Source of the DNA: a virus
Taxonomy: Duplodnaviria > Heunggongvirae > Uroviricota > Caudoviricetes
IMG/VR virus record: IMGVR_UViG_2645728010_000005
Strand: one strand, 5' to 3'
Length of the DNA stretch: 17,360 nucleotides
Shown: positions 1 to 17,360 of the stretch, one piece after another
How the letters are laid out: each line of letters begins with the position of its first letter
Numbering within the stretch: position 1 is the first letter of the stretch
Position numbers and translations under genes: made by a program
Notes under the pieces: generated by a model
Seen by the model: the letters and a program-made list of their open reading frames with translations, nothing else
What the model was told of the DNA's origin: nothing
The model's database searches: none

Positions 1-273
1 ATGTCAACCGGATTACGTTTCACACTGGAAGTGGACGGCCTGCCGCCGGATGCTTTTGCGGTGGTTTCCTTTCATCTGAACCAGTCACTCTCTTCGCTCT
101 TTTCCCTCGATCTCTCCCTGGTCAGCCAGCAGTTTCTCTCCCTTGAATTTGCGCAGGTGCTGGACAAAATGGCCTACCTGACGATATGGCAGGGCGATGA
201 AGTACAGCGCCGGGTGAAAGGCGTGGTGACCTGGTTTGAACTCGGGGAGAACGACAAAAACCAGATGCTGTAG
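1..273 (+). pseudogene. 5' fragment (~90 codons) of a VgrG-like gene (T6SS spike / Rhs-associated Vgr family)
   Basis: ORF 1..273 translates MSTGLRFTLEVDGLPPDAFAVVSFHLNQSLSS..., which I recognise as the conserved N-terminus of enterobacterial VgrG proteins (normally >600 aa). The frame stops at TAG 271..273, where tail-fibre homology on the opposite strand ends. Confidence 0.45.
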
Positions 274-718
274 CTGCATTCGTTTCTGAGGTTTTCGCCG
301 CGTTCTTCGATGATGCCGCTGCAGTTTCGGATTTCTTTGCCGCCGCTGCGCTCTGAGAGGCGGCTTCGGCGTTGCGTGCCGCTTCTTCCACCATTGCCTC
401 AAAACGACGCAATGCCTCCGGCATGACATCATCTTCCGTCATGGCACCGAGAAAATCATTCAGCGTACCTGGTCTGGAACCTTCATAGACGGTAATGGTT
501 CCGGCATGTGAAGGCGGAAAACCTTCAACCAGCAGGGTGACGCTGTACTGGCCATGCTCAACATCCATGCTGTAACGCCCGGCTTCATCCGGATTTTCAG
601 AGGCCACCGTGTTCACCAGTACCGTGGTGCTGTTACGCTTTGCCTTCAGTTGAATAGTGCAGTTCTGTATTGGTTTTCCCGCACCATCTTTCAGCACACC
701 TGAAATCTGTACTGCCAT
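122..718 (-). pseudogene. stf: Side tail fibre Stf, N-terminal fragment only (~155 codons of Stf-like sequence, 718 down to ~274, then out-of-frame read-through to the stop at 122)
   Basis: ATG at 718..716 with SD GGAGTG upstream. Translation MAVQISGVLKDGAGKPIQNCTIQLKAKRNSTTVLVNTVASENPDEAGRYSMDV... matches the lambda Stf N-terminus as I recall it. Full-length Stf is several hundred aa longer and no tfa follows. Confidence 0.6.
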
Positions 719-733
719 ATTCACTCCACAAAT

Positions 734-758
734 AAAAAAGGCGCCATTTCTGGCGCCC
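734..758 (-). terminator. Intrinsic terminator between J and stf (tJ-like)
   Basis: Hairpin GGCGCC-atttct-GGCGCC (740..757), followed on the minus strand by a T-run (complement of aaaaaa at 734..739). Confidence 0.5.
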
Positions 759-776
759 GTATCTGGGTTATAAAAT

Positions 777-2752
777 TCAGCTAATCATGATGCCTGCAGT
801 GGCTTTCTTCATCACCACAACCAGCAAATCGCTGATACTTGCTGTGGGATACCAGCCATTTACCAGCCATGCCGATACAGAAAATTCCAGTGTCATTACA
901 CCACTGCCTGCAGGCATATCAATAACACCCGTATATATCAGCGTATTATCCAGAGCCGTTCGGTTATAAATTTCAGCACCGTTTTTTCGTACTATCAGAC
1001 GGCATGAGGAGTAGATATCAGTATGATCTTGCTCATGTTTAGCGCCACTGAATGCCACCGCCGGAATAACAATTTGCCGGTCAAACGGCTGATCGTCATA
1101 AACCCTGACGGTAATGGTCCCTGATGGCCACCGCTCCGGTGCACGGGAGTCCCGGGGGAAAGCTTTGCCCACTGTTTTAACGAGATCGCCTTCAATCTGG
1201 TTCGCGGACAGTTTTCCCAGAACCCGGCAGTTCTCGTTAATCGTGACGTTGTTGAGCGTCCCGGAGTTCGCATTCACGTTACCGCTAATATCGGCATTTT
1301 TCGCCGTCAGCCGCCCGTCCGGTGTCAGGGAAAATGCCGGAGGATTACCGCCGCTGGTAATGGTGGGAGCCGTCAGATATTTCAGGAACACTTCGTTCAT
1401 GAATATCTGATCGCCCTGACCAACAAACATCGGCTTTGTGTTGCCATTCGCAGGATTAATCATCGCAATCCTGTCCGCCGCCAGCAGCACCTGACTCTGC
1501 ATACCGTCAGGGGTATTCTCAATACCGGCACCAATACCCGCGATATAAAGGCGTCCGTCCTGCATCTGCTGCAGCTTCACAGCCCACATGCTGTTCAGGT
1601 TATTATTTGTATCAACCTGAACCTTCTGTATCTGCTGGATTGCCGCACTCTGGTCTTCCAGTTTCTTATTGACGGTCTGCGTGATTTCATTACTGACATC
1701 CGTGATGGACGTTCTGATTTCCGCCAGGTCAGGCGCAAGCTGACCGTTATCAATCTGCGTCCACAACTCCTGAGCCAGATGGGTTTTCCCTATCTCTCCT
1801 TTGAAAAAATTCAGATAGCCGGATGCATCATCACTCGGCTGGCCAACAGCCTCCACGAATGCCGATTTGCCAACGGTGTTCACACTGCGGATGTAAAAAT
1901 AATAATCATGGCCCGGTTTGATATTGATACTGGCGGCTATCCAGTACAGCGCCGTGCCAAGATAGCGTGCTGTGGTTTCAACCTGCCTGATATCCGCAAT
2001 CCGCTTTTCCGAGAACCAGAACTCAAACTGTACCGTCGGATCATAAACCGCAAGATGCGGCGTGGCGGTTATCTGAAAATACCCCGGTGTCAGCTCAATC
2101 TGCGACGGCGCTGCCGGTGCGGCAATCCGGAACGATACCGACGCCGGCTCGCCCTGCTGCCCCCACGCATTTACTGCCCGGACTGTCAGCCTGTAGTTCC
2201 CCAGAGCCAGTTGTGTGAAGCGGTAAGTGGTTTCCGTCGTCCGGGCCGTGCTGACCAGTCGCTCACGGCCGTCATCCGCTGCCACGGTCAGGCGAAGCAG
2301 GAAGCTCACGCCCTTCACCACCTTCGGCGTATCCCAGCGGGCCAGCACCTGGTATTCCCCGCTGTCTGCGGTGACTTCTGCGGTCAGGTGCTGCACCGCT
2401 GGCGGCGTGACACCATTTACCGTGCCGCTCTGGTCGCCGTCAAAGTGCGCCCCGTTATCCACGATGGCCTCTTTTTCCGGTACATGCTGCACGGCGGTGA
2501 TGGCATACGTGCCGTCGTCGTTCTCACGGATACTCACGCAGCGGAACAGGCGCTGGCGCAACGTCGGCAGCTTCAGCCCCCATATGCCGGCTTAAACGTT
2601 CCGTCCCAGATACCGCTGTATTGCCGCGTCTGCGGGTTATAGTTCGACGGCACCTGCAGAATGCGCCCGCGAAGATGATAATTACGGCTCACCTGCTGGC
2701 TGCCGAACTGCTCCGAGTCCACCTGCACGCCGACCAGTGCCGTGTTCGGGTA
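777..2752 (-). pseudogene. J: Tail tip / host-specificity protein J remnant: C-terminal ~600 codons (777..~2582, track ORF starts at a TTG) plus a ~55-codon internal J segment in a different frame (~2582..2752)
   Basis: Minus-strand ORF 777..2561 (594 aa) contains [45 protein letters not shown]... and downstream blocks typical of lambda J (fibronectin-like region, [20 protein letters not shown]). A second minus-strand frame over 2583..2752 reads [57 protein letters not shown], which matches a more N-terminal part of J. Lambda J is ~1130 aa. Confidence 0.7.
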
Positions 2753-3257
2753 TCAGTTCATCCAGCGCGGCTGCTTTGTTCATGGCTTTGATGATATCCC
2801 GTTTCAGGAAATCAACATGTCGGTTTTCCAGTTCCGGAAAACGCCGCTGCACCGACAGGGGGATCCCGTCGAGAATACTGGCAATTTCACCTGCGATCCG
2901 CGACAGCACGAAAGTACAGAATGCGGTTTCCACCACTTCAGCGGAGTCTCTGGCATTTTTCAGCTCCTGTGCGTCGGCCTGCGCACGCGTAAGTCGATGG
3001 CGTTCGTACTCAATAGTCCCTGGCTGGAGATCTGTCTCGCTGGCCTGCCGCAGTTCTTCAACTTCCCGGCGCAGCTTTTCGTTCTCAATTTCAGCATCCC
3101 TTTCGGCATACCATCTTATAACGGCGGCAGAGTCATAAAGCACCTCATTACCCTTGCCACCGCCTCGCAGAACGGGCATTCCCTGTTCCTGCCAGTTCTG
3201 AATGGTACGGATACTCGCACCGAAAATGTCAGCCAGCTGCTTTTTGTTGACTTCCAT
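2682..3257 (-). CDS. nohD: Terminase small subunit Nu1 homolog, Nu1-like for ~170 codons then 21 unrelated codons (J-derived sequence read out of frame)
   Basis: ATG at 3257. Translation MEVNKKQLADIFGASIRTIQNWQEQGMPVLRGGGKGNEVLYDSAAV... is near-identical to lambda Nu1 up to ...AALDELIP, then diverges (EHGTGRRAGGLGAVRQPAGEP). Confidence 0.8.
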   Translation of the reverse strand: MEVNKKQLADIFGASIRTIQNWQEQGMPVLRGGGKGNEVLYDSAAVIRWYAERDAEIENEKLRREVEELRQASETDLQPGTIEYERHRLTRAQADAQELKNARDSAEVVETAFCTFVLSRIAGEIASILDGIPLSVQRRFPELENRHVDFLKRDIIKAMNKAAALDELIPEHGTGRRAGGLGAVRQPAGEP

Positions 3258-3460
3258 TGTTCATTCCACGGCCAAAAACAGAGAAAGGAAACGACAGAGG
3301 CCCAAAAGCTCGTTTTCAGCACCTGTCGTTTCCTTTCTTTTCAGGGGGTATTTTAAATAAAAACATTAAGTTACGACGAAGAAGAACGGAAATGCCTTAA
3401 ACCGGAAAATTTTCATAAATAGCGAAAACCCGCGAGGTCGCCGCCCCGTAACCTGTCGGA
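3258..3460 (-). other. cos site: cosN cohesive-end sequence GGGCGGCGACCT (complement of 3435..3446), with the cosB region between it and the Nu1 start
   Basis: The reverse complement of 3258..3446 reads GGGCGGCGACCTCGCGGGTTTTCGCTATTTATGAAAATTTTCCGG... and continues into the Nu1 ATG, as at the lambda left end. The sequence to the right of 3446 reads like the lambda right end. Confidence 0.75.
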
Positions 3461-3645
3461 TCGCCGGAAAGGACCCGCAAAATGATAATAATTATCATCT
3501 ACATGTCACAACGTGCATCTACGCCATCAAACCACGTCAAATAATCAATTATGACGCAGGTATCGTATTAATTGATCTGCATCAACTTAACGTAAAAACA
3601 ACTTCAGACAATACAAATCAGCGACACTGAATACGGGGCAACCTC

Positions 3646-3840
3646 ATGTCAACTAAGAACAGAACCCGCAGAACAACAACCCGCAACATCCGCTTTCCTA
3701 ACCAAATGATTGAACAAATTAACATCGCTCTTGAGCAAAAAGGGTCTGGGAATTTCTCAGCCTGGGTCATTGAAGCCTGCCGTCGGAGACTAACGTCAGA
3801 AAAGAGAGCATATACATCAATCCAGAGTGATGATGAATAA
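3646..3840 (+). CDS. Small conserved lambdoid right-end protein (64 aa), possibly DUF3950 / ribbon-helix-helix-like
   Basis: ATG 3646, 64 codons, MSTKNRTRRTTTRNIRFPNQMIEQINIALEQKGSGNFSAWVIEACRRRL... I recall an almost identical small orf between bor and cos in lambda-like phages; its function is unknown to me. Confidence 0.5.
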   Translation: MSTKNRTRRTTTRNIRFPNQMIEQINIALEQKGSGNFSAWVIEACRRRLTSEKRAYTSIQSDDE

Positions 3841-3937
3841 ACATCCCGGTTTCTTCCACCATCGCACCGGAAAAGCGACTATGAGGGTAACCCTGCGTCT
3901 GTCAGCACAGTAAAACCCGGTGTGCATCGTTTTTGAT

Positions 3938-4002
3938 TATTCCCGCACACTCACGCAGAAGGAATTCCCCGTCGGGCTACGGTCATGGTTAATGCGGGAA
4001 TA
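3938..4002. repeat. 10-bp perfect inverted repeat TATTCCCGCA (3938..3947) / TGCGGGAATA (3993..4002) with a 45-bp spacer, upstream of bor
   Basis: Read directly from the sequence; lies in the non-coding stretch 3841..4200. Confidence 0.6.
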
Positions 4003-4200
4003 CGGCGACGATACAGCGCAGCTAAAAGGGTAATGGACAGAAAGAGCGGTTTATTTCATTCCACAGGATTCTGAGTGCCCCCCCTCCTCCAATAGGCTGA
4101 GCATCCACCTATATAGTTTTAATTTTCATCAATCCATTTAACTATCGTTTAATTGTTGTCACATAGGATTCTGCCGTTTTTAACAATGCAGGATAATAAG

Positions 4201-4494
4201 ATGAAAAAAATGTTGTTTTCTGCCGCTCTGGCAATGCTTATTACAGGATGTGCTCAACAGACGTTTACTGTTGGAAACAAACCGACAGCAGTAACACCAA
4301 AGGAAACCATCACCCATCACTTCTTCGTTTCGGGAATTGGACAGGAGAAAACTGTTGATGCAGCCAAAATTTGTGGCGGCGCAGAAAATGTTGTTAAAAC
4401 AGAAACCCAGCAAACATTCGTAAATGGATTGCTCGGTTTTATTACTTTAGGCATTTATACTCCGCTGGAAGCGCGTGTGTATTGCTCACAATAA
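4201..4494 (+). CDS. bor: Bor lipoprotein (serum-resistance, lysogenic-conversion protein)
   Basis: ATG 4201 with AGGA upstream; 97 aa MKKMLFSAALAMLITGCAQQTFTV... with lipobox LITGC. Near-identical to lambda Bor; opposite strand to the lysis genes, as in lambda. Confidence 0.9.
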   Translation: MKKMLFSAALAMLITGCAQQTFTVGNKPTAVTPKETITHHFFVSGIGQEKTVDAAKICGGAENVVKTETQQTFVNGLLGFITLGIYTPLEARVYCSQ

Positions 4495-4525
4495 TTGCAT
4501 GAGTTGCCCATCGATATGGGCAGCT

Positions 4526-4987
4526 CTATCTGCACTGCTCATTAATATACTTCTGGGTTCCTTCCAGTTGTTTTTGCATAGTGATCAGCCTCTCTCTGAG
4601 GGTGAAATAATCCCGTTCAGCGGTGTCTGCCAGTCGGGGGGAGGCTGCATTATCCACGCCGGAGGCGGTGGTGGCTTCACGCACTGACTGACAGACTGCT
4701 TTGATGTGCAACCGACGACGACCAGCGGCAACATCATCACGCAGAGCATCATTTTCAGCTTTCGCATTAGCTAACTCCTTCGTGTATTTTTCATCCAGTG
4801 CAGCAACATCACGCTGGCGCATCTGCATGTCAGTAATTGCCGCGTTCGCCAGCTTCAGTTCTCTGGCATTTTTGTCGCGCTGGGCTTTGTAGGTAATGGC
4901 GTTATCACGGTAATGATTAACAGCCCATGACAGGCAGACGATGATGCAGATAACCAGAGCGGAGATAATCGCGGTTACTCTGTTCAT
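4526..4987 (-). CDS. rzpD: Spanin, inner-membrane subunit Rz (i-spanin)
   Basis: [55 protein letters not shown]..., 153 aa with an N-terminal TM helix. The ATG overlaps the endolysin stop (ATGA). Confidence 0.85.
4585..4767 (-). CDS. rzoD: Spanin, outer-membrane lipoprotein subunit Rz1 (o-spanin), embedded in the +1 frame of Rz
   Basis: 60 aa [24 protein letters not shown]... with lipobox VVGC and a proline-rich core ([15 protein letters not shown]); lies entirely inside Rz. Confidence 0.8.
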
Positions 4988-5481
4988 TGCTGACCCCACA
5001 AACAGATTTCACGCTCAATCTCACGACGAGTCATGAGACCTTTCCATTGCTTACCGCCAGCATATGTCCAGCGACGTAGCTGATCACATGCGCCTTTGAT
5101 ATCGCCCTGGTTTATTTTGCGAAGAAGCGTCGATGTTCTGAAATTGCCAGCGCCCACGTTGTAAACGAACGAGTAAAGAGCGCCGCGCGTTGTTTCCGGT
5201 ATATCAACTTTTATGTACGGGTTAATTTGTCTGGCGACCGTGGCAAGGTCTTTATTCAGGAGGGCTTTGCATTCTGCTTTGGTATACGTTTTACCGAGCA
5301 TGATGTCTTTTCCTGTATGCCCGTGACATACAGTCCATACACCAACAATATCTTTGTATGGTATGTAGCTGACACCTTCCAGACCATCGTTACCACTTGG
5401 GCCAGTGATTAACACTGATGCTATAGCAATTGCTCCGCCACCAATAGCAGCAGCAACGGCTTTTCGTAATGATGGAGGCAT
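4984..5481 (-). CDS. rrrD: SAR endolysin (phage 21 R-type lysozyme with N-terminal signal-anchor-release domain)
   Basis: 165 aa; the N-terminus [27 protein letters not shown] is a weakly hydrophobic Gly/Ala-rich SAR segment, followed by a lysozyme-like body. Matches DLP12 RrrD / phage 21 R as I recall them. Confidence 0.9.
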
Positions 5482-5696
5482 TATTCACCTCTCGCAGCCT
5501 TGCGCTTATCTTCTTTAATCTTGAAATAAAGGTTTGTCAGGTACGTCAGCAGGCCAAATACCAGGCTACCCAGCACACCTATTGCTGCCCACTGTGAGGG
5601 CGTGACTTTATCGAGCAGCTGTAAAAACCAGTAACCGGCACTACCTGCTGAGGTGCCATAGGCGACACCCGTTGTTAACTTATCCATGGATTTCAT
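5481..5696 (-). CDS. essD: Class II holin / pinholin (phage 21 S-type) with dual-start motif M-K-S-M
   Basis: ATG 5696 with SD GAGGTG; 71 aa [71 protein letters not shown] with two TM segments. The track ORF start at 5741 is a TTG extension. Confidence 0.85.
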
Positions 5697-5911
5697 AACC
5701 CCACCTCGCAGACAAAGCGGGTGTAAATTGAGGGAATACAACGTATCGCAAAAAAGCAGAAACGTAACAGACTCGGAGTCAGTGAATAACTCAGGTATTG
5801 AGTTATCAGCTAATATCGAGACTCAAAAAATGGAAAAACCAGCTCGACGGCGGGTTTAAGCTGTGTGACGAAGTAACCACTCTTAACAGCATAACCAATT
5901 TTTTACGTACG

Positions 5912-6048
5912 TAAACCACTGAATGATATTTATGAGAATGCTACCGAGTGTTCAAAACACCACCACAAATATATAAGAAAACCTCAACAAATAACCAATA
6001 AATAATTTCCGGCGTTATTTTTAGTTGATTTAAATTAAACCACTGAAT
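5912..6048. repeat. 13-bp direct repeat TAAACCACTGAAT at 5912..5924 and 6036..6048 in the AT-rich porin upstream region
   Basis: Read directly from the sequence; both copies lie in the non-coding region 5742..6284. Confidence 0.6.
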
Positions 6049-6918
6049 TATAGAACCCCCATAAATAACAGCCATTAATATAAATTAGCTAATAGGTTTA
6101 TTTTTGTTCAAATAAGAGCCATAAATAGGTTTCGATAGAAAAAGTTCAGATAAAAATAGAGATCTACTTCACAAATTAAATGAGAAACTAAAACTTACAT
6201 CTTGAAATAATCACATTGATTAGATGAATATTTATCGCGCAGTGACATCATTTTTTAATAATAGTTCAAAAAAAAGGGCTCACGATGAAAAAATTAACAG
6301 TGGCAATTTCTGCTGTAGCTGCATCAGTACTGATGGCGATGTCTGCTCAGGCAGCTGAAATTTATAATAAAGACAGTAACAAGCTGGATCTGTACGGGAA
6401 AGTTAATGCCAAGCACTACTTTTCCTCTAACGATGCAGATGATGGTGATACTACTTATGCCCGTCTTGGCTTCAAAGGTGAAACCCAAATCAACGATCAA
6501 CTGACTGGTTTCGGTCAGTGGGAATATGAATTCAAAGGCAACCGCGCTGAATCTCAAGGTTCCTCCAAAGACAAAACCCGTCTTGCATTTGCAGGCCTGA
6601 AATTCGGTGACTACGGCTCAATCGATTACGGCCGTAACTACGGTGTAGCATACGACATCGGTGCGTGGACTGACGTTCTGCCAGAATTCGGTGGCGATAC
6701 CTGGACCCAAACAGATGTGTTCATGACTGGTCGCACCACTGGTGTTGCAACCTATCGTAACAACGACTTCTTTGGTCTGGTCGATGGCCTGAACTTTGCT
6801 GCTCAGTATCAGGGTAAAAATGACCGCACTGACGTAACTGAAGCCAATGGTGATGGTTTCGGTGGTGATGCTGCCAACTTACTGATTTAGTGTATGATGG
6901 TGTTTTTGAGGTGCTCCA

Positions 6919-7194
6919 GTGGCTTCTGTTTCTATCAGCTGTCCCTCCTGTTCAGCTACTGACGGGGTGGTGCGTAACGGCAAAAGCACCGCCGGACATC
7001 AGCGCTATCTCTGCTCTCACTGCCGTAAAACATGGCAACTGCAGTTCACTTACACCGCTTCTCAACCCGGTACGCACCAGAAAATCATTGATATGGCCAT
7101 GAATGGCGTTGGATGCCGGGCAACTGCCCGCATTATGGGCGTTGGCCTCAACACGATTTTACGTCACTTAAAAAACTCAGGCCGCAGTCGGTAA
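6919..7194 (+). CDS. insA: IS1 InsA (transposition inhibitor / N-terminal part of the transposase)
   Basis: 91 aa [43 protein letters not shown]... with a zinc-finger CxxC...CxxC; canonical InsA. Confidence 0.9.
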
Positions 7195-7616
7195 CCTCGC
7201 GCATACAGCCGGGCAGTGACGTCATCGTCTGCGCGGAAATGGACGAACAGTGGGGCTATGTCGGGGCTAAATCGCGCCAGCGCTGGCTGTTTTACGCGTA
7301 TGACAGGCTCCGGAAGACGGTTGTTGCGCACGTATTCGGTGAACGCACTATGGCGACGCTGGGGCGTCTTATGAGCCTGCTGTCACCCTTTGACGTGGTG
7401 ATATGGATGACGGATGGCTGGCCGCTGTATGAATCCCGCCTGAAGGGAAAGCTGCACGTAATCAGCAAGCGATATACGCAGCGAATTGAGCGGCATAACC
7501 TGAATCTGAGGCAGCACCTGGCACGGCTGGGACGGAAGTCGCTGTCGTTCTCAAAATCGGTGGAGCTGCATGACAAAGTCATCGGGCATTATCTGAACAT
7601 AAAACACTATCAATAA
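7113..7616 (+). CDS. insB: IS1 InsB reading frame (expressed as the InsAB' transposase by -1 frameshift)
   Basis: 167 aa ...[28 protein letters not shown]...; canonical InsB, overlapping insA in the -1 frame. Confidence 0.85.
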
Positions 7617-8153
7617 GTTGGAGTCATTACCGGTTTCGGTTTCTCCACTACTTATGAGTATGAAGGATTCGGCGTGGGTGCAACCTATGCTAAATCAGAT
7701 CGCACTGACGGTCAGGTCGCCTATGGTAAGAGCAAATTCAATGCCTCCGGCAAAAATGCGGAAGTATGGGCTGCAGGCCTGAAATATGATGCGAACAATA
7801 TCTATCTGGCTACCACATATTCTGAAACTCAGAATATGACCGTTTTTGGTAATAACCATATTGCAAACAAAGCACAAAACTTTGAAGCAGTAGCACAATA
7901 TCAGTTTGACTTCGGTCTGCGACCATCTGTTGCTTACCTTCAGTCAAAAGGTAAAGACCTTGGTGTTCATGGTGACCGAGACTTAGTCAAGTATGTCGAT
8001 GTCGGTGCTACTTACTACTTTAATAAAAACATGTCCACTTTTGTTGATTACAAAATCAACTTAATTGACGATAGTAAGTTTACCAAAACAGCTGGTATTG
8101 ATACCGACGACATCGTCGCTGTAGGTCTGGTGTATCAGTTCTAATCTGATTAC

Positions 8154-8194
8154 GAAAAAGATATGTTGCGGGAGGCTTTGCCTCCCCAACATAT
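8154..8194 (-). terminator. Intrinsic terminator on the minus strand (candidate tR' of the late leader); its hairpin also sits 17 bp after the porin stop on the plus strand
   Basis: Stem ATATGTTG-(C)-GGGAGGC / GCCTCCC-CAACATAT (8161..8194, loop ttt), followed on the minus strand by CTTTTT (complement of 8155..8159). Confidence 0.5.
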
Positions 8195-8282
8195 AAGTGG
8201 CTCCCTCAAGCCACTTCCTTTAGAAGCACAACCTTGCTTCTAACTATATAAACCTTCTGTTATATATTACCCTTTATTTTTG

Positions 8283-8316
8283 GGGGCGTCTCAACGCCCC
8301 ATTTTTAATAATTTTT
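8283..8316 (+). terminator. Plus-strand intrinsic terminator
   Basis: GGGGCGT-ctca-ACGCCCC hairpin (8283..8300) followed by ATTTTTAATAATTTTT. Confidence 0.4.
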
Positions 8317-8333
8317 AGTAAACAATTGGCATA

Positions 8334-8717
8334 TTAATTAGAGTTATTAACAACGATATCCATCTCTAACCGGATATCTAATGCCATTAACATCCCTTCA
8401 ATTATGCCCTCAGCCTTCTGTAACCTTTTCCCGATATAACCATCAGAGCAGCAATGCTTACCTGCCAGTGACATGAATGTCATACCGACTACATAATAAT
8501 CTACTAATAAATCATGCAAATCGCTGTTGTTCTTTTTCAGACGGGCCATGCACCCGCAAATGATCATCGCGTCATCGTCACAACATTGTGGGCGAGATTT
8601 TACTTTTGAAGGAATTAATCCCTTAAAACCGGCGGCAATGGACGACCAGGTCACATCTTCATGATTATTAGCCGCCCACGCTCCCCAACGCTCAAGAACC
8701 ATCTGAATATCACGCAT
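8334..8717 (-). CDS. quuD: Late-gene antiterminator Q (short, DLP12 QuuD-like)
   Basis: ATG 8717; 127 aa [24 protein letters not shown]... with a Cys-rich zinc-binding region ([16 protein letters not shown]). The track ORF has a 5-codon upstream extension. Confidence 0.85.
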
Positions 8718-8802
8718 CAACTTACTCCACAAAACTCAGACCAGAACGCCAATTACAAGCAAAAATCAACAAAACAGTATTAGTTGATTGTTATCTCTGA
8801 CT

Positions 8803-8925
8803 TCATACTCCTGCTCCTGTCAGTGTTTTGGCGTAATTCTTCAGTATTCGGTAATCGGTCAAAACAGAACCGGGGAAACGATATAAGCGCAGGCGCATCC
8901 AGCGGTGGCGAAGAAGTTCTGCCAT
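8803..8925 (-). CDS. Small basic ORF between rusA and Q (ylcG-like), 40 aa
   Basis: ATG 8925, MAELLRHRWMRLRLYRFPGSVLTDYRILKNYAKTLTGAGV, stop TGA 8803..8805. Position corresponds to ylcG in DLP12; coding status is uncertain. Confidence 0.35.
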   Translation of the reverse strand: MAELLRHRWMRLRLYRFPGSVLTDYRILKNYAKTLTGAGV

Positions 8926-8939
8926 ATAAAACTCAAACA

Positions 8940-9302
8940 TCATTCATCTCCCTGTTCAGTGATGGTCAGTTCCAGCTTTCCACCTTTGACAACCGGCATC
9001 TTCACAACGCGGTAATCAACGACCTGAGCATCATCCAGCCAGAAACCTGCTTTGGTGAGTGCGTCAAAAGCGGCCTTTTGTAGATTATCCAGGTCACGGC
9101 GACGGCGATCCGGCATGTGACACTCAATGCGGATTTTCACAGGCATAGCCAGGCCGATATCCAGCATTGCGTTTTTAATGATTCGGGCGACGTTTTCGCG
9201 GTATGCCTGCCCCTCTGCGCTGATGTGCGTGCGCCCGCGATTATGGCGGTAATAGCGATTATTGCTCGGCGGCCAGGGTAATGTGATATTGTAGGTATTC
9301 AC
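8940..9302 (-). CDS. rusA: RusA Holliday-junction resolvase
   Basis: 120 aa (GTG start) [50 protein letters not shown]...; matches E. coli RusA. Confidence 0.9.
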
Positions 9303-9589
9303 GCCTTAATTACCCCCTCTTTCAGCCAGATAACCTGCGTTCTCGCCATACCTTCCAGCGCGCATTCTTTTGCATATCCAGCGTCAACAAAATGCGTGCG
9401 ACGGTCGATCTCGTCGTGACAGGCAGAACATGCAATGGTGGCAATCAGGTCTGGCGGTTTGATACCGGTACCGCACAATCCAGCCAGCCGGATATGTGCC
9501 AGTACAGACGTTTCAGGATTGCCATTACATACGCCAGGGATTCTTACCTGGCATTCCCGACCACGCGCTGCTTTTCTCAAATCAGCCAT
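9299..9589 (-). CDS. ybcO: YbcO-family protein (DUF1364, putative nuclease of the nin region)
   Basis: ATG 9589 with SD AAGGAGG; 96 aa [42 protein letters not shown]... The track ORF has a 13-codon upstream extension. Confidence 0.7.
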
Positions 9590-9752
9590 GATTCCTCCTT
9601 GCTGCCAGTCGCAACCATTTTTTATCAACCAGGCTGGCGGTATATCCGAGCAGTGTTGGTATTTCGGATGGTTTCAGCTCAGGCTTACGCTTACGACGAT
9701 TTGGTACTTTGTAGATGTGTCCGTTCATGACACGAATAAGCGGTGTAGCCAT
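9582..9752 (-). CDS. ninE: NinE-like small protein (56 aa)
   Basis: Below the track threshold. ATG 9752..9750 with SD AGGAGG, overlapping the ybcN stop (TAATG); [56 protein letters not shown]; stop overlaps the ybcO start. Confidence 0.6.
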   Translation of the reverse strand: MATPLIRVMNGHIYKVPNRRKRKPELKPSEIPTLLGYTASLVDKKWLRLAARRNHG

Positions 9753-10207
9753 TACGCCTCCTGCTTATCACGCAGCAGCTGGAACTCGCAGCTCTGCGGA
9801 ATAGTCAGGTGGCAGCCAATATTCATCGCCCAGGCTTCAACCTTACACAGGAAGACATACATCTCTCCGGTATCAAGGTCGGAGGTATGGCGTAACGACT
9901 GGATAGTGGTGATATCACCGGTTACGACATCAACCAGGTCTTTGGTTTCATAACCGAGATATGTGTGTTTGAGAGCATCTTTTACCCAAGCTGGAGTGGC
10001 GAACGTTTTACCCCTGCTGATGAGGTATTCACTGATTTCGCTGTACCACATGTGGCTGAGTGCATTCTGGGAAAGACTGCGTTTCTCACGCCACGGTTTA
10101 AGCACCATGCGAAAGCATTTGCCCTCCTCCAGATAAGGCTGGATCTGCCGACCGATAGCGGTGAAGTTGCCGCGATGTAATTTGATGCCGTCTTGTGAGA
10201 GGTTCAC
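9752..10207 (-). CDS. ybcN: NinB-like recombination protein (DUF1367, YbcN)
   Basis: 151 aa, GTG start preceded by GGAGGTG; contains ...[23 protein letters not shown]..., resembling the NinB family. Confidence 0.75.
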
Positions 10208-10305
10208 GCTTCACCTCCGCAGAGGTCAAACGCTAGATGCAAAGAATTGCAGGTGCATTTCTGCATCTGTGAAGGGAGAAGAGAGTTTGGATTGTATGTG
10301 CGCAT
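10204..10305 (-). CDS. Small ORF (33 aa) between ybcM and ybcN, ylcH-like
   Basis: ATG 10305, [33 protein letters not shown]; its stop overlaps the ybcN start. Coding status is uncertain. Confidence 0.3.
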
Positions 10306-10421
10306 AAACGTCCCCGTTTAGCGCAGAAGTCACCGGAGTTGTTCAGGCTCCGGTGACATAATTATGCCGTGTTGATTTCCCAAAATCAAAATCGATAGAA
10401 TTGCTCCTTCTTAAAACACTT

Positions 10422-11219
10422 TTACTCTCTGGAAGCTTTTCTTATCTCTCTTGGTGTTATATTAAAACGATTATGAAATCTTTCAGTAAAACGAGAAGGA
10501 CACTTATAACCATTTTCTCTGGCAATCTCGCTTATAGGTTTTACCGTCGTTTGTATAGCAGACAACGCATTATTTAACCTCACATCGTCCAGTATACTTT
10601 GGAAACTTACCCCCTCGCTTGCTAGACGGCGATGTAATGTAGAAACAGAAATGTAGAGATATCGAGCAACCTTGTTTGCTGTCCATTTTGTGCCGGGTTC
10701 GGATAGCAGCAGGTTATAACAACGACTTATCAATGATTGTTTACTATATGATAAAAGTAAATGATTAACATGATTCACTCCTAACGAAAGTAGAACGCCC
10801 ATTGCTAAGTGCTCCTGAATTTTAGTTGAGAAGCCTCGGGAAACAGATGTTTTTAGTTGCTCCCAACAATATATTAACTCAGGATTCTGAGGTAAAAAGA
10901 AACTTGTTTTGTTACGTATTTGATCAGTTACCGTATAAAGTTTTTGGAAACTCTCAATTAAATCAATGGGTAAGTAAAGCATTTCTGCAAGATAAAGCCC
11001 TGCTTCAGGATAATTCTCAATATAAAATTCATAACCACAAGGAAATAATATTATTTGATTATTATCAACAGTTAAAGTATGCGTCTCCCAATTGATAACT
11101 TTCTTTCCCTGACGGATACGACACAAAGCTGGCATAAGAGGCTTAACCCTATGAATCTCATGATGTTTATGCATCCGTATTTCTTCGATCTTTAAGTTAG
11201 TCTTACCTCTTGCCAGCAT
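10422..11219 (-). CDS. ybcM: AraC/XylS-family transcriptional regulator
   Basis: 265 aa; C-terminal dual-HTH AraC signature (...[42 protein letters not shown]...[21 protein letters not shown]). Confidence 0.85.
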
Positions 11220-11228
11220 ACTCTCACC

Positions 11229-11780
11229 CTACTTTATCTCATAAACTGGTGTTATCTCAGCGGTTGCGATTTTATTAGCATTAAGCATATAACCAACTAA
11301 CGCTCCGCTGGAGTTAGAATCTACAGGAATCTTTTCAGTTTTTAGAGCCCATACTTTAAACTGGTAATGATGTGGTTTATCTCCTTTAGGAGGACATGCG
11401 CCACCAAACCCAGCATAGCCAAAATCATTTCGGCCTTGAACAGCACCAGTCGGCAGTTTTGTTCCATCACGTCTCCCTGCATCAACGGGCAAATATGTTA
11501 CTGTTGCTGGAATATTAACAACAGTCCAATGCCACCAACCACTGCCTGTAGGTGCATCTGGATCATATACAGTTACGGCAAAGCTTTTGGTACCTTCAGG
11601 AACACCAGACCAGGTTAATGAGGGCGATGTATTACCACCTTCACACCCAAATCCAGAAAAGACATGAGACGTTGTAAGTTGCTCTCCTGTTTTTATTTCA
11701 TTACTAGTGACCTGAAATGCTGCAGCCTGCGCAGAAAATGTTATGAATGCCAATACAGTTGAAACGATAAGTGTTTTCAT
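11229..11780 (-). CDS. ybcL: Periplasmic PEBP/RKIP-family protein (YbhB/YbcL, UPF0098)
   Basis: 183 aa with signal peptide MKTLIVSTVLAFITFSAQAAA and PEBP motifs (DPDAP...GWWHW...HHYQFKVWAL). Confidence 0.85.
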   Translation of the reverse strand: MKTLIVSTVLAFITFSAQAAAFQVTSNEIKTGEQLTTSHVFSGFGCEGGNTSPSLTWSGVPEGTKSFAVTVYDPDAPTGSGWWHWTVVNIPATVTYLPVDAGRRDGTKLPTGAVQGRNDFGYAGFGGACPPKGDKPHHYQFKVWALKTEKIPVDSNSSGALVGYMLNANKIATAEITPVYEIK

Positions 11781-11996
11781 AAAAACCTCTTTGTTATGAC
11801 CTATCGTTATTTTATTTGATATTCCTTTATCTCATTATGCATAAAGGCGCAATGTTCATGCAAAAGCAATCACAATTGTACCCCCAACCCAATTATTTGC
11901 CACAATATACACAAAGCACATTGATACTATCTAAAAACTCTGCTTTATTATTAGTAATACCTACGAAAGTCGGTGTTATTTTTTAACCTACCATTC

Positions 11997-12046
11997 AAAA
12001 TACGTGACATACACCATTTTGCTCATAATAATTTGTCACGTATTTT
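11997..12046. repeat. 13-bp perfect inverted repeat AAAATACGTGACA (11997..12009) / TGTCACGTATTTT (12034..12046) with a 24-bp spacer
   Basis: Read directly from the sequence; lies in the ybcK-ybcL intergenic region about 200 bp below the ybcK stop. Confidence 0.65.
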
Positions 12047-12244
12047 CAGTATTTGAATCTGCGACCAAGAGTTCTCACCTAACAAATGATTAAGATTGTA
12101 TAGCTCATTTACTACCCCAATACAGCCGTACAAAACTCGCTTGTGGGAGCAAACAAAGTAATTACCCATTAAGTTTCGTTAAAGATAATTAATTCTGTCT
12201 TGCACTTTATCACCATAGCATAACTTAAAATCCGAGATCATTAT

Positions 12245-13771
12245 TTAGAAATAAATCTCACCATCAACCATATATTTGAGAGCACTTATCGCCTGCTGGG
12301 CGGATATTACTTTCATTAAAGGATAGTGTTTAAAAACAATGCCATTCATAAAATAGATATCACAGGTTTTATTATCCGTATTAATTATGATTTTTTCGAA
12401 TGTTTTATAGGCAAGTGTACGGCATAACTCTCGTCCATTTTTACTGGTTAAGTCAATAGCATAAAAATCACTGAATGAATTTACACCTTTACTCTTCAAA
12501 GTTTTCAATGATACCGAAGCCCTTCGTAATTCCTTATCTAATAGTCTTATTTTCTCTGCTATAGCGGTAACTTCAGGCGCGACAGACAATGCAACGATTA
12601 AATTATTAATTTTCATCTGAAGCTCAATAATTTTTAACTCTAAAGTTTCATTAGCATCTTTCTTGTTTTCAACTGGTTGAATTTTGCTACAATTAAAAAG
12701 CAATTCATTAATGATATTATAATCAACCAAATCTCTTTTTATTGATGGCCTGTCACATCGATGTAATCTTCTCATCGGACAAACATAATAGCCATGCAAA
12801 CTTCCAGATACCGCATGAACAATCATGGTATTACCACAAGCCTCACACTTCATAACTGTTCGAAGTAGATTTATTAGCATAGGATTCTTGCTACTATTGC
12901 TAATACCAAAAGGTGCCAACCGAATTTCCTGTACAGCGTAAAACAAATCATCTGATATGACTCTGGGATAATAGCCAGCGATTTCACTTATCCCTTTCCC
13001 TCTTGCACGATATGAAGGTACGCATATACCTATCAGAGCTTTATTCGCTAATAATTTTTCAATTACAGAAGGTCCCCATGCACTTTCTTTTCCTGAGAAA
13101 TTCTTTACAGCATGATCATTTAAATACTTGGCTATTGCATTCAATGAGCGCCTTTCCATCCTGAGTTTAAAAATTAGCTCAATAGTTTTCACCCTGTCGG
13201 GGTCTGGAACAAAAGCCGTTCTTTTGTCATCTAAGGAGAGCCATCTCGGACAAGACGCCGTCATAATCGTACCTGATTCCAGTGCATCCTGCCGTTTTTT
13301 CTTCCATGATAATTTAACCCGACTTGACTTTATCTCGCTTTCTTCATTTGCCCTTTGTGCTATAAGTATGGCTTTTATTAATGAATATGGCTCATTCAAA
13401 GAGTCAATATTATAGACTGTATTGTCGCAAAGAGTTATAACATCAATACCGTGATTCAAAATCAATTTCAGACGTTCAATCGCTTCACCGACTTTTTCTC
13501 TTGAAAGTCTGTCCAGACTTTCAACTAACAATGTAGTTCCTGGCAATATATAACCATGCTCTATAGCATCTAAAAATTCCGAAAAAGCTCCTGATTGTGC
13601 ATGCTTTCCTTTGAATGCACTTAATCCTAAATCTTCATATGTTATGGTATCAAGATAATAATCACTATTTACCTTTAACCATTCAGCAATAAGTCTTCTC
13701 TGTCGGTTTAATGAGTCGCCAGACATCTGACCTGGTGATGAAAATCGCATATATGCTATGGCTTTTTTCAT
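12245..13771 (-). CDS. ybcK: Large serine recombinase (resolvase-like catalytic domain, recombinase domain, Cys-rich zinc-ribbon region)
   Basis: 508 aa; N-terminus MKKAIAYMRFSSPGQ carries the catalytic-serine motif of serine recombinases; Cys cluster CEACGNTMIVH...YYVCPMRRLHRCDRP; coiled-coil-like C-terminal region. Confidence 0.85.
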   Translation of the reverse strand: MKKAIAYMRFSSPGQMSGDSLNRQRRLIAEWLKVNSDYYLDTITYEDLGLSAFKGKHAQSGAFSEFLDAIEHGYILPGTTLLVESLDRLSREKVGEAIERLKLILNHGIDVITLCDNTVYNIDSLNEPYSLIKAILIAQRANEESEIKSSRVKLSWKKKRQDALESGTIMTASCPRWLSLDDKRTAFVPDPDRVKTIELIFKLRMERRSLNAIAKYLNDHAVKNFSGKESAWGPSVIEKLLANKALIGICVPSYRARGKGISEIAGYYPRVISDDLFYAVQEIRLAPFGISNSSKNPMLINLLRTVMKCEACGNTMIVHAVSGSLHGYYVCPMRRLHRCDRPSIKRDLVDYNIINELLFNCSKIQPVENKKDANETLELKIIELQMKINNLIVALSVAPEVTAIAEKIRLLDKELRRASVSLKTLKSKGVNSFSDFYAIDLTSKNGRELCRTLAYKTFEKIIINTDNKTCDIYFMNGIVFKHYPLMKVISAQQAISALKYMVDGEIYF

Positions 13772-13950
13772 GGTGACACCTGCTAACGTATGCTTTTATA
13801 AACCTTAGTGGTGGGATATAATTTTTGTTTAATTTTTATTTAAAAAGACAATTAAGGTCACATTATCTTGAATATACAACAATAATCGTATTGCAATTTT
13901 CTTACGCCATAATCTTGAAAGCACAAAAGAATACATAAAAAATAAAGACA

Positions 13951-13996
13951 TTAACAAAAAGCATAAAACGAGGCTCATATAAATATAAGAGCCTCC
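13951..13996 (-). terminator. Putative intrinsic terminator downstream of emrE
   Basis: Stem GAGGCTC/GAGCCTC (13970..13976 / 13989..13995) with a 12-nt AT loop, followed on the minus strand by a T-rich run (GTTTTATGCTTTTTG). Confidence 0.35.
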
Positions 13997-14025
13997 ATAT
14001 TTTAGTCGTTTAGAAACAAATTATT

Positions 14026-14358
14026 TTAATGTGGTGTGCTTCGTGACAATAAATTAATAACCAACACACCGGCACAAATCAACATCATGCCTATAATGGC
14101 TGGCAGGTCCAGCCGTTGGCCGAAAAATCCCCATAACAGTAAGCTAATCAGGACAATACCGACTCCTGACCAGATACCATAAGCAATCCCTGTAGGAATA
14201 TAAGCCAGCGTCTGAGCTAATAACCAGAATGATGCACAATAACAAATAATTGTACCAACAGATGGCCATAACCGTGTAAAACCTTCTGAAAACTTCATTA
14301 AGGTTGTACCAATGACCTCTGCAAGTATTGCACCACCAAGATAAATATAAGGGTTCAT
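14026..14358 (-). CDS. emrE: EmrE small multidrug resistance (SMR) efflux transporter
   Basis: ATG 14358; 110 aa MNPYIYLGGAILAEVIGTTLMKFSEGFTRLWPSVGTIICYCASFWLLAQTLAYIPTGIAYGIWSGVGIVLISLL..., four TM helices with the conserved membrane Glu14. The track ORF has an 18-codon upstream extension. Confidence 0.95.
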   Translation of the reverse strand: MNPYIYLGGAILAEVIGTTLMKFSEGFTRLWPSVGTIICYCASFWLLAQTLAYIPTGIAYGIWSGVGIVLISLLLWGFFGQRLDLPAIIGMMLICAGVLVINLLSRSTPH

Positions 14359-14697
14359 AGCATATTCTTTCCTGTTCAAACTGGAGAGAATTGTACTACA
14401 GTTTGAACTCAACTCACCTGTTTCATCATTGTGTTCCCATTGATGTTCTTTTATATACCCTCAGTACCCGTTTCATCGCGGCACTCTGGCGACACTCCTT
14501 AAAAATCAGATTCGTGCTCACCTTTCCTTCCCGTTCTTCTCTGGTAGCGAACCGGTAATACACCGTTCGCCAGACCTTACCATCAACGACCAGGATTCCT
14601 GCCCGCGCCATTTTAGCCGCAGCCTGATTTATGCTGGTTACGGTTGCACCTGTTGGCCCGCATGTTCTGGTACAAGTTGGTAACCAACCAGTAAGCA

Positions 14698-15063
14698 ATG
14701 GGATATGCCTCTGGTTATGTCTGGTTGAATCCACCATACAGCAATATTTCCCCTTTTGTGAAAAAGGCAGCCACTGAAAACAAATTCAGCAGTGTGGGAT
14801 GTGTAATGTTATTACCTGCTGACACATCTGTCGGATGGTTTCATGAAGCGATACAAACCGCCAGTGAGGTCAGATTCATCACGGCAGGACGACTGGCATT
14901 TATTAACCCACTCACCGGGAAACACGTCAGTGGAAATAATAAAGGCTCGATGCTCATTATCTGGCACCCATACCCCCGTACACACTGCCACTTTACGACC
15001 GTTGATCGTGGAGAGTTGATGGCGTTCGGCTCAAGGATTCTTGCCCGTCGGGAGGCTGCATGA
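14698..15063 (+). pseudogene. Phage Dam-type N6-adenine DNA methyltransferase, probably a 5'-truncated remnant
   Basis: 121 aa MGYASGYVWLNPPYSNISPFVKKAATENKFSSVGCVMLLPADTSVGWFHEA...; the NPPY catalytic motif sits at residues 11..14 and an in-frame TAA lies 4 nt upstream of the ATG. In the phage Dam family as I recall it, about 60 aa precede this motif. Confidence 0.5.
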
Positions 15064-15139
15064 CAACCACGGAATGCATTTTTCTGGCAGCGGGCTTCAT
15101 ATTCTGTGTGCTTATGCTTGCCGACATGGGACTTGTTCA

Positions 15140-15355
15140 ATGACACCTCAGCAGGAAAACGCCCTTCGCAGCATAGCCCGTCAGGCTAATTCTGAAATCA
15201 AAAAAGCCAGACAGCAGTTTCCGGATAAAAACGTCGATGACATTTGCCGTAGCGTACTGAAGAAGCACCGCGAAACGGTAACGCTGATGGGATTCACACC
15301 GACTCATTTAAGCCTGGCGATCGGCATGTTAAACGGCGTCTTTAAGGAGCGATGA
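15140..15355 (+). CDS. Hypothetical small early-left phage protein (71 aa from ATG 15140; the track ORF starts at 15041)
   Basis: Open frame MTPQQENALRSIARQANSEIKKARQQFPDKNVDDICRSVLKKHRETVTLMGFTPTHLSLAIGMLNGVFKER; start site uncertain; no family recognised. Confidence 0.3.
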   Translation: MTPQQENALRSIARQANSEIKKARQQFPDKNVDDICRSVLKKHRETVTLMGFTPTHLSLAIGMLNGVFKER

Positions 15356-15453
15356 ACATGAAAAGCAAAATCATCAGGGAGCTACAGGCTCCTTTTTTAT
15401 TATTCGCATTCACCCTCAAGCGTATTAACCAACAATTCAGGGATTAATGGAAG

Positions 15454-15672
15454 ATGGCAGACATCATTGATTCAGCATCAGAAATCGAAGAATTACAGCG
15501 CAATACAGCAATAAAAATGCGTCGTCTGAACCACCAGGTTATATCTGCCACTCATTGTTGTGAGTGTGGCGATCCCATAGATGAACGAAGACGCCTGGCC
15601 GTTCAGGGTTGTCGGACTTGTGCAAGCTGCCAGGAGGAGATCGAACTTAAGAACAAACAATGGGGATTGTGA
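15454..15672 (+). CDS. TraR/DksA-family C4 zinc-finger protein (phage-encoded)
   Basis: 72 aa with two CxxC pairs (HCCECGDPID...GCRTCASCQ) at TraR-like spacing. Confidence 0.6.
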   Translation: MADIIDSASEIEELQRNTAIKMRRLNHQVISATHCCECGDPIDERRRLAVQGCRTCASCQEEIELKNKQWGL

Positions 15673-15719
15673 TGGCCTCAAAGCAGCAAATTTCAACATC
15701 GTCCAACTGAGGTGTAAAA

Positions 15720-15998
15720 ATGTTCAGAATCATTTTGCCTAACACCTGGTACGTCGACCACCACGGCACTCCCTGCAAAATCCTGCGTTCTACCCACAAC
15801 AAAGTTCACTACATCCGAAAAGGCAGAACATGTATCGCCAGCATGTTCCGCTTTAATCATGACTTTGAACCTGTGAATAAAGCTGATGCAGATCGGATAG
15901 CAGAAGAGATCGAAACGGCAGAACACATTAAGAAGTTACGTGACATGCGTTCAAAAAGCAGAGGTAACCATGGAATCATACAGCCTCACACTCGATGA
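15720..15998 (+). CDS. Hypothetical early-left phage protein (92 aa)
   Basis: ATG 15720 with SD GAGGTG; MFRIILPNTWYVDHHGTPCKILRSTHNKVHYIRKGRTCIASMFRFNHDFEPVNKADADRIAEEIETAEHIKKLRD...; no family recognised with confidence. Confidence 0.4.
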   Translation: MFRIILPNTWYVDHHGTPCKILRSTHNKVHYIRKGRTCIASMFRFNHDFEPVNKADADRIAEEIETAEHIKKLRDMRSKSRGNHGIIQPHTR

Positions 15999-16341
15999 GG
16001 CCTGTCAGTTTCTTAAGATATCCAGACCAACCGCCACCAACTGGATACGAACAGGCCGCCTACAGGCAACACGTAAAGATCCAACCAAGCCAAAATCTCC
16101 TTACCTCACAACACGGCAAGCCTGCATTGCGGCGCTTCAGTCTCCGCTGCATACTGTCCAGGTGAGCGCGGGTGATGGCATAACAGAGGAAAGAAAATGT
16201 CACTCTTCCGCAGAAATGAAATATGGTATGCCTCGTATTCGCTCCCGGGCGGGAAACGAATTAAGGAATCTCTTGGCACAAAGGACAAGCGGCAAGCTCA
16301 GGAGTTGCACGACAAGCGAAAAGCAGAACTCTGGCGAGTAG
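15970..16341 (+). CDS. xis: Excisionase / AlpA-like HTH DNA-binding protein (extent uncertain; overlaps the integrase start by ~145 nt)
   Basis: ATG 15970 with SD GAGGT; N-terminus [36 protein letters not shown] is a typical AlpA/Xis-type HTH; the C-terminal ~45 codons overlap int in another frame. Confidence 0.5.
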
Positions 16342-17360
16342 AAAAGCTAGGGGATTTACCTGATGTCACTTTTGAAGAGGCCTGCCTAAGATGGCTTGAG
16401 GAAAAAGCTGATAAAAAATCTCTCGATTCAGATAAAAGCCGGATTGAGTTCTGGCTTGAACATTTTGAGGGTATAAGGCTTAAAGATATCTCGGAGGCAA
16501 AGATTTACTCTGCTGTAAGCAGAATGCATAACAGAAAGACGAAAGAAATATGGAAACAGAAAGTTCAGGCCGCCATCAGGAAAGGTAAAGAACTGCCTGT
16601 TTATGAACCAAAGCCAGTACCAACTCAGACAAAGGCAAAGCATCTTGCCATGATAAAGGCCATTCTCCGTGCTGCAGAACGCGACTGGAAGTGGCTGGAA
16701 AAAGCGCCTGTCATCAAGATACCAGCGGTCAGAAACAAGCGAGTCAGATGGCTGGAAAAGGAGGAAGCAAAACGCCTTATTGATGAGTGCCCCGAACCAC
16801 TGAAATCTGTCGTCAAGTTTGCGCTGGCAACTGGTCTGAGAAAGTCGAACATCATAAATCTGGAATGGCAACAAATCGACATGCAGCGACGAGTTGCCTG
16901 GGTGAATCCAGAAGAGAGCAAATCAAACCGCGCCATTGGTGTGGCGCTGAACGATACCGCCTGTAAAGTGTTGCGTGATCAAATAGGCAAGCATCACAAA
17001 TGGGTGTTTGTACATACCAAGGCGGCTAAGCGAGCAGATGGAACATCAACGCCTGCGGTCAGGAAGATGCGCATCGACAGCAAGACATCATGGCTATCAG
17101 CTTGTCGTCGTGCAGGAATTGAAGATTTCCGTTTCCATGACCTCAGACACACCTGGGCAAGCTGGCTGATTCAGTCAGGCGTCCCATTATCAGTGCTTCA
17201 GGAAATGGGCGGATGGGAGTCCATAGAAATGGTTCGTAGGTATGCTCACCTTGCGCCTAATCATTTGACAGAGCATGCGAGGAAAATAGACGACATTTTT
17301 GGTGATAATGTCCCAAATATGTCCCACTCTGGAATTATGGAGGATATAAAGAAGGCGTAA
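16197..17360 (+). CDS. intD: Tyrosine-type phage integrase (DLP12 IntD-like)
   Basis: 387 aa [46 protein letters not shown]...; C-terminal catalytic box ...[42 protein letters not shown] (conserved H-x-x-R and Tyr). Stop codon is the last 3 nt of the window. Confidence 0.95.

Follow-up and report, generated by a model that had tools for sequence, protein, structure and literature searches.

The sequence analysed here, called the window below, is the whole stretch of 17,360 nucleotides of the virus record IMGVR_UViG_2645728010_000005. It is 100% identical to the reverse complement of positions 533908-551267 of the BL21(DE3) chromosome (NC_012971.2) and covers the cryptic prophage DLP12, from the start codon of a vgrG gene to the stop codon of intD. 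In BL21(DE3), cusS is found upstream of window position 1, at a distance of about 0.7 kb. The features of interest are listed below, first in window coordinates, then in those of the BL21(DE3) region L001.

1..272, plus strand: 5' fragment of vgrG (T6SS spike gene), codons 1-90 plus 2 nt, next to cusS
122..724, minus strand: chimeric ORF made of the stf N-terminus and, past the junction, some 50 codons that are antisense to vgrG (from the ORF list and its translation)
271..272: deletion junction, with TA at both REL606 breakpoints (2-bp microhomology) and 18,055 bp missing
271..273, plus strand: TAG stop codon at the join, with the TA common to both sides and the G contributed by stf
273..718, minus strand: 5' fragment of stf (lambda-type side tail fibre), codons 1-148 plus 2 nt of codon 149
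777..2585, minus strand: C-terminal fragment of a lambda J-type tail tip/host specificity gene, a pseudogene (RefSeq 'phage tail tip protein, missing N-terminus'; ORF 777..2561)
2583..2584: second BL21-specific deletion junction, 871 bp gone within the J pseudogene, common TA
2682..3257, minus strand: Nu1-like terminase small subunit (nohD homologue), 3' end fused to J sequence
16197..17360, plus strand: intD integrase, at the opposite prophage end; attL/argU just past the window end
L001 36197-37360: intD (RefSeq annotation)
L001 37376-37452: tRNA-Arg (RefSeq annotation)
L001 37374-37420: 47-bp att repeat (repeat search with the argU/attL region)

The layout is that of DLP12 in K-12 and B. 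The integrase gene adjoins the tRNA-Arg gene (argU), and the att repeats derive from the 3' end of this tRNA gene. Then come emrE, ybcK/L/M/N/O, rusA and quuD, an interrupted nmpC-type porin gene, essD-rrrD-rzpD, bor/iss and the Nu1 homologue. In K-12, nohD leads to tail-fibre-assembly remnants and appY, and nmpC carries an IS5. The B copy differs from that of K-12 in keeping a J fragment and a full stf, as seen in REL606, and in having an IS1 in the porin gene. Compared with the REL606 copy, the DLP12 of BL21 has further lost 871 bp of J and the entire right end. The porin gene of the window (6285-8144) is split by IS1A, the transposase of which occupies 6919-7616; that of K-12 DLP12 is presumably interrupted by IS5 and not by IS1A.

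The Nu1-like protein is identical in BL21 and REL606 (WP_000453609.1), and its tail, which includes ALDELIPEHGTGRRAGG, presumably departs from lambda Nu1. The fusion of Nu1 to J is an older deletion of head and tail genes, common to REL606. Around it (about window 2585-2760; ORF 2682-3257, minus strand), all the head genes and most of the tail genes are missing.

The vgrG and stf fragments

A first-pass annotation, made from the letters of the window, had described at its left end a plus-strand ORF of VgrG type stopping at 271..273. Translation of the ORF confirms this description. The ORF 1..273 starts with ATG, encodes 90 aa beginning with MSTGLRFTLEVDGLPP and ends with a TAG at 271-273. In many E. 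coli genomes, genes annotated as 'type VI secretion system tip protein VgrG' have a 5' end that is 100% identical to bases 1-272, and the start codon is that of the annotated vgrG of strain 14EC001; this nucleotide identity and the same start codon show descent from vgrG. Where the stump stops, the reading frame of intact vgrG goes on as TAC AGC.

Little of the VgrG protein is left. In Pfam searches, residues 29-87 of the 90-aa peptide match positions 3-60 of the 305 positions of Phage_GPD with 30.0 bits, for a cut-off of 30.1. Such a score close to the cut-off is expected for a short fragment. The stump does not make up a gp27-like hub domain (Phage_GPD), which in the REL606 copy is covered from position 3 to 303 (254 bits). 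The gp5-like OB-fold and the beta-helical C-terminal needle are absent from the 90-aa fragment; Phage_base_V and Gp5_trimer_C are both present in the 509-aa VgrG copy of REL606 (Pfam). RefSeq annotates the stump as a pseudogene with the C-terminus missing. Judging from its sequence, 1..272 is thus best described as a vgrG pseudogene fragment by descent, and not as a functional member of the VgrG/TssI family.

On the minus strand, an ORF starting at the ATG 718-716 begins with MAVQISGVLKDGAGKPIQNCTIQLKAKRNSTT, crosses position 273 and stops only at 122. Its translation from 718 down to 274 (148 aa) matches positions 1-131 of the 134 positions of the Pfam family phage_tail_N (PF08400, Prophage tail fibre N-terminal) with 230 bits, in agreement with the earlier description of a minus-strand Stf homology ending at about 274. 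The fragment is 100% identical to stf of REL606, the product of which has a full length of 781 aa. It is annotated in RefSeq as a pseudogene, 'prophage tail fiber N-terminal domain-containing protein'. The shaft and the C-terminal receptor-binding part of Stf are absent: residues 149-781 are encoded, and the downstream tail-fibre and tfa ORFs located, in the part of REL606 that is deleted here. A BLASTN search against the REL606 region found no further stf or vgrG sequence elsewhere in the window. The chimeric ORF corresponds to Stf residues 1-148 followed by about 50 out-of-frame codons antisense to vgrG, and nothing suggests that it has a function.

Endpoints of the junction

The endpoints were obtained from a BLASTN comparison of the window with the REL606 region (L002), which gave three collinear blocks, and from an ungapped base-by-base comparison. 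The window follows REL606 vgrG through position 272 (...CAGATGCTGTA|CAGCATG...) and REL606 stf from position 271 (...GCGCTGTTA|GCTGCATT...). The retained DNA on both sides of the junction is identical to that of REL606. The interval missing between window positions 272 and 273 corresponds to L002 10164-28218, that is 18,055 bp. Comparison with this undeleted relative, which had been proposed as a check, thus defined both endpoints, in stf codon 149 and in vgrG codon 91, within 1-3 bp of the place first noted. It also bears out the earlier reading that two genes of opposite strands are joined at a single point without their 3' parts, the 2-bp TA overlap being common to both. That the join is a single point is a deterministic fact of the sequence and not a statistical signal.

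Neither breakpoint shows an IS end, an att core or a repeat longer than the 2-bp overlap. The longest likeness between the breakpoints is 5 bp with one gap (GCTGT-A versus GCTGTTA). This bears on the possibility that a mobile element, or else homologous or site-specific recombination, gave rise to the deletion, for instance through an IS-adjacent deletion or an event involving Rhs/H-repeat sequences, Int or Pin. IS1, ISAs1 and Rhs repeats do occur in or near the region. However, the lack of any IS end, att core or repeat beyond these few base pairs at the breakpoints, and the position of the ISAs1 copy, well within the deleted interval, make such an origin hardly credible.

A perfect 10-bp palindrome, GCTGTA|CAGC (REL606 L002 28214-28223), is centred on the vgrG-side breakpoint; it corresponds to window positions 267-272 followed by the first 4 bases of the deleted interval.

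The undeleted locus in other strains

From the Nu1-like gene to cusS, REL606 has, in order:

a J fragment; a full stf (781 aa); three small tail-fibre ORFs; a tfa remnant
appY, ompT, envY, ybcH and nfrA; nfrB, with an internal stop
an ISAs1 transposase gene; two small ORFs; an Rhs core fragment; a 509-codon, C-terminally truncated vgrG

The same arrangement is found in the near-identical genome of strain 'C' (CP029371). A perfect 47-bp direct repeat of the 3' half of argU is located between ompT and envY (L002 16409-16455), inside the deleted interval. This repeat is the DLP12 attR. The 47-bp sequence is found at attL in BL21 and at attR in REL606, and only attR is absent from BL21. The first-pass annotation had proposed a deletion that removed the 3' part of stf, tfa, attR and the distal part of vgrG. 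All of these are contained in the 18,055 bp of REL606, tfa as a remnant. The supposition that this vgrG belonged to a T6SS/Rhs-type context also holds, as an Rhs core remnant accompanies the distal part of vgrG in the deleted interval of REL606.

The vgrG gene is part of an orphan vgrG-rhs island located between cusS and nfrB, and window positions 1-272 are the start of the vgrG of this island. In 14EC001 the island is intact (L004 14902-21829) and reads cusS, vgrG (633 aa), a DcrB-related protein, Rhs (1,505 aa), small ORFs, ISAs1 and nfrB. In E. coli B (REL606, strain 'C'), by comparison with 14EC001, an earlier internal deletion has fused vgrG codon 509 to a C-terminal fragment of Rhs. In BL21, only 90 codons of vgrG are left, with no Rhs sequence at all. 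The BL21 deletion did take away the distal part of vgrG, as first noted, but the gene was already a C-terminally truncated pseudogene in E. coli B. The island as a whole was degraded before BL21 (L002 26482-28489), the DcrB-like gene and most of rhs being gone with respect to 14EC001.

A side observation concerns nfrB, which carries an internal stop in REL606 (L002 21293-23530) and in strain 'C' and is annotated as a pseudogene in RefSeq. This component of the N4 receptor may therefore have been defective in E. coli B before BL21 lost the gene.

A query made of the end of cusS, the spacer and the vgrG stump finds a full-length match with a longer vgrG in 2,637 genomes. Such a longer vgrG stands next to cusS in the non-BL21 B strains REL606, ATCC 11303, 'B', NCTC10537 and AS19, and in wild isolates. 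Its length varies, from a 509-codon pseudogene in REL606 and strain 'C' to the full-length gene (633 aa) in 14EC001. Since a comparison of this kind is formally symmetrical with respect to insertion and deletion, the short form could in principle be ancestral, REL606 and other strains having gained 18 kb between short vgrG-like and stf-like ORFs. Nothing beyond this symmetry speaks for a gain. On the other hand, the stumps are exact 5' parts of longer genes (stf, 781 aa; vgrG, 509-633 aa), the long form is found in wild isolates and in every non-BL21 B strain while the short form occurs in a single laboratory lineage only, and the interval holds core chromosomal genes (envY, ybcH, nfrAB) as well as a prophage attR. 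An insertion is therefore extremely improbable.

Distribution of the junction and identity of the allele

Window positions 1-800 were compared by megablast with 5,426 complete E. coli genomes. A full-length, 100% match to the junction was obtained in 32 of these genomes, all of them BL21 or commercial or engineered derivatives; they include BL21, BL21(DE3), BLR, C41, C43, Rosetta2, NiCo21, T7 Express/NEB Express and BL21-AI. The undeleted strains REL606, ATCC 11303, B and NCTC10537 do not have the junction. As stf and vgrG have paralogues, with 2-4 matching places per record, the join might be suspected to result from misassembly of repeated prophage or vgrG sequences. The presence of the identical junction in 32 independently sequenced and assembled genomes, and the OmpT-minus and N4-resistant phenotypes, which fit a deletion, leave practically no room for an artefact.

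The BL21(DE3) lineage reportedly went through two UV treatments, which produced 16 large deletions. The BL21(DE3) genotypes given in published strain tables carry (ompT-nfrA)885, and BL21 is described as devoid of OmpT and of the phage N4 receptor genes nfrA and nfrB. UV is the presumed cause of the large BL21-specific deletions according to bioRxiv 10.1101/811059, which cites Table 4 of Studier et al. (2009). The gal-mod deletion is likewise ascribed to UV (Pinske et al.). The genes appY, ompT, envY, ybcH, nfrA and nfrB are all within the interval missing here, so that everything from ompT through nfrA is covered, in the same lineage and at the same locus as in delta(ompT-nfrA)885. The only difference from the catalogued allele is one of naming, in that the name understates the extent of the loss. 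Altogether, window positions 1-300 almost certainly represent the scar of one 18,055-bp deletion that arose in the laboratory lineage leading to BL21, and this deletion is the allele delta(ompT-nfrA)885.

Natural domestication has also to be considered: selection in the wild would have removed attR and the tail-fibre genes, thereby locking DLP12 into the chromosome. Prophage decay by deletion is common, and attR is really gone. However, the junction occurs in BL21-derived strains and in none of the others among the 5,426 genomes, it is missing from the original B strains, DLP12 could not form particles even before the event (as judged from the Nu1-J fusion in REL606), and the literature gives UV as the cause of the BL21-specific deletions. 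Domestication is accordingly very unlikely, and the event is to be regarded as one of a laboratory lineage and not as natural prophage domestication. The first-pass annotation had suggested that the deletion fixed the prophage in the chromosome. This stands insofar as attR was lost, the 47-bp repeat being absent, but the prophage was already defective and no live prophage was fixed.

We regard the junction as that of the catalogued ompT-nfrA deletion of BL21, hence as already known, and it brings no new biology. It is the physical join of the deletion that made BL21 OmpT-deficient and resistant to phage N4. The window derives from the strain most widely used for protein expression, and the value of the finding is mainly one of bookkeeping: exact endpoints can be given (stf codon 149 and vgrG codon 91, 18,055 bp, TA overlap), and the loss is seen to extend beyond the allele name to appY, envY, ybcH, nfrB, ISAs1, the DLP12 attR and the Rhs and vgrG remnants.

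Mechanism and consequences

The starting state is preserved in REL606, where the right arm of DLP12 carries stf, the three small tail-fibre ORFs, tfa', appY, ompT and attR. Beyond attR, the chromosome continues with envY, ybcH, nfrA, nfrB, ISAs1, two small ORFs, the Rhs remnant and the truncated vgrG, the latter facing the prophage beside cusS. From this state, two breaks, one in stf codon 149 and one in vgrG codon 91, were joined at the common TA. Such a joining would be illegitimate and of the microhomology type, involving neither an IS element nor long homology. The UV treatments of the BL21 ancestors may have been the trigger, as the literature proposes; this cannot be read from the sequence. 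Our search of the literature on UV-induced deletions, microhomology and BL21 returned nothing relevant, and PMC3446290 makes no mention of ompT, DLP12 or Rhs.

As a result, BL21 has no ompT, nfrAB, appY, envY or ybcH at this locus and its DLP12 has no attR; that the deleted genes are absent elsewhere in BL21 is taken from the literature. The join leaves two gene stumps back to back and creates a stop codon. Neither stump is likely to be functional, because most of the hub and the whole needle are missing from the VgrG piece, and the Stf piece has lost the shaft, the receptor-binding part and the chaperone gene. The prophage was crippled before the deletion: in REL606 as well, Nu1 is fused to the J fragment and the intervening head and tail genes are missing. 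Int-mediated excision should be impossible in BL21 because attR was lost, and the DLP12 remnant would no longer be able to leave the chromosome in this way; this possibility is probably the only one that the loss of attR removed.

A TA common to several BL21 deletion junctions

A second BL21-specific deletion lies 2.3 kb from the main junction. It removed 871 bp (REL606 L002 6981-7851) within the J pseudogene, again at a TA (CCCCATA|CGC at one breakpoint and GCTGTA|TGC at the other). The undeleted form of this J segment is found in REL606, in other B strains and in wild isolates. Two further deletions were reconstructed at other loci. The galM-ybhJ deletion is of 17,247 bp, a size that agrees with the literature, with a common TA (REL606/BL21 pair, L005 24047-24048 and 41294-41295 with L006 8826-8827). 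The sufA-sufB deletion is of 854 bp, with a common CTA (L007 40671-40673 and 41525-41527 with L008 8673-8675). At these two junctions, no homology longer than TA or CTA was observed. Both resemble the ompT-nfrA deletion in that they are specific to the same lineage, are ascribed to UV and are joined at TA.

TA is therefore found at all four reconstructed BL21-versus-REL606 junctions (TA, TA, TA and CTA for the 18,055-, 871-, 17,247- and 854-bp deletions, respectively). If dinucleotides are used evenly, the chance of such a coincidence is about 2e-4, roughly (1/16)^3. This recurrence may be a mark of the mechanism behind the UV-associated deletions. It raises the possibility, which we consider unlikely, that the approximately 16 BL21 deletions all have a TA and reflect a specific break-and-join chemistry instead of generic microhomology joining. 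Candidates for such a chemistry would be lesions or cleavage at TpA, leaving 2-nt self-complementary ends, or a TpA-anchored template switch.

Longer signatures were examined and discarded. GCTGT(T)A is found at, or at most 6 bp from, all four breakpoints of the two deletions of the window. The gal and suf junctions do not have this motif, and because of this the claim was reduced to the common TA. A C follows the left TA in all four deletions; this feature depends on orientation, TA being self-complementary and the loci being oriented differently. Finally, GTA/TAC is present at 6 of the 8 sites for about 44% expected, which is not significant.

The outcomes of these deletions also differ, since the suf deletion gives an in-frame fusion protein, whereas the ompT-nfrA junction joins genes of opposite strands and leaves stumps only.

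Follow-up and report, generated by a model that had tools for sequence, protein, structure and literature searches.

The closest described relative of the element analysed here is the DLP12 (qsr') prophage of Escherichia coli K-12. It occupies the same chromosomal site, with intD beside the tRNA-Arg gene (argU), and shares with our element ybcK, ybcL, ybcM, ybcN, ninE, ybcO, rusA, ylcG, quuD and a porin gene (nmpC), as well as essD, rrrD, rzpD, bor, ylcI, a cos site and a Nu1 homologue. The differences between BL21 and other B strains were catalogued in 2009 (Studier et al. 2009, J Mol Biol 394:653, as represented in the papers that cite it). Prophage decay in BL21, whose genome has been analysed in print in detail, is ordinary and already known. 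A full-text literature search for DLP12 deletions in BL21, covering sources other than the text of Studier et al. 2009, returned nothing specific.

The stretch of DNA analysed here, hereafter the window, comprises 17,360 nucleotides (IMGVR_UViG_2645728010_000005). It is a dead lambda-like prophage at the argU/DLP12 site of E. coli, in the form found in BL21. Over its first 12,300 nt the window shows 100% identity with BL21 (TaKaRa) at ~548 kb (12.3 kb compared), a 1-kb query from around the joints described below gave 100% identity with E. coli B strains, and positions 14653-17360 are 100% identical to REL606 through the end of intD, which adjoins tRNA-Arg (argU). In the BL21 annotation, the genes of the identical stretch are arranged in the order cusS, vgrG', stf', J', Nu1, ylcI, iss/bor, rzpD, rrrD, essD, porin::IS1, quuD, ylcG, rusA, ybcO, ninE, ybcN, ybcM, ybcL and ybcK; the REL606 copy of the prophage extends on to emrE, ren, a P remnant, intD and tRNA-Arg. 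The DLP12 gene backbone is thus present in the window (ybcK to rusA, quuD, porin, essD, rrrD, rzpD, bor, cos and the Nu1 homologue), with all phage late genes on the minus strand. Backbone parts, including the lysis-to-nu1 segment, are 93-98% identical to those of K-12 DLP12, and the porin gene carries IS1 in B as against IS5 in the K-12 nmpC. We consider, with a probability of about 0.88, that the window represents a prophage of E. coli B at the DLP12 site which decayed by successive illegitimate (microhomology-level) deletions to the form present in BL21.

To relate the window to phage lambda, its reverse complement was aligned with NC_001416 by blastn, which gave three collinear minus-strand blocks, and all lambda morphogenetic proteins were used as tblastn queries with the window as the target. 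The following similarities were found:

3400..2749, minus strand: block 1, matching lambda 47..699 (cos, nu1), 97.7% identity over 653 nt (blastn)
2755..2583, minus strand: block 2, matching lambda 16135..16307 (within J), 97.7% identity, E-value 1e-81 (blastn)
2587..1760, minus strand: block 3, matching lambda 17174..18002 (J), 91.7% identity (blastn)
3257..2748, minus strand: Nu1 residues 1-170, 98% identity (tblastn)
2752..2582, minus strand: J residues 212-268, 57/57 residues identical, 100% (tblastn)
2585..783, minus strand: J residues 558-1131, 68% identity (tblastn)
718..389, minus strand: Stf residues 1-110 (tblastn)

The E-values of the lambda alignments range from 1e-31 to 0, so these similarities are not due to chance. 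Within the window, tblastn gave no match for A, W, B, C, D, E, FI, FII, Z, U, V, G, H, M, L, K, I or lom. Accordingly, the window lacks genes for the large terminase subunit, the portal, the capsid, the tail tube and the tape measure, and the element, deprived of its head, tail-shaft and tape-measure module, is unable to build particles. BL21(DE3) carries lambda DE3 elsewhere in its genome, which supplies A, B, E, V and H. Neither the K-12 DLP12 prophage nor the one in the window retains head and tail genes.

A sequence-only reading of this DNA had proposed that two deletion joints collapsed the morphogenetic module, the first fusing Nu1 to an internal segment of J and the second removing part of J with a change of frame. 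It placed the end of Nu1 similarity after AALDELIP at about 2748 and an internal J segment in another frame at 2583..2752, followed at about 2582 by a jump of about 290 codons within J; it also held that the lambda genes between Nu1 and mid-J were missing, which would prevent particle formation, and it singled out A, B, E, V and H as genes whose absence should be confirmed. The alignments bear out each of these points, the missing genes within the window, and the coordinates are right to within 1-2 bases. Resolved to the base, the two junctions lie in a 4-bp (TACC) and a 2-bp (AT) overlap, respectively. The features of this region, together with the IS1 copy in the same prophage, are as follows:

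3258..3857, minus strand: lambda-type cos region (cosQ side, cosN, cosB), upstream of Nu1
2682..3257, minus strand: Nu1-derived ORF of 191 aa, with Nu1 codons 1-170 at 3257..2748
2749..2752, minus strand: joint 1, where nu1 (lambda 696-699) passes into J (lambda 16138-16141) within the shared TACC
2582..2752, minus strand: J fragment A, codons 212-268, with a stop codon two codons past joint 2
2583..2584: joint 2, where 871 bp of J are deleted, the overlap being the 2 bp AT
777..2585, minus strand: J fragment B, running from codon 558 to the end, with 68% identity to lambda J and in a frame different from that of fragment A
271..718, minus strand: stf remnant, the first 448 of 2346 nt (Pfam phage_tail_N), cut by the BL21 ompT-region deletion
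1..272, plus strand: vgrG/tssI pseudogene, the first 90 codons, on the far side of the 18,055-bp BL21 deletion
6864-7631: IS1, inserted in the porin gene of this prophage at a distance of >4 kb from joint 1

Three-way alignment of joint 1 revealed neither inserted bases nor IS sequence at the 4-bp overlap. The DNA lost corresponds to lambda 700-16141 (15,442 bp, ~15.4 kb), i.e. genes A to I plus codons 1-211 of J. The simplest reading of this structure would be one intramolecular deletion, as opposed to the joining of two different prophages. With a 120-nt probe, joint 1 was found uninterrupted in 65 complete genomes. The carriers comprise BL21-type strains, REL606, strain B and its drug-selected derivatives, ATCC 11303 and ATCC 8739, and further isolates from chicken, turkey, pig, human and seawater sources. 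The exact 30-mer across the joint also occurs in one metagenome contig and three IMG/VR contigs, and had 0 matches in a collection with one genome per species. Since the 65 complete genomes include wild isolates, joint 1 is an old natural scar that wild strains carry too.

The corresponding module was lost differently in K-12. There the joint links lambda 1018 to 22119, whereas in the window lambda 699 is linked to 16142. K-12 keeps lambda 1-1018, comprising the full nohD and the start of A (aaaD), joined to lambda 22119 (tfa/tfaD); the B version keeps only lambda 1-699, but also retains J from codon 212 to the end and stf. Lambda 700-1018 is therefore kept by K-12 and missing from B. Because each lineage holds DNA at its joint that is missing from the other, the K-12 and B prophages are independently decayed alleles of the same element family, in which the module was lost via two different deletions.

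Upstream of Nu1, a lambda-type cos site has apparently been retained intact, judging from the alignment of window positions 3857..2749 with circularised lambda 48092..699 (97.0% identity) and from the exact match to the 12-nt cohesive-end sequence of cosN, GGGCGGCGACCT, at 3446..3435 on the minus strand. The adjacent ORF retains 167/170 Nu1 residues as in lambda, up to AALDELIP. It then continues, as the sequence-only reading had also recognised, into a tail of 21 codons of out-of-frame J DNA (EHGTGRRAGGLGAVRQPAGEP, 2747..2685), terminated by a stop codon at 2684..2682. Compared with lambda Nu1, the window protein is 98% identical over residues 1-170 and has lost the last 11 residues (GLLSEYIEQSG), replaced by the 21 unrelated ones. 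The lost residues fall in the C-terminal segment that contacts the large subunit gpA. The Nu1 Pfam domain is complete, including the N-terminal helix-turn-helix: all positions of PF07471 (Phage_Nu1; 1-164 of 164) are covered, with an E-value of 2.9e-101 and 336 bits against a cut-off of 30. The ORF is annotated by PGAP as an intact "terminase small subunit", WP_000453609.1. It nevertheless lacks both the native C-terminus and an adjacent gene A, which is needed for a working terminase, and so the Nu1 remnant has no terminase large subunit partner within the element.

An ORF of this kind next to an intact cos might have been kept by selection, e.g. as a cos-binding protein, consisting of Nu1(1-170) and 21 further residues, which hinders incoming lambdoid phages or aids them in packaging host DNA. 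The complete domain, the exact cosN within a cos region 97% identical to lambda, and the intact fusion ORF, whose protein is identical in the annotated genomes of BL21, REL606, ATCC 11303 and the seawater isolate G5, all speak in favour of this reading. The carriers of the fusion are, however, close relatives, so the identity of the protein is uninformative with respect to selection. Moreover, K-12 has a full-length nohD with a different joint, and the fusion tail is thus not conserved across lineages. We regard retention by selection as very improbable, and the Nu1 fusion as a remnant of the deletion at joint 1.

Joint 2 has a different distribution. Its flanks are 100% identical to ATCC 11303 and REL606 on both sides, with exactly 871 bp absent; J residue 268 is followed by residue 558, a 290-codon jump that removes codons 269-557, and the frame shifts because 871 = 3x290+1. 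Within a collection of 5,426 complete genomes, a 120-nt probe found joint 2 uninterrupted in only 32, all of them BL21 or BL21-derived by recognised name: BL21, BL21(DE3), BLR, C41, C43, BL21-AI, BL21-Gold, Rosetta2, T7 Express/NEB Express, Nico21, BAP1, B95.deltaA and others. For DL21, INSC1002, LB14b, LB19b, BAP1 and K207-3 we assume BL21 ancestry from their names and their BL21-like coordinates. A 33rd genome, PT109, matched the probe in two pieces with a different spacing. Joint 2 is absent from E. coli B, REL606, ATCC 11303 and G5, and from three metagenome or IMG/VR loci (L010-L012). The 871-bp segment is kept in four of the five further joint-1 carriers that were aligned (G5 and four metagenome or IMG/VR contigs), the fifth, L013, ending short of the region past joint 1. 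The exact 30-mer across joint 2 had 0 matches in JGI metagenome contigs, which therefore show no sign of BL21 contamination.

We asked whether joint 2 might be an assembly or sequencing artefact, a collapsed repeat in J. J-like sequences are present in multiple copies per genome (median of 3 places) and can mislead assemblers. The joint is nevertheless found at 100% identity in 32 separate complete-genome records from many submitters and strains; its flanks are unique and 100% identical to the B parents, and the ends share the 2-bp overlap alone, with no internal repeat. We give an artefact next to no credence. The opposite polarity, in which the 871 bp would be an insertion in the other strains, was excluded; the segment matches lambda J codons 269-557 and is therefore ancestral. 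Mosaic recombination between J alleles was also considered as the source of the joints and rejected.

The 871 bp are thus retained in all four of the aligned carriers that reach past joint 1, and also in ATCC 11303 and REL606, so that joint 1 is of natural origin and joint 2 arose within the BL21 laboratory lineage, later than joint 1 and in an already dead J. The view that two deletion joints collapsed the morphogenetic module is supported, with two refinements: both are real deletions relative to a lambda-like parent, the module was removed by joint 1 alone, and the two are separate events of very different age.

What remains of J is distributed over two frames. Relative to the lambda protein, residues 1-211 and 269-557 are missing, identity is 100% over residues 212-268, and it falls to 68% over residues 558-1131. 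Three-frame translation shows the Nu1 frame first, J 212-268 in a second frame, and J from 558 onward again in the frame of Nu1, with stop codons between them. A continuous J ORF of ~1130 aa is absent, only residues 212-268 and 558-1131 being present. Fragment B consists of the C-terminal 574 codons and has no native start; its Pfam matches (Ig_J, Ig_J_second, Phage_Tail_Tip and Ig_GpJ_C) correspond to a pair of Ig-like domains, to the tail-tip fibre domain and to the receptor-binding domain at the C-terminus, with the lambda order kept, and PGAP classes it among the pseudogenes ("phage tail tip protein, missing N-terminus"). We read both pieces of J as the debris of a pseudogene, and none of the joints would create a functional product.

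The other carriers of the Nu1 fusion allow the BL21 form to be compared with its relatives. REL606, ATCC 11303, B, ATCC 8739 and G5 have the identical Nu1::J joint and WP_000453609.1, with 99.9-100% DNA identity. They differ from BL21 in keeping the 871 bp of J, 274 bp of ren/P and the appY-ompT-envY-ybcH-nfrAB region, all missing in BL21. Full-length stf is kept by REL606, ATCC 11303, B and ATCC 8739; G5 has its own deletion there. This seawater isolate thus carries an independent J-stf deletion, as well as IS3 in intD and an intact porin gene. G5 shows that decay of the prophage is going on in nature.

Alignment of the whole window with REL606 revealed two further deletions, specific to BL21:

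271-272: joint of an 18,055-bp ompT-nfrAB deletion, overlap TA, fusing codon 90 of the vgrG pseudogene to stf nucleotide 448
14653-14654: joint of a 274-bp deletion, overlap TT, which took away the beginning of ren together with most of the P remnant

The larger one takes the rest of stf, other tail-fibre genes, appY, ompT, envY, ybcH, nfrA and nfrB, and also an ISAs1 copy and an Rhs fragment. It is the classical ompT deletion of BL21, a strain devoid of OmpT and nfrAB (PMC7553319). The vgrG::stf joint is present in exactly the same 32 accessions as joint 2. For the 274-bp deletion, the single-piece matches among those listed are of BL21 type only, and the B, REL606, ATCC 11303 and wild genomes listed keep the 274 bp; the 592 genomes matching the probe do not represent a count of the joint, its halves having been merged across the 274-bp gap. 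These two deletions in the same prophage, and the difference in age and origin between joints 1 and 2, are additions to the sequence-only reading.

The four joints (joint 1, joint 2 and those of the 18,055-bp and 274-bp deletions) have overlaps of 4, 2, 2 and 2 bp, respectively, with no IS end, long repeat or filler DNA. This pattern is characteristic of illegitimate end joining at the microhomology level or of slippage during replication. Insertion sequences could in principle have produced them, since IS1 is known to promote adjacent deletions and a copy sits in the porin gene of this prophage. However, more than 4 kb separate that copy from joint 1. All four joints are free of IS sequence, both at the junction itself and next to it; the parental sequences abut directly, and there is no target-site duplication. 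IS1-mediated adjacent deletion is therefore extremely improbable.

In our reading, the window reached its present form through successive illegitimate deletions. In a wild ancestor, nu1 codon 170 was joined to J codon 212 within TACC, with the loss of ~15.4 kb, leaving cos, Nu1 without its last 11 residues and with a 21-residue nonsense tail, an N-truncated J and then stf. In the BL21 laboratory lineage, an 871-bp deletion with a 2-bp overlap then eliminated J codons 269-557 and shifted the frame. BL21 has two more deletions in this prophage, of 18,055 bp and 274 bp, again with 2-bp overlaps and not found in REL606. The BL21-specific deletions probably go back to UV treatments that form part of the strain's pedigree. 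The abstract of the 2009 analysis reportedly mentions two such treatments and 16 large deletions in the UV-treated lineage, with none of that type in the other lineage.

The 871-bp deletion may be attributed to UV mutagenesis, because large BL21-specific deletions have been ascribed to UV in the published analysis (Studier et al. 2009, Table 4, as cited in bioRxiv 10.1101/811059). An in-frame sufA-sufB deletion is given there, in the form in which that preprint reports the work, as an example of the large UV-attributed deletions of the BL21 lineage. As far as these deletions are described in the citing source, joint 2 resembles them in being confined to BL21 and its derivatives, in not being IS-mediated and in having little or no homology at its ends. 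The three deletions could also be spontaneous products of slipped replication or illegitimate recombination, the strain having been passaged in laboratories for decades. A 2-bp overlap is not specific to UV and would fit any illegitimate recombination, so that sequence cannot tell a UV-induced event from a spontaneous one; moreover, the independent natural J-stf deletion in the same prophage of the wild isolate G5 indicates that this region decays without mutagenesis. On the other hand, none of the three deletions occurs in REL606 or other B strains, whose laboratory histories are just as long, and the published attribution, as cited, is to UV. We consider a spontaneous origin unlikely and favour the UV treatments.

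The three BL21-only deletions (18,055, 871 and 274 bp) fall within ~34 kb of ancestral sequence in and around the prophage. A hand calculation, based on the reported figure of 16 deletions, a genome of 4.63 Mb and uniform placement, gives ~0.02-0.09 expected triples within 15-34 kb. Such clustering is suggestive, though not compelling, with regard to one complex event or a hotspot. It is conceivable, if quite improbable, that the three deletions represent a single complex UV-triggered repair event or a prophage hotspot and that, separately, cos and Nu1(1-170) act together with helper phages such as lambda DE3, in cos cleavage or the packaging of neighbouring host DNA.

These results bring little biological news: a cryptic prophage has decayed in textbook fashion, and its host is the strain most widely used for protein expression. 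Their modest practical value lies in the joints themselves: among 5,426 complete genomes, the 871-bp J joint and the vgrG::stf joint mark the BL21 lineage to the exact base, as the 274-bp joint probably does too, so that these markers could aid strain authentication and the detection of BL21 contamination. They also show that automated annotation calls a 191-aa Nu1 fusion intact despite its foreign C-terminus and the absence of a partner gene. For the prophage family, the loss of the same module from the same prophage by different deletions in B and K-12 constitutes a clean case of parallel prophage decay.

Besides the 871-bp deletion within J, two further deletions distinguish the BL21 form of this prophage from the REL606 locus. 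The larger lies at the left end of the window, where remnants of two genes meet at positions 271-272. Relative to REL606, 18,055 bp are missing at this point, with an overlap of 2 bp (TA) at the junction. The lost segment comprised the remainder of stf, the genes appY, ompT, envY, ybcH, nfrA and nfrB, and an ISAs1 element, as well as an Rhs fragment and most of the vgrG pseudogene. This junction is the hallmark ompT deletion joint of BL21.

Features of the window considered here
1-272, plus strand: vgrG pseudogene remnant, one side of the ompT deletion joint
271-718, minus strand: stf remnant, the other side of the ompT deletion joint
3258-3857, minus strand: lambda-type cos, with an exact cosN at 3435-3446
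6864-7631: IS1 copy (768 bp) interrupting an nmpC/ompC-like porin gene

The vgrG::stf joint was found in exactly the same 32 BL21-lineage complete genomes that carry the 871-bp J joint. In one record, BL21(RP) (NZ_CP084683), the J joint is located at 4,490,292 and the vgrG::stf joint at 4,166,292, i.e. 324 kb apart instead of 2.3 kb, which points to a rearrangement or misassembly of that record. In an unrelated strain, the dog isolate PT109 (NZ_CP041031, 3722963-3723246; 98.4% identity), the two halves of the 120-nt J-joint probe are separated by 164 bp, as opposed to 871 bp; J in this strain either carries another deletion within the gene or is a shorter version of it.

The smaller deletion, at window 14653-14654, removed the beginning of ren together with the greater part of the remnant of replication gene P. 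Here 274 bp present in REL606, B and wild strains are missing, with a 2-bp overlap (TT). The search for this joint merges both of its halves, so carriers can be read only among the matches listed, in which all single-piece matches were of the BL21 type. An older joint is present in the same early region (REL606 locus, 32034-32646; window about 14655-15020): a P remnant and a DNA adenine methyltransferase gene, both lacking their N-termini, adjoin in opposite orientations. It is a further rearrangement scar, common to B and wild strains.

The flanks of the IS1 copy overlap by 9 bp, consistent with target duplication. This insertion is present in both REL606 and BL21, whereas the seawater strain G5 and one IMG/VR contig lack it and retain an intact porin gene. 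G5 is a wild strain with the Nu1::J joint (G5 locus, 13490-16061 and 29003-31479); in it, mid-J has been joined to a downstream fibre gene by a separate deletion of the strain's own, and an IS3 sits in intD. These changes are further, independent decay of this prophage.

In K-12 MG1655, the morphogenetic genes of DLP12 (K-12 locus, 6646-8147) were removed by a different deletion, which joined lambda 1018 to 22119 (aaaD::tfaD) and left nohD intact. Neither this joint nor the B joint (lambda 699/16142) is derivable from the other.

The cos region is 97% identical to that of lambda over cosQ, cosN and cosB, and looks intact. It could in principle be recognised by the lambda DE3 terminase of BL21(DE3).

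All three BL21-only deletions are grouped in or beside this one defective prophage (window 1-14654, ~34 kb in REL606). A rough scan-statistic estimate gave an expected count of 0.02-0.09 for such clustering, given random placement of 16 deletions, the number reportedly stated in the abstract of Studier et al. The cluster may have arisen from one complex event or from a deletion hotspot.

Follow-up and report, generated by a model that had tools for sequence, protein, structure and literature searches.

A decayed J pseudogene in the DLP12 prophage of E. coli B that carries a common, non-lambda receptor-binding domain

The question raised by this locus is whether a lambda-like J gene, whose receptor-binding end looks unlike that of lambda, preserves an alternative receptor specificity, and what such a gene could still contribute. 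The locus lies in a 17,360-nucleotide stretch of DNA (the window), of which positions 1-4000 are 100% identical to the chromosomes of BL21(DE3), BL21, C41/C43 and the NEB B-derived expression strains. From high to low coordinate the order is intD, emrE, ybcL/M, rusA, quuD, nmpC::IS1, essD-rrrD-rzpD, iss/bor, ylcI, the terminase small subunit, a 'phage tail tip protein' pseudogene and a tail-fibre fragment. Based on this gene order the locus is the DLP12 cryptic prophage of the E. coli B/BL21 lineage. The J remnant itself is annotated in BL21(DE3) by RefSeq as pseudogene ECD_RS02675, on the minus strand, with the product 'phage tail tip protein, missing N-terminus'. The features around it are the following.

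355..724, minus strand: N-terminal fragment of stf (side tail fibre), directly downstream of J (PF08400 phage_tail_N, E 2e-68)
739..758, minus strand: terminator-like hairpin and T-run directly 3' of the J stop (8-pair stem with 6 G-C pairs, then TTTTTATTTG)
777-779, minus strand: J stop codon (ORF call)
777..2561, minus strand: mechanical ORF of 594 aa, with a Leu codon from within J (TTG) as its 'start' (ORF call)
777..2585, minus strand: J pseudogene (tail tip / central fibre), its 3' block, equal to lambda J aa 558-end (ORF, BLASTP and annotation)
2582..2752, minus strand: out-of-frame J fragment, aa 212-268 (tblastn, 57/57 identical to lambda J)
2682..3257, minus strand: terminase small subunit (Nu1), its 3' end running into the J fragment (PF07471, profile positions 1-164 of 164, E 3e-101)

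The remnant thus reads Nu1, J 212-268 and J 558-end, and BLASTP aligns the 594-aa ORF to lambda J 566-1132 (NC_001416 15505-18903). The terminase large subunit, the head genes and the tail genes V through I have been deleted between Nu1 and J aa 211; no tail genes were found anywhere in the window, and Nu1 lies directly upstream of J, where lambda has V, G, T, H, M, L, K and I. J aa 1-211 and 269-557 are missing from the window, and the frame shifts at an 871-bp deletion within J, which has 'TA' microhomology at its junction near 2583-2585. Comparison of the breakpoints with REL606, which does not have this deletion, identifies it as an extra loss specific to the window's (BL21) lineage. In a global DNA alignment the sequence upstream of window 2590 had looked like diverged J; tblastn ruled this out and showed J aa 212-268 there, read in a different frame. 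Over 367 nt the stf fragment is 83.7% identical to lambda stf at the nucleotide level, and it is annotated as a pseudogene missing its C-terminus; no lom gene was found between it and the J remnant. A full gpJ has about 1130-1160 aa in one frame with an N-terminal hub, and the remnant has neither. The J remnant is a pseudogene that is unable to build a tail tip or contribute to a virion, because the hub domains and the other tail genes are deleted and the frame is shifted. The only plausible role left to it is that of a recombination donor.

The identity of the ORF to lambda J was computed using BLASTP and MAFFT and changes in steps along the protein.

ORF aa 1-240: 96.7% identity to lambda J
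ORF aa 241-335: 31.6% identity, with 28 residues that have no counterpart in lambda
ORF aa 336-463: 71.9% identity, rising up to 93% in aa 391-420
ORF aa 464-594: 39.7% identity

The 594-aa ORF has exactly the C-terminal residues that the initial annotation quoted. The initial annotation had described the remnant as lambda-like through its centre and unlike lambda J in its last ~250 residues. The first 240 residues bear out the former, and the latter holds as well, with 55.2% identity over the last 250 aa and none of the high identity that had been named beforehand as the finding that would speak against it. The boundary of the divergence has to be redrawn. The interval 777-1600 (aa 321-594), where it had been placed, does diverge (55.5% identity), but the onset is earlier, at about window 1841 or 355 residues before the end, and the interval contains a conserved block with 73-93% identity per 30-aa bin. 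The divergence is therefore a mosaic of two blocks with a conserved beta-prism between them, and the part of it that is receptor-specific is limited to approximately 780-1210.

The Pfam domains of the ORF (Ig_J, Ig_J_second, Phage_Tail_Tip and Ig_GpJ_C) are found in the order expected of J.

1803..2429, minus strand: two FNIII / Ig_J domains (Ig_J aa 45-149, PF24421, E 1e-41; Ig_J_second aa 151-253, PF24489, E 1e-39)
1557..1841, minus strand: divergent alpha-helical-shaft segment, aa 241-335, with 28 residues absent from lambda J (BLASTP, MAFFT)
1257..1643, minus strand: beta-prism 'central straight fibre', Phage_Tail_Tip, aa 307-435 (PF09327, E 4e-32)
780..1172, minus strand: receptor-binding Ig-like domain (RBD), aa 464-594, a non-lambda allele (PF12421 Ig_GpJ_C, E 6e-37)

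The structure of the lambda tail divides this region into FNIII-1, FNIII-2, a shaft of alpha helices with a beta-prism, and an RBD with four receptor-contacting bottom loops (PMC11101478). Mapping the domains onto this nomenclature identifies the two divergent blocks as the shaft, in a long version common to phi330 and PhiR46_1, and the RBD. The latter is complete, since its Ig_GpJ_C match spans profile positions 1-135 of 135. Among the solved chains the last 300 aa best match 9wca (A8 gpJ, E 7e-117), with lambda gpJ 8xcj at E 1e-95, and the fold can be taken as settled because identity to solved structures is 40-65% over the whole 294 aa. For the last 150 aa, single-sequence AlphaFold2 prediction yielded a poor, all-beta model with 7 strands and a pLDDT of 49. 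Foldseek ranked 9wca, 9wcb, 8xck and 8xcj first with this model. As the model is poor and the ranking is largely a sequence signal, we left it out of any consideration of loop geometry. The ranking agrees with the sequence comparison and does not count as separate evidence. In an alignment of nine tips the variation gathers in four segments, and the lambda host-range codons (aa 1000, 1012, 1077, 1104, 1107 and 1122), at which Borin et al. list host-range mutations of lambda J (bioRxiv 10.1101/2020.11.02.365361), fall in or beside these segments. The remnant has different residues at all of these positions.

Where this tip belongs becomes apparent when it is compared to other phages. The ORF is identical to PhiR46_1 J aa 566-1159 at 583 of 594 residues (98%) with no gaps, thus this RBD allele works in a viable, plaque-forming phage. 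The host of PhiR46_1 is E. coli ECOR13 according to its sequence record. At the DNA level the RBD shares 94-98% identity with VT1-Sakai (Sp15), with the PPompW prophages and with many Stx1a/Stx2a phages, with values of 97.6% and 94.7% in the comparison with PhiR46_1 and the VT1-Sakai group. Compared over the last 170 aa, the tips fall into four clades. The first, which we label type I, contains the window, PhiR46_1, VT1-Sakai and PhiR49_2 at 86-98% identity among themselves; the window tip belongs here with 98% identity to PhiR46_1, 96% to VT1-Sakai and 87% to PhiR49_2, all free of indels. Type II (A8, phi330, mEp460_4F5 and Stx1a_NIID132265) has 76-87% identity within the clade and 64-71% to type I. 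The 434 clade is 42-49% and the lambda clade 42-52% identical to all other clades, and type I is 46% identical to each of the two. That receptor-binding domains of J are swapped between phages, as the initial annotation held, is supported by these four RBD clades, 42-71% identical to each other, sitting on nearly identical N-terminal parts.

The same annotation had implied that the tip is unusual, and this proved to be wrong. We surveyed 5426 complete E. coli genomes, counting matches that cover at least 80% of the query. The RBD type of this remnant (453-nt query) was found in 3350 genomes (62%), mostly at 90-95% identity and in a median of 2 copies each, and the A8/phi330 type in 2417. The lambda type was found in 96 genomes at this coverage and in 98 with any match, all at least 99% identical, and the lambda-type genomes listed are laboratory strains with lambda or DE3. 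Lambda's tip is the outlier, and the J tip of the remnant is the allele in the majority in E. coli, the commonest type rather than an exotic one.

Which receptor such a tip would recognize is a separate matter. A complete non-lambda RBD has been kept, so the suggestion that an alternative specificity is preserved stands to that extent, while the receptor itself is something that we infer. The candidate that we lean towards, by a modest preference that draws on sequence relationships, is OmpC. It is favored by parsimony because the sister clade (A8 gpJ and phi330) and the more distant 434 J bind OmpC. A chimera with the A8 tip delivers DNA to lamB ompC deletion cells only with ompC supplied (Brodel et al. 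2024, PMC11338833), which is one of three independent lines that place type II on OmpC. The second is the title of PDB entry 9wcb, 'Open state of A8 gpJ 713 central tail fiber with OmpC G17 from E. coli EDL933'; no paper describing 9wca/9wcb was found. As the third, phage phi330, whose RBD is A8-type by sequence comparison, loses the Keio ompC knockout as a host and regains it on complementation (PMC12502783). 434 J also uses OmpC (Fuerst and Bingham 1978, as cited in PMC11101478 and PMC12502783). A literature search found no receptor experiment on the exact type I RBD and no receptor data for PhiR46_1, although it missed the source paper of that phage. The BASEL papers and a 2026 receptor-prediction preprint were considered as receptor sources and set aside, as they concern the GpJ of Drexlerviridae and not lambda-type tips.

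The comparison with J tips of known receptor, which had been proposed as a check, gives a divided answer: the nearest are the OmpC binders A8/phi330 at about 65% identity, but the hairpin predicted to insert into the barrel differs. In an AlphaFold3 model of phi330 the hairpin E953-S962 (ENFNSNNQQS) lies inside the OmpC barrel (PMC12502783). In the remnant this hairpin is replaced by EQDHTD, an unrelated sequence that is 5-6 residues shorter, and both the first variable loop and the barrel hairpin have the lengths of lambda rather than those of A8. A second contact hairpin is partly conserved (ANNWTP versus VNGWYP). Membership in the A8/phi330 allele group would go with close identity and the long hairpin, and we find 64-68% identity and the shorter one. 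An identity of about 65% does not fix the receptor, because lambda switches porin through a few RBD substitutions (Borin et al., bioRxiv 10.1101/2020.11.02.365361). The replaced hairpin, the two loops of lambda length and the ease of this switch are the reasons why we hold the OmpC assignment loosely.

The same observations leave a minority chance, perhaps the most serious one, that the RBD recognizes neither K-12-type OmpC nor LamB, and that it would instead bind OmpF or another porin, or only certain non-K-12 OmpC alleles. The main predicted barrel hairpin is unrelated to that of A8/phi330, as this reading would have it, and there is a precedent for allele specificity in the Eligo chimera 1A2, which uses EDL933 OmpC and not MG1655 OmpC (PMC11338833). 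The receptor also tracks RBD phylogeny loosely, given that two OmpC-using clades are only about 48% identical. However, parsimony on the RBD tree still points to OmpC, none of the lambda-type J RBD family members considered here has a documented non-porin receptor, and the presence of the tip in 62% of E. coli genomes implies that its receptor is nearly universal. Chimera 1A2, the second one from Eligo and specific for EDL933 OmpC, could be of the remnant's tip type; its sequence was not found as text in the supplements of the Nature paper, in the 2022 preprint or in the 2025 STEC preprint.

A diverged allele that still recognizes LamB is a less probable alternative to OmpC. The match in length to lambda of the first loop (PRQRES--SVDWPSG in lambda) and of the hairpin after KHE/KRT speaks for it, as does the absence from the remnant of the 5-6-residue insertion carried by the OmpC-binding A8/phi330 clade. 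A LamB-binding allele should, however, have high identity to lambda J aa ~985-1132 and share the host-range residues, and the RBD is only 39.7% identical to that of lambda and differs from it at every host-range position listed by Borin et al. As a whole it is much nearer to the OmpC binders (64-71%), and the NxWxP hairpin, a predicted contact with the OmpC rim in phi330, is common to it and the A8 clade and not to lambda. Finally, the idea that the ORF yields a product of use to the host, for example as a secreted or surface RBD fragment that blocks the receptor against superinfection, can draw on a frame that is open for 594 codons in the window and 948 in REL606, but is highly implausible given a 'start' that is an internal Leu TTG with no promoter-like site upstream of the ORF at 777..2561, no signal peptide or export partner, an 871-bp frameshifting deletion tolerated by the BL21 lineage in the same gene, and the RefSeq pseudogene annotation. 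Against the reading as a decayed gene it can be said that the 948-codon frame of REL606 is long for a neutral relic, although a recent deletion would leave the same.

A role as recombination donor has a direct counterpart in published work. Borin et al. have described ECB_00512 of REL606 as a 'relict' J homologue that recombines with lambda (bioRxiv 10.1101/2020.11.02.365361). In lambda evolved on REL606, J nt 1545-2796 was replaced by ECB_00512 nt 882-2217, a tract of about 1.3 kb, which raised the growth rate of lambda on 3 of 3 hosts and doubled fitness on the malT- ompF- host, the hardest to infect (bioRxiv 10.1101/2020.11.02.365361). The offset of 663 nt places nt 1 of ECB_00512 near J aa 222, and the 84-nt difference in the length of the two tracts equals the 28-codon shaft insertion, numbers that fit the REL606 pseudogene. 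The end of the tract at lambda J nt 2796 corresponds to about window 1377, in the conserved prism, thus the tract carried the alternative shaft and not the RBD, and the conserved prism core is likely to be the right-hand crossover zone of the published recombinants. According to Borin et al. the tract has no overlap with the mutations in the RBD, from nt 2999 onward (bioRxiv 10.1101/2020.11.02.365361). Part of this tract (J aa 269-557) is gone from the window's lineage.

Transfer of the whole RBD to lambda is possible in principle, and would require the right-hand crossover to occur in the stf fragment, the only possible homology there, with loss of lom. Such a transfer was not reported in the literature. 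We consider it rather doubtful, yet worth stating, that the type I tip has a receptor or OmpC-allele spectrum yet to be described and that the relic is able to pass the entire RBD to an incoming lambda through crossovers in the 96%-identical FNIII part and the 84%-identical stf, with lom deleted. If this were true, host range could be switched in one step in the coevolution of lambda with E. coli B, a system in wide use.

Taking all of this together, the interval is very probably the 3' end of a decayed J pseudogene in DLP12, derived from a mosaic J with a common RBD allele and serving as a recombination reservoir. The ancestral J would have been an ordinary mosaic lambdoid J, with a hub and FNIII domains of the lambda kind, a longer alpha-helical shaft and an RBD of the family that dominates in E. 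coli (PhiR46_1, VT1-Sakai/Sp15, PPompW and many Stx phages). In the original phage a trimer of this RBD would have docked on a trimeric outer-membrane porin, with OmpC as the somewhat favored choice. Deletions then took out everything from Nu1 to J codon 211, and the BL21 lineage lost another 871 bp inside J, which shifted the frame. Today the remnant would be active solely as a silent store of J sequence on which recombination can draw.

The locus already has an annotation, recombination of the relic with lambda J is in the literature, and its tip allele is the one that most E. coli prophages of this kind carry. The survey nevertheless means that the LamB-binding lambda tip of the textbooks is a rarity (98 of 5426 genomes), and that a receptor assignment for the remnant's type, with its presence in 62% of genomes, would serve a very large number of prophages, including Stx phages. 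For the evolution of lambda on B strains it also means that a complete alternative RBD is present in the host, beside long stretches of near-identity to J.

Comparison with the known systems places the remnant among its relatives. The J of PhiR46_1 (PV340565, 1159 aa) has the same long shaft and the same RBD loops, but is full length in a complete tail operon with lom after J, whereas the copy in the window is a pseudogene with no lom. The REL606 copy ECB_00512 (now ECB_RS02685; NC_012967 551811-554657) occupies the same DLP12 locus and is a single open frame of 948 codons from J aa 212 to the stop, of which the last 594 aa are those of the window, the artefactual start residue aside; REL606 has a full-length stf and no 871-bp deletion, in contrast to the truncated stf and the deletion in the window. 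A8 gpJ (PDB 9wca, 9wcb) and phi330 J (PV189401) share domain order and fold with the remnant, with 64-68% identity over the last 170 aa and the C-terminal strand and N-x-W-x-P hairpin in common, but their hairpin ENFNSNNQQSYW becomes the shorter EQDHTD-I in the remnant, while the first loop, RTSTYA in these tips, is longer in the remnant. The LamB-binding lambda J (P03749; PDB 8xcj, 8xck) has the same Pfam domains, an FNIII part 96.7% identical to that of the remnant and, for two of the four variable segments, loops of equal length, but its RBD is 39.7% identical and its shaft is 28 residues shorter. The J of phage 434 (OL657226) is of the same family and architecture, with 46% identity over the last 170 aa and insertions that differ in every variable loop, and 434 has an annotated terminator after J at the place equivalent to that of the terminator-like hairpin in the window.

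A survey of 5426 complete E. coli genomes finds the receptor-binding domain (RBD) type of the J remnant, the decayed tail tip pseudogene of this prophage, in 3350 of them and the A8/phi330 type, which binds OmpC, in 2417, both counted as matches covering at least 80% of the query. When any match is counted, DNA of the lambda LamB-type RBD occurs in 98/5426 genomes, every match being at 99% identity or above, and among the matches listed the carriers are laboratory strains.

The remnant itself has lost 871 bp internally, corresponding to J residues 269-557, with a 'TA' microhomology at the junction (window ~2582-2585). The window and BL21(DE3) share this deletion, which spans positions 982-1852 of the REL606 locus L005; REL606 itself lacks it, and its J copy is one uninterrupted open frame of 948 codons. 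In DE3 strains the remnant coexists with a complete lambda J, which belongs to the DE3 prophage (BL21(DE3) NC_012971 / C41(DE3), ~786-787 kb, against window 1841-2585); the same chromosome thus holds two copies of J with ~0.7 kb in common at ~96% identity.

Upstream of J lies the terminase small subunit:
2682-3257, minus strand, Nu1 ORF with the full Pfam Nu1 domain

Its final ~27 codons run into an out-of-frame fragment of J (residues 212-268), and this fusion marks the place where the genes for the terminase large subunit, the head and the tail were lost in a large deletion.

Elsewhere in the window, an nmpC-type porin gene (6285-8144) is interrupted by an IS1 element, and the N-terminus of a 508-aa ORF looks like a serine recombinase or resolvase:
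6919-7616, IS1 transposase ORFs inside the porin gene
12245-13771, minus strand, 508-aa ORF flanked by ybcL/ybcM and emrE

Downstream of J three features remain:
739-758, minus strand, terminator-like hairpin
355-724, minus strand, truncated N-terminal fragment of the side-tail-fibre gene (stf)
1-273, plus strand, 90-codon N-terminal fragment of VgrG/Phage_GPD

The last two point toward each other within window 1-724. In BL21(DE3) the next gene past them is cusS, and thus the K-12 stretch with ompT, envY and nfrAB is missing there. At this site stf is full-length in REL606, while in the window it is truncated. Only a 52-bp spacer (725-776), containing the hairpin, separates J from stf. The lom gene lies between them in lambda, 434, PhiR46_1, PhiR49_2 and VT1-Sakai but is absent here, as in mEp460_4F5, where a fibre gene likewise directly follows J.

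Follow-up and report, generated by a model that had tools for sequence, protein, structure and literature searches.

The cryptic lambdoid prophage DLP12 of the Escherichia coli B lineage carries a cos site that, by its sequence, is the original cosQ-cosN-cosB of the prophage and is intact. In the window, by which we mean the whole 17,360-bp stretch of DNA that was analyzed, this complete lambda-type cos occupies 3258–3480 on the minus strand; it comprises cosQ, cosN, and cosB (R3, the IHF region, R2, and R1), ends at the Nu1 start codon, and is 96.4% identical to lambda, in agreement with the initial annotation, which had described a complete-looking cos there. Based on its identity to the cos of a deposited phage, the site is very likely cleavable by a lambda-type terminase. 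We infer that this copy would also be cleaved in vivo and suggest that the main consequence would probably be recombination, accompanied by dead-end, one-ended packaging toward the cus and ent genes; experimental support for these consequences comes from the K-12 copy, which has another R3 allele (C53T). That DLP12 contains cos, and that an infecting lambda might cut it, has been described before (PMC3945230, PMC545071).

Over its whole length, the window matches the chromosomes of E. coli B derivatives (for example, BL21(DE3), BL21, C41/C43, and NEB strains) at 100% identity and is the reverse complement of NC_012971.2 533,908–551,267. It is the E. coli B/BL21 copy of the DLP12 prophage, inserted at the tRNA-Arg gene beside intD; this identification and the intactness of the cos site are, taken together, practically certain. 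The minus strand of the window corresponds to the lambda map orientation, and the order along it is quuD, the porin gene (split by IS1), essD, rrrD, rzpD, bor/iss, ylcI, cos, nu1', J', and stf', with bor/iss and ylcI on the opposite strand and the host genes cusS and cusR following stf'. The features on either side of cos are as follows.

355–718, minus strand: stf' pseudogene (side tail fibre), N-terminal part of 121 residues.
777–2585, minus strand: J' pseudogene (tail tip protein), C-terminal 602 residues, corresponding to lambda J 558–1132 with 68% identity.
2682–3257, minus strand: nu1', remnant of the small terminase gene, 191 residues (Pfam Phage_Nu1, E 2.9e-101).
3447–3858, minus strand: homologue of the lambda right end (lambda 48091–48502), including the ylcI/DUF3950 ORF at 3646–3840 on the plus strand.

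The left-end-like cosN and cosB are thus joined to right-end-like sequence, as the initial annotation had noted. Its statement that the large terminase subunit and all structural genes are missing holds for the large terminase gene (A), which is absent from the prophage, and needs amending for the rest: two fragments of tail genes, J' and stf', remain, and nu1 is itself truncated. Residues 1–170 of Nu1' are identical to lambda Nu1 at 167 positions (98%) and to Nu1 of phage PhiR42_1 at all 170, while the last 11 residues of Nu1 are exchanged for 21 foreign residues at a deletion junction. In the alignment, homology to lambda nu1 stops at approximately lambda bp 700 (approximately window 2748). 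A single deletion fused codon 170 of nu1 to mid-J; it took out the remainder of nu1 and all of A, W, B, C, Nu3, D, E, FI, FII, Z, U, V, G, T, H, M, L, K, and I, together with the N-terminal half of J, whose C-terminal half was kept. J' retains all C-terminal domains, the receptor-binding domain among them; an in-frame extension of J' upstream to the junction meets stop codons, and the breakpoint in J is only approximate. At the junction itself (window 2682–2750, minus strand), Nu1 residue 170 is joined to J-derived sequence in another frame, leaving a fusion in which the DNA-binding and oligomerization region is intact and the C terminus, where the large terminase subunit would bind, is foreign. 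J' is a probable candidate for ECB_00512, the "relict" J homologue in REL606 that recombined with lambda J in phage-training experiments, whereby phage fitness doubled (bioRxiv 10.1101/2020.11.02.365361).

The ylcI/DUF3950 ORF (3646–3840, plus strand) is conserved nearly base for base, start codon included, in lambda (approximately the complement of 48109–48303), where this counterpart has no annotation in NC_001416. The porin gene (nmpC/ompD-like; window 6285–8144) is interrupted by IS1 (6919–7616) in the B lineage, while the porin gene of K-12 DLP12 (530–2826 in the K-12 DLP12 stretch) is interrupted elsewhere by IS5, i.e., there were two independent disruptions by insertion sequences in two laboratory lineages; phage PhiR34_1 carries an intact porin gene at the corresponding place. 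Between bor and ylcI (window 3841–4200; 4895–6250 in the K-12 DLP12 stretch), the B copy lacks both ybcV and ybcW of K-12 DLP12 and the lambda genes lambdap78 and lambdap79. This arrangement is that of PhiR34_1 and not that of K-12; hence, the DLP12 right arms of the two lineages are mosaics that differ in their history. An Rfam scan of the whole window gave no matches.

For the comparison of the cos site, the minus strand of the window was aligned to the joined right and left ends of lambda (i.e., circularized lambda). A left-end position x corresponds to window position 3447 − x for x ≤ 137 and 3448 − x for x ≥ 139, and a right-end position y corresponds to 3447 + (48502 − y). The elements of the site are listed from cosQ to the Nu1 start.

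3470–3476, minus strand: cosQ heptamer GGGTCCT, the subsite for termination of packaging, identical to lambda 48473–48479, which we take to be the cosQ coordinates given by Wieczorek and Feiss 2001.
3433–3448, minus strand: cosN, reading GGGCGGCGACCT from 3446 down to 3435 with two flanking bp on each side; identical to lambda 48501–14 at 16/16 positions.
3435–3446: cohesive end of 12 nt, for which the plus strand reads AGGTCGCCGCCC; identical to lambda bp 1–12.
3382–3397, minus strand: R3, the critical site for binding of the small terminase subunit, lambda bp 50–65, reading AGGCATTTCCGTTCTT with one change, G54A (window 3393).
3339–3381, minus strand: R3-R2 interval with the IHF site I1 (the limits of I1 are approximate), lambda 66–108, changed at bp 73 and 102.
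3323–3338, plus strand: R2, 16 bp, lambda 109–124, CTGTCGTTTCCTTTCT; identical to lambda and inverted relative to R3 and R1.
3282–3297, minus strand: R1, 16 bp, lambda 151–166, CTGTCGTTTCCTTTCT; identical to lambda.
3257: first position of the Nu1 ATG, lambda bp 191, at unchanged distance.

cosN is used as defined in PMC9026076, and cosQ is a conserved 7-bp site (PMC4669245). The expected nicks in cosN fall at 3447/3446 on the minus strand and at 3435/3434 on the plus strand, and the cohesive-end positions 3435 and 3446 proposed in the initial annotation are correct. A 17-mer covering cosN, ACGGGGCGGCGACCTCG, occurs once in the window (3433–3449, minus strand), where approximately 0.01 matches would be expected by chance, and the inverted repeat formed by R1 and R2 was recovered in a separate repeat search. 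Compared base by base, cosN, cosQ, R1, and R2 are unchanged from lambda, and R3 carries a single change. In total, nine differences from lambda lie in 3258–3480: 48471 A>G, 48486 T>C, 54 G>A, 73 A>G, 102 T>C, 134 G>A, deletion of 138, 145 T>G, and 176 T>G. Lambda 48487–48502 plus 1–53 matches the window identically and without gaps, and cosQ is separated from cosN by the lambda spacing, with no insertions or deletions. The first insertion or deletion, at lambda bp 138, lies between R2 and R1; therefore, the critical spacings from cosN to R3 and, across the IHF bend, from R3 to R2 are untouched. The window site thus has the sequence features of a lambda-type cos with a complex cosB, namely cosN, cosQ, the order R3-I1-R2-R1, and the contact bases of R3.

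None of the nine differences is private to this prophage. The phage PhiR42_1 (PV340562; host ECOR13) is identical to the window over the cos segment at 223/223 positions and shares all nine; its complete 48.7-kb genome encodes full-length Nu1, A, W, and B directly downstream of cos. PhiR34_1 (PV340559; host MG1655) is 99.6% identical over the 223 bp, the one mismatch being that it has all the differences from lambda except 54 G>A, and its late region has the order porin-S-R-Rz-bor-ylcI-cos-nu1, as in the window prophage. Accordingly, the changes at bp 73 and 102 in the R3-R2 interval are common to both phages. A literature search found no publication describing the PhiR phages; from their GenBank records, which give a complete genome, a named propagation host, and intact packaging genes, both are presumably viable.

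G54A is the sole change inside any terminase-binding repeat. R3 spans bp 50–65, of which the small terminase subunit contacts bp 55–63 by NMR, with bp 56, 58, and 59 being functional (PMC9026076, Murialdo and Feiss), and a CG-to-TA change at bp 58 makes lambda IHF dependent (PMC4669245). G54A lies just outside the contact segment, and bp 55–65 are all identical to lambda; G54 is also part of the CGTTTCC core that is common to the three R repeats of lambda, and the change could lower the affinity of the site or raise its dependence on IHF. Residues 1–47 of Nu1, which include the recognition helix (17–24) and the wing (31–39), are identical in lambda, PhiR42_1, PhiR34_1, K-12 NohD, and Nu1' of the window; therefore, a terminase of lambda specificity should recognize the cosB of the window.

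In 1,197 E. coli genome records, K-12 Qin among them, the best-matching version of the 72-mer that extends from cosN through R3 is the one with A54, and in 2,427 records it is the lambda allele. The CpG that opens the R3 core (bp 54 at window 3393; bp 53 near position 6695 in the K-12 DLP12 stretch) exists in three natural alleles: CG in lambda and most phages; CA in B-strain DLP12, K-12 Qin, and PhiR42_1; and TG in K-12 DLP12 and 19 lambda-derivative records. The CA and TG variants are adjacent transitions that are both found in deposited phage genomes, and bp 53–54 therefore seem tolerant of change. G54A as a private degenerative mutation was ruled out, the allele being widespread and present in a deposited phage genome.

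These data bear on the possibility that the site is a dead relic that is unused in vivo, either because G54A weakens binding of the small terminase subunit or because a single chromosomal copy is not engaged during infection. That G54 lies within R3 (PMC9026076) and is conserved in all three R repeats of lambda would fit such a loss, as would the observation that, among the 75 phage records matching the 72-mer, A54 over the full length is shown only in PhiR42_1. However, the contacted and the functional base pairs are unchanged, the same allele makes up the cos of PhiR42_1 and recurs in the E. coli genomes including Qin, and the neighboring R3 change C53T is carried by the 19 lambda-derivative phage records. 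Altogether, we regard a dead relic as unlikely and favor a site that is a competent, if stranded, substrate.

The orientation of the site determines what could be packaged from it. Once cosN is nicked, terminase remains attached to the end that carries cosB (Complex I); after docking on the portal, it moves this end into the prohead (PMC4669245). In the window, cosB (3282–3397) lies at lower coordinates than cosN, and bor, the lysis genes, and the porin gene are on the cosQ side; packaging would therefore run toward decreasing coordinates and away from bor, lysis, and porin genes. The path in this direction leads through nu1', J', stf', cusS/R, cusCFBA, pheP, nfsB, and the ent/fep cluster and reaches approximately ahpC at 50 kb. 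Lambda packages approximately 37–52 kb between cos sites of the same orientation. Sequences matching cosN with at most one mismatch were found neither 3.4–53.4 kb downstream nor elsewhere in the window nor up to 59.8 kb upstream; with two mismatches, there were five matches 3.4–53.4 kb downstream against 5.3 expected by chance, none of them in the plus orientation at 37–52 kb. Because there is no partner cos in these ranges, there is no cosmid-like cos-to-cos unit, and cosmid-like packaging is excluded; nor can the window cos terminate a run arriving from the bor side. Termination of packaging requires both cosQ and cosN at the next cos (PMC4669245), and cos-type terminases need this second cos for the terminal cut; protruding uncut DNA blocks tail attachment (PMC6687093, PMC8575938). 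Finally, the element is approximately 17.4 kb long and has no replication genes in its RefSeq annotation; thus, even if it were excised, it would not form packageable concatemers as PICIs and cosmids do (PMC6739421).

The initial annotation had raised the possibility that, once a helper terminase has cut the site, neighboring chromosomal DNA, with the bor/lysis/porin side among it, is packaged as in cosmids or lateral transduction. The part of this proposal that concerns use of the site in trans stands as a prediction: the elements are intact and identical to those of the PhiR42_1 cos, and a lambda-type terminase would be expected to cleave them. One-ended packaging also has a precedent in excision-defective lambda prophages, which, in the account of Sternberg and Weisberg relayed in PMC8008629, packaged from one end and gave immature particles. 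The part that concerns cosmid-like or lateral-transduction-like mobilization of the adjacent DNA is not supported, since the cosB end leads away from bor, lysis, and porin genes, no second cosN was found within the 53.4 kb downstream or 59.8 kb upstream, the uncut DNA would not accept tails, and the remnant has no replication genes. We therefore consider it very unlikely that the cos mobilizes neighboring genes in this way, and packaging of the bor/lysis/porin side in particular is contradicted by the direction of packaging.

Rather, recombination would be the likelier and better supported outcome of cleavage. De Paepe et al. reported that K-12 DLP12 has 3.35 kb in common with lambda at 98% identity, a segment that spans R, Rz, cos, nu1, and A (PMC3945230). 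Recombinants of lambda with DLP12 were approximately 100 times more frequent than with Rac or Qin; of the right-side junctions, 10/19 adjoined cos and 3/19 lay beyond it; and the hybrids tested, including carriers of the DLP12 lysis genes or nu1, were all active (PMC3945230). From this junction mapping, break-stimulated recombination at cos of K-12 DLP12 was already proposed, with the end left of cos being free and the cosB side being protected by terminase (PMC3945230), and the DLP12 patch around cos was also noted as a recombination target by Poteete et al. (PMC545071). In addition, the 19 phage records with the K-12 DLP12-specific R3 allele C53T include Lambda_ev087, Lambda_2E9, 2H10, and 1H12. 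Lambda_ev087 has K-12 DLP12 alleles on both flanks of cos, and a complete K-12 DLP12 cos thus sits in deposited lambda-derivative genomes. The termini of the Lambda_ev087 record (LR597644.1) are assembly artefacts: its right end reads ...ACGGGGCTGTCTCTTATACACATCT, in which the initial bases of cosN run into the Nextera transposase adapter, and the left end begins at lambda bp 15.

We propose the following model for the window copy. The cos was stranded when the internal deletion from nu1 codon 170 to mid-J eliminated terminase A, every head gene, and the majority of the tail genes. Alone, the site is inert; it would become a competent substrate once a terminase of lambda specificity arrives in trans, either from a superinfecting lambdoid phage or, in BL21(DE3), from the DE3 prophage, although this single chromosomal copy may have to compete with phage concatemers for the enzyme. 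Dimers of the small subunit would assemble together with IHF on R3-I1-R2, and the large subunit would then nick cosN. In the resulting chromosomal double-strand break, the cosQ-side end with the bor, lysis, and porin genes would be recombinogenic and the cosB end would be held by terminase, and the locus would thereby become a hotspot at which DNA is exchanged with the infecting phage. Realistically, bor, lysis, and porin alleles as well as nu1 and cos would enter phage genomes through homologous recombination, with the break at cos probably helping. One-ended packaging toward nu1', J', and the cus and ent genes would yield filled heads with uncut DNA and no tail; because there is no terminal cos, productive transduction should be rare. 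We suggest that the persistence of a site of approximately 200 bp would be best explained by a recent deletion and gene flow with the lambdoid phage pool and not by a host function. Murialdo is said to have found in 1988 that terminase is lethal in recombination-deficient cells, an observation that we do not rely on for the cutting of a chromosomal cos.

A protective function for the host would be conceivable if the Nu1' fusion and the intact cosB acted as a decoy that poisons or titrates an incoming lambda-like terminase and thereby gives partial protection. The nu1' reading frame is open, its residues 1–170 are identical to phage Nu1 with just the last 11 residues replaced, the C terminus of the small subunit is the domain that binds the large subunit (PMC4669245), and the PICI protein Rpp can block lambda packaging by pairing with the small terminase subunit (PMC6739421). 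However, nu1' is part of a late operon for which no active promoter is known, and a scan for promoters and terminators around cos gave matches at chance level only; the deletion is a simple explanation for the fusion; and E. coli B supports growth of lambda, as published coevolution experiments with REL606 show (bioRxiv 10.1101/2020.11.02.365361). Such interference is thus extremely improbable, and a substrate that is cut in trans and recombines remains our preferred reading.

In a broader context, the finding is an ordinary one. Of 5,426 complete E. coli genomes, 3,982 (73%) contain lambda-type cos segments that extend over at least 80% of the 223 bp, at a median of two places per genome and a maximum of eight, and the role of the DLP12 cos in phage-prophage recombination is already published. 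The same genome collection contains 36–37 lambda-type cos places on plasmids, and in polylysogens two cos sites might by chance stand a packageable distance apart. For the B strains, the practical meaning is that a phage of lambda specificity on E. coli B/BL21, or an induced DE3 in BL21(DE3), meets a second, chromosomal cos. Cutting of this cos and recombination at it would matter for studies of phage evolution that use B strains and for problems of phage contamination or instability of production strains. The direction of packaging is corrected to run toward the cus and enterobactin genes and not toward bor or the porin gene, and productive cosmid-like transfer is not expected. More generally, the orphan cos sites of cryptic lambdoid prophages could be fixed directional starts from which a helper phage packages the host DNA alongside (here, the cus and enterobactin genes), with the break at cos also being a port for the capture of bor, lysis, and porin alleles. 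We give this generalization little credence; if it were true, it would describe a low-level counterpart of lateral transduction for cos phages, which textbooks deny.

Compared with lambda cos, the window site has the same cosQ, 16-bp cosN, R2, R1, and bp 55–65 of R3 in the same order, orientation, and spacing and at the same distance from the Nu1 start; it differs in having the nine changes in 223 bp and in being chromosomal without a cognate large terminase or head genes. In contrast to the window prophage, PhiR42_1 and PhiR34_1 are complete genomes with A, W, B, and the remaining morphogenetic genes. K-12 DLP12 (the nohD locus) and Qin belong to the same prophage family and share the arrangement of bor, ylcI, cos, and a nu1 homologue. 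Qin has the exact 72-mer from cosN to R3 with A54, as in the window, whereas K-12 DLP12 differs by C53T in R3, a change beside cosQ, a full-length nohD together with an A fragment, and ybcV/ybcW between bor and ylcI; conversely, the nu1-J deletion distinguishes the B copy from K-12 DLP12.

Cos-type PICIs such as EcCICFT073 and cosmids resemble the locus in that non-phage DNA with cosQ and cosN is packaged in trans by lambda or phi80 terminase (PMC6739421). However, PICIs excise, replicate, encode Rpp, and have a divergent cosB, and cosmids are cos-to-cos units of packageable length; the window locus, in contrast, has a cosB of the phage type and lacks both a replication module and a partner cos, and the RefSeq annotation of the element lists an integrase and remnants with no replication or Rpp-like gene. 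Similarly, a platform for lateral transduction depends on in situ replication and headful pac termination, and the element has neither large terminase nor replication genes. The excision-defective lambda prophages (Sternberg and Weisberg 1975) supply their own terminase and replicate in situ, whereas the window locus would need a helper terminase and is not amplified; the two would be alike in that a chromosomal cos is cut in situ and prophage and host DNA are packaged unidirectionally from it, with no terminal cos.

Follow-up and report, generated by a model that had tools for sequence, protein, structure and literature searches.

Four uninterrupted reading frames on the minus strand fill positions 4526-5696 of the window, the whole 17,360-nt stretch of DNA analysed here, and encode a holin (essD), an endolysin (rrrD) and an embedded pair of spanin components (rzpD and rzoD). 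A sequence-only reading of the same DNA had placed four lysis genes with open frames at exactly these positions; we confirmed the frames and found strong Pfam matches to all four. The gene names it used agree with RefSeq and with the K-12 annotation, and it was right throughout in identifying an intact set: a pinholin of the phage 21 type with a dual start for antiholin and holin, a SAR endolysin, and a spanin with one gene embedded in the other. The features of the cassette and its flanks are:

4201..4494, plus strand: bor/iss lipoprotein gene, a moron (PF06291, 6.4e-31), convergent with the cassette; a neighbour, not a lysis gene
4526..4987, minus strand: rzpD, i-spanin, 153 aa (PF03245, 4.3e-54)
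4585..4767, minus strand: rzoD, o-spanin lipoprotein, 60 aa (PF06085, 2.9e-20)
4984..5481, minus strand: rrrD, SAR endolysin, 165 aa (PF00959, 1.3e-45)
5481..5696, minus strand: essD long form, 71 aa, S21-71-type antiholin, starting at Met1 of MKSM (open reading frame, PF04971)
5481..5687, minus strand: essD short form, 68 aa, active pinholin, starting at Met4, the second in-frame ATG (5687..5685)
5699..5707, minus strand: Shine-Dalgarno sequence GAGGTGGGG of essD (from the sequence), within a predicted hairpin at about 5699-5722
5697..5920, minus strand: essD leader, near-identical in B, K-12 and phage ev207 (three-way alignment)
6285..8144, plus strand: nmpC porin gene in two Porin_1 halves, split by IS1, between quuD and essD on the opposite strand
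6864-7631: IS1 within nmpC, 768 bp, with IS1 ends and the 9-bp target duplication GGTTTCGGT
8334..8717, minus strand: quuD, Q-type late antiterminator (PF06530, 8.5e-54, and annotation), intact, the upstream regulator of the cassette

Reverse-complemented, the window matches positions 533908-551267 of the Escherichia coli BL21(DE3) genome (NC_012971.2) exactly, and its cassette is 100% identical to that of REL606. Along the minus strand, the RefSeq gene order starts with intD, several early-region fragments, emrE, ylcJ, ybcK, ybcL, ybcM and ybcN, continues with ninE, ybcO, rusA, ylcG, quuD, the IS1-split porin gene, essD, rrrD and rzpD, and ends with bor/iss, ylcI, the Nu1 terminase small-subunit gene, a truncated tail-tip J gene and a truncated tail-fibre N-terminus, the last three being the only structural remnants in the window. 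The order is syntenic with annotated DLP12, the backbone is 99.0-99.8% identical to that of DLP12 in K-12, and the matching BL21(DE3) region follows tRNA-Arg (argU). The window thus covers the defective lambdoid prophage DLP12, with intD next to the tRNA gene at one end and a truncated open reading frame at the other. Several features are flagged in RefSeq as partial pseudogenes, and neither the window nor its RefSeq annotation contains head, capsid, portal or tail/tail-shaft genes, or the immunity and replication genes cI, cro, N, O and P. The prophage had been described from the letters as defective and unable to form virions, and this label is correct, because the genes for virion morphogenesis, immunity and replication are absent. 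An Rfam scan of the whole window gave zero hits at gathering thresholds.

Gene products and joints

EssD matches the Pfam family 'Bacteriophage P21 holin S' (PF04971) over residues 5-67 with E = 2e-35 and 121 bits (cut-off 26). The MKSM dual start claimed in the sequence-only reading is there: ATG AAA TCC ATG at 5696..5685 encodes Met1-Lys2-Ser3-Met4, in the same arrangement as the annotated S21-71/S21-68 pair of phage 21 (OL657228), and would yield a 71-aa antiholin and a 68-aa holin. The protein is identical to S21 at 61 of 71 positions (86%). All ten substitutions are conservative, those in or near the transmembrane domains (TMDs) including W27L, L47F and F49L, and the alignment shows residues G40, G43, S44 and G48 unchanged. 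Hydropathy is weak for TMD1 (residues 10-28, below threshold) and strong for TMD2 (peak at 36-54). Carrying residue roles over from S21, we take G40xxxS44xxxG48 to be the glycine zipper of TMD2 and TMD1 to be the releasable, Gly/Ala/Ser-rich segment. EssD is thus predicted to be a two-TMD class II pinholin of the S21 type; a structure search found no solved structures for the holin. Its sequence is identical to those of K-12 EssD and of the holins of phages ev207, PhiR68_2, 434B and mEp332. The same protein, its ten differences from S21 included, serves viable phages.

RrrD differs from R21 at a single position (164/165, M98T), residues 1-97 being identical; it is likewise 164/165 identical to the crystal structures 4zpu (K-12 RrrD), 3hde and 3hdf (both R21), and 100% identical to the mEp332 endolysin. 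The catalytic codons for E35 (5379-5377), D44 (5352-5350) and T50 (5334-5332) are present, and the N-terminus is Gly/Ala-rich with a hydropathy peak at residues 8-26. This N-terminus is probably an uncleaved signal-arrest-release (SAR) segment, and by homology the protein as a whole can be classified as an R21-type SAR endolysin of the GH24 / T4-lysozyme fold, with the predicted triad Glu35-Asp44-Thr50.

RzpD combines an N-terminal transmembrane helix (residues 4-23) with a coiled-coil periplasmic domain and the cysteines C99 and C152, and differs from its counterparts in phage 21 (Rz) by 5 residues (148/153 identical), in ev207 by 2 and in mEp332 by 0. rzoD lies wholly within rzpD in the +1 frame (offset 220 nt; 220 mod 3 = 1) and encodes a signal peptide, the lipobox VVGC with Cys20 (4710-4708), Thr21 at +2 (non-Asp), and a proline-rich mature part with C29; it is identical to phage 21 Rz1 in protein (60/60) and DNA. 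RzpD and RzoD would therewith form a two-component spanin of the embedded Rz/Rz1 architecture. As a practical point, the embedded rzoD is unannotated in the RefSeq records of both BL21(DE3) and REL606.

The joints had been given as ATGA in both cases. This holds for R-Rz, where the rzpD start overlaps the rrrD stop, but not for S-R, which reads GAATAATGCC: here the TAA stop of essD and the ATG start of rrrD share one base (a 1-nt overlap), and the same TAATG is found in phage 21 and K-12. The S-R genes are still overlapping and translationally coupled, and the error is one of detail, not of substance. Alignment to phage 21 S/R/Rz/Rz1, the comparison that had been proposed for exposing damage, revealed neither frameshifts nor stops, and every residue known to be critical was unchanged. 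Because the mEp332 proteins are identical, RrrD matches R21 and 4zpu at 164 of 165 residues and RzoD equals phage 21 Rz1, the coding sequences of the cassette are almost certainly functional. In the literature, we found no experiment on the B/BL21 allele.

Lysis pathway and expression

The phage 21 cassette is the paradigm of pinholin-SAR endolysin lysis, and the steps of this pathway are established. We consider it very probable that the cassette is the DLP12 lysis module of E. coli B/BL21(DE3) and works, when expressed, by this canonical pathway. EssD would be made in two forms from MKSM, of which the 68-aa pinholin would build up in the inner membrane, and the 71-aa form, its extra Lys slowing the release of TMD1, would act as antiholin and delay triggering. 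RrrD would be exported through Sec and held tethered and inactive by its N-terminal SAR segment. At the trigger time, the TMD2 glycine zipper of the pinholin would give rise to small pinholes that depolarise the membrane without letting the endolysin through; depolarisation would in turn free the SAR domain, whereupon RrrD would refold with an active E35-D44-T50 site and degrade the murein. The complex of RzpD, in the inner membrane, and RzoD, an outer-membrane lipoprotein, would span the periplasm and then fuse both membranes and so remove the outer-membrane barrier.

In K-12, the module is transcribed and confers a lytic phenotype from a plasmid copy, and its deletion raises vesicle production 3.6-fold (PMC7918800). 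As cited in that paper, the module has been tied to biofilm and cell-wall maintenance (Toba 2011), placed under the control of Q (Rueggeberg 2013) and of RpoE (Rueggeberg 2015), and found to be lost in Shigella (Leuzzi 2017). Hha toxicity and lysis have been linked to the DLP12 lysis genes in K-12, where the module responds to Hha (PMC2408971), and microarray data from a REL606 background showed altered transcript signals for the DLP12 lysozyme gene and for rzpD (PMC2817434). The cassette is thus already known, with its genes in RefSeq, a crystal structure of the endolysin and studies of lysis, biofilm, vesicles and regulation in K-12, and is of little weight as a discovery; the inducible-expression experiment suggested by the sequence-only reading has, in essence, already been done for the K-12 allele.

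Expression of the B copy depends on the region upstream of essD. The roughly 220 nt before the gene hardly vary between B, K-12 and ev207, the K-12 leader lacking 16 nt (window 5744-5759). Directly upstream of essD, no convincing promoter emerged from a sigma-70 scan or from a fuzzy motif search that covered sigma-E-like and relaxed sigma-70 sequences. A predicted fold pairs the essD Shine-Dalgarno sequence with the upstream CCCGCUUUG; its energy is no better than that of shuffled sequences (z = 0.28), nor is that of the different hairpin of phage 21 (z = 0.21), and an RNA hairpin sequestering the Shine-Dalgarno sequence at the dual start was rejected as a candidate. The late promoter would lie at 8145-8333, just downstream of quuD. 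To reach essD from there, late transcripts would have to run through about 2.6 kb of antisense nmpC::IS1 (breakpoints placed by alignment to the intact ev207 porin gene), so we can only infer that the B copy is expressed, and the IS1, located between quuD and essD, could lower late transcription.

Taken further, this would mean that the cassette is intact in its coding sequences but functionally dead in this strain, a recent pseudogene-in-waiting whose expression is blocked by the nmpC IS1 or by the loss of the early regulatory region. Consistent with such a block, quuD is left without its normal pR-driven expression, given the absence of N, cI, cro, O and P, the 768-bp IS1 sits between quuD and essD, and no consensus promoter immediately precedes essD. 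On the other hand, the transcript changes seen in the REL606 background (PMC2817434) speak for expression, and the analogous IS5 in K-12 nmpC blocks neither transcription nor phage-driven lysis. The latter is documented by 434B, a clear-plaque, lytically propagated derivative of phage 434 in which a syntenic segment from DLP12 of K-12, carrying Q, the late promoter, the lysis genes and nmpC::IS5, has taken the place of about 5.5 kb (PMC9119081), and whose four lysis proteins equal those of K-12. As 434B is viable with this segment, the K-12 DLP12 module drives the lysis of a viable phage; and as the segment includes nmpC::IS5, Q-dependent transcription can cross an IS-interrupted nmpC. Nor is the decay recent, since the prophage has decayed to the same architecture in K-12 and in B; this argues as well against the recent decay offered by the sequence-only reading as one explanation for the retention of the cassette. 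We therefore regard a silenced cassette as improbable.

Selection, decay or exchange with phages

The other explanation that had been offered for retention is selection for the cassette, with dN/dS proposed as a check. Between B and K-12, the backbone is 99.0-99.8% identical and the nmpC-to-bor block 93.8%, with a patchy distribution of differences: S and the part of Rz that overlaps Rz1 are near-identical, divergence reaches 4-5% in R and the 5' half of Rz, and it is higher still in the intergenic and bor regions. By the Nei-Gojobori method, R has dS = 0.18 and dN/dS = 0.014, and S+R+Rz(1-73) together have dN/dS = 0.07, with 31 synonymous against 8 non-synonymous changes (Fisher p ~6e-14). 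The value is thus low, but it is unreadable as selection inside the prophage. We rejected it as evidence of selection in place, dS being twenty-fold above the flanking divergence; this excess implies that the substitutions did not accumulate in place and that the block was exchanged with other lambdoids, and in such a mosaic block the low dN/dS records selection in phages.

Cassette DNA is 95.9-99.2% identical to that of many sequenced lambdoid phages. In line with an exchange, the window cassette differs by 4 nt from that of mEp332 and by 10 nt from that of ev207, both viable phages, compared with 40 nt from K-12 DLP12. The cassette may then have no host role at all and persist neutrally, silent enough to escape counter-selection, while homologous lambdoid phages overwrite and so refresh it. 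The patchy divergence from K-12 and the greater proximity to viable phages are what such refreshing predicts, 434B documents exchange in the opposite direction, and laboratory evolution easily removes the locus: 10 of the 12 E. coli B populations in the long-term evolution experiment lost the DLP12-like locus (PMC4173774). For Ara-1, the only population whose coordinates are published there, the deletion is IS1-mediated and spans 547,701-555,877 (PMC4173774); mapped onto REL606, it begins at the boundary of the nmpC IS1 and takes out all of essD (548,867-549,082), rrrD and rzpD. The cassette is dispensable under laboratory conditions. Loss in this experiment may, however, reflect the rate of IS1-driven deletion and a single artificial environment, and a module that is wholly silent or neutral is hard to square with the phenotypes published for K-12. 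We see neutral persistence with recombinational refreshing as a serious possibility, somewhat short of probable.

These K-12 phenotypes also speak for domestication, in which the host keeps the cassette under purifying selection in the prophage because its low-level expression is beneficial, be it in peptidoglycan turnover, curli and biofilm formation, vesicle control or stress-triggered altruistic lysis. The 3.6-fold rise in vesicles upon deletion, the transcription of the module and its described control by RpoE, Hha and Q (PMC7918800, PMC2408971) accord with it, as does the biofilm and cell-wall role (Toba 2011, as cited in PMC7918800), and the dN/dS of 0.07 could at face value be added. 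Against it stand the dS of R, 0.18 relative to a backbone divergence of at most 1%, by which the ratio reflects selection in phages, the reported losses in the long-term experiment, that of Ara-1 taking essD, rrrD and rzpD with it, and the loss of the module in Shigella (as cited in PMC7918800). The full ybcL-to-bor arrangement occurs in 491 of 5426 complete E. coli genomes in a long-query search, which is not a clean frequency of cassette retention and can be held up on either side, as persistence or as presence in only ~9% of genomes. Hits to ybcL-ybcM only were rejected as cassette-less DLP12 remnants, as in CX15 emrE-ybcL-ybcM adjoin fliE outside any prophage. Domestication appears unlikely to us, and the suggestion that retention points to selection did not hold up: with dS above the backbone divergence and the locus repeatedly lost in B, exchange with live lambdoid phages fits better.

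Rather than strong selection by the host, the best explanation for the intact cassette is, we infer, that it belongs to a pool of lambdoid genes that recombine with one another; a modest benefit to the host may contribute. Rather tentatively, the DLP12 lysis block could be seen as a two-way 'spare-parts' locus, overwritten by incoming lambdoid phages and donating Q-S-R-Rz modules to them, as in 434B. Repeated overwriting would explain why the cassette differs by 4 synonymous nucleotides from mEp332 yet by 40 nt from K-12; if this were true, it would be the phage gene pool that keeps the cassette intact, and any host benefit would be secondary. The lesson for method is that, where a prophage segment is a mosaic shared with live phages, a low dN/dS of one of its genes must not be taken for selection at the level of the host. 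For users of BL21(DE3), the main protein-production strain, the result is that it carries a complete and probably competent lysis module, which could add to culture lysis under envelope stress.

Comparison with known lysis systems

Among the closest known systems is the DLP12 (qsr') module of K-12 MG1655 (b0554-b0556, b4510; rrrD = ybcS), which belongs to the same prophage, has the same gene order and the same flanks (quuD, nmpC, bor, ylcI, Nu1), and encodes an identical EssD, an RrrD identical at 164 of 165 residues and an RzoD identical at 59 of 60. In contrast to this conservation, the two cassettes differ at 40 of 1171 nt (3.4%), RzpD at 7 residues (95% identity) and RzoD by P34R in K-12; K-12 rzpD starts with GTG, which turns the joint into GTGA, and K-12 nmpC is split by IS5, whereas in the window it is split by IS1 at another site.

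Viable phages with the same arrangement are mEp332 (PV340541.1), ev207 and PhiR68_2, which share the layout Q, reverse-oriented porin gene, S, R, Rz/Rz1 and bor. mEp332, which forms plaques and is titred by plaque assay (PMC3442831), has four lysis proteins that are 100% identical to those of the window, with all 4 differences in 1171 nt synonymous, and the nmpC-to-bor block of ev207 is 98.2% identical over 3.4 kb. All three differ from the window in that their porin gene is unbroken and their head, tail and immunity regions are complete, the window being a remnant without them.

Phage 21 (OL657228) shows the same gene lengths, gene order, overlaps (TAATG, ATGA), embedded Rz1, MKSM motif and downstream bor, and its annotation as S21-71 antiholin, S21-68 pinholin, SAR endolysin, i-spanin and o-spanin has lengths and internal offsets as in the window. 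Its S allele, however, has diverged (51/216 nt and 10/71 aa), homology with the window ends 1 nt upstream of the S start codon, and upstream of S it carries another Q and two tRNA genes, and no nmpC. The more distant S105/S107 - R - Rz/Rz1 cassette of lambda has in common with the window a dual-start holin/antiholin, an endolysin, an embedded spanin pair and a Q-dependent late operon. It differs in its holin, S of lambda being a class I, three-TMD, large-hole holin and that of the window a two-TMD class II pinholin (PF04971), and in its endolysin, R of lambda being a soluble cytoplasmic transglycosylase and that of the window a predicted SAR lysozyme, probably exported through Sec.

Lysis block and embedded o-spanin gene

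Across the nmpC-essD-rrrD-rzpD-bor block, the DLP12 prophage of the E. coli B lineage is 93.8% identical to that of K-12 (window 4147-6826 against 11585-14251 of L007, the MG1655 copy), while the remaining DLP12, outside this nmpC-to-bor block, is 99.0-99.8% identical between the two. K-12 has a GTG start codon in rzpD and the substitutions P34R in RzoD and I159V in RrrD, each K-12-specific, as well as a 16-nt deletion upstream of essD that corresponds to window 5744-5759. Within the block lies a further gene:

4585-4767, - strand: rzoD, the embedded o-spanin gene

This gene, to which phage 21 Rz1 is identical, is absent from the annotation of the RefSeq records for BL21(DE3) (NC_012971.2) and REL606 (NC_012967.1), but is annotated in K-12, as b4510.

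Prophage end, early-left region and cargo genes

1-273, + strand: truncated Phage_GPD/VgrG-like ORF, facing the next
122-724, - strand: truncated tail-fibre N-terminal ORF
14426-16196: early-left region, with a DUF4222 gene, a TraR/DksA-like gene, a partial N6-adenine methyltransferase gene and a ren fragment

At the far end of the prophage, the tail-tip pseudogene of REL606 is longer and is accompanied by a complete tail-fibre gene of 2.3 kb, so that window 1-724 marks a deletion junction peculiar to the BL21(DE3) type. This end is directly followed by cusS; the equivalent end of DLP12 in K-12 has appY and ompT. The early-left region, parts of which are 90-94% identical to phage 21, has no counterpart in K-12 DLP12, where xisD, exoD and peaD fragments and an IS3 are found instead. 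The cargo genes emrE-ybcL-ybcM lie within DLP12 here (window 10422-14412), and in E. coli strain CX15 they adjoin fliE, outside any prophage, at ~90% identity (NZ_CP081742.1, locus L008, 8520-10379); they may have been captured by DLP12 from the chromosome, or have moved in the opposite direction.

Porin gene and hairpins upstream of the cassette

6285-8144, + strand: nmpC porin gene, split by IS1, between the antiterminator gene quuD and essD
6864-7631: IS1, 768 bp, inside nmpC
8145-8333, - strand: quuD-nmpC spacer, with several strong hairpins
5699-5722, - strand: predicted hairpin at the essD start, pairing the Shine-Dalgarno with upstream CCCGCUUUG

The IS1 is flanked by a 9-bp target duplication, GGTTTCGGT (window 6855-6863 and 7632-7640), and the 8.2-kb deletion by which the long-term evolution population Ara-1 lost the lysis cassette has its left end at this element (PMC4173774). 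K-12 nmpC is instead interrupted by IS5, at a different site, and in phages ev207 and mEp332 the porin gene is uninterrupted. The spacer hairpins (GGGGCGTTGAGACGCCCC, GAAGCAAGGTTGTGCTTC, AGTGGCTTGAGGGAGCCACT and GGGGAGGCAAAGCCTCCC, then a T-run), for which an Rfam scan of the whole window at gathering thresholds gave no match, could be the terminator region close to the late promoter, the terminator of nmpC, or serve as both. The essD Shine-Dalgarno hairpin, whose predicted energy is not better than that of shuffled sequence (z = 0.28), would resemble the lambda structure governing the proportion of antiholin to holin, and the homology of phage 21 to the window stops 1 nt upstream of the essD start codon.

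Follow-up and report, generated by a model that had tools for sequence, protein, structure and literature searches.

The spacer between the holin gene and the porin pseudogene in the window (the whole 17,360-nucleotide stretch of IMG/VR record IMGVR_UViG_2645728010_000005) is, with a probability that we put at roughly 0.85, the control unit of the nmpC/lc porin, which has the Q/late-promoter region on one side and the lysis cassette on the other, is activated by CRP and repressed by OmpR, and serves a porin that is the IS1-broken allele of E. coli B. As part of the same explanation, the 13-bp and 9-bp direct repeats in the spacer are very probably coincidences of a minority allele, with no regulatory role. 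Both the literature and regulatory databases already cover the nmpC/lc promoter with its CRP sites and its repression by OmpR. Our analysis adds mostly negative results: the repeats mark a rare allele and need no further attention, the spacer is composite, and the 'CRP site 1' annotated in phage PA-2 is doubtful.

The window corresponds at 100% identity to DLP12, a cryptic prophage, in the form carried by the E. coli B/BL21 lineage (strain C matches it as well), and the matching BL21 and strain C sequences carry annotated essD, rrrD and the porin. Gene positions were taken from the RefSeq annotation of BL21(DE3), with the window position equal to the position in the BL21(DE3) locus (L002) minus 5601:

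5481..5696, minus strand: essD, the DLP12 holin gene, with its start ATG at 5696 (BL21(DE3) RefSeq annotation)
6285..6863, plus strand: 5' fragment of nmpC, a porin pseudogene (BL21 annotation and ORF list)
6864..7631, plus strand: IS1 within nmpC, in the orientation of the porin (BL21 annotation; the porin fragments are 768 bp apart)
6919-7616, plus strand: IS1 transposase CDS, between the two porin fragments (BL21 annotation)
7632..8144, plus strand: 3' fragment of nmpC (BL21 annotation)
8334-8717, minus strand: quuD (BL21 annotation)

According to both the BL21 and the MG1655 annotations, the spacer is flanked by the holin of the lysis cassette on one side and by a divergently transcribed OmpC-family porin on the other, downstream of Q. 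K-12 nmpC (PnmpC, DLP12/qsr') and PA-2 lc represent the same locus, with the same flanking genes and the same CRP site. The upstream region of PA-2 lc (J02580) is 94% identical to the spacer, a three-way alignment of the upstream sequences of K-12 (MG1655) nmpC, PA-2 and the window gave a mean column identity of ~97%, and K-12 is identical to the window across 6189-6270. This homology bears out the view of the spacer as a porin control region put forward in the preliminary description, which had been made from the sequence alone. Compared with K-12 and PA-2, the E. coli B allele has a 16-bp indel close to the holin and, at 6030-6062, a divergent patch, which happens to create the second copy of the 13-mer, and its porin is disrupted by IS1, whereas that of K-12 is disrupted by IS5.

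The holin start had been placed at 5741, at the TTG that opens the maximal ORF; because EssD starts at the annotated ATG 5696, the spacer measures 588 bp instead of 540 bp. It is non-coding, as had been proposed, since we found no convincing ORF in it. Small ORFs of 23-57 aa in the spacer were considered but taken to be spurious: conservation as a gene was seen for none of them, and the label 'hypothetical protein' in some phage records looks like automatic annotation. A search of the whole window against Rfam at gathering thresholds gave no match, so the IpeX region downstream of nmpC goes unrecognised by Rfam. The gene order quuD (minus), nmpC (plus), essD (minus) means that late transcripts dependent on Q run through the region antisense to the porin, in agreement with the preliminary description.

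In the spacer, a leader of the phage late operon (5697-5893, 42-47% GC) and the AT-rich control region of the porin (5894-6284, 28% GC) form a mosaic. The description of the spacer as very AT-rich is accordingly correct for 5894-6284 (GC 0.28) and incorrect for 5697-5833 (0.42) and 5834-5893 (0.47). The left-hand part comprises two features:

5697..5833, minus strand: leader of the lysis cassette, on the strand of the late transcript and outside the porin unit (GC 0.42; homology to VIT_AJPSC)
5834..5893, minus strand: conserved module of a hairpin and a U-run, terminator-like, at the left edge of the porin insert (common to other phages)

In the Shigella phage VIT_AJPSC, which has no porin, a homologue of the 5697..5833 segment immediately precedes a different holin, and the 5834..5893 module is common to phiP27 (between L22 and L23), VIT_AJPSC, SfII and Stx phages, where it adjoins Q. 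In the K-12, phiP27 and VIT_AJPSC versions, the predicted fold of the module is a G+C stem with a U-run after it. The stem is weakened in the E. coli B allele by C>A at 5842, a change common to PA-2; with it the stem is gone from the minimum-energy fold, and a simple terminator scan reported none. To judge from the predicted folds, 5834-5893 may function as a terminator on the minus strand. The left-hand ~200 bp (5697-5893) would constitute a unit of the opposite strand, namely a holin leader with a terminator-like hairpin common to lambdoid phages, and only the right-hand ~390 bp (5894-6284, 28% GC) would form the porin unit. Q-modified late transcription is predicted to pass antisense through nmpC and then to read through the left-hand hairpin module. 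The late regions of lambdoid phages carry accessory units ('morons'), for example bor and lom of lambda and stx of Stx phages. The porin unit resembles them as an AT-rich, independently promoted host-interaction gene set with terminator-like flanks in the late operon, but unlike them it is transcribed opposite to that operon, with the consequence that late transcription is antisense to it.

A sigma-70 consensus scan of the spacer revealed no strong promoter, which is consistent with a weak, activator-dependent promoter, though it is uninformative. The following elements were assigned from start-site data and from alignment with the promoters of chromosomal ompD genes:

6202..6207, plus strand: probable -35 element TTGAAA (from its spacing to the start; aligns with TTGAA of ompD)
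6226..6232, plus strand: probable -10 element (GAATAT / AATATT), weak (aligns with the ompD -10 TAAAAA)
6239, plus strand: probable transcription start G, giving a 46-nt leader (5' RACE, ChIP-exo distance and ompD alignment)

The start of K-12 nmpC was mapped by 5' RACE to a G (PMC11677980). In a table of ChIP-exo data for OmpR the start is 43 bp from the peak centre (PMC5438342), and the position 43 bp downstream of the centre at window position 6196 is exactly G6239; the distance is listed as +43 and those of the ompF upstream sites as negative, a sign that is ambiguous, and if it is meaningful the start would lie near 6153 (an A), with the OmpR box downstream of it. The mapped start of Salmonella ompD, which has a 69-nt leader (PMC3333887), aligns to window positions ~6234-6239. 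The ompD genes of Salmonella, Citrobacter, Enterobacter and Lelliottia encode orthologous porins with 73-78% protein identity, and their promoter core can be aligned with that of nmpC over GAAACTTA..TTGAA, a -10-like element and an upstream TCACA half-site for CRP. In the alignment with 17 chromosomal ompD-type promoters, GAAACTTA-TTATTGAA is kept along with the TCACA half-site and the -10-like TAAAAA, and the TTGAA aligned with 6202-6207 is invariant. The ompD promoters differ in reading TTATTA where nmpC reads TTACAT and in having the CRP half-site one helical turn further upstream; the ompD leader is 69 nt against 46 nt in nmpC, and ompD is chromosomal whereas nmpC is prophage-borne. The core at 6140-6260 varies little, with a minor-allele fraction of 0.002-0.045 per 20-bp bin. 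The conserved core (~6140-6284) may thus be viewed as a weak sigma-70 promoter with the -35 element at 6202-6207, the -10 element at ~6226-6232 and the start at G6239, although we infer these exact positions from spacing and alignment.

nmpC is a known target of CRP, recovered also by Genomic SELEX (PMC3105977), and PMC11677980 states that Crp activates PnmpC at two operators and that OmpR, IHF and MprA repress it. CRP, the main published activator, had been missed in the preliminary description. The two sites of the PA-2 record map as follows:

5861..5881, plus strand: 'CRP site 1' of the PA-2 record (J02580 misc_binding 1067-1087, alignment A1)
6156..6176, minus strand: CRP site 2 of the PA-2 record (J02580 misc_binding complement 1363-1383, mapped by alignment)

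The core of site 2, AGAGA-TCTACT-TCACA at 6158-6173, has 8/10 matches and is nearly invariant among 115 loci. Its centre is 73.5 bp upstream of G6239, which corresponds to a class I position (near 61.5, 72.5, 82.5 or 92.5) as far as the assigned start is right. cAMP-CRP bound at 6158-6173, ~73 bp upstream of the start, would activate the porin promoter. The core of site 1 (TGTGA-N6-AACCA) has 7/10 matches and lies ~368 bp upstream of the assigned start, inside the phage-wide terminator module, so that its role at the porin promoter appears doubtful.

Repression of nmpC by OmpR in K-12 has been published. With reference to Coll et al. 1994, PMC5438342 counts nmpC among the OmpR targets characterised earlier and classes it as repressed; its transcript rose 2.4-fold in an ompR knockout, from 19 to 46.5 FPKM (PMC5438342). 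The OmpR ChIP-exo peak lies at NC_000913.2 576106-576166 (PMC5438342, Supplementary Table 1), the genome version being that given in the methods of PMC5438342. The published OmpR and CRP experiments were all made in K-12 and are carried over to the E. coli B allele by sequence identity. For the transfer we used an offset between NC_000913.2 and.3 that we take to be 777, from the version-2 coordinates of ompF; with this offset the ompF peak overlaps boxes F1-F3. The features concerned are:

6166..6226, strand not assigned: K-12 OmpR ChIP-exo peak, transferred (centre 6196; alignment A2)
6194..6213, plus strand: OmpR-box-like 20-mer CTTACATCTTGAAATAATCA, candidate OmpR operator (likeness to ompC C1, peak centre)

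The preliminary description had pointed out the 21-mer TTACATCTTGAAATAATCACA, which is indeed present at 6195-6215, as similar to the OmpR-binding boxes of ompC and ompF. The 20-mer at 6194-6213 is identical to ompC box C1 at 14/20 positions, including 13 of the first 14, and the pattern TTACATnTTGAAA, whose 12 specified bases are common to the box and C1, occurs exactly once in the window. In a scan with a matrix built from seven OmpR sites the box scored 9.1 bits, as did C1 when left out of the matrix, and ranked 14 among 34,682 positions, with 13 window positions scoring higher. This matrix discriminates little, since true OmpR boxes left out of it scored from -15 to 13.6 bits, and the score of the box was not above AT-rich background (P=0.58 against the top scores of shuffled AT-rich sequence from the region), nor did it clearly exceed that of shuffles of the ChIP-exo footprint (P=0.14). 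The motif scan that had been suggested as a check therefore does not set the box apart, and the assignment is based on the transferred ChIP-exo coordinates, at a resolution of 61 bp. These place the box inside the peak, with the peak centre at 6196 falling on TTACAT (6195-6200), and the best match in the peak to KWWGTTACAT, the motif of the ChIP-exo study (PMC5438342), is at 6191-6200 (8/10). The box core AAAACTTACATCTTGAAATA is invariant in 127/127 loci anchored outside the box, which is weak evidence of constraint over 20 bp because the surveyed alleles are only ~5% diverged. E. albertii (L008) has CCTGGTTCTTGAAATA and so is without the TTACAT half-site, which speaks against the operator assignment. 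We consider the 20-mer at 6194-6213 the best candidate within the 61-bp peak for the operator of OmpR repression. OmpR bound at or beside CTTACATCTTGAAATA (6194-6209) would repress the porin promoter, most likely by competing with RNA polymerase, as the site overlaps the -35 element.

The preliminary description had envisaged host envelope-stress control of the EnvZ/OmpR type. Control by OmpR is confirmed by the published K-12 data, whereas activation of the ompC/ompF type is contradicted by the rise of the transcript in the knockout. The regulator is the same in vivo as for the ompC (C1-C3) and ompF (F1-F4) arrays, and the nmpC box has TTACATnTTGAAA like C1. The arrangement is different: ompC and ompF have three phased 20-mers from ~100 to 40 bp upstream of the start, whereas nmpC has a single box on the probable -35 element and no tandem array upstream. 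The outcome in nmpC is repression, and its second half-site is without the conserved AC (GAAATA instead of GAAACA). That the box is nonetheless an activation site through which EnvZ/OmpR switches the porin on at high osmolarity, like ompC, could be argued from its 12/13 identity to the C1 core and from the binding of OmpR at the locus in K-12. We regard this as highly improbable, because the site is classed as repressing (PMC5438342), because in 6150-6245 only one plus-strand 20-mer exceeds 3 bits, the one overlapping TTGAAA, its neighbours all scoring <3 bits, and because the box overlaps the probable -35 element instead of ending just upstream of it. A less remote alternative, which we still consider rather unlikely, is that the box is conserved as the -35 element with its upstream flank, that its likeness to OmpR boxes is incidental, and that OmpR binds another AT-rich sequence in the peak, such as 6180-6199. 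An inverted C3-like 20-mer is located there on the minus strand, with 15/20 identity to box C3, and the matrix score of the box does not exceed background. What nmpC has in common with chromosomal ompD promoters is, moreover, AAACTTA..TTGAA; as ompD reads TTATTA at the TTACAT of nmpC, the AC critical for OmpR lies outside the ancient core. However, the peak centre and the best match to the study motif both fall on TTACAT, and since both candidate sites contain 6194-6199, the two readings differ little in practice.

The repeats, which had been presented as possible control elements, are:

5912..5924, plus strand: 13-mer copy 1, TAAACCACTGAAT (direct reading and repeat finder)
6036..6048, plus strand: 13-mer copy 2, TAAACCACTGAAT, allele-specific (direct reading and repeat finder)
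6059..6067, plus strand: 9-mer copy 1, CCATAAATA (K-12 and PA-2 have CTTATAAATA)
6119..6127, plus strand: 9-mer copy 2, CCATAAATA (K-12 and PA-2 have CCATGAATA)

The 13-mer TAAACCACTGAAT occurs twice where it had been reported, and the repeat extends to 16/17 matches; the 9-mer CCATAAATA also occurs twice, at coordinates one base lower than those given. Repeats of 9-mers are expected by chance and were common in shuffles, with a mean of 2.3 per shuffle; 8 were observed, 5 of them sub-words of the 13-mer. Two copies of the 13-mer, with or without the 9-mers, might serve as repeated sites for MprA/EmrR, IHF or H-NS nucleation that loop or silence the promoter. The case for such sites is that only 1.25% of 2,000 dinucleotide-preserving shuffles of 5697-6284 contained a perfect direct repeat of 13 bp or more (P ~0.0125), a nominal value with no correction for the 17 kb that had been scanned. 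We give this possibility hardly any weight. Copy 1 is in a well-conserved stretch, with G or A at 5920 as its two main alleles, but at the position of copy 2 both K-12 and PA-2, in which the regulation was studied, have TGAACCTTCAAAT. Copy 2 falls where the region varies most (the AT-rich part peaks in the 20-bp bin 6040-6059, with a minor-allele fraction up to 0.15), its site has at least seven variants among IMG/VR loci, both 13-mer copies are present in only 2/115 viral loci, and the allele of the window over 6010-6085 (at >=99% identity) was found in 62/2,418 E. coli records. Neither repeat thus has a counterpart in the experimentally studied homologous promoters of K-12 nmpC and PA-2 lc, the very finding that the preliminary description had named as speaking against the repeats. 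IHF-consensus matches in the spacer (5893; 6090 on the minus strand) are apart from the repeats and not enriched; the window has 35 matches against 23 expected, and none is assignable to the published IHF site. The 13-mers were also considered as MprA boxes and rejected, since the mprA (emrR) promoter has only CACTG in common with them. A motif of the mprA promoter, GTCACTG, matches the window at 6241-6247 on the minus strand.

Two further readings are, taken jointly, speculative. The TTACAT half-site may be a phage-lineage change relative to TTATTA of chromosomal ompD, one that would have brought the porin under the control of host OmpR. The other concerns IS1, which begins 625 nt downstream of the assigned start, in the orientation of the porin and with no plus-strand terminator predicted in between, so that in E. 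coli B transcription from the nmpC promoter, which is activated by CRP, repressed by OmpR and induced at 37 C, may extend into the IS1 transposase genes. Such a coupling of promoter and insertion sequence has been shown in K-12 nmpC for its IS5 copy. If it also holds here, IS1 activity in BL21/REL606-type strains would be coupled to carbon source, osmolarity or pH, and temperature, and an active, signal-responsive promoter facing IS1 may be of practical relevance in laboratory strains of E. coli B.

The interval 5400-6700 matched E. coli B derivatives (BL21, REL606, C41/C43 and others) and strain C by megablast with 100% identity over its full length, under features annotated as rrrD, essD and a porin; in the annotated BL21(DE3) stretch, the entire window is DLP12 cryptic prophage. 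Subtracting 5601 from BL21(DE3) locus positions gave the following layout from the annotation:
5481-5696, minus strand: essD (holin), in the order rzpD, rrrD, essD
6285-6863 and 7632-8144, plus strand: porin pseudogene, in two pieces
6864-7631, plus strand: IS1 between the pieces, in the same orientation as the porin
8334-8717, minus strand: quuD, then nin-region genes, on to intD
The K-12 counterpart of the porin gene is nmpC, interrupted by IS5, not IS1, and the region put forward as porin control region in the preliminary description is therefore the essD-nmpC spacer; as such it is real and was correctly located. The TTG at 5741, first taken as the holin start, opens a maximal ORF; in the annotation, EssD starts with the ATG at 5696, which makes the spacer 588 bp long. 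None of the ORFs in the spacer looks real.

The 13-mer TAAACCACTGAAT occurs at 5912-5924 and 6036-6048, as originally noticed, and the repeat extends to 16/17 matches; of 2,000 dinucleotide-preserving shuffles of the spacer, 1.25% contained an exact direct repeat of 13 bp or more. The 9-mer CCATAAATA is also repeated, although at 6059-6067 and 6119-6127, one base below the positions first given. Repeated 9-mers in the spacer are ordinary in comparison with the shuffles (eight observed, five of them sub-words of the 13-mer; shuffle mean 2.3). As a porin-promoter feature, the repeats did not hold up when homologues were compared. At the copy-2 position of the 13-mer, phage PA-2 (J02580, the type lc sequence) and K-12 both read TGAACCTTCAAAT, and their two 9-mer positions carry CTTATAAATA and CCATGAATA. 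Two copies of the 13-mer were found in 2 of the 115 IMG/VR loci with full flanks, among which the copy-2 position has at least seven variants. The most variable 20-bp bin of the AT-rich part is 6040-6059 (minor-allele fraction 0.15); the bins from 6200 to 6259 have values of 0.002-0.003. The segment 6010-6085 is present in 2,418 records of complete E. coli genomes; identity to the window reaches 99% or more in only 62 of them, and 1,862 lie in the 80-90% identity band, together with K-12 laboratory strains. The second 13-mer copy is therefore fortuitous, the product of a variable patch as it stands in a minority allele. A short hypervariable patch (6036-6062) lies between conserved TTAAAC and GAATTATAGA; its variants include CACT, TGCC, AGAC, TGCT, CACC and CTTC, and this variation may be neutral drift.

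The 21-mer TTACATCTTGAAATAATCACA, likened earlier to the OmpR boxes of ompC and ompF, is located at 6195-6215. An OmpR matrix was built from the seven classic boxes, F1-F4 (ompF) and C1-C3 (ompC), all of which were confirmed upstream of the two genes in MG1655. The corresponding feature in the window is:
6194-6213: OmpR-box-like 20-mer CTTACATCTTGAAATAATCA, identical to C1 at 14/20 positions, 13 of them among the first 14
TTACATnTTGAAA has a single exact occurrence in the window. The 20-mer scored 9.1 bits (rank 14 of 34,682 positions). Compared with shuffles of the AT-rich region, this score lacks significance (P=0.58); compared with shuffles of the ChIP-exo footprint, it is only weakly suggestive (P=0.14). 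The matrix discriminates poorly: true boxes score from -15 to 13.6 bits when left out (C1, 9.1). The scan thus failed to lift the site above AT-rich background, and since sequence alone cannot settle the OmpR question, the literature must decide. When loci were anchored on the CRP site instead of the box, AAAACTTACATCTTGAAATA was invariant in 127/127, and ATCACA, the 3' end of the 21-mer, was variable.

The offset between NC_000913 versions.2 and.3 was assumed to be 777, from the version-2 ompF coordinates; with it, the published ompF peak overlaps boxes F1-F3, which is the only check of this value. In Seo et al. (2017, PMC5438342), nmpC is the only gene listed as already characterised for repression by OmpR, with reference to Coll et al. 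1994; the study reported an OmpR ChIP-exo peak at 576106-576166 (reads mapped to NC_000913.2) and an increase of nmpC from 19.0 to 46.5 FPKM in the ompR knockout. Transferred with the 777 offset through a three-way alignment of the window, K-12 nmpC and PA-2, the peak covers 6166-6226, and the OmpR-like box sits at its centre (6196). The best match within the peak to KWWGTTACAT, the motif from PMC5438342, is at 6191-6200 (8/10). Zhang et al. (2024, PMC11677980) describe two operators through which Crp activates PnmpC, name OmpR, IHF and MprA as its repressors, add control by small RNA, and place the 5' RACE start at a G. nmpC is also among the known CRP targets recovered by Genomic SELEX (PMC3105977), and the literature reports a 16.5-fold higher transcript level at 37 °C than at 23 °C and repression by PhoP. 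OmpR control of nmpC was thus already known and the finding contains nothing new; the suggested control stands as published repression with a peak at the box, but not in its likeness to ompC/ompF, as there is a single site, overlapping the probable -35.

The ChIP-exo table gives 43 bp from peak centre to start site (PMC5438342), and counting 43 bp downstream from the centre leads exactly to G6239, consistent with the RACE G. The sign in that table is +43, while upstream ompF sites carry negative values (PMC5438342); the sign is thus ambiguous, and the alternative start near 6153 that it would imply is an A with no plausible -10. Chromosomal ompD-type genes from Salmonella, Citrobacter, Enterobacter, Lelliottia and others (73-78% protein identity) have upstream regions that align with the window, with nearly invariant GAAACTTA-TTATTGAA, a -10-like TAAAAA and TCACA upstream. 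With a leader of 69 nt (PMC3333887), the Salmonella ompD start is a G aligned to window 6234-6239, and this homology provides independent support for the placement. Together, the 43-bp distance, the RACE G and the ompD alignment led to this arrangement, listed with the CRP site mapped from the PA-2 record:
6156-6176: second CRP site of the PA-2 record, core AGAGA-N6-TCACA, 8/10 matches
6202-6207, plus strand: putative -35, TTGAAA
around 6226-6232, plus strand: putative weak -10
6239, plus strand: putative transcription start, a G, with a 46-nt leader

Relative to this start, the CRP core would be centred 73.5 bp upstream, a class I position, and the OmpR-like box would cover positions 45 to 26 upstream, an overlap with the -35 that fits repression by occlusion. 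ompC and ompF, in contrast, have three phased boxes, all located upstream of the -35. At the position of nmpC TTACAT, ompD promoters have TTATTA and E. albertii CCTGGT, so the OmpR-type half-site lies outside the ancient promoter core. The CRP half-site TCACA is one helical turn further upstream in ompD promoters than in nmpC. Chromosomal ompD promoters of several genera (loci L007 and L009-L023) have a nearly invariant TTTGAAACTTATTATTGAA(AC) in common, which lies between about 100 and 30 bp ahead of the aligned start and holds TGAAAC motifs that look like an OmpR-box second half-site.

Predictions of MprA/EmrR boxes upstream of nmpC prompted a comparison of the 13-mer with the mprA promoter; only CACTG is common to both, and the 13-mer was rejected as an MprA box. 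GTCACTG of the mprA (emrR) promoter matches 6241-6247 on the minus strand, just downstream of the putative start; it may be the MprA operator that has been published for PnmpC.

The spacer had been called very AT-rich, which is true of 5894-6284 (GC 0.28) but not of 5697-5833 (0.42) or 5834-5893 (0.47), the whole window having 0.456. Its left third belongs to the opposite strand's unit: in homology searches, the porin-less Shigella phage VIT_AJPSC carried a counterpart of 5702-5888 immediately upstream of a different holin, and 5834-5893 recurred in SfII, between L22 and L23 of phiP27 and beside Q in many Stx phages. Two features fall here:
5834-5893, minus strand: conserved hairpin and U-run module, from homology and folding
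5861-5881: first "CRP site" of the PA-2 record, 7/10 matches, about 368 bp upstream of the start
On the minus strand, the module comprises a small hairpin (GUGG...CCAC), then a G+C stem, then a U-run. This stem folds in the K-12, phiP27 and VIT_AJPSC versions; in the window allele a C>A change at 5842, also present in PA-2, removes it from the minimum-energy fold. We interpret the module as a putative read-through terminator in the rightward/late operon; the porin insert would have its left border here, at about 5893-5903. The first PA-2 "CRP site" falls within this phage-wide module, and its role as a porin-specific site is doubtful. Just upstream of the holin start, a 16-bp indel distinguishes the window from K-12 (GTATCGCAAAAAAGCA, missing from MG1655), and bin 5740-5759 has the highest allele variation in the whole spacer (0.33).

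The gene order in the BL21(DE3) annotation supports the proposal that the late transcript runs antisense to the porin. The nmpC-quuD spacer (8145-8333), for which Rfam returned no family, contains four hairpins, and two terminator-like features lie in it:
about 8160-8187, minus strand: GGGAGGC/GCCTCCC hairpin and T-run, which looks like a late-promoter-proximal terminator
8283-8300, plus strand: last hairpin and T-run, probably the nmpC/IpeX terminator
IS1 begins 625 nt downstream of the putative nmpC start, and no plus-strand terminator was predicted between the two. The transposase of the IS5 copy in K-12 nmpC is expressed from PnmpC (PMC11677980); by analogy, the promoter could drive IS1 in E. 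coli B strains.

Follow-up and report, generated by a model that had tools for sequence, protein, structure and literature searches.

The lysogenic-conversion (Lc) porins are porins of lambdoid phages and prophages, and the classical example is that of phage PA-2. The DNA analysed here is a stretch of 17,360 nucleotides (the window) in which such a gene is interrupted by an IS1 element. The porin genes of phages ev017, ev207, 2G7b, Perceval and PhiR11_1 are uninterrupted and lie in complete phage genomes, whereas that of the window is split. Phage ev017 resembles the window in gene order and strand, with a Q-like antiterminator gene (-), the porin gene (+), the holin-lysozyme-Rz genes (-) and a Bor-like gene (+), and its DNA is 96.8% identical to the window over 4.5 kb. 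In Escherichia coli K-12, nmpC of the same prophage, DLP12, likewise lies between quuD and essD in the opposite orientation and is silenced by a single IS element; the K-12 locus differs in that the element is IS5B (1195 bp), located 58 nt from the nmpC 3′ end, and in that the restored K-12 NmpC has 365 aa and is 90.7% identical to the B allele. An IS1 insertion in the E. coli B^E nmpC gene was reportedly first described by Prilipov et al. in 1998. Several other publications that mention nmpC gave no information on the insertion of B strains.

Reactivation of the E. coli B gene has been observed in experimental evolution. When REL606 ΔompF carrying a high-activity TEM β-lactamase was propagated, a 777-bp IS1A segment was lost from nmpC in all six sequenced clones, and PCR of frozen population samples showed that the excision was fixed by the seventh transfer (bioRxiv 10.64898/2026.08.19.745717). 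RT-PCR detected full-length nmpC mRNA only after excision and not in the REL606 ΔompF ancestor, and a change in cefotaxime susceptibility after excision was attributed to higher drug permeability (bioRxiv 10.64898/2026.08.19.745717). The primers used in bioRxiv 10.64898/2026.08.19.745717 matched the window exactly at 6285-6305 and 8123-8144, indicating that the study concerns the porin gene of the window, and the 777 bp correspond to IS1 (768 bp) plus one copy of its target repeat (9 bp). nmpC::IS1 of E. coli B is thus already known, both from annotation and from experiment. Every B-strain RefSeq record lists the locus and its reversal has been shown, so it has little value as a discovery; its relevance is practical, BL21 and REL606 being workhorse strains.

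The DLP12 prophage of E. coli B and its interrupted porin gene

The entire window was 100% identical to positions 533908-551267 (minus strand) of E. coli BL21(DE3) NC_012971.2. The 2.3 kb around the insertion were likewise 100% identical to BL21(DE3), and other BL21-type strains matched as well. The window coincides exactly with DLP12, extending from the left end of the prophage to the intD stop codon beside the tRNA-Arg gene. The RefSeq annotation gives the order porin pseudogene half, IS1A, porin pseudogene half, all located between quuD and essD-rrrD-rzpD; nmpC::IS1 of DLP12 in E. coli B (BL21/REL606) is the same locus as that of the window, with no differences. REL606 and other non-BL21 B strains have the same porin::IS1 but show two indels relative to the window and a different left end. 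The extra sequence in REL606 amounts to ~870 bp and ~273 bp, at 2583/2584 and 14653/14654 of the window, and a counterpart of window positions 1-266 was absent from the REL606 stretch compared. The ren gene of BL21 is annotated as truncated. As in K-12, DLP12 also carries host-type cargo genes, namely ybcK (recombinase family; 12245-13771), emrE (SMR multidrug efflux; 14026-14358) and iss/bor (serum-survival lipoprotein; 4201-4494). The features of the interrupted gene and of the element are as follows.

6285-6863, + strand: 5′ part of nmpC, codons 1-193 including the signal peptide (RefSeq 'porin, pseudogene, missing C-terminus')
6855-6863: left copy of the 9-bp target-site duplication, GGTTTCGGT (direct reading)
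6864-7631, + strand: IS1A, 768 bp, in the same orientation as the porin gene (RefSeq 'IS1-like element IS1A family transposase')
6864-6886 and 7609-7631: terminal inverted repeats of IS1A, 23 bp, imperfect (18/23 complementary)
6919-7194, + strand: insA, 91 aa, zinc-binding and helix-turn-helix N-terminal part of the transposase (matches to NF033558 and NF050000)
7113-7616, + strand: insB frame, an ORF of 167 aa, coding for the catalytic portion of the transposase (NF033558, 145.6 bits, cutoff 100)
7170-7176, + strand: A6C (AAAAAAC) programmed -1 frameshift site (RefSeq 'programmed frameshift')
7632-7640: right copy of the 9-bp target-site duplication, GGTTTCGGT (direct reading)
7641-8144, + strand: 3′ part of nmpC, codons 194-360 and stop, with C-terminal Phe (RefSeq porin pseudogene 'missing N-terminus')

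A preliminary description of this DNA had reported a complete IS1 with insA, insB and the A6C site, flanked by a perfect 9-bp duplication, in a porin gene whose single reading frame, ending in Phe, is restored by excision. Each of these points held on re-inspection. A scripted check of the window gave GGTGATGCTGCCAACTTACTGAT as the 5′ end and ATCAATAAGTTGGAGTCATTACC as the 3′ end of IS1A, and slippage by -1 at the A6C site yields an open 232-aa InsAB′ transposase (6919-7616) with zero stops. In the NCBIfam model NF033558 (IS1 transposase), InsA covers profile positions 1-81 and InsB positions 75-199. The element thus shows the features of the IS1 family, i.e. a length of ~768 bp, imperfect inverted repeats of ~23 bp (GGTRATG...), frame fusion at A6C and a 9-bp duplication; its sequence is intact, and the IS1A copy of strain E100341 is 100% identical to it. 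The two flanking repeats showed zero differences, while the chance identity of two given 9-mers is 4^-9 (about 4e-6). One further GGTTTCGGT occurs in the window, at 6507-6515 within the porin gene, where it codes for another Gly-Phe-Gly motif, indicating that the target 9-mer is a repeated porin motif and is not unique as a site.

IS1 splits the nmpC coding sequence at codon 193/194. The interrupted frame runs on through 8 codons of IS1 to a stop at 6888-6890, and since the gene is split and only this 201-aa truncated product is left, the porin is silent. In-silico excision of the 777 bp joined 6285-6863 to 7641-8144 in an ORF of 1083 nt, a multiple of three, without frameshift or internal stop, whose translation of 360 aa ends in VGLVYQF. 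The restored protein was assigned to the NCBIfam subfamily NF007841 'porin OmpC' over residues 8-360 (521.2 bits vs cutoff 484), and its residues 24-360 aligned with residues 1-343 of OmpC 2xe2 (E = 6e-137) and cover the entire mature chain of the solved OmpC, OmpK36, PhoE and OmpF structures. With its N-terminal signal peptide, its collinearity with solved 16-strand porins and its C-terminal Phe, it fits the general bacterial porin family. The exact 360-aa protein was present in at least 1000 public contigs, labelled 'porin OmpC' or 'outer membrane porin protein LC', so the restored sequence is identical to intact alleles in other genomes and phages and the flanking frame is intact, as had been proposed.

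The restored protein was 100% identical in 13 phage records (42 records had any match), and the lambdoid phages encoding the identical porin comprise ev017, ev207, 2G7b, Perceval, PhiR11_1 and others. The attributes of Lc/NmpC porin genes were also found: the gene lies on the opposite strand between the Q and holin genes, and an identical gene is present in complete temperate phages. The identical porin and the same layout in lambdoid phages make 'lysogenic-conversion porin', the term used in the preliminary description, a fair label.

Taken together with the distribution described below, the interruption almost certainly goes back to one IS1A copy that transposed into nmpC of DLP12 in an ancestor of the B lineage, silencing the porin in a manner that can be reverted by loss of 777 bp. 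The proposed event would be a single transposition into codon 193/194 of an OmpC-like lysogenic-conversion porin gene of a defective lambdoid prophage, with the usual 9-bp target duplication, and would date to the ancestor of the E. coli B lineage.

Empty sites and distribution of the insertion

A 240-nt query across the restored junction showed that the junction is uninterrupted in 946 of 5,426 complete E. coli genomes. The comparison with strains carrying the uninterrupted allele, which the preliminary description had put forward as a check, was made with E. coli C. It showed that the prophage segment of E. coli C equals the window minus 777 bp, with collinear flanks and 0 mismatches in 5,240 bp, and that its empty site has one copy of GGTTTCGGT. 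The identity at all 5,240 positions indicates a simple insertion whose flanks have been unchanged since.

These data also bear on whether IS1 might instead be a rearrangement scar, left by recombination of two IS1 copies or by cointegrate resolution, that joined unrelated porin fragments. E. coli B has many IS1 copies, at about 28-29 places per genome, and deletions caused by IS1 are frequent there, which would lend such an origin some plausibility. However, the element is flanked on both sides by a perfect 9-bp duplication, the joined ORF is a widespread intact allele, and in E. coli C the sequences from either side of IS1 lie next to each other with 0/5,240 mismatches. The collinearity with this empty site refutes the rearrangement, which is left with practically no chance of being correct, and favours a single transposition into an intact nmpC.

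A 240-nt query for the left junction detected the exact porin/IS1 junction in 39 of the 5,426 complete E. coli genomes, all 39 of them laboratory strains of the B lineage. The carriers include the BL21 family, REL606, B, ATCC 11303, NCTC10537, AS19 and the C2566/C3029/NEB strains, and among the 5,426 complete genomes searched the porin/IS1 junction was not found in any non-B genome. On these genome sequences, the insertion is a marker of the B lineage. Because it is common to REL606, BL21, ATCC 11303, NCTC10537 and AS19, it arose before the B sublines diverged. Of the earlier wording 'relatively recent, simple insertion', 'simple' is thus borne out by E. coli C, while 'recent' applies only in a relative sense, as the event predates the split of the sublines. 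Chance or an assembly artefact as the source of the junction was ruled out by its identity in 39 independently assembled complete genomes.

In four BL21-derived assemblies (Rosetta2-DE3, BL21-RIPL, BL21(DE3) CP081489 and BL21(RP)), only the first 174-175 nt of the 240-nt junction query were matched. This suggests a truncated or collapsed IS1 in these assemblies, possibly an assembly artefact.

As the rest of nmpC is undecayed, losing IS1 together with one repeat copy (777 bp) recreates the wild-type allele. Precise excision of IS elements occurs by slippage or recombination between direct repeats; the inverted ends help, and transposase is not required. The excision from nmpC would likewise make use of the 9-bp repeats on either side of IS1.

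The late transcript and the lysis cassette

The element had also been described as lying on the antisense strand in the path of the Q-dependent late transcript. The features that bear on this are as follows.

8334-8717, - strand: quuD, the DLP12 Q-type late antiterminator gene (RefSeq annotation)
8161-8194, - strand: G+C-rich hairpin with a T-run behind it, at the end of a strongly structured leader downstream of quuD
4526-5696, - strand: lysis cassette, with essD at 5481-5696, rrrD at 4984-5481 and rzpD at 4526-4987

The geometry agrees with that description: quuD and essD-rrrD-rzpD are on the minus strand, and the porin gene and IS1 between them are on the plus strand. The porin gene and IS1 would accordingly be antisense to the Q-dependent late transcript, which would cross both to reach essD-rrrD-rzpD; the agreement is one of geometry only. 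Folding of the minus-strand RNA from 8335 to 8140 showed four or five stable hairpins, with an MFE of -66.9 kcal/mol (z = -6.67 vs shuffled sequence). QuuD probably acts on this stretch (8140-8335, minus strand), which would be the promoter-proximal leader of the late transcript and its terminator, and we infer that 8161-8194 is a tR′-like terminator of the late promoter-proximal transcript. On the plus strand, a hairpin and T-run at 8283-8300 resembles the porin gene's own terminator.

A consensus promoter/terminator scan of 5400-8800 gave 4 terminator-like sites vs 3.4 in shuffled sequence, i.e. no excess. Because it gave no signal above shuffled sequence, the scan argues neither for nor against IS1 being polar on the late strand. 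The lysis cassette of K-12 is reportedly under the control of a Q-type antiterminator, RpoE and Hha, and its cloned regulatory region, from -121 to +650, served as a promoter reporter (PMC7918800). Given the RpoE control and the own promoter region of the K-12 cassette, read-through across the porin gene may not be the sole route of its expression.

The main effect of the insertion might conceivably fall on this opposite strand, with IS1 exerting a polar block on Q-dependent late transcription, or modulating it, and thereby altering expression of the lysis cassette in B strains. The layout invites such a reading, as quuD is followed by the structured leader with its terminator-like hairpin and then by 2.6 kb of antisense porin and IS1 sequence before essD, and phage ev017 has the same arrangement without IS1. 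It is nevertheless improbable, since Q-modified RNA polymerase resists terminators, and K-12 tolerates the even larger IS5 in the same path. The RpoE control of the K-12 cassette and its assay from its own cloned regulatory region count against a polar block too, and the terminator-like sites, being without excess, do not speak in its favour. Silencing of the porin itself by the split in nmpC is the preferred account of what the insertion does.

Repeated insertions at the porin locus and the latent porin

B strains are probably without OmpC, so that nmpC::IS1 can be regarded as a latent porin that comes back via the 777-bp excision once OmpF is removed. Absence of the major porin OmpF selects for such revertants. 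Latent NmpC matters for porin-deletion expression hosts, for permeability studies and for evolution experiments. IS1 has the same orientation as the porin gene, so that transcripts started at the porin promoter can presumably run on into insAB′; in K-12, read-through from upstream host promoters raises IS1 transposition (PMC12428005).

Other insertions were found at or near the same gene. In strain 3359 (a blood isolate from Houston), an IS1B splits the same porin gene at nt 716, equivalent to window positions 7768-7776, with the duplication GGGCTGCAG; this copy (L004 2757-3524) is independent, 99.0% identical to the IS1 of the window and in the same orientation. In E100341 (human stool, Gambia), an IS1A (L003 4461-5228) lies at the quuD stop codon, between quuD and the downstream leader, at the equivalent of window positions 8328-8336, with the duplication GGCATATTA and in the same orientation as the IS1 of the window. 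That E100341 shares the insertion of the window was considered and rejected, since its porin gene is intact and its IS1A is located at the quuD stop codon, indicating a separate event. The K-12 derivative BM28 carries an IS10R at porin codon 44. The porin locus has thus been struck repeatedly by IS elements, namely IS1A, IS1B, IS5B and IS10R.

This recurrence, with independent IS insertions at the locus in K-12, 3359, BM28 and E100341, raises the question of whether the insertion was positively selected, for example through loss of a surface receptor for a phage or colicin or through lower permeability, and forms together with precise excision a recurrent reversible switch rather than neutral decay. 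The rapid selection of the excision reversion in a ΔompF strain is consistent with this. On the other hand, 946 genomes retain the intact junction, IS-rich laboratory strains should by chance alone acquire insertions in prophage genes that are not essential, and the remainder of DLP12 is visibly decaying, as its pseudogenes indicate; selection of the insertion is therefore unlikely, if still worth considering. Considerably more doubtful is a broader speculation in which IS insertion and excision would constitute a recurrent selectable porin switch with NmpC as a reserve porin, and in which IS1 might also tune transcription of the lysis cassette in BL21-type strains. If it were true, a reserve porin would be unlocked upon loss of the major porins, and the tuning of Q-dependent or antisense transcription by IS1 would affect autolysis or vesicle formation in BL21-type production strains. 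An IS1 was also seen to adjoin this porin sequence in JKHS006.

Follow-up and report, generated by a model that had tools for sequence, protein, structure and literature searches.

The window, by which we mean the whole stretch of 17,360 nt analysed here, matches E. coli B/BL21(DE3) (NC_012971.2, 533908-551267) in reverse orientation at 100% identity. It is the defective lambdoid prophage DLP12 at argU, with the tRNA-Arg gene adjoining intD in the annotation. The argU site, intD, the gene order emrE...quuD...essD and an identity of 99.0-99.8% to DLP12 of MG1655 (in int and from emrE to Q) all agree with this assignment. An Rfam scan and a tRNA scan gave no matches. The features discussed below are collected in Table 1.

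Table 1. Features of DLP12 in E. coli B, in window positions
Feature	Position	Strand	Description and basis
rzpD	4526-4987	-	annotation, Pfam Phage_lysis
Rz1 ORF	4585-4767	-	embedded in rzpD; Pfam Rz1
rrrD	4984-5481	-	endolysin; annotation, Pfam Phage_lysozyme
essD	5481-5696	-	holin of phage 21 S type; annotation, Pfam Phage_holin_2_1
tR′ homolog	5825-5857	-	AAACCCGCCGTCGAGCTGGTTTTTCCATTTTTT; T at 5841, G in K-12-type copies; alignment
PR′ homolog	5873-5915	-	-35 TTTACG (5915-5910), 16-bp spacer, -10 TATGCT (5893-5888)
Lysis-operon transcription start, published	+1 ~6236 (element 6236-6267)	-	primer mapping
Porin gene, nmpC/lc type	6285-8144	+	opposite strand to Q, between Q and its target promoter
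IS1A	6864-7631		splits the porin; 9-bp target duplication
Hairpin cluster	8153-8300	both	between the convergent Q and porin genes; folds, terminator scan
quuD (Q)	8334-8717	-	Q21/Q933W-family late-gene antiterminator, 127 aa, intact; RefSeq annotation, interval exact
nin string: ylcH, ybcN (NinB-like), ninE, ybcO, rusA, ylcG	8803-10305	-	directly upstream of Q; annotation, Pfam
Stable hairpin at the lambda tR2 position	10320-10357	-	stem GUCACCGGAG...CUCCGGUGAC, tail UUCUGCGCU, a poor U-tract
Candidate sigma-70 promoter-like site	10361-10389	-	TTGATT, 17-nt spacer, CATAAT; 9/12 matches; consensus scan
Cargo (moron) block: ybcM, ybcL, ybcK, ylcJ, emrE	10422-14358	-	annotation, Pfam
ren pseudogene	14426-14653	-	first 25 codons gone; annotation
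P remnant, internal, 42 bp	14653-14694	-	100% match to PhiR70_1 P (L004 9569-9610)
Dam-type methyltransferase pseudogene	14695-15063	+	C-terminal 122/185 residues left; former leftward (pL) operon member
Left arm: orf61-like, TraR/DksA-like, DUF4222, excisionase-like ORF, intD	15140-17360	+	annotation, PHROG
Excisionase-like ORF	15940-16341	+	phrog_2907 over 2-117/117
intD	16197-17360	+	annotation

The B copy closely resembles DLP12 (qsr′) of K-12 MG1655. Both occupy the argU/intD site, share the gene order from emrE to nohD, lack cI, cro, N and O, and keep Q and the lysis cassette; identity is 99.8% in int and 99.0% over window 8103-14639, from the porin end past Q as far as ren. The late regions, in contrast, are only 93% identical (78% in the 3′ part of the porin), and the element that interrupts the porin is IS5 in K-12 but IS1, inserted elsewhere, in B. 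The copies also differ in the tR′ allele (G in K-12, T in B) and at the right end, where B is without appY and ompT and has kept tail-gene fragments. Nearly all published work on rusA, Q, RpoE, Hha and OMVs used the K-12 copy. It is already known from the literature that DLP12 has no immunity region, that rusA is quiescent and that Q, RpoE and Hha control the lysis cassette; Ragunathan 2023 contained nothing on DLP12.

Q, the lysis genes and the late promoter

QuuD matched Pfam PF06530 over the entire profile (positions 1-118/118; E 8.5e-54, 181 bits against a cutoff of 26) and, in the PHROG scan, phrog_79 'anti-termination protein Q-like' (E 5.4e-54). It is identical to Q of PhiR70_1 at 127/127 residues and to Q of 434B and of PhiR30_1 at 126/127, and shares 79% identity over 125 aa with Q of 933W. 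Residues 8-87 are related to the solved structure of Q21 (PDB 6p18/6jnx; E 7.6e-8). Phage 21 Q is a distant relative within the same Pfam family (162 versus 127 aa), and we presume that its mechanism is shared. As expected for this family, quuD lies between the nin region and the lysis genes, in the order rusA-ylcG-quuD ... essD-rrrD-rzpD, all on the - strand.

The genes for the holin, the endolysin and the spanins are all intact. EssD is identical at 71/71 residues to the holin of three phage genomes, while RrrD and RzpD are identical to their 434B counterparts at 164/165 and 145/153 residues, respectively. Annotation and Pfam thus bear out the preliminary description in its statement that Q and the lysis genes have been retained (quuD, essD, rrrD, rzpD and Rz1).

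The nearest phages, of the PA-2/PhiR70_1/PhiR30_1/434B type, share the order ren, cargo, ninB-like, ninE, ybcO, rusA, ylcG, Q, porin (on the opposite strand), PR′-tR′, S, R, Rz, and their Q and S proteins are identical to those of the B copy, apart from the single Q difference in 434B and PhiR30_1 given above. Their porin is uninterrupted, with 434B as the exception. The latter contains a 4.7-kb stretch, from ylcG through Q and nmpC::IS5 to Rz, that is 100% identical to K-12 DLP12. That 434B grows with this stretch lends indirect support to antitermination by the K-12 Q and to the view that the Q-to-Rz module of K-12 DLP12 is functional in a phage. The PhiR phages are presumably viable, their GenBank records giving complete genomes and E. 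coli C as the host; we found no paper describing them.

Immediately downstream of Q, the - strand of the hairpin cluster has three tandem hairpins, the last followed by CUUUUUCG, and the + strand has GGGGCGTCTCAACGCCCC followed by ATTTTT (terminator scan, 8283-8300). The fold of 8262-8150 on the - strand has a predicted energy of -48.1 kcal/mol (z -5.9). The cluster is likely to be a two-way terminator region that ends the Q-bearing transcript. Beyond it, the porin is colinear with the intact PhiR70_1 porin on both sides of the IS, with Pfam matches to Porin_1 and to the IS1 transposase. Insertion of an rrnB terminator between quuD and nmpC caused no measurable change (PMC11677980), in line with little native transcription of the nin string. 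A placement of PR′-tR′ within the cluster (8333-8150) was considered and rejected: no homolog of the 933W PR′ was found directly downstream of Q, and the homolog of the 933W/H-19B module lies upstream of essD instead.

This module was located by alignment with 933W, H-19B, PA-2, 434B, PhiR70_1 and PhiR30_1. A 13-mer past the -10 of PR′, TAAGAGTGGTTAC (5885-5873), was invariant in 7/7 phages aligned, and the region around it may be the Q loading site. The assignment of PR′ itself is putative, as it follows from homology to a promoter (pR′) annotated only as 'putative' in the 933W record. Candidate repeats near PR′ are AGTGGTTTAC, which overlaps the -35, and AGTGGTTAC (5881-5873); no clear -10-like pause element was seen there. 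The whole module (5915-5825) is situated 130-220 bp upstream of essD and has been kept in seven phages.

The tR′ homolog is predicted to fold with -6.7 kcal/mol (z -0.65) here and in PA-2, compared with -12.0 kcal/mol (z -3.0) for the G allele and -14.9 kcal/mol for 933W. In the fold, the G-to-T change in the stem abolishes the canonical hairpin, although an alternative 6-bp hairpin followed by a U-run could still form. The T allele occurs in PA-2 and, to go by 676 records that match at 99% identity or above, in numerous E. coli genomes as well, so that a Q-dependent switch can evidently work with it.

The late switches of 933W and H-19B resemble that of the B copy in having a homologous promoter, the invariant 13-mer and a terminator, but in those phages PR′-tR′ adjoins the 3′ end of Q or overlaps it, with tRNA and stx genes next in line. 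In the B copy, PR′-tR′ is 2.4 kb from Q (1.65 kb without IS1), beyond the convergent porin, and QuuD is without the last ~20 residues of the 933W protein. In the Q cassette as Yin et al. define it, the Q gene is followed by PR′, a pause element, a terminator and the late genes. Here PR′ and a terminator of this kind are absent from the position immediately downstream of Q, where the terminator cluster and convergent porin are found; a PR′-terminator module ahead of the lysis genes is present, with its terminator stem weakened in the B allele. The porin-less relative Lambda_ev203 has a promoter-like stretch and a terminator right after Q but not the invariant 13-mer, and gives partial support only.

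A second start site lies further upstream. Primer Pdlp12Fw ('-121') maps to 6357-6338, and the K-12 amplicon of the primer pair is 771 bp, equal to the published '-121 to +650', so that the published +1 falls at the position given in Table 1. The adjoining sequence is sigma-E-like, with GAACT (6267-6263), a 16-nt spacer and TCACT (6245-6241), consistent with the title of Rueggeberg 2015. According to PMC7918800, the DLP12 Q (Rueggeberg 2013), RpoE (Rueggeberg 2015) and Hha all regulate the K-12 lysis operon. Host control by these factors is also covered in PMC2408971, and control by Rho in PMC11551753. As cited in PMC7918800, Rueggeberg 2013 reported antitermination by the K-12 Q as well as phenotypes of a Q knockout, which imply that some Q is made. 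The experiments proposed in the preliminary description are thus, as far as this source shows, largely published for the K-12 copy (Rueggeberg 2013/2015; Hha).

The cargo block and the loss of the early region

A six-frame Pfam scan of the window, taking in all stop-to-stop segments of 35 aa or longer, detected no family of cI/Cro-type repressors, of N, O or P proteins or of antirepressors. Likewise, tblastn of the window with the N, cI, cro, cII, cIII, rexAB, O, exo, bet, gam and kil proteins of lambda, PhiR30_1 and PhiR70_1 gave no significant match. A PHROG scan of the stop-to-stop segments, in which the best 25 of 49 families were considered, was supplemented by a PHROG scan of small ORFs and by tblastn. 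The sole recognisable homolog of the immunity and replication region (cI, cro, N, cII, O, P) in the window is a 24-residue scrap of P (residues 144-167; tblastn, E 3e-5). The six-frame HMM search that the preliminary description had called for therefore upholds its claim that no repressor, Cro, N, O or P is recognisable, with the caveat of this 42-bp scrap and a truncated ren. It had named a missed repressor or antirepressor, or a Q pseudogene, as findings that would count against it; we found neither, Q being identical throughout to that of PhiR70_1.

The breakpoints from blastn define two deletions. The larger, of 7.4 kb, has its junction at 14693/14694, the right edge of the P remnant, and joined the middle of P to the middle of the Dam gene of the leftward operon. 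By the gene order of PhiR30_1, its losses comprise orf60a, exo, bet, gam, kil, cI, cro, cII and O, together with the 5′ end of Dam and the 5′ part of P. A later deletion of 272 bp (junction 14653/14654) removed the terminal part of P and the beginning of ren. What is left of ren corresponds to residues 26-100 of PhiR70_1 Ren at 100% identity (tblastn), and what is left of Dam covers positions 60-168/169 of the Pfam Dam profile and is 98% identical to residues 64-185 of PhiR30_1 Dam. On either side the phage backbone is preserved: porin through ren forms a colinear 7,023-bp match to PhiR70_1 (97.8%), and the left arm from the Dam remnant to int is 99.1% identical to PhiR30_1. The two deletions also took away pL and pR, the early promoters, along with antitermination by N/nut. 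In the related phages, unlike in B, the interval from Dam/orf60a to ren contains exo, bet, gam, kil, cI, cro, cII, O and P.

An intermediate is seen in E. coli strain C (CP029371), where the Dam/P junction is that of B but ren is full-length and 246 bp of P remain. The K-12 scar is of another kind, consisting of int, an exo remnant and 312 bp of P with a full ren that is split by IS3, whereas in B int through the Dam remnant is followed by 42 bp of P and the ren remnant. Neither scar can be derived from the other, and the same region was lost in the two strains by different deletions.

The preliminary description listed only emrE, ybcK, ybcL and ybcM between the integrase and the nin region. 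These four are present, but the interval further includes ylcJ, the ren and P remnants, the truncated Dam gene and the orf61-like, TraR/DksA-like, DUF4222 and excisionase-like ORFs. By Pfam, ybcM is of AraC type, ybcL encodes a PEBP and ybcK a large serine recombinase; the YbcM regulon has never been characterised (PMC10057817). The cargo block is AT-rich (GC 31-39%, against ~50% in the backbone), and PADLOC found no defence system in it. The suggestion that the cargo sits where the immunity and replication genes belong does not hold, as the complete phage PhiR70_1 carries the block in its ren-ninB slot alongside cI, cro, cII, O and P, and the scar of the missing genes is separate (14653-14694). 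PhiR30_1 has different cargo in this slot. On gene order, then, the cargo genes are ordinary morons of the ren-ninB slot and no replacement of the immunity region.

Transcription of Q and of the lysis cassette

The start and stop codons of the nin-string genes overlap or abut; rusA is two genes upstream of Q, and the gap between the string and quuD is 85 bp (8718-8802) and folds without stable structure (z +1.06). Between ybcM and the nin genes is the tR2-position hairpin (10357-10329), with -18.3 kcal/mol and a z of -5.3; the ren-ninB gap of lambda has a classical terminator hairpin. Because homology to PhiR30_1, with its other cargo, reaches 10391, the hairpin belongs to the phage backbone. 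It may act as a barrier to transcription of the nin-Q string, despite its poor U-tract. The promoter-like site just upstream of it is a candidate for a weak promoter of this string. However, 23 sigma-70-like sites were found in the region and 25.2 were expected by chance, so that the scan neither points to a promoter for Q nor rules one out.

The preliminary description had held it unclear what keeps Q silent. A simple answer is likely: pR, N and the nut sites have been deleted, and nothing is left that needs repression. Q would be nearly silent without a repressor because its sole strong source of transcription, N-modified transcription from pR, was removed with the deletions. We infer this near silence from the K-12 literature and from the features described above, and that it needs no repressor is the most likely reading. 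Residual transcription into Q would be weak, coming from cargo or cryptic promoters, and would meet the tR2-position hairpin and probably also silencing by Rho and H-NS/Hha.

In the Q21-type mechanism, Q binds the QBE at PR′, is loaded onto sigma-70-paused RNA polymerase and forms a nozzle on the RNA exit channel (bioRxiv 10.1101/651190). By this model, when Q is scarce, polymerase from PR′ or from the upstream sigma-E-type promoter would mostly halt at tR′ and the lysis cassette would therefore stay at a low basal level. Q, if supplied, would load onto polymerase paused at PR′ and carry it past tR′ into essD-rrrD-rzpD/rzoD. With its weakened tR′ allele, the B cassette may be less dependent on Q than that of K-12. 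Overall, we consider it likely that the early region of DLP12 was lost by two deletions, that Q was thereby orphaned and is nearly silent, and that its target is PR′-tR′ upstream of essD.

Read-through from ybcM, raised in the preliminary description, is physically possible in that ybcL and ybcM are upstream of Q on the same strand. In its fuller form, Q would be meaningfully transcribed from the ybcL-ybcM operon or from emrE/ybcK, making the cargo a de facto early promoter. All genes from emrE to quuD are indeed on one strand, ybcL and ybcM are spaced by 9 bp, the nin string is tightly packed, the ylcG-quuD gap is unstructured and the K-12 knockout phenotypes cited in PMC7918800 imply some Q expression. 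The terminator scan called no canonical intrinsic terminator on the - strand in the cargo gaps, and the U-tract of the ybcM-ylcH hairpin is poor; that hairpin is nevertheless very stable, occupies the place of lambda tR2 and has been kept in a phage with other cargo. Moreover, rusA, which belongs to this string, is reported to be quiescent in K-12 as a rule, until an upstream insertion of IS2 or IS10 brings a promoter (PMC1636454). Strong read-through would also be harmful to the complete relatives that carry the same cargo, because their late genes must still await pR/N. We therefore regard substantial read-through into Q as unlikely.

Equally improbable, in our estimate, is an effectively Q-independent lysis cassette in B, fed by the sigma-E-type promoter at ~6236, by PR′ past the weakened tR′, or by both, with Q as a bystander. 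The coincidence of the sigma-E-like promoter with the published +1 and the RpoE regulation reported for K-12 (PMC7918800) would fit such independence, as would the fall in the predicted stability of tR′. This fall, however, is shared with PA-2 and many E. coli, and the alternative hairpin and U-run may still serve; Q-dependence is reported for the K-12 copy in the same source, and the rest of the module is common to both copies.

There is very little to favour a non-canonical repressor acting on Q or the late operon. YbcM, the TraR/DksA-like protein and the excisionase-like HTH protein are the only DNA- or RNA polymerase-binding candidates left in the window, and YbcM has the uncharacterised regulon noted above, but all three also occur in complete phages that have cI and cro themselves, none is a member of a repressor or antirepressor family, and the anatomy requires no repressor once pR has gone. 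That Q is a decayed, non-functional gene, leaving nothing to silence, is to judge from the protein comparisons already effectively refuted: QuuD is shorter than Q21 and Q933W (162 and 144 aa) and its C-terminus diverges past residue 120, but the end-to-end PF06530 match, the near or full identity to the Q proteins of 434B and PhiR70_1, both deposited as complete phage genomes, and a length of 127 aa that is the norm in the PhiR30_1/PhiR70_1/434B group all speak against decay.

Meaning for the host

A wider and doubtful reading is that the host has domesticated the Q-lysis unit, which would then be a module for envelope stress or peptidoglycan turnover under host control and not a leftover awaiting decay. 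It is suggested by the independent loss of the immunity and replication genes in K-12 and B, stepwise in the B-type lineage, while Q, PR′-tR′ and the lysis genes stayed phage-identical and a host sigma-E-type promoter feeds the cassette. If it were true, the weakened tR′ of the B/PA-2 allele would make the unit partly Q-independent.

DLP12 is among the best-known defective prophages, and the value of these results as a discovery is small. What is gained is a set of base-pair coordinates for the scars in the B copy, the recognition of the cargo as morons, a probable target of Q upstream of the holin gene and not beside Q, and the finding that K-12 and B lost their early regions through different deletions. 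For users of BL21, the prophage would amount to an intact and potentially lethal Q-lysis switch, which anything that drives transcription into quuD could trigger.

The B-strain copy of DLP12 and its cargo genes

Over all 17,360 bp, the window matches NC_012971.2 533908–551267 (E. coli B/BL21(DE3), reverse orientation) at 100% identity, and RefSeq labels this stretch as the DLP12 lambdoid prophage, adjoining tRNA-Arg (argU). It is the B-strain copy of DLP12, a textbook defective prophage. The flagged interval coincides exactly with the RefSeq gene quuD, encoding the late-gene antiterminator Q. The DLP12 of K-12 MG1655 is the same element, being 99.0% identical to window 8103–14639 (from the porin 3′ end through Q and emrE to ren) and 99.8% identical in int, but the scars and IS insertions differ.

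The left end of the window (1–2748) has no counterpart in K-12 DLP12. The next gene outside it is cusS. The appY-ompT-envY segment found after the DLP12 tail genes of K-12 is thus missing, which fits the ompT deficiency known from B strains. Near intD, an excisionase-like ORF matches phrog_2907 (region 15901–16338; 2–117 of 117 positions, E = 5e-46) and runs ∼145 bp past the annotated intD start. RefSeq has only a 66-bp HTH fragment there (15970–16035). Unlike K-12 xisD, the B copy may still encode a complete Xis.

Table. Features of the B-strain DLP12 copy in window coordinates; gene groups are given from high to low coordinates unless placed otherwise
Feature	Position	Strand	Basis
ren′ (pseudogene), emrE, ylcJ, ybcK, ybcL, ybcM	first group	−	RefSeq
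ylcH, ybcN, ninE, ybcO, rusA, ylcG, quuD	next after ybcM	−	RefSeq
quuD	8334–8717	−	RefSeq
Porin gene split by IS1	after quuD	opposite to quuD	RefSeq
essD, rrrD, rzpD, then small-terminase gene and tail-gene fragments	beyond porin	−	RefSeq
Truncated Dam methylase, three small genes, excisionase-like ORF, intD	right of ren′	+	RefSeq
Excisionase-like ORF	15940–16341	+	PHROG match
Hairpin in ybcM-ylcH gap	10357–10329		
IS1A	6864–7631		
ATTCAGTGGTTTA, first copy	6048–6036	−	
ATTCAGTGGTTTA, second copy	5924–5912	−	
PR′ homologue: −35 TTTACG, 16-bp spacer, −10 TATGCT	within 5915–5825	−	alignment with 933W
13-mer TAAGAGTGGTTAC	within 5915–5825	−	invariant in 7 of 7 phages aligned
AGTGGTTAC	5881–5873		
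tR′ homologue AAACCCGCCG...TTTTT	5825–5857	−	alignment with 933W
Rz1 ORF	4585–4767		
Tail-tip J fragment	777–2585		
Tail-fibre N-terminal fragment	355–718		
Phage_GPD-like ORF, partial	1–270		

The preliminary description had placed emrE, ybcK, ybcL and ybcM where a lambdoid phage carries its immunity and replication genes. In the complete phage PhiR70_1 (PV340577.1, host E. coli C), exo-bet-gam-kil-cI-cro-cII-O-P-ren precede emrE-ybcK-ybcL-ybcM-ybcN-ninE-ybcO-rusA-ylcG-Q-porin-S-R-Rz, and window 7632–14654 is colinear with this phage over 7,023 bp at 97.8% identity. Because a complete phage has the same string, the cargo genes are ordinary morons between ren and ninB; they do not take the place of cI, cro, cII, O and P, with which PhiR70_1 carries them. 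The complete phage PhiR30_1 instead has an acyltransferase and a lipoprotein in this slot (window 10391–14466 versus 10665–12167 of its record), i.e. the cargo varies between phages. The slot resembles a hot spot for moron insertion, with the hairpin at the tR2 position as its boundary. At 31–39% GC, both the cargo block and the stretch between the porin and holin genes are AT-rich.

Early genes and deletion scars

Stop-to-stop segments of at least 35 aa from all six frames (n = 244) were compared with Pfam. No cI/Cro-type repressor, N, cII, O, P, DnaB/DnaC-type loader or antirepressor was found among all 21 families in the Q-to-int half of the window and the best 25 of 27 in the rest (last E = 0.0073). 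Small and unannotated ORFs, scanned against PHROG, gave no immunity regulator either. Using the N, cI, cro, cII, cIII, rexA/B, O, P, ren, exo, bet, gam and kil proteins of lambda, PhiR30_1 and PhiR70_1 as tblastn queries, we found nothing significant in the window beyond pieces of P (residues 144–167 at 14711–14652, E = 3e-5), Ren (residues 26–100) and Dam (residues 64–185). The earlier reading that immunity and replication genes are unrecognisable here is thus upheld, including by the six-frame HMM search it had proposed. The four genes it listed between int and the nin region are present, but the list was incomplete. A 42-bp scrap of P also exists.

Matches of the ren′/Dam′ region to phage genomes, which led us to two complete phages, part cleanly at the junction. 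Window 14693–17360 corresponds to PhiR30_1 from mid-Dam to int (99.1%), 14653–14694 is a 42-bp segment internal to P (100%), and Ren starts at codon 26 at 14653. The larger deletion, 7,424 bp when measured against PhiR30_1, took the 5′ portions of Dam and P together with orf60a, exo, bet, gam, kil, two unnamed genes, cI, cro, cII and O; judging from gene order, the early promoters and any N/nut system among these genes would have been lost with it. The second deletion, of 272 bp, cost P its 3′ end and ren its start. This was the later event, because CP029371 (an E. coli strain labelled C) has the identical Dam′/P′ junction but a full-length ren and 246 bp of P.

In K-12 MG1655, the scar runs from int to 306 bp spanning the exo 3′ end and then to 399 bp of P plus ren, with IS3 within ren. 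The scar endpoints of K-12 and B cannot be derived from each other, and the early region was therefore lost independently in the two lineages; this independent loss and the base-pair scars of the B copy are details added here. The B porin gene carries IS1A with a 9-bp target duplication (flanks 6855–6863 and 7632–7640). As IS5 sits at a different site in the K-12 copy, the porin was inactivated separately in each. DLP12 copy-number increases (‘escape replication’) in K-12 derivatives are reported in PMC11551753. The K-12 element lacks O, the site of the lambda origin, and has only a fragment of P.

Q, the lysis genes and the late promoter

QuuD (127 aa) aligns end-to-end with PF06530 (positions 1–118 of 118, E = 8.5e-54) and is related to the structurally solved phage 21 Q (E = 7.6e-8). 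It is identical to PhiR70_1 Q (127/127) and nearly so to the Q proteins of PhiR30_1 and 434B (126/127 each). EssD is identical to its counterparts in all three phages (71/71); RrrD and RzpD match those of 434B at 164 of 165 and 145 of 153 residues, and the Rz1 ORF is present. The 434B record (OL657227.1) is annotated with a region of 434 nonhomology, a crossover within ylcG and IS5 in the porin gene, and positions 216–4948 of the part of it that was compared (ylcG, Q, nmpC::IS5, S, R, to the Rz end) are 100% identical to K-12 DLP12. A phage can therefore grow on the DLP12 Q-to-lysis segment, as with the classical qsr′ substitutions. Judged by its sequence, Q is not a pseudogene.

In Q-family cassettes, PR′ comes after the Q gene and carries a Q-binding element; next come a sigma-70-dependent pause element, a terminator and finally the late genes. 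Q joins the polymerase during the pause and, as a nozzle on its RNA exit channel, keeps terminator hairpins from forming (bioRxiv 10.1101/651190). Just past quuD, the − strand has no PR′-type module. This position is taken by a cluster of three hairpins in tandem (−48 kcal/mol, z −5.9), with CUUUUUCG after the last one; the convergent porin gene shares the cluster at its 3′ end. The Shiga-toxin phage 933W has a Q with 79% identity to QuuD, and its record shows a putative pR′ overlapping the Q end and tR′ ∼60 bp further. A clear homologue of this module lies in the window 130–220 bp upstream of the essD start codon. In this phage group, the porin gene therefore stands between Q and its probable target, a detail added here.

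The PR′-tR′ module is present in 2,493 of 5,426 complete E. coli genomes. Besides the K-12 copy, the nearest relatives are complete phages of the PA-2/PhiR70_1/434B type, with the same late module, and the late switch of 933W and H-19B, in which Q and PR′-tR′ are homologous to those of the window but adjacent to each other. In phage Lambda_ev203 (1978–2110 of its record), Q is a close QuuD homologue, its first 360 nt being 87.5% identical. It is directly followed by GGTTATCAT, a promoter-like stretch, and by a strong terminator, and the porin and the invariant 13-mer are absent; the Q C-terminus may co-vary with the module downstream of it. Between the porin and holin genes, two exact copies of the 13-mer ATTCAGTGGTTTA lie 124 bp apart, the second copy overlapping the PR′ −35, and the related AGTGGTTAC lies inside the invariant 13-mer just past the −10. 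These repeats could represent Q-binding subsites or what is left of a duplication.

A primer of the published ‘−121 to +650’ reporter fragment maps to 6357–6338, the primer pair spanning exactly 771 bp in K-12, which places the published lysis-operon +1 at ∼6236, 540 nt upstream of essD. GAACT-N16-TCACT upstream of this start resembles a sigma-E promoter, with which the title of Rueggeberg 2015 is in line. tR′ is downstream of both this start and PR′.

Transcription reaching Q

Neighbouring nin genes overlap or abut from ylcH through ylcG, and an unstructured 85-bp gap precedes quuD. The ybcM-ylcH gap contains a 10-bp GC-rich hairpin (−18.3 kcal/mol, z −5.3) with a poor U-tract, at the position where lambda has the textbook terminator tR2 (the ren-ninB gap). 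Homology to PhiR30_1, with its other cargo, reaches 10391, which makes the hairpin part of the phage backbone. A sigma-70-like site (TTGATT-17-CATAAT) lies just upstream, although such sites are not above chance frequency in the region. In K-12, rusA, two genes upstream of quuD in the same string, is reported to be normally quiescent and activated by IS2/IS10 insertion upstream (PMC1636454), and a strong terminator between quuD and nmpC did not measurably change a downstream read-out (PMC11677980). Hha is reported to bind within DLP12 (PMC2408971), and DLP12 is said to be Rho-controlled (PMC11551753).

The best-supported explanation is that Q is silent by default, not by repression. The deletions would have removed pR and the N system, which supply Q with polymerase in the complete phage; residual transcription would be weak, behind the tR2-position hairpin and under general silencing. 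With Q scarce, transcripts from PR′ and the sigma-E-type promoter would mostly stop at tR′, leaving the lysis cassette idle. The analysis establishes what the element is, which genes it lacks, where the scars lie, that Q and the lysis genes are intact and where the PR′-tR′ homologue sits; how strong the residual promoters are, how well the two terminators work and how much Q is made are what we infer here.

Read-through from ybcLM, suggested previously, might account for a basal level, but would have to pass the hairpin, and a meaningful supply of Q from it is unlikely. It is similarly doubtful that the B lysis cassette is largely Q-independent owing to a weak tR′ allele. At stem position 5841 (− strand), the window and PA-2 have T, while K-12, PhiR70_1 and PhiR30_1 have G; predicted stability is roughly halved, from −12.0 kcal/mol (z −3.0) with G to −6.7 (z −0.65) with T, compared to −14.9 in 933W. 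This allele of the B copy is also a detail added here. A hidden non-canonical repressor acting on Q or the late operon is very improbable; YbcM (AraC type) would be an example, the only other helix-turn-helix matches among the listed Pfam families being the excisionase-like HTH_17 beside int and IS1 InsA. A dead Q is effectively refuted by the intact QuuD.

The missing immunity region, the quiescent nin genes and the control that Q, RpoE and Hha exert over the lysis cassette have already been published, and the experiments proposed in the preliminary description have essentially been done in K-12. That selection has kept the Q-lysis unit as a host-controlled envelope-stress module is a tentative idea, more probably wrong than right.

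Follow-up and report, generated by a model that had tools for sequence, protein, structure and literature searches.

The AT-rich emrE-ybcK-ybcL-ybcM cargo of the DLP12 prophage: a probable layered mosaic between ren and the nin promoter

Identity of the Block

A run of four co-oriented, AT-rich genes in a stretch of viral DNA of 17,360 bases (the window, analyzed here at full length) raises the question of where such genes came from and how they entered a lambda-like phage. A first-pass annotation, made from the letters alone, placed them in the immunity/replication position and saw a separately acquired insertion, possibly what remains of a small mobile element that the serine recombinase brought in. 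The whole window is a 100% match to the DLP12 prophage of E. coli B/BL21(DE3), and the block is 99.8% identical to the K-12 copy. The gene order is that of the argU-integrated prophage (intD ... ren, emrE, ybcK, ybcL, ybcM, ybcN, ninE, ybcO, rusA, ylcG, quuD, porin, essD, rrrD, rzpD in the E. coli C RefSeq annotation, in which a tRNA-Arg gene adjoins intD), Pfam matches in the window include Q, RusA, YbcO, NinB-like, and integrase domains, and an Rfam scan of the entire window returned no RNA family. This match makes the block the emrE-ybcK-ybcL-ybcM cargo already annotated in the cryptic DLP12 prophage of E. coli, the same locus as in K-12 and B, with identical RefSeq gene names and nothing essential different; the B-strain prophage has IS1 in its porin gene and a 272-bp ren/P deletion at the site of the K-12 IS3. 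Since the block is already annotated and its slot is variable in lambda-like phages, the observation is real but ordinary, and the block itself, whose genes are already named in a prophage that ranks among the best studied, adds little new knowledge. The features discussed below are as follows.

10204..10389, - strand: left flank, start of the nin operon, with putative promoter, inverted repeat, and ylcH/orf33 (phage 82 record X92588)
10391..14434, - strand: accessory (cargo) region of DLP12 as a whole, in the slot between ren and the nin promoter (GC 0.37 against 0.48 elsewhere; ends of homology)
10422..11219, - strand: ybcM, AraC-family transcriptional regulator (Pfam HTH_18, PF12833, 9.5e-17, and HTH_AraC; RefSeq)
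11229..11780, - strand: ybcL, periplasmic PEBP/Raf-kinase-inhibitor-like protein (Pfam PBP, PF01161, 3.2e-42)
11781..12244, - strand: AT-rich ybcK/ybcL intergenic region (GC 0.328; breakpoints from blastn)
11936..14018, - strand: ybcK segment of 2,083 bp (ylcJ, ybcK, and flanks), carried by DLP12-type prophages and absent from the fliE-locus relic
12245..13771, - strand: ybcK, probable intact large serine recombinase of the phage serine-integrase type (Pfam Resolvase, Recombinase, and Zn_ribbon_recom)
13772..14025, - strand: AT-rich leader upstream of ybcK (GC 0.272), with the doubtful ORF ylcJ (13829-13978)
14026..14358, - strand: emrE, small multidrug resistance (SMR) efflux transporter (Pfam Multi_Drug_Res, PF00893, 2.6e-33)
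14426..15063, unstranded: right flank and deletion scar (E. coli C annotation; blastn to loci L001, L003, and L007)
14426-14653, - strand: ren, 5'-truncated (phrog_142, Ren-like)
14653-14696, - strand: internal 44-bp fragment of P (blastn)
14695-15063, + strand: dam, N-terminally truncated (Pfam Dam, profile positions 60-168 of 169)

Composition and Limits

The four genes lie where the first-pass annotation put them, all on the - strand, and they are as AT-rich as it claimed. GC is 0.368 between 10205 and 14434 against 0.484 for the remaining window, no other 4.2-kb stretch of the window is as low in GC as the one beginning at 10251, and GC3 is 0.255-0.351 in the block genes (0.286 in ybcM) against 0.41-0.62 in phage core genes. 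The two intergenic regions singled out as especially AT-rich are indeed so. With GC and GC3 both differing from the rest, the block has the distinct composition and codon usage of a moron, and the reading of it as foreign DNA stands. Homology to phages with other cargo ends at 10390/10391, just upstream of the nin promoter, and at about 14434-14466; we place the right limit at about 14434, just past the ren stop codon. Both the compositional and the homology limits are slightly wider than the 10422 to 14358 first given. Two small annotated ORFs, ylcJ and ylcH (10204-10305), were missed by that annotation.

A Slot of Its Own and a Neighboring Deletion

The flanks of the block are phage sequence. 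To its left lie a putative nin promoter (TTGATT, 10389-10384, and CATAAT, 10366-10361, signals annotated in X92588), a perfect 10-bp inverted repeat (10357-10329), and ylcH/orf33 (10305-10204). To its right, intact relatives (PhiR34_1, Perceval, and the KC-Dl-1 prophage) retain cI-cro-cII-O-P-ren, so that their order reads int ... cI, cro, cII, O, P, ren / block / ylcH, ybcN ... Q. The proposal that the block occupies the immunity/replication position fails on this order, which gives the block its own slot downstream of ren. In DLP12, a 44-bp P fragment is fused to truncated dam, and this P'::'dam scar (14653-15063) marks a deletion; judged by the comparison with intact relatives, an adjacent, separate event has cost DLP12 about 6 kb of DNA with genes for immunity, replication, and recombination.

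All of the 80 IMG/VR loci that we compared read P/ren-emrE-ylcJ-ybcK-X-ylcH-ybcN, where X has at least 10 spacings and at least seven unrelated cassettes. Occupants of X in related prophages are ybcL-ybcM, an esterase, the abortive-infection protein BstA (a 1581-bp variant in 3/80 loci; PADLOC 3.6e-121), and several unknowns. All cassette variants join at 10390/10391, beside the nin promoter annotated in phage 82, which is the only sequence common to the aligned cassette ends; on the cassette side nothing is shared. A motif resembling GATA(A/G)TTAAT at several junctions was dropped after that alignment. The block is dispensable in the manner of a moron: besides the alternative cassettes there is an O157 form without ybcL-ybcM, and PhiR30_1, which lacks ybcK there, fills the slot with genes for a lipoprotein and an acyltransferase. 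Functional phages carry the block or its variants. The three phages with the full block were grown on hosts that may carry DLP12 and could be laboratory-made recombinants.

The exact place at which close relatives carry quite different genes, together with the foreign composition, supports the view that the block is accessory DNA acquired separately from the phage core. This part of the original proposal survives; the single-element origin attached to it is not supported, at least for the block as a whole. Among 5,426 genomes, ybcK occurs in 1,424, ybcL-ybcM in 3,258, and all four genes in only 668; ybcK is found with other cassettes and emrE-ybcL-ybcM without ybcK. These dissociations make the block a mosaic of at least three modules, evidently no single recombinase-delivered element. 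In E. coli every occurrence found is lambdoid phage DNA or a relic of it, so that a restriction to lambdoid immunity regions, which had been named as evidence against a separately acquired insertion, holds in spirit; outside this pattern stands only one ybcL-ybcM pair, 70% identical, on an IncFII plasmid of Citrobacter.

The slot resembles the moron and accessory hotspots of temperate phages (lambda rexAB-type cI-N, P2/P4 defense) in its conserved flanks and its unrelated, mostly single-gene cassettes, and the block shares with them foreign composition and genes of host benefit or, in the BstA variants, of anti-phage function. BstA is usually reported at the cI-N site (PMC8585504), whereas the DLP12 slot lies between ren and the nin promoter; a further difference is the large serine recombinase that constantly adjoins the variable cassette. 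As a defense hotspot, the slot qualifies by its alternative occupant BstA and not by the occupant in the window, as PADLOC gave no defense match for YbcK, YbcL, YbcM, or EmrE. It is like integron capture in having a recombinase gene beside a position of alternating unrelated cassettes. Unlike integrons, it shows no attC/attI-like repeats flanking the cassettes in the cassette-end comparison, has a serine rather than a tyrosine recombinase, and holds one cassette per phage with no array. A modest addition of this work is the ren / nin-promoter junction of lambda-like coliphages as a hypervariable accessory slot that can house the BstA abortive-infection gene, drug-efflux genes, and host-interaction genes.

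A Sister Locus beside fliE

About 2,600 genomes carry emrE-ybcL-ybcM without ybcK between fliE and yedK, among core genes (ybcL-ybcM at 90-95% identity in 2,589). Also present there are a porin gene of phage type, 99 bp from the 3' end of the Q antiterminator gene quuD, the nin promoter, and ylcH. The quuD fragment is fused directly to the position equivalent to window 10205, the junction being the same in two strains, and homology stops exactly at the ren stop codon. Because the quuD fragment is retained, we interpret this locus as a decayed DLP12-like prophage. Recognizing the widespread "chromosomal" trio as a domesticated prophage remnant is a second modest addition.

Comparison with this relic resolves the block into segments. 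In L002 and L005, blastn places 10205-11935 next to 14019-14434 with 4 bp intervening, and only the ybcK segment behaves as a discrete insertion or deletion. Within the ybcK/ybcL intergenic region, 11781-11935 is the ybcL upstream region common to the relic, 11936-12174 is specific to the DLP12 type, and 12175-12244 is the conserved 3' flank of ybcK (blastn).

Proposed Origin and Expression

The best explanation as a whole, and one that we hold to be very probable, is that the block is DLP12 cargo, a layered mosaic in a dedicated ren / nin-promoter slot of a prophage that lost its immunity genes independently. The slot would be a dedicated variable site of lambda-like phages between ren, at the end of the replication module, and the nin promoter, filled in layers: emrE next to ren, then the 2.1-kb ybcK segment, then the exchangeable cassette, here ybcL-ybcM. 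Homologous recombination most likely swaps cassettes between co-resident lambdoid phages or prophages, acting in the conserved flanks (ren/emrE/ybcK to one side, nin promoter/ylcH/ybcN to the other); new cassettes probably arrive through illegitimate joining, a rare event whose products survive at gene boundaries. We infer this mechanism from where the flanks are conserved and from published experiments with other parts of DLP12, in which temperate phages exchanged DNA with the prophage by homologous recombination (PMC3945230). The immunity and replication genes of DLP12 would have been lost by an independent, neighboring deletion.

The block genes are codirectional with the early-right transcript, so that lytic growth would bring read-through into them. 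In the lysogen they would depend on their own signals and, according to the literature, be largely silenced as AT-rich foreign DNA. Rho/NusG-dependent termination has been described in the untranslated region upstream of ybcK (t_ybcK; PMC4150792), as has silencing of AT-rich DNA by Hfq-polyphosphate binding (PMC10954037), and DNA of this block already serves as an example of such silencing. A promoter scan gave 18 sites against 17.3 expected in shuffles, a result that AT-rich DNA makes uninformative.

YbcK and Alternative Origins

The YbcK protein contains the catalytic domain of large serine recombinases (PF00239, 5.5e-19), with R9, S11, Q15, D87, R88, and R91 invariant across 16 YbcK homologues, and C-terminal PF07508 and PF13408 (zinc ribbon) domains with four cysteines invariant in the family. 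It matches the phrog_95 integrases (4e-120). A PDB search with the single sequence found no match; the family profile alone reached the A118 integrase (4KIS, 3.7e-15, residues 191-475) and the TP901-1 catalytic domain. Together with a dN/dS of 0.07-0.08, which indicates purifying selection, these features identify YbcK, as far as sequence can, as an intact large serine recombinase under purifying selection. It shares the three-domain architecture, catalytic serine motif, zinc ribbon, and coiled-coil region of the A118, TP901-1, and phiC31 integrases; unlike them, it does not lie at a prophage end in E. coli and has no att sites that we could find, and DLP12 has its own tyrosine integrase, IntD. 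Searches for terminal direct or inverted repeats at the ends of the block and of the ybcK segment gave only short, chance-level matches, and inverted symmetry in the flanks of eight YbcK-family loci did not exceed that of shuffles; since att sites are short and imperfect, this test is weak. Cognate att sites, expected of a large serine recombinase, were thus not found by either search. These flanks share no conservation beyond a 5' leader common to the two closest relatives.

Homologues of YbcK are encoded by solitary genes that have 200-650 bp of AT-rich flank and lower GC than their surroundings, in varied elements that include two prophage accessory regions and plasmids. In Atlantibacter, Yersinia, and Erwinia they are found at prophage edges, a frequent place for integrases, and distant loci carry no other block genes. 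The replication-to-nin/Q slot of other lambdoid prophages is likewise occupied by divergent homologues, at identities of 59% (an enterobacterial prophage) and 42% (Pantoea dispersa); one of them is near a SIR2-domain gene.

It is conceivable, if unlikely, that only the ybcK segment is a nested, self-inserting unit in an older emrE-ybcL-ybcM cargo. Such a unit would explain the clean indel against the fliE relic (2,083 bp against 4 bp) and the solitary homologues with low-GC flanks in diverse elements. However, the flanks have no att-like inverted symmetry, the only shared motif being the leader noted above; a deletion in the fliE lineage would account for the indel just as well, with roughly 8-10% divergence blurring the joints; and ybcK holds one identical position in 80/80 E. 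coli viral loci, which gives no sign of recent movement.

We see only a small chance that YbcK is a working part of the phage, acting in cassette exchange, as a second integration route, or in regulation or defense. A dN/dS of about 0.07 with an invariant catalytic core, the hypervariable cassette adjoining ybcK in every one of the 80 loci, and the shared slot of the 59% and 42% homologues speak for such a part; the cassettes nevertheless share no recombination-site-like sequence, the alternative cargo of PhiR30_1 does without ybcK, no E. coli prophage among the 80 loci has ybcK at its end, and PADLOC does not match it. A more general claim, improbable on present evidence, is that YbcK-type recombinases are a conserved functional fixture of the lambdoid replication-to-nin slot mediating some unrecognised process, which might be site-specific capture or exchange of cassettes, alternative integration, or rearrangement controlling accessory or defense genes. 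Against the mosaic explanation itself, an intact recombinase under strong purifying selection, constantly beside a variable cassette and in the same slot of distant prophages, is not accounted for by purely passive cargo.

It is very unlikely, and already largely refuted, that all four genes form a single small mobile element, or what is left of one, which its own YbcK inserted into the phage. The intact, integrase-type recombinase, the foreign composition of the whole block, and the homologues at prophage edges would suit it, but ybcK accompanies at least seven other cassettes, emrE-ybcL-ybcM exists without it, the modules differ in prevalence among genomes, the block ends carry no direct or inverted repeats, no homologue has above-shuffle symmetry around it, and distant ybcK loci lack the other genes. 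Capture of emrE-ybcL-ybcM by a phage from an original chromosomal locus beside fliE is scarcely credible: the trio does lie among core genes in thousands of genomes, but the porin, nin promoter, and ylcH kept there, and the quuD fusion with homology ending at the ren stop, are the signature of a decayed prophage.

A third modest addition is an intact, selectively maintained serine integrase that is constant in 80 slot loci (the PhiR30_1 slot being without it), and its place there is a cheap, testable question for phage biologists. Two candidates were set aside in this connection. The ORF ylcJ (Pfam YlcJ, 2.4e-35) was considered as a partner or directionality factor; it has no homologue near distant YbcK genes, and its substitutions look non-coding (six non-synonymous and no synonymous differences from L004). 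A small recombinase beside ybcL-ybcM on the Citrobacter plasmid is an ordinary resolvase, not a YbcK relative.

The Cargo Genes

The cargo genes are all intact, with dN/dS of 0.04-0.15 (against the fliE-relic copies, 0.04-0.06 for emrE and 0.12-0.14 for ybcM). EmrE has the 110 residues and Glu14 of an SMR transporter, with the Pfam match spanning the full domain, and belongs to phrog_1395, a moron category. The PEBP/AraC pair of YbcL, whose N-terminus is signal-peptide-like, and YbcM is retained in the fliE relic and on the Citrobacter plasmid (78% and 60% protein identity). We suggest that this cargo serves the host rather than the virion, EmrE by efflux of drugs and antiseptics and YbcL as a periplasmic PEBP alongside the AraC-type regulator YbcM; such a benefit would explain why emrE-ybcL-ybcM outlived the full decay of the sister prophage beside fliE.

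YbcL in the window differs from the EcN copy, which lies at the fliE locus and carries the T99 allele, only by V99T, the window having the K-12-type V99. We take V99 to be V78 of the mature protein (and T99 to be T78). The YbcL variant of UPEC has been reported to suppress neutrophil migration (PMC4810123).

Identity and gene order of the prophage

[quoted passage not shown] The block is annotated cargo of a textbook prophage. The gene order below, given in window orientation (- strand unless marked), is that annotated for E. coli C, whose copy is nearly identical.

Left segment: J fragment, Nu1, ylcI (+), bor/iss (+), rzpD, rrrD, essD, porin (+), quuD, ylcG, rusA, ybcO, ninE, ybcN, ylcH
Cargo segment: ybcM, ybcL, ybcK, ylcJ, emrE
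Right segment: ren, P fragment, dam fragment (+), three small early-left genes (+), intD (+), then, in the genome, tRNA-Arg

The four block genes lie where the first-pass annotation had placed them, and their families are confirmed by Pfam.

10422-11219, - strand: ybcM, AraC-type helix-turn-helix protein
11229-11780, - strand: ybcL, PEBP protein
12245-13771, - strand: ybcK, large serine recombinase (Resolvase, Recombinase and zinc ribbon domains)
14026-14358, - strand: emrE, SMR transporter

Base composition of the cargo

The AT-richness that had been judged by eye is borne out: GC content is 0.368 across 10205-14434 and 0.484 in the remaining window, and of all 4.2-kb stretches the one beginning at 10251 has the lowest GC. 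Of the intergenic regions singled out earlier, 11781-12244 has a GC content of 0.328 and 13772-14025 one of 0.272. Given that third-codon-position GC is also lower in the block (0.26-0.35) than in the phage core genes (0.41-0.62), composition and codon usage favor a foreign origin. The annotated 49-codon ORF ylcJ (13829-13978) has a GC content of 0.25 and differs from its copy in strain KC-Dl-1 by six non-synonymous and no synonymous changes; no homolog was found beside distant ybcK relatives. Despite an existing Pfam family, ylcJ may not encode a genuine protein.

GC also dips to 0.32 at 5742-6284, a further AT-rich trough located between the lysis genes and Q and upstream of the porin gene. 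That porin represents another, separate cargo item, which survives also in the fliE relic, an emrE-ybcL-ybcM trio lacking ybcK beside fliE. This phage-borne nmpC/ompD-like gene (6285-8144, +) is intact in E. coli C and related phages; in the window it is broken by a 768-bp IS1 (6864-7631) flanked by a 9-bp target duplication (GGTTTCGGT; 6855-6863 and 7632-7640).

A fixed slot between ren and the nin genes

The block had been assigned to the immunity/replication position, an assignment that the intact relatives contradict. Phage PhiR34_1, in effect an undeleted DLP12, has the order int ... gam, bet, exo ... cI, cro, cII, O, P, ren, then emrE, ylcJ, ybcK, ybcL, ybcM, followed by ybcN, ninE, ybcO, rusA, ylcG, Q, porin, S, R, Rz, bor, Nu1, A, and the apparently complete KC-Dl-1 prophage and phage Perceval share this layout with other cargo. 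Since these relatives keep cI-cro-cII-O-P beyond ren, the block occupies a slot of its own, past ren and ahead of the nin genes. Immediately right of the block, the window lacks ~6 kb of PhiR34_1 (most of P, O, cII, cro, cI and the recombination genes), and the following remnants are found there.

14426-14653, - strand: ren, 5'-truncated
44 bp, - strand: P fragment
14695-15063, + strand: dam, N-terminally truncated

The ~6-kb deletion and the acquisition of the cargo are separate events. The B-strain copy also lacks 272 bp at 14653/14654 (ren 5' end and P 3' end) that are present in E. coli C and K-12, whereas K-12 has an IS3 in this neighborhood; ren is thus a pseudogene in both strains through different lesions. 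Another large deletion removed almost every head and tail gene: at 777-3257, the terminase small-subunit gene Nu1 (2682-3257) is followed almost at once by the last 594 codons of J (777-2561), the tail-tip gene.

Comparison with relatives located the block boundaries. On the left, all relatives examined, including phages with quite different cargo, match the window up to 10390/10391 and diverge beyond. On the right, the fliE relic matches as far as 14434, just beyond the ren stop codon, and the match to phage PhiR30_1 restarts at 14466, within ren. Directly downstream of the joint at 10391 come TTGATT-N17-CATAAT (10389-10361) and then a perfect inverted repeat of 10 bp (10357-10329); these elements are labeled in the phage 82 record X92588 as a putative -35, a putative -10 and a "possible regulator-binding site" before orf33 (ylcH). 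The repeat, GTCACCGGAG ... CTCCGGTGAC (10329-10357), separates the putative nin promoter from ylcH.

Exchangeable cassettes within the slot

The slot is fixed, with conserved flanks and interchangeable cassettes of foreign composition, and plaque-forming phages carry the block or variants of it. Among 80 IMG/VR prophage loci selected for encoding YbcK at 97-100% identity, the order P/ren-emrE-ylcJ-ybcK-X-ylcH-ybcN is invariant (80/80), and cassette X occurs in at least 10 lengths.

Contents of cassette X
ybcL-ybcM: 28 of the 80 loci
BD-FAE-type alpha/beta hydrolase: opposite strand
Proteins of 118, 169 and 260 residues: function not known
309-residue BstA, a prophage abortive-infection protein: PADLOC 3.6e-121; phrog_6287
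Two shorter forms, and the deletion form typical of O157

Directly after ybcK, most forms without ybcL-ybcM share an ORF of 107 residues bearing a P22 antirepressor C-terminal domain. The O157, KC-Dl-1 and Perceval forms have other sequence in place of 10391-12174/12203 (ybcM, ybcL and upstream DNA), and the PhiR30_1 slot holds a lipoprotein, an acyltransferase and a small ORF, without emrE and ybcK. In a pairwise comparison with the fliE-locus form, the window has 2,083 bp extra (11936-14018), comprising ylcJ, ybcK and AT-rich flanks. Across 5,426 complete E. coli genomes, ybcK is present in 1,424, ybcL-ybcM in 3,258 (667 at ≥99% identity and 2,589 at 90-95%) and the four-gene block in 668. 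The same 1.33-kb IS2-like element with a two-ORF transposase has inserted independently in two IMG/VR loci (L039 and L092), within ybcL in one of them and just after ybcK in the other.

The YbcK serine recombinase

The first-pass annotation raised the possibility that the block is the remnant of a mobile element brought in by the serine recombinase. For the block as a whole this does not hold: its modules are separately distributed, no direct or inverted repeats were found at its ends, and the block is a mosaic, not one recombinase-borne element. No sequence on the cassette side of the joints is common across cassettes, so nothing there resembles attC or att half-sites, and no homologs of EmrE, YbcL, YbcM, YlcH, YbcN or Ren were found at distant YbcK loci. 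Taken by itself, the ybcK segment forms a clean 2,083-bp indel, which could reflect an insertion or, just as well, a deletion. Searching the flanks of eight YbcK family members, we found no inverted symmetry above shuffled controls and no motif conserved between loci beyond a 5' leader shared by the two closest relatives.

Judged from its sequence, YbcK is an intact serine integrase. R9, S11, Q15, D87, R88, R91 and four zinc-ribbon cysteines are invariant in 16 homologs, down to 28% identity; the family profile hits both 4KIS, the structure of the A118 serine integrase (3.7e-15), and the catalytic domain of TP901-1; PHROGs places YbcK in an integrase family (4e-120); and dN/dS between prophage lineages is 0.07-0.08. 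Full-length relatives (40-61% identity) occur across Enterobacterales, everywhere below the surrounding GC.

Contexts of YbcK relatives
Atlantibacter, Yersinia, Erwinia: after tail-fibre genes at the prophage edge
Citrobacter koseri, metagenomic IncFII plasmid: plasmid-like DNA
Pantoea dispersa, 42% identity: between replication genes and nin/Q region of a lambdoid prophage
Enterobacterial lambdoid prophage L098, 59% identity: between replication genes and nin/Q region, near a SIR2-domain gene

The last two occupy the same relative slot as in DLP12. The Atlantibacter gene lies 540 bp from the ssrA 3' end, and the Pantoea and E. coli prophages have tyrosine integrases of their own. A conserved, intact serine integrase accompanies the slot in several lambdoid lineages. 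In L098, a 646-residue SIR2-domain protein is encoded in the DLP12-equivalent slot (4755-6695), and a DUF1367 gene occurs twice, once as a fragment of 81 residues immediately upstream of the recombinase gene (8673-8918) and once as a full copy downstream (11653-12249), which hints at an insertion or recombination scar.

Proposed exchange and expression of the cargo

Relaxed homologous recombination exchanges DNA between temperate phages and DLP12 (PMC3945230), and cassettes would pass between phages via recombination in the flanks. Sharing the orientation of pR, the block genes would be read through from it during lytic growth and mostly silenced in the lysogen. Our promoter scan did not resolve individual promoters. 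A Rho/NusG-dependent terminator lies in the untranslated region upstream of ybcK, which is upregulated in rho mutants (PMC4150792), and Hfq with polyphosphate binds ybcK DNA (PMC10954037). Literature phenotypes of ybcK are indirect only, for example tolerance of sabinene when it is over-expressed (PMC7181518).

The fliE relic and non-prophage contexts

In thousands of genomes, including EcN and GN03449, the emrE-ybcL-ybcM trio (~90-93% identity) lies between fliE and yedK. We rejected this locus as an independent chromosomal source: it has a phage-type porin and a 99-bp 3' fragment of quuD (the Q antiterminator) joined directly to window 10205 (ylcH and the nin promoter), and beyond the ren stop codon it no longer matches the window. 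It is therefore what remains of a DLP12-like prophage that decayed but kept its cargo. The quuD'-ylcH joint (window 8432/10205) is the same in EcN (L002, 9903-10001) and GN03449 (L005, 4903-5001), and the relic therefore stems from one ancient decay event. Its emrE, ybcL and ybcM are all intact (dN/dS 0.04-0.15 against the DLP12 copies); these host-beneficial genes have outlasted the decay of the prophage. EmrE is a proton-coupled multidrug/quaternary-ammonium exporter. In GN03449, an IS200/IS605 transposase gene replaces the porin and yedK is truncated.

In the search for the cargo outside prophages, the fliE trio is no independent occurrence. The only truly non-lambdoid context found is an IncFII plasmid of Citrobacter freundii, which carries a ybcL-ybcM pair (protein identities of 78% and 60%). 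The small resolvase adjoining it is unrelated to YbcK.

Between EcN and DLP12, ybcL is nearly identical (dS 0.03) whereas the neighboring ybcM and emrE have dS of 0.22-0.26, which suggests recombination between fliE-type and DLP12-type loci. In uropathogenic strains, YbcL acts to suppress neutrophil migration; a single residue separates it from the K-12 protein (PMC4810123). Comparing window 11229-11780 with the relic copies (L002, 11025-11576; L005, 6025-6576), we observed a single-residue difference from EcN, V99T (mature V78T), in line with the reported K-12/UPEC functional difference.

Follow-up and report, generated by a model that had tools for sequence, protein, structure and literature searches.

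Large serine integrases act on a pair of att sites which display imperfect dyad symmetry around a 2-bp crossover, and excision by these enzymes needs a directionality factor. Several of the elements mobilised by them split a host gene, as is known for A118 in comK, skin in sigK and SPbeta in spsM. SCCmec, the element of the serine recombinases CcrAB, resides at the 3' end of orfX, where short direct repeats include the gene end; it measures tens of kb, carries cargo, and its excision has been demonstrated. Here we describe the large serine recombinase YbcK encoded within a DLP12-type lambdoid prophage of E. coli, based on the analysis of a stretch of 17,360 nucleotides referred to as the window. 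YbcK has the domain order and the Ser/Arg catalytic set in common with the integrases of A118/LI, PhiC31, Bxb1 and TP901-1, yet its identity to them in fold alignments amounts to only 14-20%. Unlike the genes of A118/PhiC31-type integrases, ybcK is not situated beside a phage attachment site; the host phage possesses a tyrosine Int and Xis of its own.

The ybcK coding sequence occupies positions 12245..13771 on the minus strand and, as judged from open reading frame and translation as well as from Pfam, PHROGs and NCBIfam matches, specifies a large serine recombinase of 508 aa (508 codons plus stop). The initial annotation had reported a 508-aa YbcK-like large serine recombinase in this interval, which proves to be real, but the gene is located on the minus strand, the plus-strand frame being full of stops. 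With 100% DNA identity to E. coli C and BL21 and 99.9% to K-12, ybcK is a known, already annotated, uncharacterised E. coli gene. The three domains for which the initial annotation had proposed an HMM search are all present, namely Resolvase (PF00239, residues 4-161, E=5.5e-19), Recombinase (PF07508, residues 191-284, E=2.3e-14) and a zinc ribbon (Zn_ribbon_recom, PF13408, residues 302-357, E=7.9e-8). The top PHROGs match is phrog_95 ‘integrase’ (E=4e-120). The only NCBIfam match is XisF, the excisase of the fdxN element (NF041201, residues 61-410); reaching 46.9 bits versus a cut-off of 375, YbcK is no XisF equivalog.

In an alignment of 23 YbcK family members with identities down to 28%, residues R9, S11, D87, R88, R91, R140 and E143/E144 are invariant, as are the motif residues Y7-x-R9-x-S11 and S85-L-D87-R88-L-S-R91 and the zinc cysteines C309, C312, C331 and C339. 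The catalytic-serine motif near the N-terminus and the Cys-rich zinc-ribbon-like region, both pointed out in the initial annotation, are thereby borne out, the former by the invariance of S11, the latter by the PF13408 match together with the four cysteines, and nowhere in the alignment is the catalytic serine or one of the catalytic arginines lost. The profile derived from this alignment matches the A118 integrase structure 4kis (E=2.4e-15, residues 190-473) over a range which spans the A118 coiled-coil region, and it also matches the TP901-1 catalytic domain (3bvp). The AlphaFold2 model of YbcK (mean pLDDT 80) exhibits the expected order of catalytic domain, long E-helix, recombinase domain, zinc ribbon, coiled-coil and C-terminal beta domain. 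Two long helices (368-397 and 401-428) are placed between the zinc-ribbon strands and the C-terminal strands, and a coiled-coil embedded in the zinc-ribbon domain is predicted from the model. Foldseek ranks full-length serine integrase-att complexes (9dxd, 9tep, 9iu2) highest, and sequence-profile and fold matches alike point to the A118, PhiC31 and Bxb1 integrases over the full length. Judged from its sequence, YbcK is a bona fide large serine recombinase of the integrase type with intact catalytic residues.

Over 9501-14654 and 14653-15500 the window matches E. coli C with 100% identity; it runs opposite to the K-12 map direction. The order of genes on the minus strand is ren, emrE, ylcJ, ybcK, ybcL, ybcM, a 33-codon ORF and ybcN. 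The tyrosine integrase which the initial annotation had noticed at the other end of the prophage is intD, the prophage's own integrase, assigned from ORF and annotation to 16197..17360 on the plus strand where the window end truncates it; tRNA-Arg adjoins it in the matching genome record. From about 10300 to 14400 the GC content drops to 0.31-0.45 compared with about 0.5 in the flanks. The motif TGTCAC occurs 18 times in the window versus 8.2 times expected; it was rejected as a module-boundary motif since it is enriched across the whole window and not specific to this low-GC island.

Immediately upstream of ybcK, its invariable neighbour emrE (14026..14358, minus strand; annotation and phrog_1395) encodes an SMR efflux pump and is the candidate target gene. 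The stretch which separates the ybcK start from the stop codon of emrE, hereafter the leader (13772..14017, minus strand), accompanies ybcK in every locus seen. It comprises a stem-loop (13970-13994), the small ORF ylcJ (49 aa, 13829-13978, minus strand, identified from the sequence and the annotation of the matching record) and the ybcK 5' UTR, which has been described to contain a Rho/NusG-dependent terminator keeping expression low (PMC4150792). The left junction of the ybcK segment, CATTAAAATAATTT (14018..14031, minus strand), overlaps the last codon and the stop codon of emrE and corresponds to the core CATTAAAAATAATTT of the 15-bp repeat of Perceval-type phages described below. In other prophages 12204-14654 is conserved at 96-97%. 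On the opposite side, a region of about 100 bp 3' of the ybcK stop codon (12145..12244, minus strand) is common to other ybcK loci with decaying identity, homology at BLAST level ending at 12204. It is followed by a spacer specific to the DLP12 type which links the ybcK module to ybcL (11936..12144) and, like ybcK itself, is absent from the copy at the fliE locus. This spacer holds a perfect 13-bp inverted repeat (11997-12009 / 12034-12046).

Beyond the spacer, the window contains a cargo slot (10391..11935, minus strand) which holds ybcM (10422-11219) and ybcL (11229-11780). Elsewhere it is filled by a P22AR_C protein plus BstA, by an alpha/beta hydrolase encoded on the strand opposite to ybcK, or by unknown proteins of 83, 118, 168 or 260 aa, or it is empty. 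BstA is an abortive-infection protein. A PADLOC scan yielded no match for YbcK, YlcJ, EmrE, YbcL or YbcM, its only match being the alternative cargo BstA; a defence function of YbcK was rejected on this ground. The slot boundary 10390/10391 lies just after a hairpin (10372-10389) whose stem varies between loci with paired changes. As this boundary is also used by phages devoid of emrE and ybcK, in which the slot varies as well, 10391-12203 is not ybcK-specific but a general hotspot for morons. To the right of ybcK the loci form a patchwork in which the P22AR_C gene may be complete, shortened or missing, some loci also having an IS insertion. The bounds of 10400-14400 proposed in the initial annotation thus do enclose structural polymorphism, but they mix the generic cargo slot with the ybcK segment proper, which extends from about 11936/12204 to 14017.

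Among 5426 complete E. coli genomes, 1424 (about a quarter) contain ybcK, which is full length in 1398 of them; the divergent match H70 turned out to be merely a truncated ybcK. The gene is also present in 12 isolated lambdoid phages. Perceval of strain LF82, the one of these phages inspected in full for Int and Xis, is a complete phage which carries ybcK along with its own tyrosine Int and Xis; YbcK is not the integrase of the host phage. Between three E. coli allele lineages dN/dS amounts to 0.06-0.10 at a dS of 0.12-0.17, which indicates that ybcK is under strong purifying selection and that its product has been kept functional. Internal divergence of the gene is mosaic. Without exception, ybcK follows emrE directly on its 3' side and precedes the variable cargo slot, always in one orientation. 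The order ren-emrE-ybcK is seen in all viral contigs and in all 12 emrE-bearing phages, and in 78 of 78 viral contigs with an upstream flank the repeat core is found 250-263 bp upstream of ybcK. A ybcK copy away from emrE was found neither among 80 viral contigs nor among the 12 isolated phages.

A conspicuous difference between loci concerns the presence of the ybcK segment as such. In about 2600 genomes a decayed remnant comprising a porin gene, ybcM, ybcL and emrE is located near fliE. This remnant is devoid of the sequence corresponding to window positions 11936-14018, with 4 unaligned bases between the flanking homology blocks. Homology to its emrE stops at 14018/14019, and the left edge of the missing segment falls on CATTAAAATAATTT. 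In no case was the ybcK segment seen inserted in the chromosomal emrE near fliE. A high-identity empty site was not found for the DLP12 type, the only empty ones being the fliE-locus copies with a divergence of 8-10%.

The ylcJ-ybcK segment of Perceval-type phages measures 2073 bp and has the perfect 15-bp repeat CATTAAAAATAATTT on both sides, as part of a 38-bp repeat of 84% identity whose score is reached by 0 of 200 shuffles. A synthetic empty-site query, obtained by deleting the segment between the repeats from the Perceval-type sequence, matched an exact single-copy empty junction (...CACCACATTAAAAATAATTTCTTTTGAATCG) in two genomes, compared with 172 filled ones. Both empty-site genomes possess the canonical emrE end. 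In F467, the one of the two that was aligned, the gene order is ren-emrE-hydrolase-ybcN and the flanks differ by 4-5% from those of filled prophages, which suggests that this empty/filled polymorphism is old. Structural polymorphism around the block, whose occurrence in related genomes the initial annotation had made decisive for its reading, is hence present in the form of the fliE-locus absence and of these two empty sites.

The right junction of the Perceval type is encountered in one context only (20 of 20 occurrences identical) and therefore appears to record one event and not repeated mobility. Together with its repeats it looks like the result of a single old event. On the element side, its arm continues into what is left of a P22AR_C gene, frameshifted here but intact at other loci. 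A single illegitimate recombination event involving one phage with ybcK and another with emrE and the hydrolase could equally give this pattern; however, none of the emrE 3' ends in the 5426 genomes is simply copied in the element-side arm. Two other origins considered for the right repeat were discarded: the frame is wrong for it to be where P22AR_C naturally terminates, and an emrE allele ending in SRPH*, whose 3' end it might have been, does not exist in the 5426 genomes.

A partner for the left junction was searched for on the far side of ybcK. Downstream of the gene, neither the left junction nor the right junction of Perceval has a significant match in the window (153/500 and 383/500 shuffles reach the score), and the spacer 11936..12144 shows no significant similarity to either of them. 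A candidate right att site near 12046-11975 had looked suggestive by eye. As a degenerate att site (GTCACG...TTTTGAAT...TAGGTTA and TTAAAAAATAA) it was rejected, its local alignment being no better than that of shuffles. The excision (circle) junction expected for the Perceval-type segment reads CACGCCCCCATTAAAAATAATTTATTTTTAAACGAC; an excised circular (attP) or tandem junction is absent from the 5426 E. coli genomes, IMG/VR and the JGI metagenomes. The candidate attB at the F467 junction is symmetric at 14 of 24 positions, which is marginal (p about 0.06), and the reconstructed attP displays no dyad symmetry (p about 0.78). The ends of the ybcK unit bear no terminal inverted repeat. Around 28 homologous loci the direct repeats of Perceval are the only significant ones, a 26-bp flanking repeat of a further locus (L021) being marginal with p about 0.1. 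Altogether, neither an attP/attB pair with the usual dyad symmetry nor a directionality factor was identified for YbcK. Although ylcJ is the only co-travelling ORF, it is probably dispensable because it is frameshifted or shorter in some loci, and for the same reason it appears to be a poor candidate for a directionality factor.

The YbcK family consists of proteins of 505-540 aa which are 39-61% identical to YbcK and spread through Enterobacterales. Several of these relatives are encoded at the extreme end of a prophage, just after the tail-fibre assembly gene, and for one the 3' end of the tmRNA gene is 540 bp away, while some are solitary on Erwiniaceae plasmids. Pairwise comparison of 20-kb loci, both of prophage types with each other and of prophages with plasmids, reveals that otherwise unrelated prophages or plasmids often share no DNA except the recombinase gene and 4-425 bp of flank, at 83-94% identity and with sharp edges. 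Serratia fonticola, Leclercia tamurae and Rahnella inusitata possess islands of 7-10 kb with a 39%-identical relative at their edge. These islands split hofB within the codons for GHLVL|STLHTN, the reconstructed intact site being ...CATCTGGTGCTGTCGACACTGCAT..., and carry a Shedu nuclease (SduA_C) and a small resolvase. Their recombinases are 91-93% identical between the genera, compared with 67-81% for neighbouring core genes. Another lambdoid nin region contains a 59%-identical relative in one segment with KGG and DinI genes; this segment is bounded by a 229-bp duplication, 82.5% identical, comprising the 5' portion of the adjacent DUF1367 gene. Judging by these arrangements, relatives of 39-60% identity clearly behave as integrases of discrete elements. 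In our assessment this behaviour constitutes the strongest indirect support for an element-integrase role of YbcK.

Taken together, we consider the chances about even that YbcK is the intact, selectively maintained integrase-type serine recombinase of a compact passenger module at the 3' end of emrE and that the present DLP12 copy is stranded. This module would comprise the leader with ylcJ and then ybcK, and its place in DLP12/Perceval-type lambdoid phages would be the ren-nin accessory region, right behind the 3' end of emrE. Integration of the host phage is brought about by its own tyrosine integrase, so that YbcK is not the phage integrase; nor would it be an invertase. From the chemistry of the family one would expect YbcK dimers to bind two short sites via their recombinase and zinc-ribbon domains and Ser11 to cut all four strands at the central dinucleotide, whereupon subunits would rotate and the strands would be rejoined, with the coiled-coil setting directionality. 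The natural substrates would be the junctions of YbcK's own module, of which the left one would be that at the emrE stop codon (14018-14031). Since a right-hand partner site is no longer recognisable in the window, the DLP12 copy is most likely stranded. We infer that YbcK itself may have created the insertion or may be able to reverse it. The initial annotation had presumed that the enzyme serves, or served, a nested element or an inversion switch. The former notion is partly supported, since two kinds of locus lack the segment precisely at the stop codon of emrE and relatives act as element integrases, but it is weakened by the lack of a partner site in the window, by the single Perceval event and by the lack of an excised junction. 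Likewise, the search for inversion or excision polymorphisms in related genomes recommended there brought to light presence and absence at emrE, but neither an inversion nor an excision junction.

A more far-reaching reading, which we consider tentative and somewhat unlikely, regards the YbcK family as minimal single-gene integrative elements of about 1.7-2.1 kb, that is serine-integrase ‘insertion sequences’, residing in accessory slots of phages and plasmids across Enterobacterales. Such elements would accrete cargo into defence islands, as at hofB, and their E. coli target would be the emrE 3' end. Alternatively, YbcK might be a domesticated accessory gene product (moron) which is retained for a job other than moving its own module, e.g. 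a second route by which the whole phage integrates, action on recombination sites located elsewhere in the host or on competing elements, or a role outside recombination, and which is spread only by ordinary homologous recombination between phages. The constant position and orientation of ybcK in the early-right region, the strong purifying selection and its retention in 12 of 12 emrE-carrying isolated phages would all agree with this, as would the mosaic divergence expected from homologous exchange, the lack of any sign of repeated transposition in E. coli and the 42%-identical relative in the nin region of a Pantoea lambdoid prophage which has a tyrosine integrase. Furthermore, ybcK overexpression raises and its deletion lowers the sabinene tolerance of BL21(DE3) (PMC7181518), but this phenotype has no mechanistic link to recombination. 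A candidate site elsewhere was not identified and a PADLOC defence match is absent. Relatives which are located at element edges and split a host gene, or represent the sole shared DNA, agree better with self-mobilisation than with a function beneficial to the host, and we regard a moron as unlikely.

We assign a small probability to the idea that a formerly larger serine-integrase element or phage had integrated at the emrE 3' end and that ybcK, its integrase gene, is what survives. Most genes and the far att site would then have been lost by deletion or cargo replacement, and ybcK would owe its intactness solely to its young age or to hitchhiking on active phages. The relatives at prophage ends after the tail-fibre assembly gene, the one close to the tmRNA gene and those at the edges of the 7-10 kb islands are in line with such an ancestry, and so are the deletions and replacements to the right of ybcK, including the P22AR_C variants and the IS insertion. 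Yet the low dN/dS at a dS of up to 0.17 speaks for long-term selection instead of neutral survival, and a larger ancestral form was not found among the 80 viral contigs or the 1424 genomes. That YbcK is an inversion switch which flips adjacent cargo or a promoter is very unlikely and verges on the negligible. Serine recombinases do include invertases, and the alpha/beta-hydrolase cargo is opposite in strand to ybcK, but within 9500-15500 there are no bracketing inverted repeats beyond short matches at chance level, and each cargo type has one fixed orientation, gene order and orientation being the same in 80 of 80 viral contigs. No inversion was seen in any genome, the junction queries giving single-piece matches in 674 and 172 complete genomes, respectively. 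The inversion-switch option of the initial annotation is abandoned on these grounds. The Pin/Gin/Hin invertases share with YbcK the catalytic domain (phrog_125, E=2e-21, residues 1-258) and the prophage setting. They comprise, however, about 190 aa with a C-terminal HTH, whereas YbcK with its 508 aa has the large integrase architecture of recombinase, zinc-ribbon and coiled-coil domains and is devoid of a C-terminal HTH_7 as well as of the inverted sites and the invertible segment.

A full-text literature search gave no paper assigning a recombination substrate to YbcK, in agreement with the initial annotation, which had listed none. The gene in question belongs to E. coli K-12, B and C and is also carried by active gut phages such as Perceval of LF82. 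If YbcK is an active integrase with a defined target of 40-50 bp, it would provide the genome-engineering toolbox with a Gram-negative, E. coli-native serine integrase. Its activity would, moreover, explain part of the mosaicism of the ren-nin moron hotspot with its efflux pump and defence genes, and it would imply that elements nested in prophages move independently of them. Should the single-gene element reading be true, a previously unrecognised layer of mobility would be nested inside lambdoid phages, while a stranded relic or a moron would amount to ordinary annotation only. For experiments, the hofB-splitting islands of the relatives offer a ready positive control.

Compared with the systems introduced at the outset, the Perceval-type ybcK segment at the emrE stop codon resembles SCCmec at the 3' end of orfX. 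It differs from the latter in its size of 2.07 kb, in having one junction type and in that no excision product was detected. Unlike A118, skin and SPbeta, YbcK splits no gene, as emrE remains intact. The 39%-identical relatives, in contrast, do resemble these elements in that they interrupt hofB, always at the same conserved codon position, and lie at the edge of their island, but the DNA inserted there carries defence genes (Shedu SduA_C) and not a phage.

Downstream of ybcK, most loci other than those of the DLP12 type harbour, about 115 bp 3' of the recombinase gene, an ORF of 105 to 109 aa which encodes a P22AR_C (antirepressor C-terminal) domain. This ORF is followed by one variable gene (loci L003, L126, L152, L161, L166 and L167), which encodes either BstA, as recognised by a PADLOC match, or one of several unknown proteins of 83, 118, 168 and 260 aa, for which neither a Pfam nor a PADLOC match was found. 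The position following the P22AR_C ORF looks like a one-gene slot for defence or moron genes.

Further arrangements were observed in loci holding relatives of YbcK. L189, a lambdoid nin region in which a SIR2 gene is also present, contains a duplication of 229 bp (L189 positions 7623-7851 and 10609-10831; 82.5% identity) bracketing a segment which holds the YbcK relative together with a KGG protein and DinI. The duplicated stretch corresponds to codons 1-59 of a DUF1367 gene, resulting in one full and one truncated copy thereof. In Serratia fonticola (L030), Leclercia tamurae (L031) and Rahnella inusitata (L032), hofB, which encodes the type IV pilus ATPase, is interrupted at the identical codon by islands of 7-10 kb. 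One edge of these islands is occupied by a serine integrase of 540 aa, and besides unknown genes they carry a small resolvase and a Shedu SduA_C nuclease. They appear to represent a defence island that is shared across genera and has a defined target.

A non-phage remnant of the order porin-ybcM-ybcL-emrE, which lacks ybcK, ybcN-quuD and ren, adjoins fliE in thousands of E. coli genomes (about 2600 by a strict junction query). In the E. coli Nissle-type locus L005 it is located between yedK and fliE and is homologous to positions 10205-11935 and 14019-14434 of the window. The identity of the remnant to DLP12 amounts to 90-93%, and in some copies an integrase fragment is present upstream of it.

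Within the window, a small hairpin (TTGATTT-CCCA-AAATCAA; 10372-10389) coincides exactly with the cargo-slot boundary. Its loop varies in three other prophages while the stem is preserved by paired changes, and within the nin region it may be a conserved element that marks a module boundary or acts as a terminator. Between ybcK and ybcL, a perfect inverted repeat of 13 bp, AAAATACGTGACA and TGTCACGTATTTT (11997-12009 and 12034-12046), encloses a 24-bp spacer. It occurs only in the DLP12-type arrangement and may function as an operator or as a bidirectional terminator; no link of this repeat to the ybcK junctions was seen. The hexamer TGTCAC/GTGACA is present in 18 copies in the whole window, a number reached in none of 200 shuffles, compared to 8.2 expected, and its copies are scattered across the entire prophage without concentration at the ybcK island.

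At 14653-14654, within the ren/replication-protein-P region, the window lacks 272 bp that are present in other prophages and in the E. coli C record, to which it is otherwise identical. The nearby genes of P and of an adenine methyltransferase are annotated as fragments, which is consistent with a defective prophage. Finally, an inverted repeat of 26 bp (85% complementary, 5-bp spacer) is located at 3282-3338 near the terminase small-subunit gene. Since the same structure is found at the left end (109-165) of the genome of Perceval, a lambdoid phage of strain LF82, this repeat probably belongs to the cos region.

Follow-up and report, generated by a model that had tools for sequence, protein, structure and literature searches.

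Two deletions border a truncated phage dam gene in the cryptic prophage DLP12 of Escherichia coli BL21

Main

Does an open reading frame (ORF) of 121 codons that carries the catalytic motif of a phage adenine methyltransferase close to its start encode a complete enzyme, a shorter protein with a role of its own or the leftover of a longer gene? The question is raised by a stretch of 17,360 nucleotides in an IMG/VR virus record (IMGVR_UViG_2645728010_000005; the whole stretch is hereafter called the window), in which an ORF on the plus strand at 14698..15063 encodes 121 aa with the N-terminal sequence MGYASGYVWLNPPYS. A first-pass annotation, made from the letters alone, had read this ORF as a Dam-type methyltransferase gene without its N-terminal region, probably a dead remnant, and had suspected a second deletion scar directly upstream. 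Here we conclude, with high confidence, that this ORF is what remains, without function, of the 3′ part of dam in the prophage DLP12, cut by a deletion of about 6.08 kb, and that a later deletion of 274 bp in BL21 lies upstream of it.

Origin of the window

Compared with the genome of E. coli BL21(DE3) (NC_012971.2), the window is 100% identical to positions 533908..551267 over all 17,360 nt, as the reverse complement. From this identity, and from a gene order that agrees with the annotated locus beside tRNA-Arg and fimZ, we identify its source as the defective lambdoid prophage DLP12 at the argU site. The right end of the window is the intD stop codon; tRNA-Arg (argU) lies 15 nt further on, followed by fimZ. 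In window order the genes are:

Start of the window: tail and terminase remnants, then lysis genes, then the nmpC porin gene interrupted by IS1
Next, minus strand: quuD, rusA, ninE, ybcN, ybcM, ybcL, ybcK, emrE
Final part: ren′, dam′, a hypothetical gene, a TraR/DksA zinc-finger gene, DUF4222, a xis-like HTH gene, intD

Inside the nmpC-type porin gene (6285..8144), IS1A, with its transposase CDS at 6919..7616, is annotated by RefSeq in BL21(DE3), whose sequence is identical here. The xis-like HTH_17 ORF near the other end (15970..16341, plus strand) aligns in one frame, with 81.9% identity, with the intact protein of another prophage over its entire 116 aa; RefSeq enters merely a 66-nt pseudogene fragment with a ‘missing C-terminus’, probably an annotation artefact due to overlap with the long intD start at 16197.

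The ORF lacks the N-terminal third of Dam

Against the Pfam Dam family (PF05869), the ORF matches far above chance, given its E value of 4.9e-35 and its score of 121.1 bits (gathering cut-off, 28.1). The (N/D)PPY catalytic motif IV of that family is present as NPPY at residues 11-14 of the ORF, in columns that are invariant in a family alignment of 31 sequences. The aligned part of the ORF, residues 5-113, begins at profile position 60 and runs to position 168 of 169, short of the whole domain. A similar picture emerged with the NCBIfam equivalog model TIGR01712 (phage_N6A_met), in which ORF residues 7-111 cover profile positions 63-165 of 165 and the score of 96.8 bits stays below the curated cut-off of 97.05. 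A full-length relative of 185 aa, by contrast, spans PF05869 positions 1-168 and TIGR01712 positions 3-165, the latter with 164 bits. The first-pass annotation had allowed that the ORF might cover the full domain, the N terminus of the family being naturally short. This difference in profile coverage speaks against such a reading, as do the 120 closest database relatives, which are mostly 180-200 aa long, and we give it a vanishingly small probability. Among phage records that match the 185-aa Dam, 1,734 of 2,063 cover at least 80% of its 185 aa.

The 185-aa relative places the truncation precisely. Its intact allele, WP_000129285.1, is the closest complete member of the family; other prophages of E. 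coli carry it, and a 185-aa protein 100% identical to it is encoded by Escherichia phage PhiR30_1. On this protein the ORF corresponds to residues 65-185, its ATG being the internal Met65. When the 185-aa relative was compared by tblastn with window 14000-15200, residues 64-185 alone aligned (98.4% identity, E = 2e-90), and the next best match had an E value of 0.74; residues 1-62 found no match in any of the six frames of the whole window (best E = 0.29). At the DNA level, homology between the window and intact dam starts at 14693, the second base of codon 63, and what has been lost is dam codons 1-62 together with the first base of codon 63. The remnant is listed as follows, over the same interval that RefSeq annotates as ECD_RS02555 (‘DNA N-6-adenine-methyltransferase, incomplete, missing N-terminus’):

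14695..15063, plus strand: dam′ pseudogene, with codons 64-185 and the stop codon of the gene for a phage N6-adenine methyltransferase of 185 aa

The status of dam′ as a pseudogene is thus already known and flagged in RefSeq; in the literature on DLP12, BL21 and REL606, on PF05869 and on phage Dam, we found no paper that discusses the remnant. The first-pass annotation fared well on these points: translation of 14698..15063 confirms NPPY at residues 11..14, profile coverage, tblastn and the RefSeq entry all agree with its missing N-terminal region, and its statement that the upstream frames hold no such sequence stands, given that tblastn recovered nothing of residues 1-62.

The lost part is conserved. 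Judged on the 31-sequence alignment, T9, P10, R14, W17, T19, P20, F24 and L27 are near-invariant in the lost third, as are A29-F31, F33, D36-A39, N43, L45, C46, I50, L57 and W61. The N-terminal segment that is presumed to form the AdoMet-binding part of the family (W17-x-T19-P20 and F31-x-F33-x-L-D36-A-A-A) occurs neither in the ORF nor in any frame of the window.

A deletion of about 6.08 kb created the dam′ junction

The breakpoint was located by comparing the window and E. coli C with the intact dam of two prophages and with the P gene of E. coli RX24. The argU/fimZ site is occupied in this last strain too, by a prophage whose int-proximal arm is 99% identical and whose early region is undeleted, its dam being intact:

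RX24 early region, first part: P, O-like replication protein, YdaT, cro-like regulator, cI-like S24 repressor
RX24 early region, continued: kil, gam, bet, exo, DUF1317, dam (185 aa), hypothetical, TraR, DUF4222, HTH, intD

On the RX24 locus the breakpoints fall at 6533/6534 and 12617/12618, and the lost interval, 6534..12617, amounts to 6,084 bp with one ambiguous A. Judged against RX24, the deletion cost the prophage the 5′ part of P, the genes O, ydaT, cro, cI, kil, gam, bet, exo and DUF1317, and the 5′ end of dam. In the window, the resulting P′::dam′ breakpoint falls at 14692/14693; a single nt (A) of microhomology is shared there, and the junction reads CCAGT-A-AGCAATG. P contributes a T and dam codon 63 its AA, which together make a TAA; the stop is therefore a product of the deletion itself:

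14692..14694, plus strand: TAA stop, formed by T from the P side and AA of dam codon 63 (GAA)

The in-frame stop upstream of the ORF, which the first-pass annotation had described as immediately adjacent, thus exists, but a GCA codon (14695-14697) stands between the TAA and the ATG.

The P′::dam′ junction is common to 67 of 5,426 complete E. coli genomes, including those of B strains (REL606 and ATCC 11303), C, ATCC 8739 and field isolates. Could the gene instead only seem truncated, owing to a frameshift, to an error in sequencing or assembly, or to a split that leaves its N-terminal half nearby, in another frame or on the other strand? We regard this as exceedingly improbable: residues 1-62 leave no trace in the window, homology to intact dam ends abruptly at 14693 and gives way to P-gene sequence, and the identical junction recurs in the 67 independently assembled complete genomes.

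The mechanism that we infer is a single deletion of about 6.08 kb by illegitimate recombination in an ancestor of the group that comprises B, C and ATCC 8739. It would have brought the middle of P, a gene of the rightward operon on the minus strand of the window, head-to-head against codon 63 of dam, which belongs to the leftward operon on the plus strand, and the same event would have taken away the pL promoter region for dam. With the junction-made TAA in place, the longest open frame now starts from the internal Met65, ten residues before NPPY.

A second, BL21-specific deletion lies upstream

The 280 bp upstream of dam′ had been suspected to be a scar of a further deletion, and the sequence supports this with two deletions, at the P′::dam′ breakpoint and at 14653-14654. 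A scar the region is, but it is occupied by the remains of ren and P, which are genes of the rightward operon on the other strand:

14426..14653, minus strand: ren′ pseudogene, with codons 26-100 and the stop codon of a gene for a lambda Ren-like protein (RefSeq ECD_RS02560, ‘missing N-terminus’)
14653..14654, no strand: junction of the 274-bp deletion, with TT microhomology; ren codons 1-25 and most of P′ are gone
14655..14692, minus strand: P scrap, 38 nt, all that is left of the 246-nt P′ remnant present in other B/C-type strains

Against phrog_142 (Ren-like exclusion protein), ren′ aligns with profile positions 36-113 of 116 (E = 6.5e-30) and so falls short of full length. A 103-aa ORF that runs on the minus strand from 14426 to 14737 (14426..14737) was considered as a real gene and rejected; composed of antisense dam′, the out-of-frame P scrap and ren codons 26-100, it reads as a chance chimera.

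The second junction becomes apparent from comparison with E. coli C. Window 11300..14654 is 100% identical to positions 1..3355 of the E. coli C locus, and window 14653..17360 is 100% identical to positions 3628..6335; the window therefore lacks 274 bp that are present in E. coli C. In that strain the order is emrE, a complete ren of 100 aa, a C-terminal P remnant of 81 codons and, head-to-head with it, dam′. At 3426..3671 of the E. coli C locus, RefSeq records this P remnant as a pseudogene of replication protein P without its N terminus; PF06992 and phrog_109 both match it.

A 44-nt probe over the junction at 14653-14654 (window 14633..14676) was found in 32 of the 5,426 complete E. coli genomes. 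Each of the 32 derives from BL21, and they include BL21, BL21(DE3), C41, C43, BLR, T7 Express/NEB Express, Rosetta, BL21-AI and BAP1. The remaining 35 genomes with the P′::dam′ junction, including REL606, B, C and ATCC 8739, retain the 274 bp. The 274-bp deletion is thus specific to the BL21 lineage and an event of the laboratory lineage. As to the order and mechanism of both deletions, we infer that this one came later, on the way to BL21, and that it would have used the 2-bp microhomology, with loss of the ren 5′ end and of most of what then remained of P.

The remnant is predicted to be inactive

In methyltransferases as a general rule, motifs X and I-III bind AdoMet (PMC3299994). We use Drozdz et al. 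2012 (PMC3299994) for this rule alone, as the proteins described there belong to a different Dam-like subfamily, with FxGxG and DPPY motifs, whose closest solved homologues are EcoDam, DpnM and T4 Dam. In PF05869, the order of the family places a conserved LDAAA-type segment N-terminal to NPPY. Family conservation, taken together with general knowledge of methyltransferases, suggests that the lost N-terminal third carries AdoMet-binding motifs X and I-III, which come ahead of motif IV in enzymes with this order of motifs. Because the missing third would carry these motifs, the dam′ remnant would be unable to methylate DNA.

Structural comparison was of limited reach. Among solved structures, none was detectably related by sequence to the full-length Dam (best match, CutA, E = 0.28). 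An AlphaFold2 model of the full-length relative, built on the 31-sequence alignment, was mediocre, with a pLDDT of 66.6 and values below 50 at residues 35-70. Foldseek comparison of the full-length model with the PDB returned weak matches (TM 0.3-0.4), all to class-I amino-methyltransferases (TrmM-like, DrdV, MmeI, HsdM, METTL4 and EcoDam), which is enough to name the class of fold, not to map the AdoMet contacts. In some of the matched enzymes (TrmM-like, HsdM and MmeI), motif I comes before motif IV.

Expression signals were sought around the ORF as well. No sigma-70-like promoter was found on the plus strand in 14300..15200, nor any Shine-Dalgarno-like sequence in the 12 nt before the ATG (AACCAGTAAGCA), and the pL promoter region expected to drive dam falls inside the 6.08-kb deletion. 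These features of the sequence suggest that dam′ is not expressed.

Might the 121-aa ORF nevertheless be a functional short protein made from Met65, for example a C-terminal fragment that binds DNA or that interferes with the Dam of an incoming phage? The frame of dam′ holds no internal stop and no frameshift, and it differs from the intact allele at 5 of 369 nt, three of the changes being synonymous and the other two E138G and P140H. An intact frame of 121 codons with only two amino-acid changes could be taken to favour a functional protein, as could the retention of NPPY and of all C-terminal invariant residues; yet a recent deletion suffices to account for the low divergence, with no need of selection. 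Given that dam′ has barely decayed, the decay of its sequence says nothing for or against loss of function. A few database relatives of 118-140 aa also exist, but they are few among the 120 listed, and mostly labelled ‘partial’ where their source names them. Against a functional product stand also the score below the NCBIfam equivalog cut-off, the want of a Shine-Dalgarno-like or promoter-like site before the ATG and the deletion of the native promoter region. We therefore consider a functional short protein very unlikely. A specific version, in which low-level translation from Met65 would yield a fragment that, devoid of the AdoMet site but still in possession of NPPY and the C-terminal half, has a residual role such as binding DNA or poisoning the related Dam of superinfecting lambdoid phages, is a long shot; if true, it would explain why no disabling mutation appears in the 67 genomes. 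The preferred reading remains a dead remnant, as first proposed, with a conserved third of the protein, the native upstream genes and the promoter region all absent.

Neighbouring genes and use as a marker

Downstream of dam′, the surviving part of the leftward early operon (15060..15355) keeps the order that it has in intact prophages:

15060..15143, plus strand: unannotated 27-aa hydrophobic ORF, MTTTECIFLAAGFIFCVLMLADMGLVQ, with ATGA overlaps with the dam′ stop and the start of the next gene
15140..15355, plus strand: phrog_303 protein (E = 4.7e-36)

Neither NCBIfam nor PHROGs holds a family that matches the 27-aa ORF. Another prophage has at least the 5′ part of this ORF as well, downstream of its intact dam.

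As a case of gene loss, dam′ is ordinary prophage decay in a well-studied cryptic prophage and carries little biological weight. Its surroundings have a practical use, in that the 44-nt junction 14633..14676 is a potential marker for BL21 DNA, for example in metagenome contamination. One IMG/VR metagenome contig (IMGVR_UViG_3300009034_004096) is, over its positions 1..9687, 100% identical to window 7674..17360, the BL21-only junction included, which suggests that laboratory-strain DNA is present in that data set.

Comparison with intact dam loci and with DLP12 of other strains

Relative to the intact Dam of WP_000129285.1 and PhiR30_1, dam′ has lost neither NPPY (motif IV) nor any invariant residue of the C-terminal part. 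Unlike that protein, it lacks residues 1-63, including the W-x-T-P and F-x-LDAAA segments. Downstream, dam′ shares with intact dam loci the phrog_303 hypothetical gene and those for the TraR/DksA zinc-finger protein, DUF4222, the xis-like HTH protein and the integrase; upstream, unlike them, it has neither its neighbours exo and DUF1317 nor the promoter region. The DLP12 prophages of E. coli B REL606, C and ATCC 8739 carry a P′::dam′ junction and a dam′ remnant identical to those of BL21. These three have the full 100-aa ren and the 81-codon P′, from which BL21 derivatives have lost 274 bp.

The DLP12 of E. coli K-12 (intD … exoD, IS3, peaD, renD, emrE, ybcK …) occupies the same argU/fimZ insertion site as that of BL21, and intD, emrE, ybcK-ybcN, rusA, quuD and the lysis genes are 99-100% identical between the two. 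In it, too, the immunity and replication region is gone, P being cut short and fused head-to-head to a gene of the leftward early operon. We compared the junctions directly, using K-12 MG1655 locus 6687..7302 and window 14655..14700: in K-12, 312 nt of P′ are fused to the last 306 nt of exo, whereas in B, C and BL21, 246 nt of P′ meet codon 63 of dam. The K-12 and B-type deletions may have been independent or sequential; one conceivable intermediate, in which P′::exo′ would be followed by DUF1317 and an intact dam, was represented in none of the 5,426 genomes at a coverage of at least 80% of the chimeric probe. A second deletion in K-12 extends from DUF1317 through the xis-like gene, dam included, up to just before intD. 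Accordingly, dam is wholly missing from the K-12 prophage, in which IS3 also interrupts ren. For B/C-type strains, the comparison gives the exact breakpoints of the 6.08-kb deletion by which DLP12 became defective, and they show that the K-12 and B-type DLP12 junctions differ.
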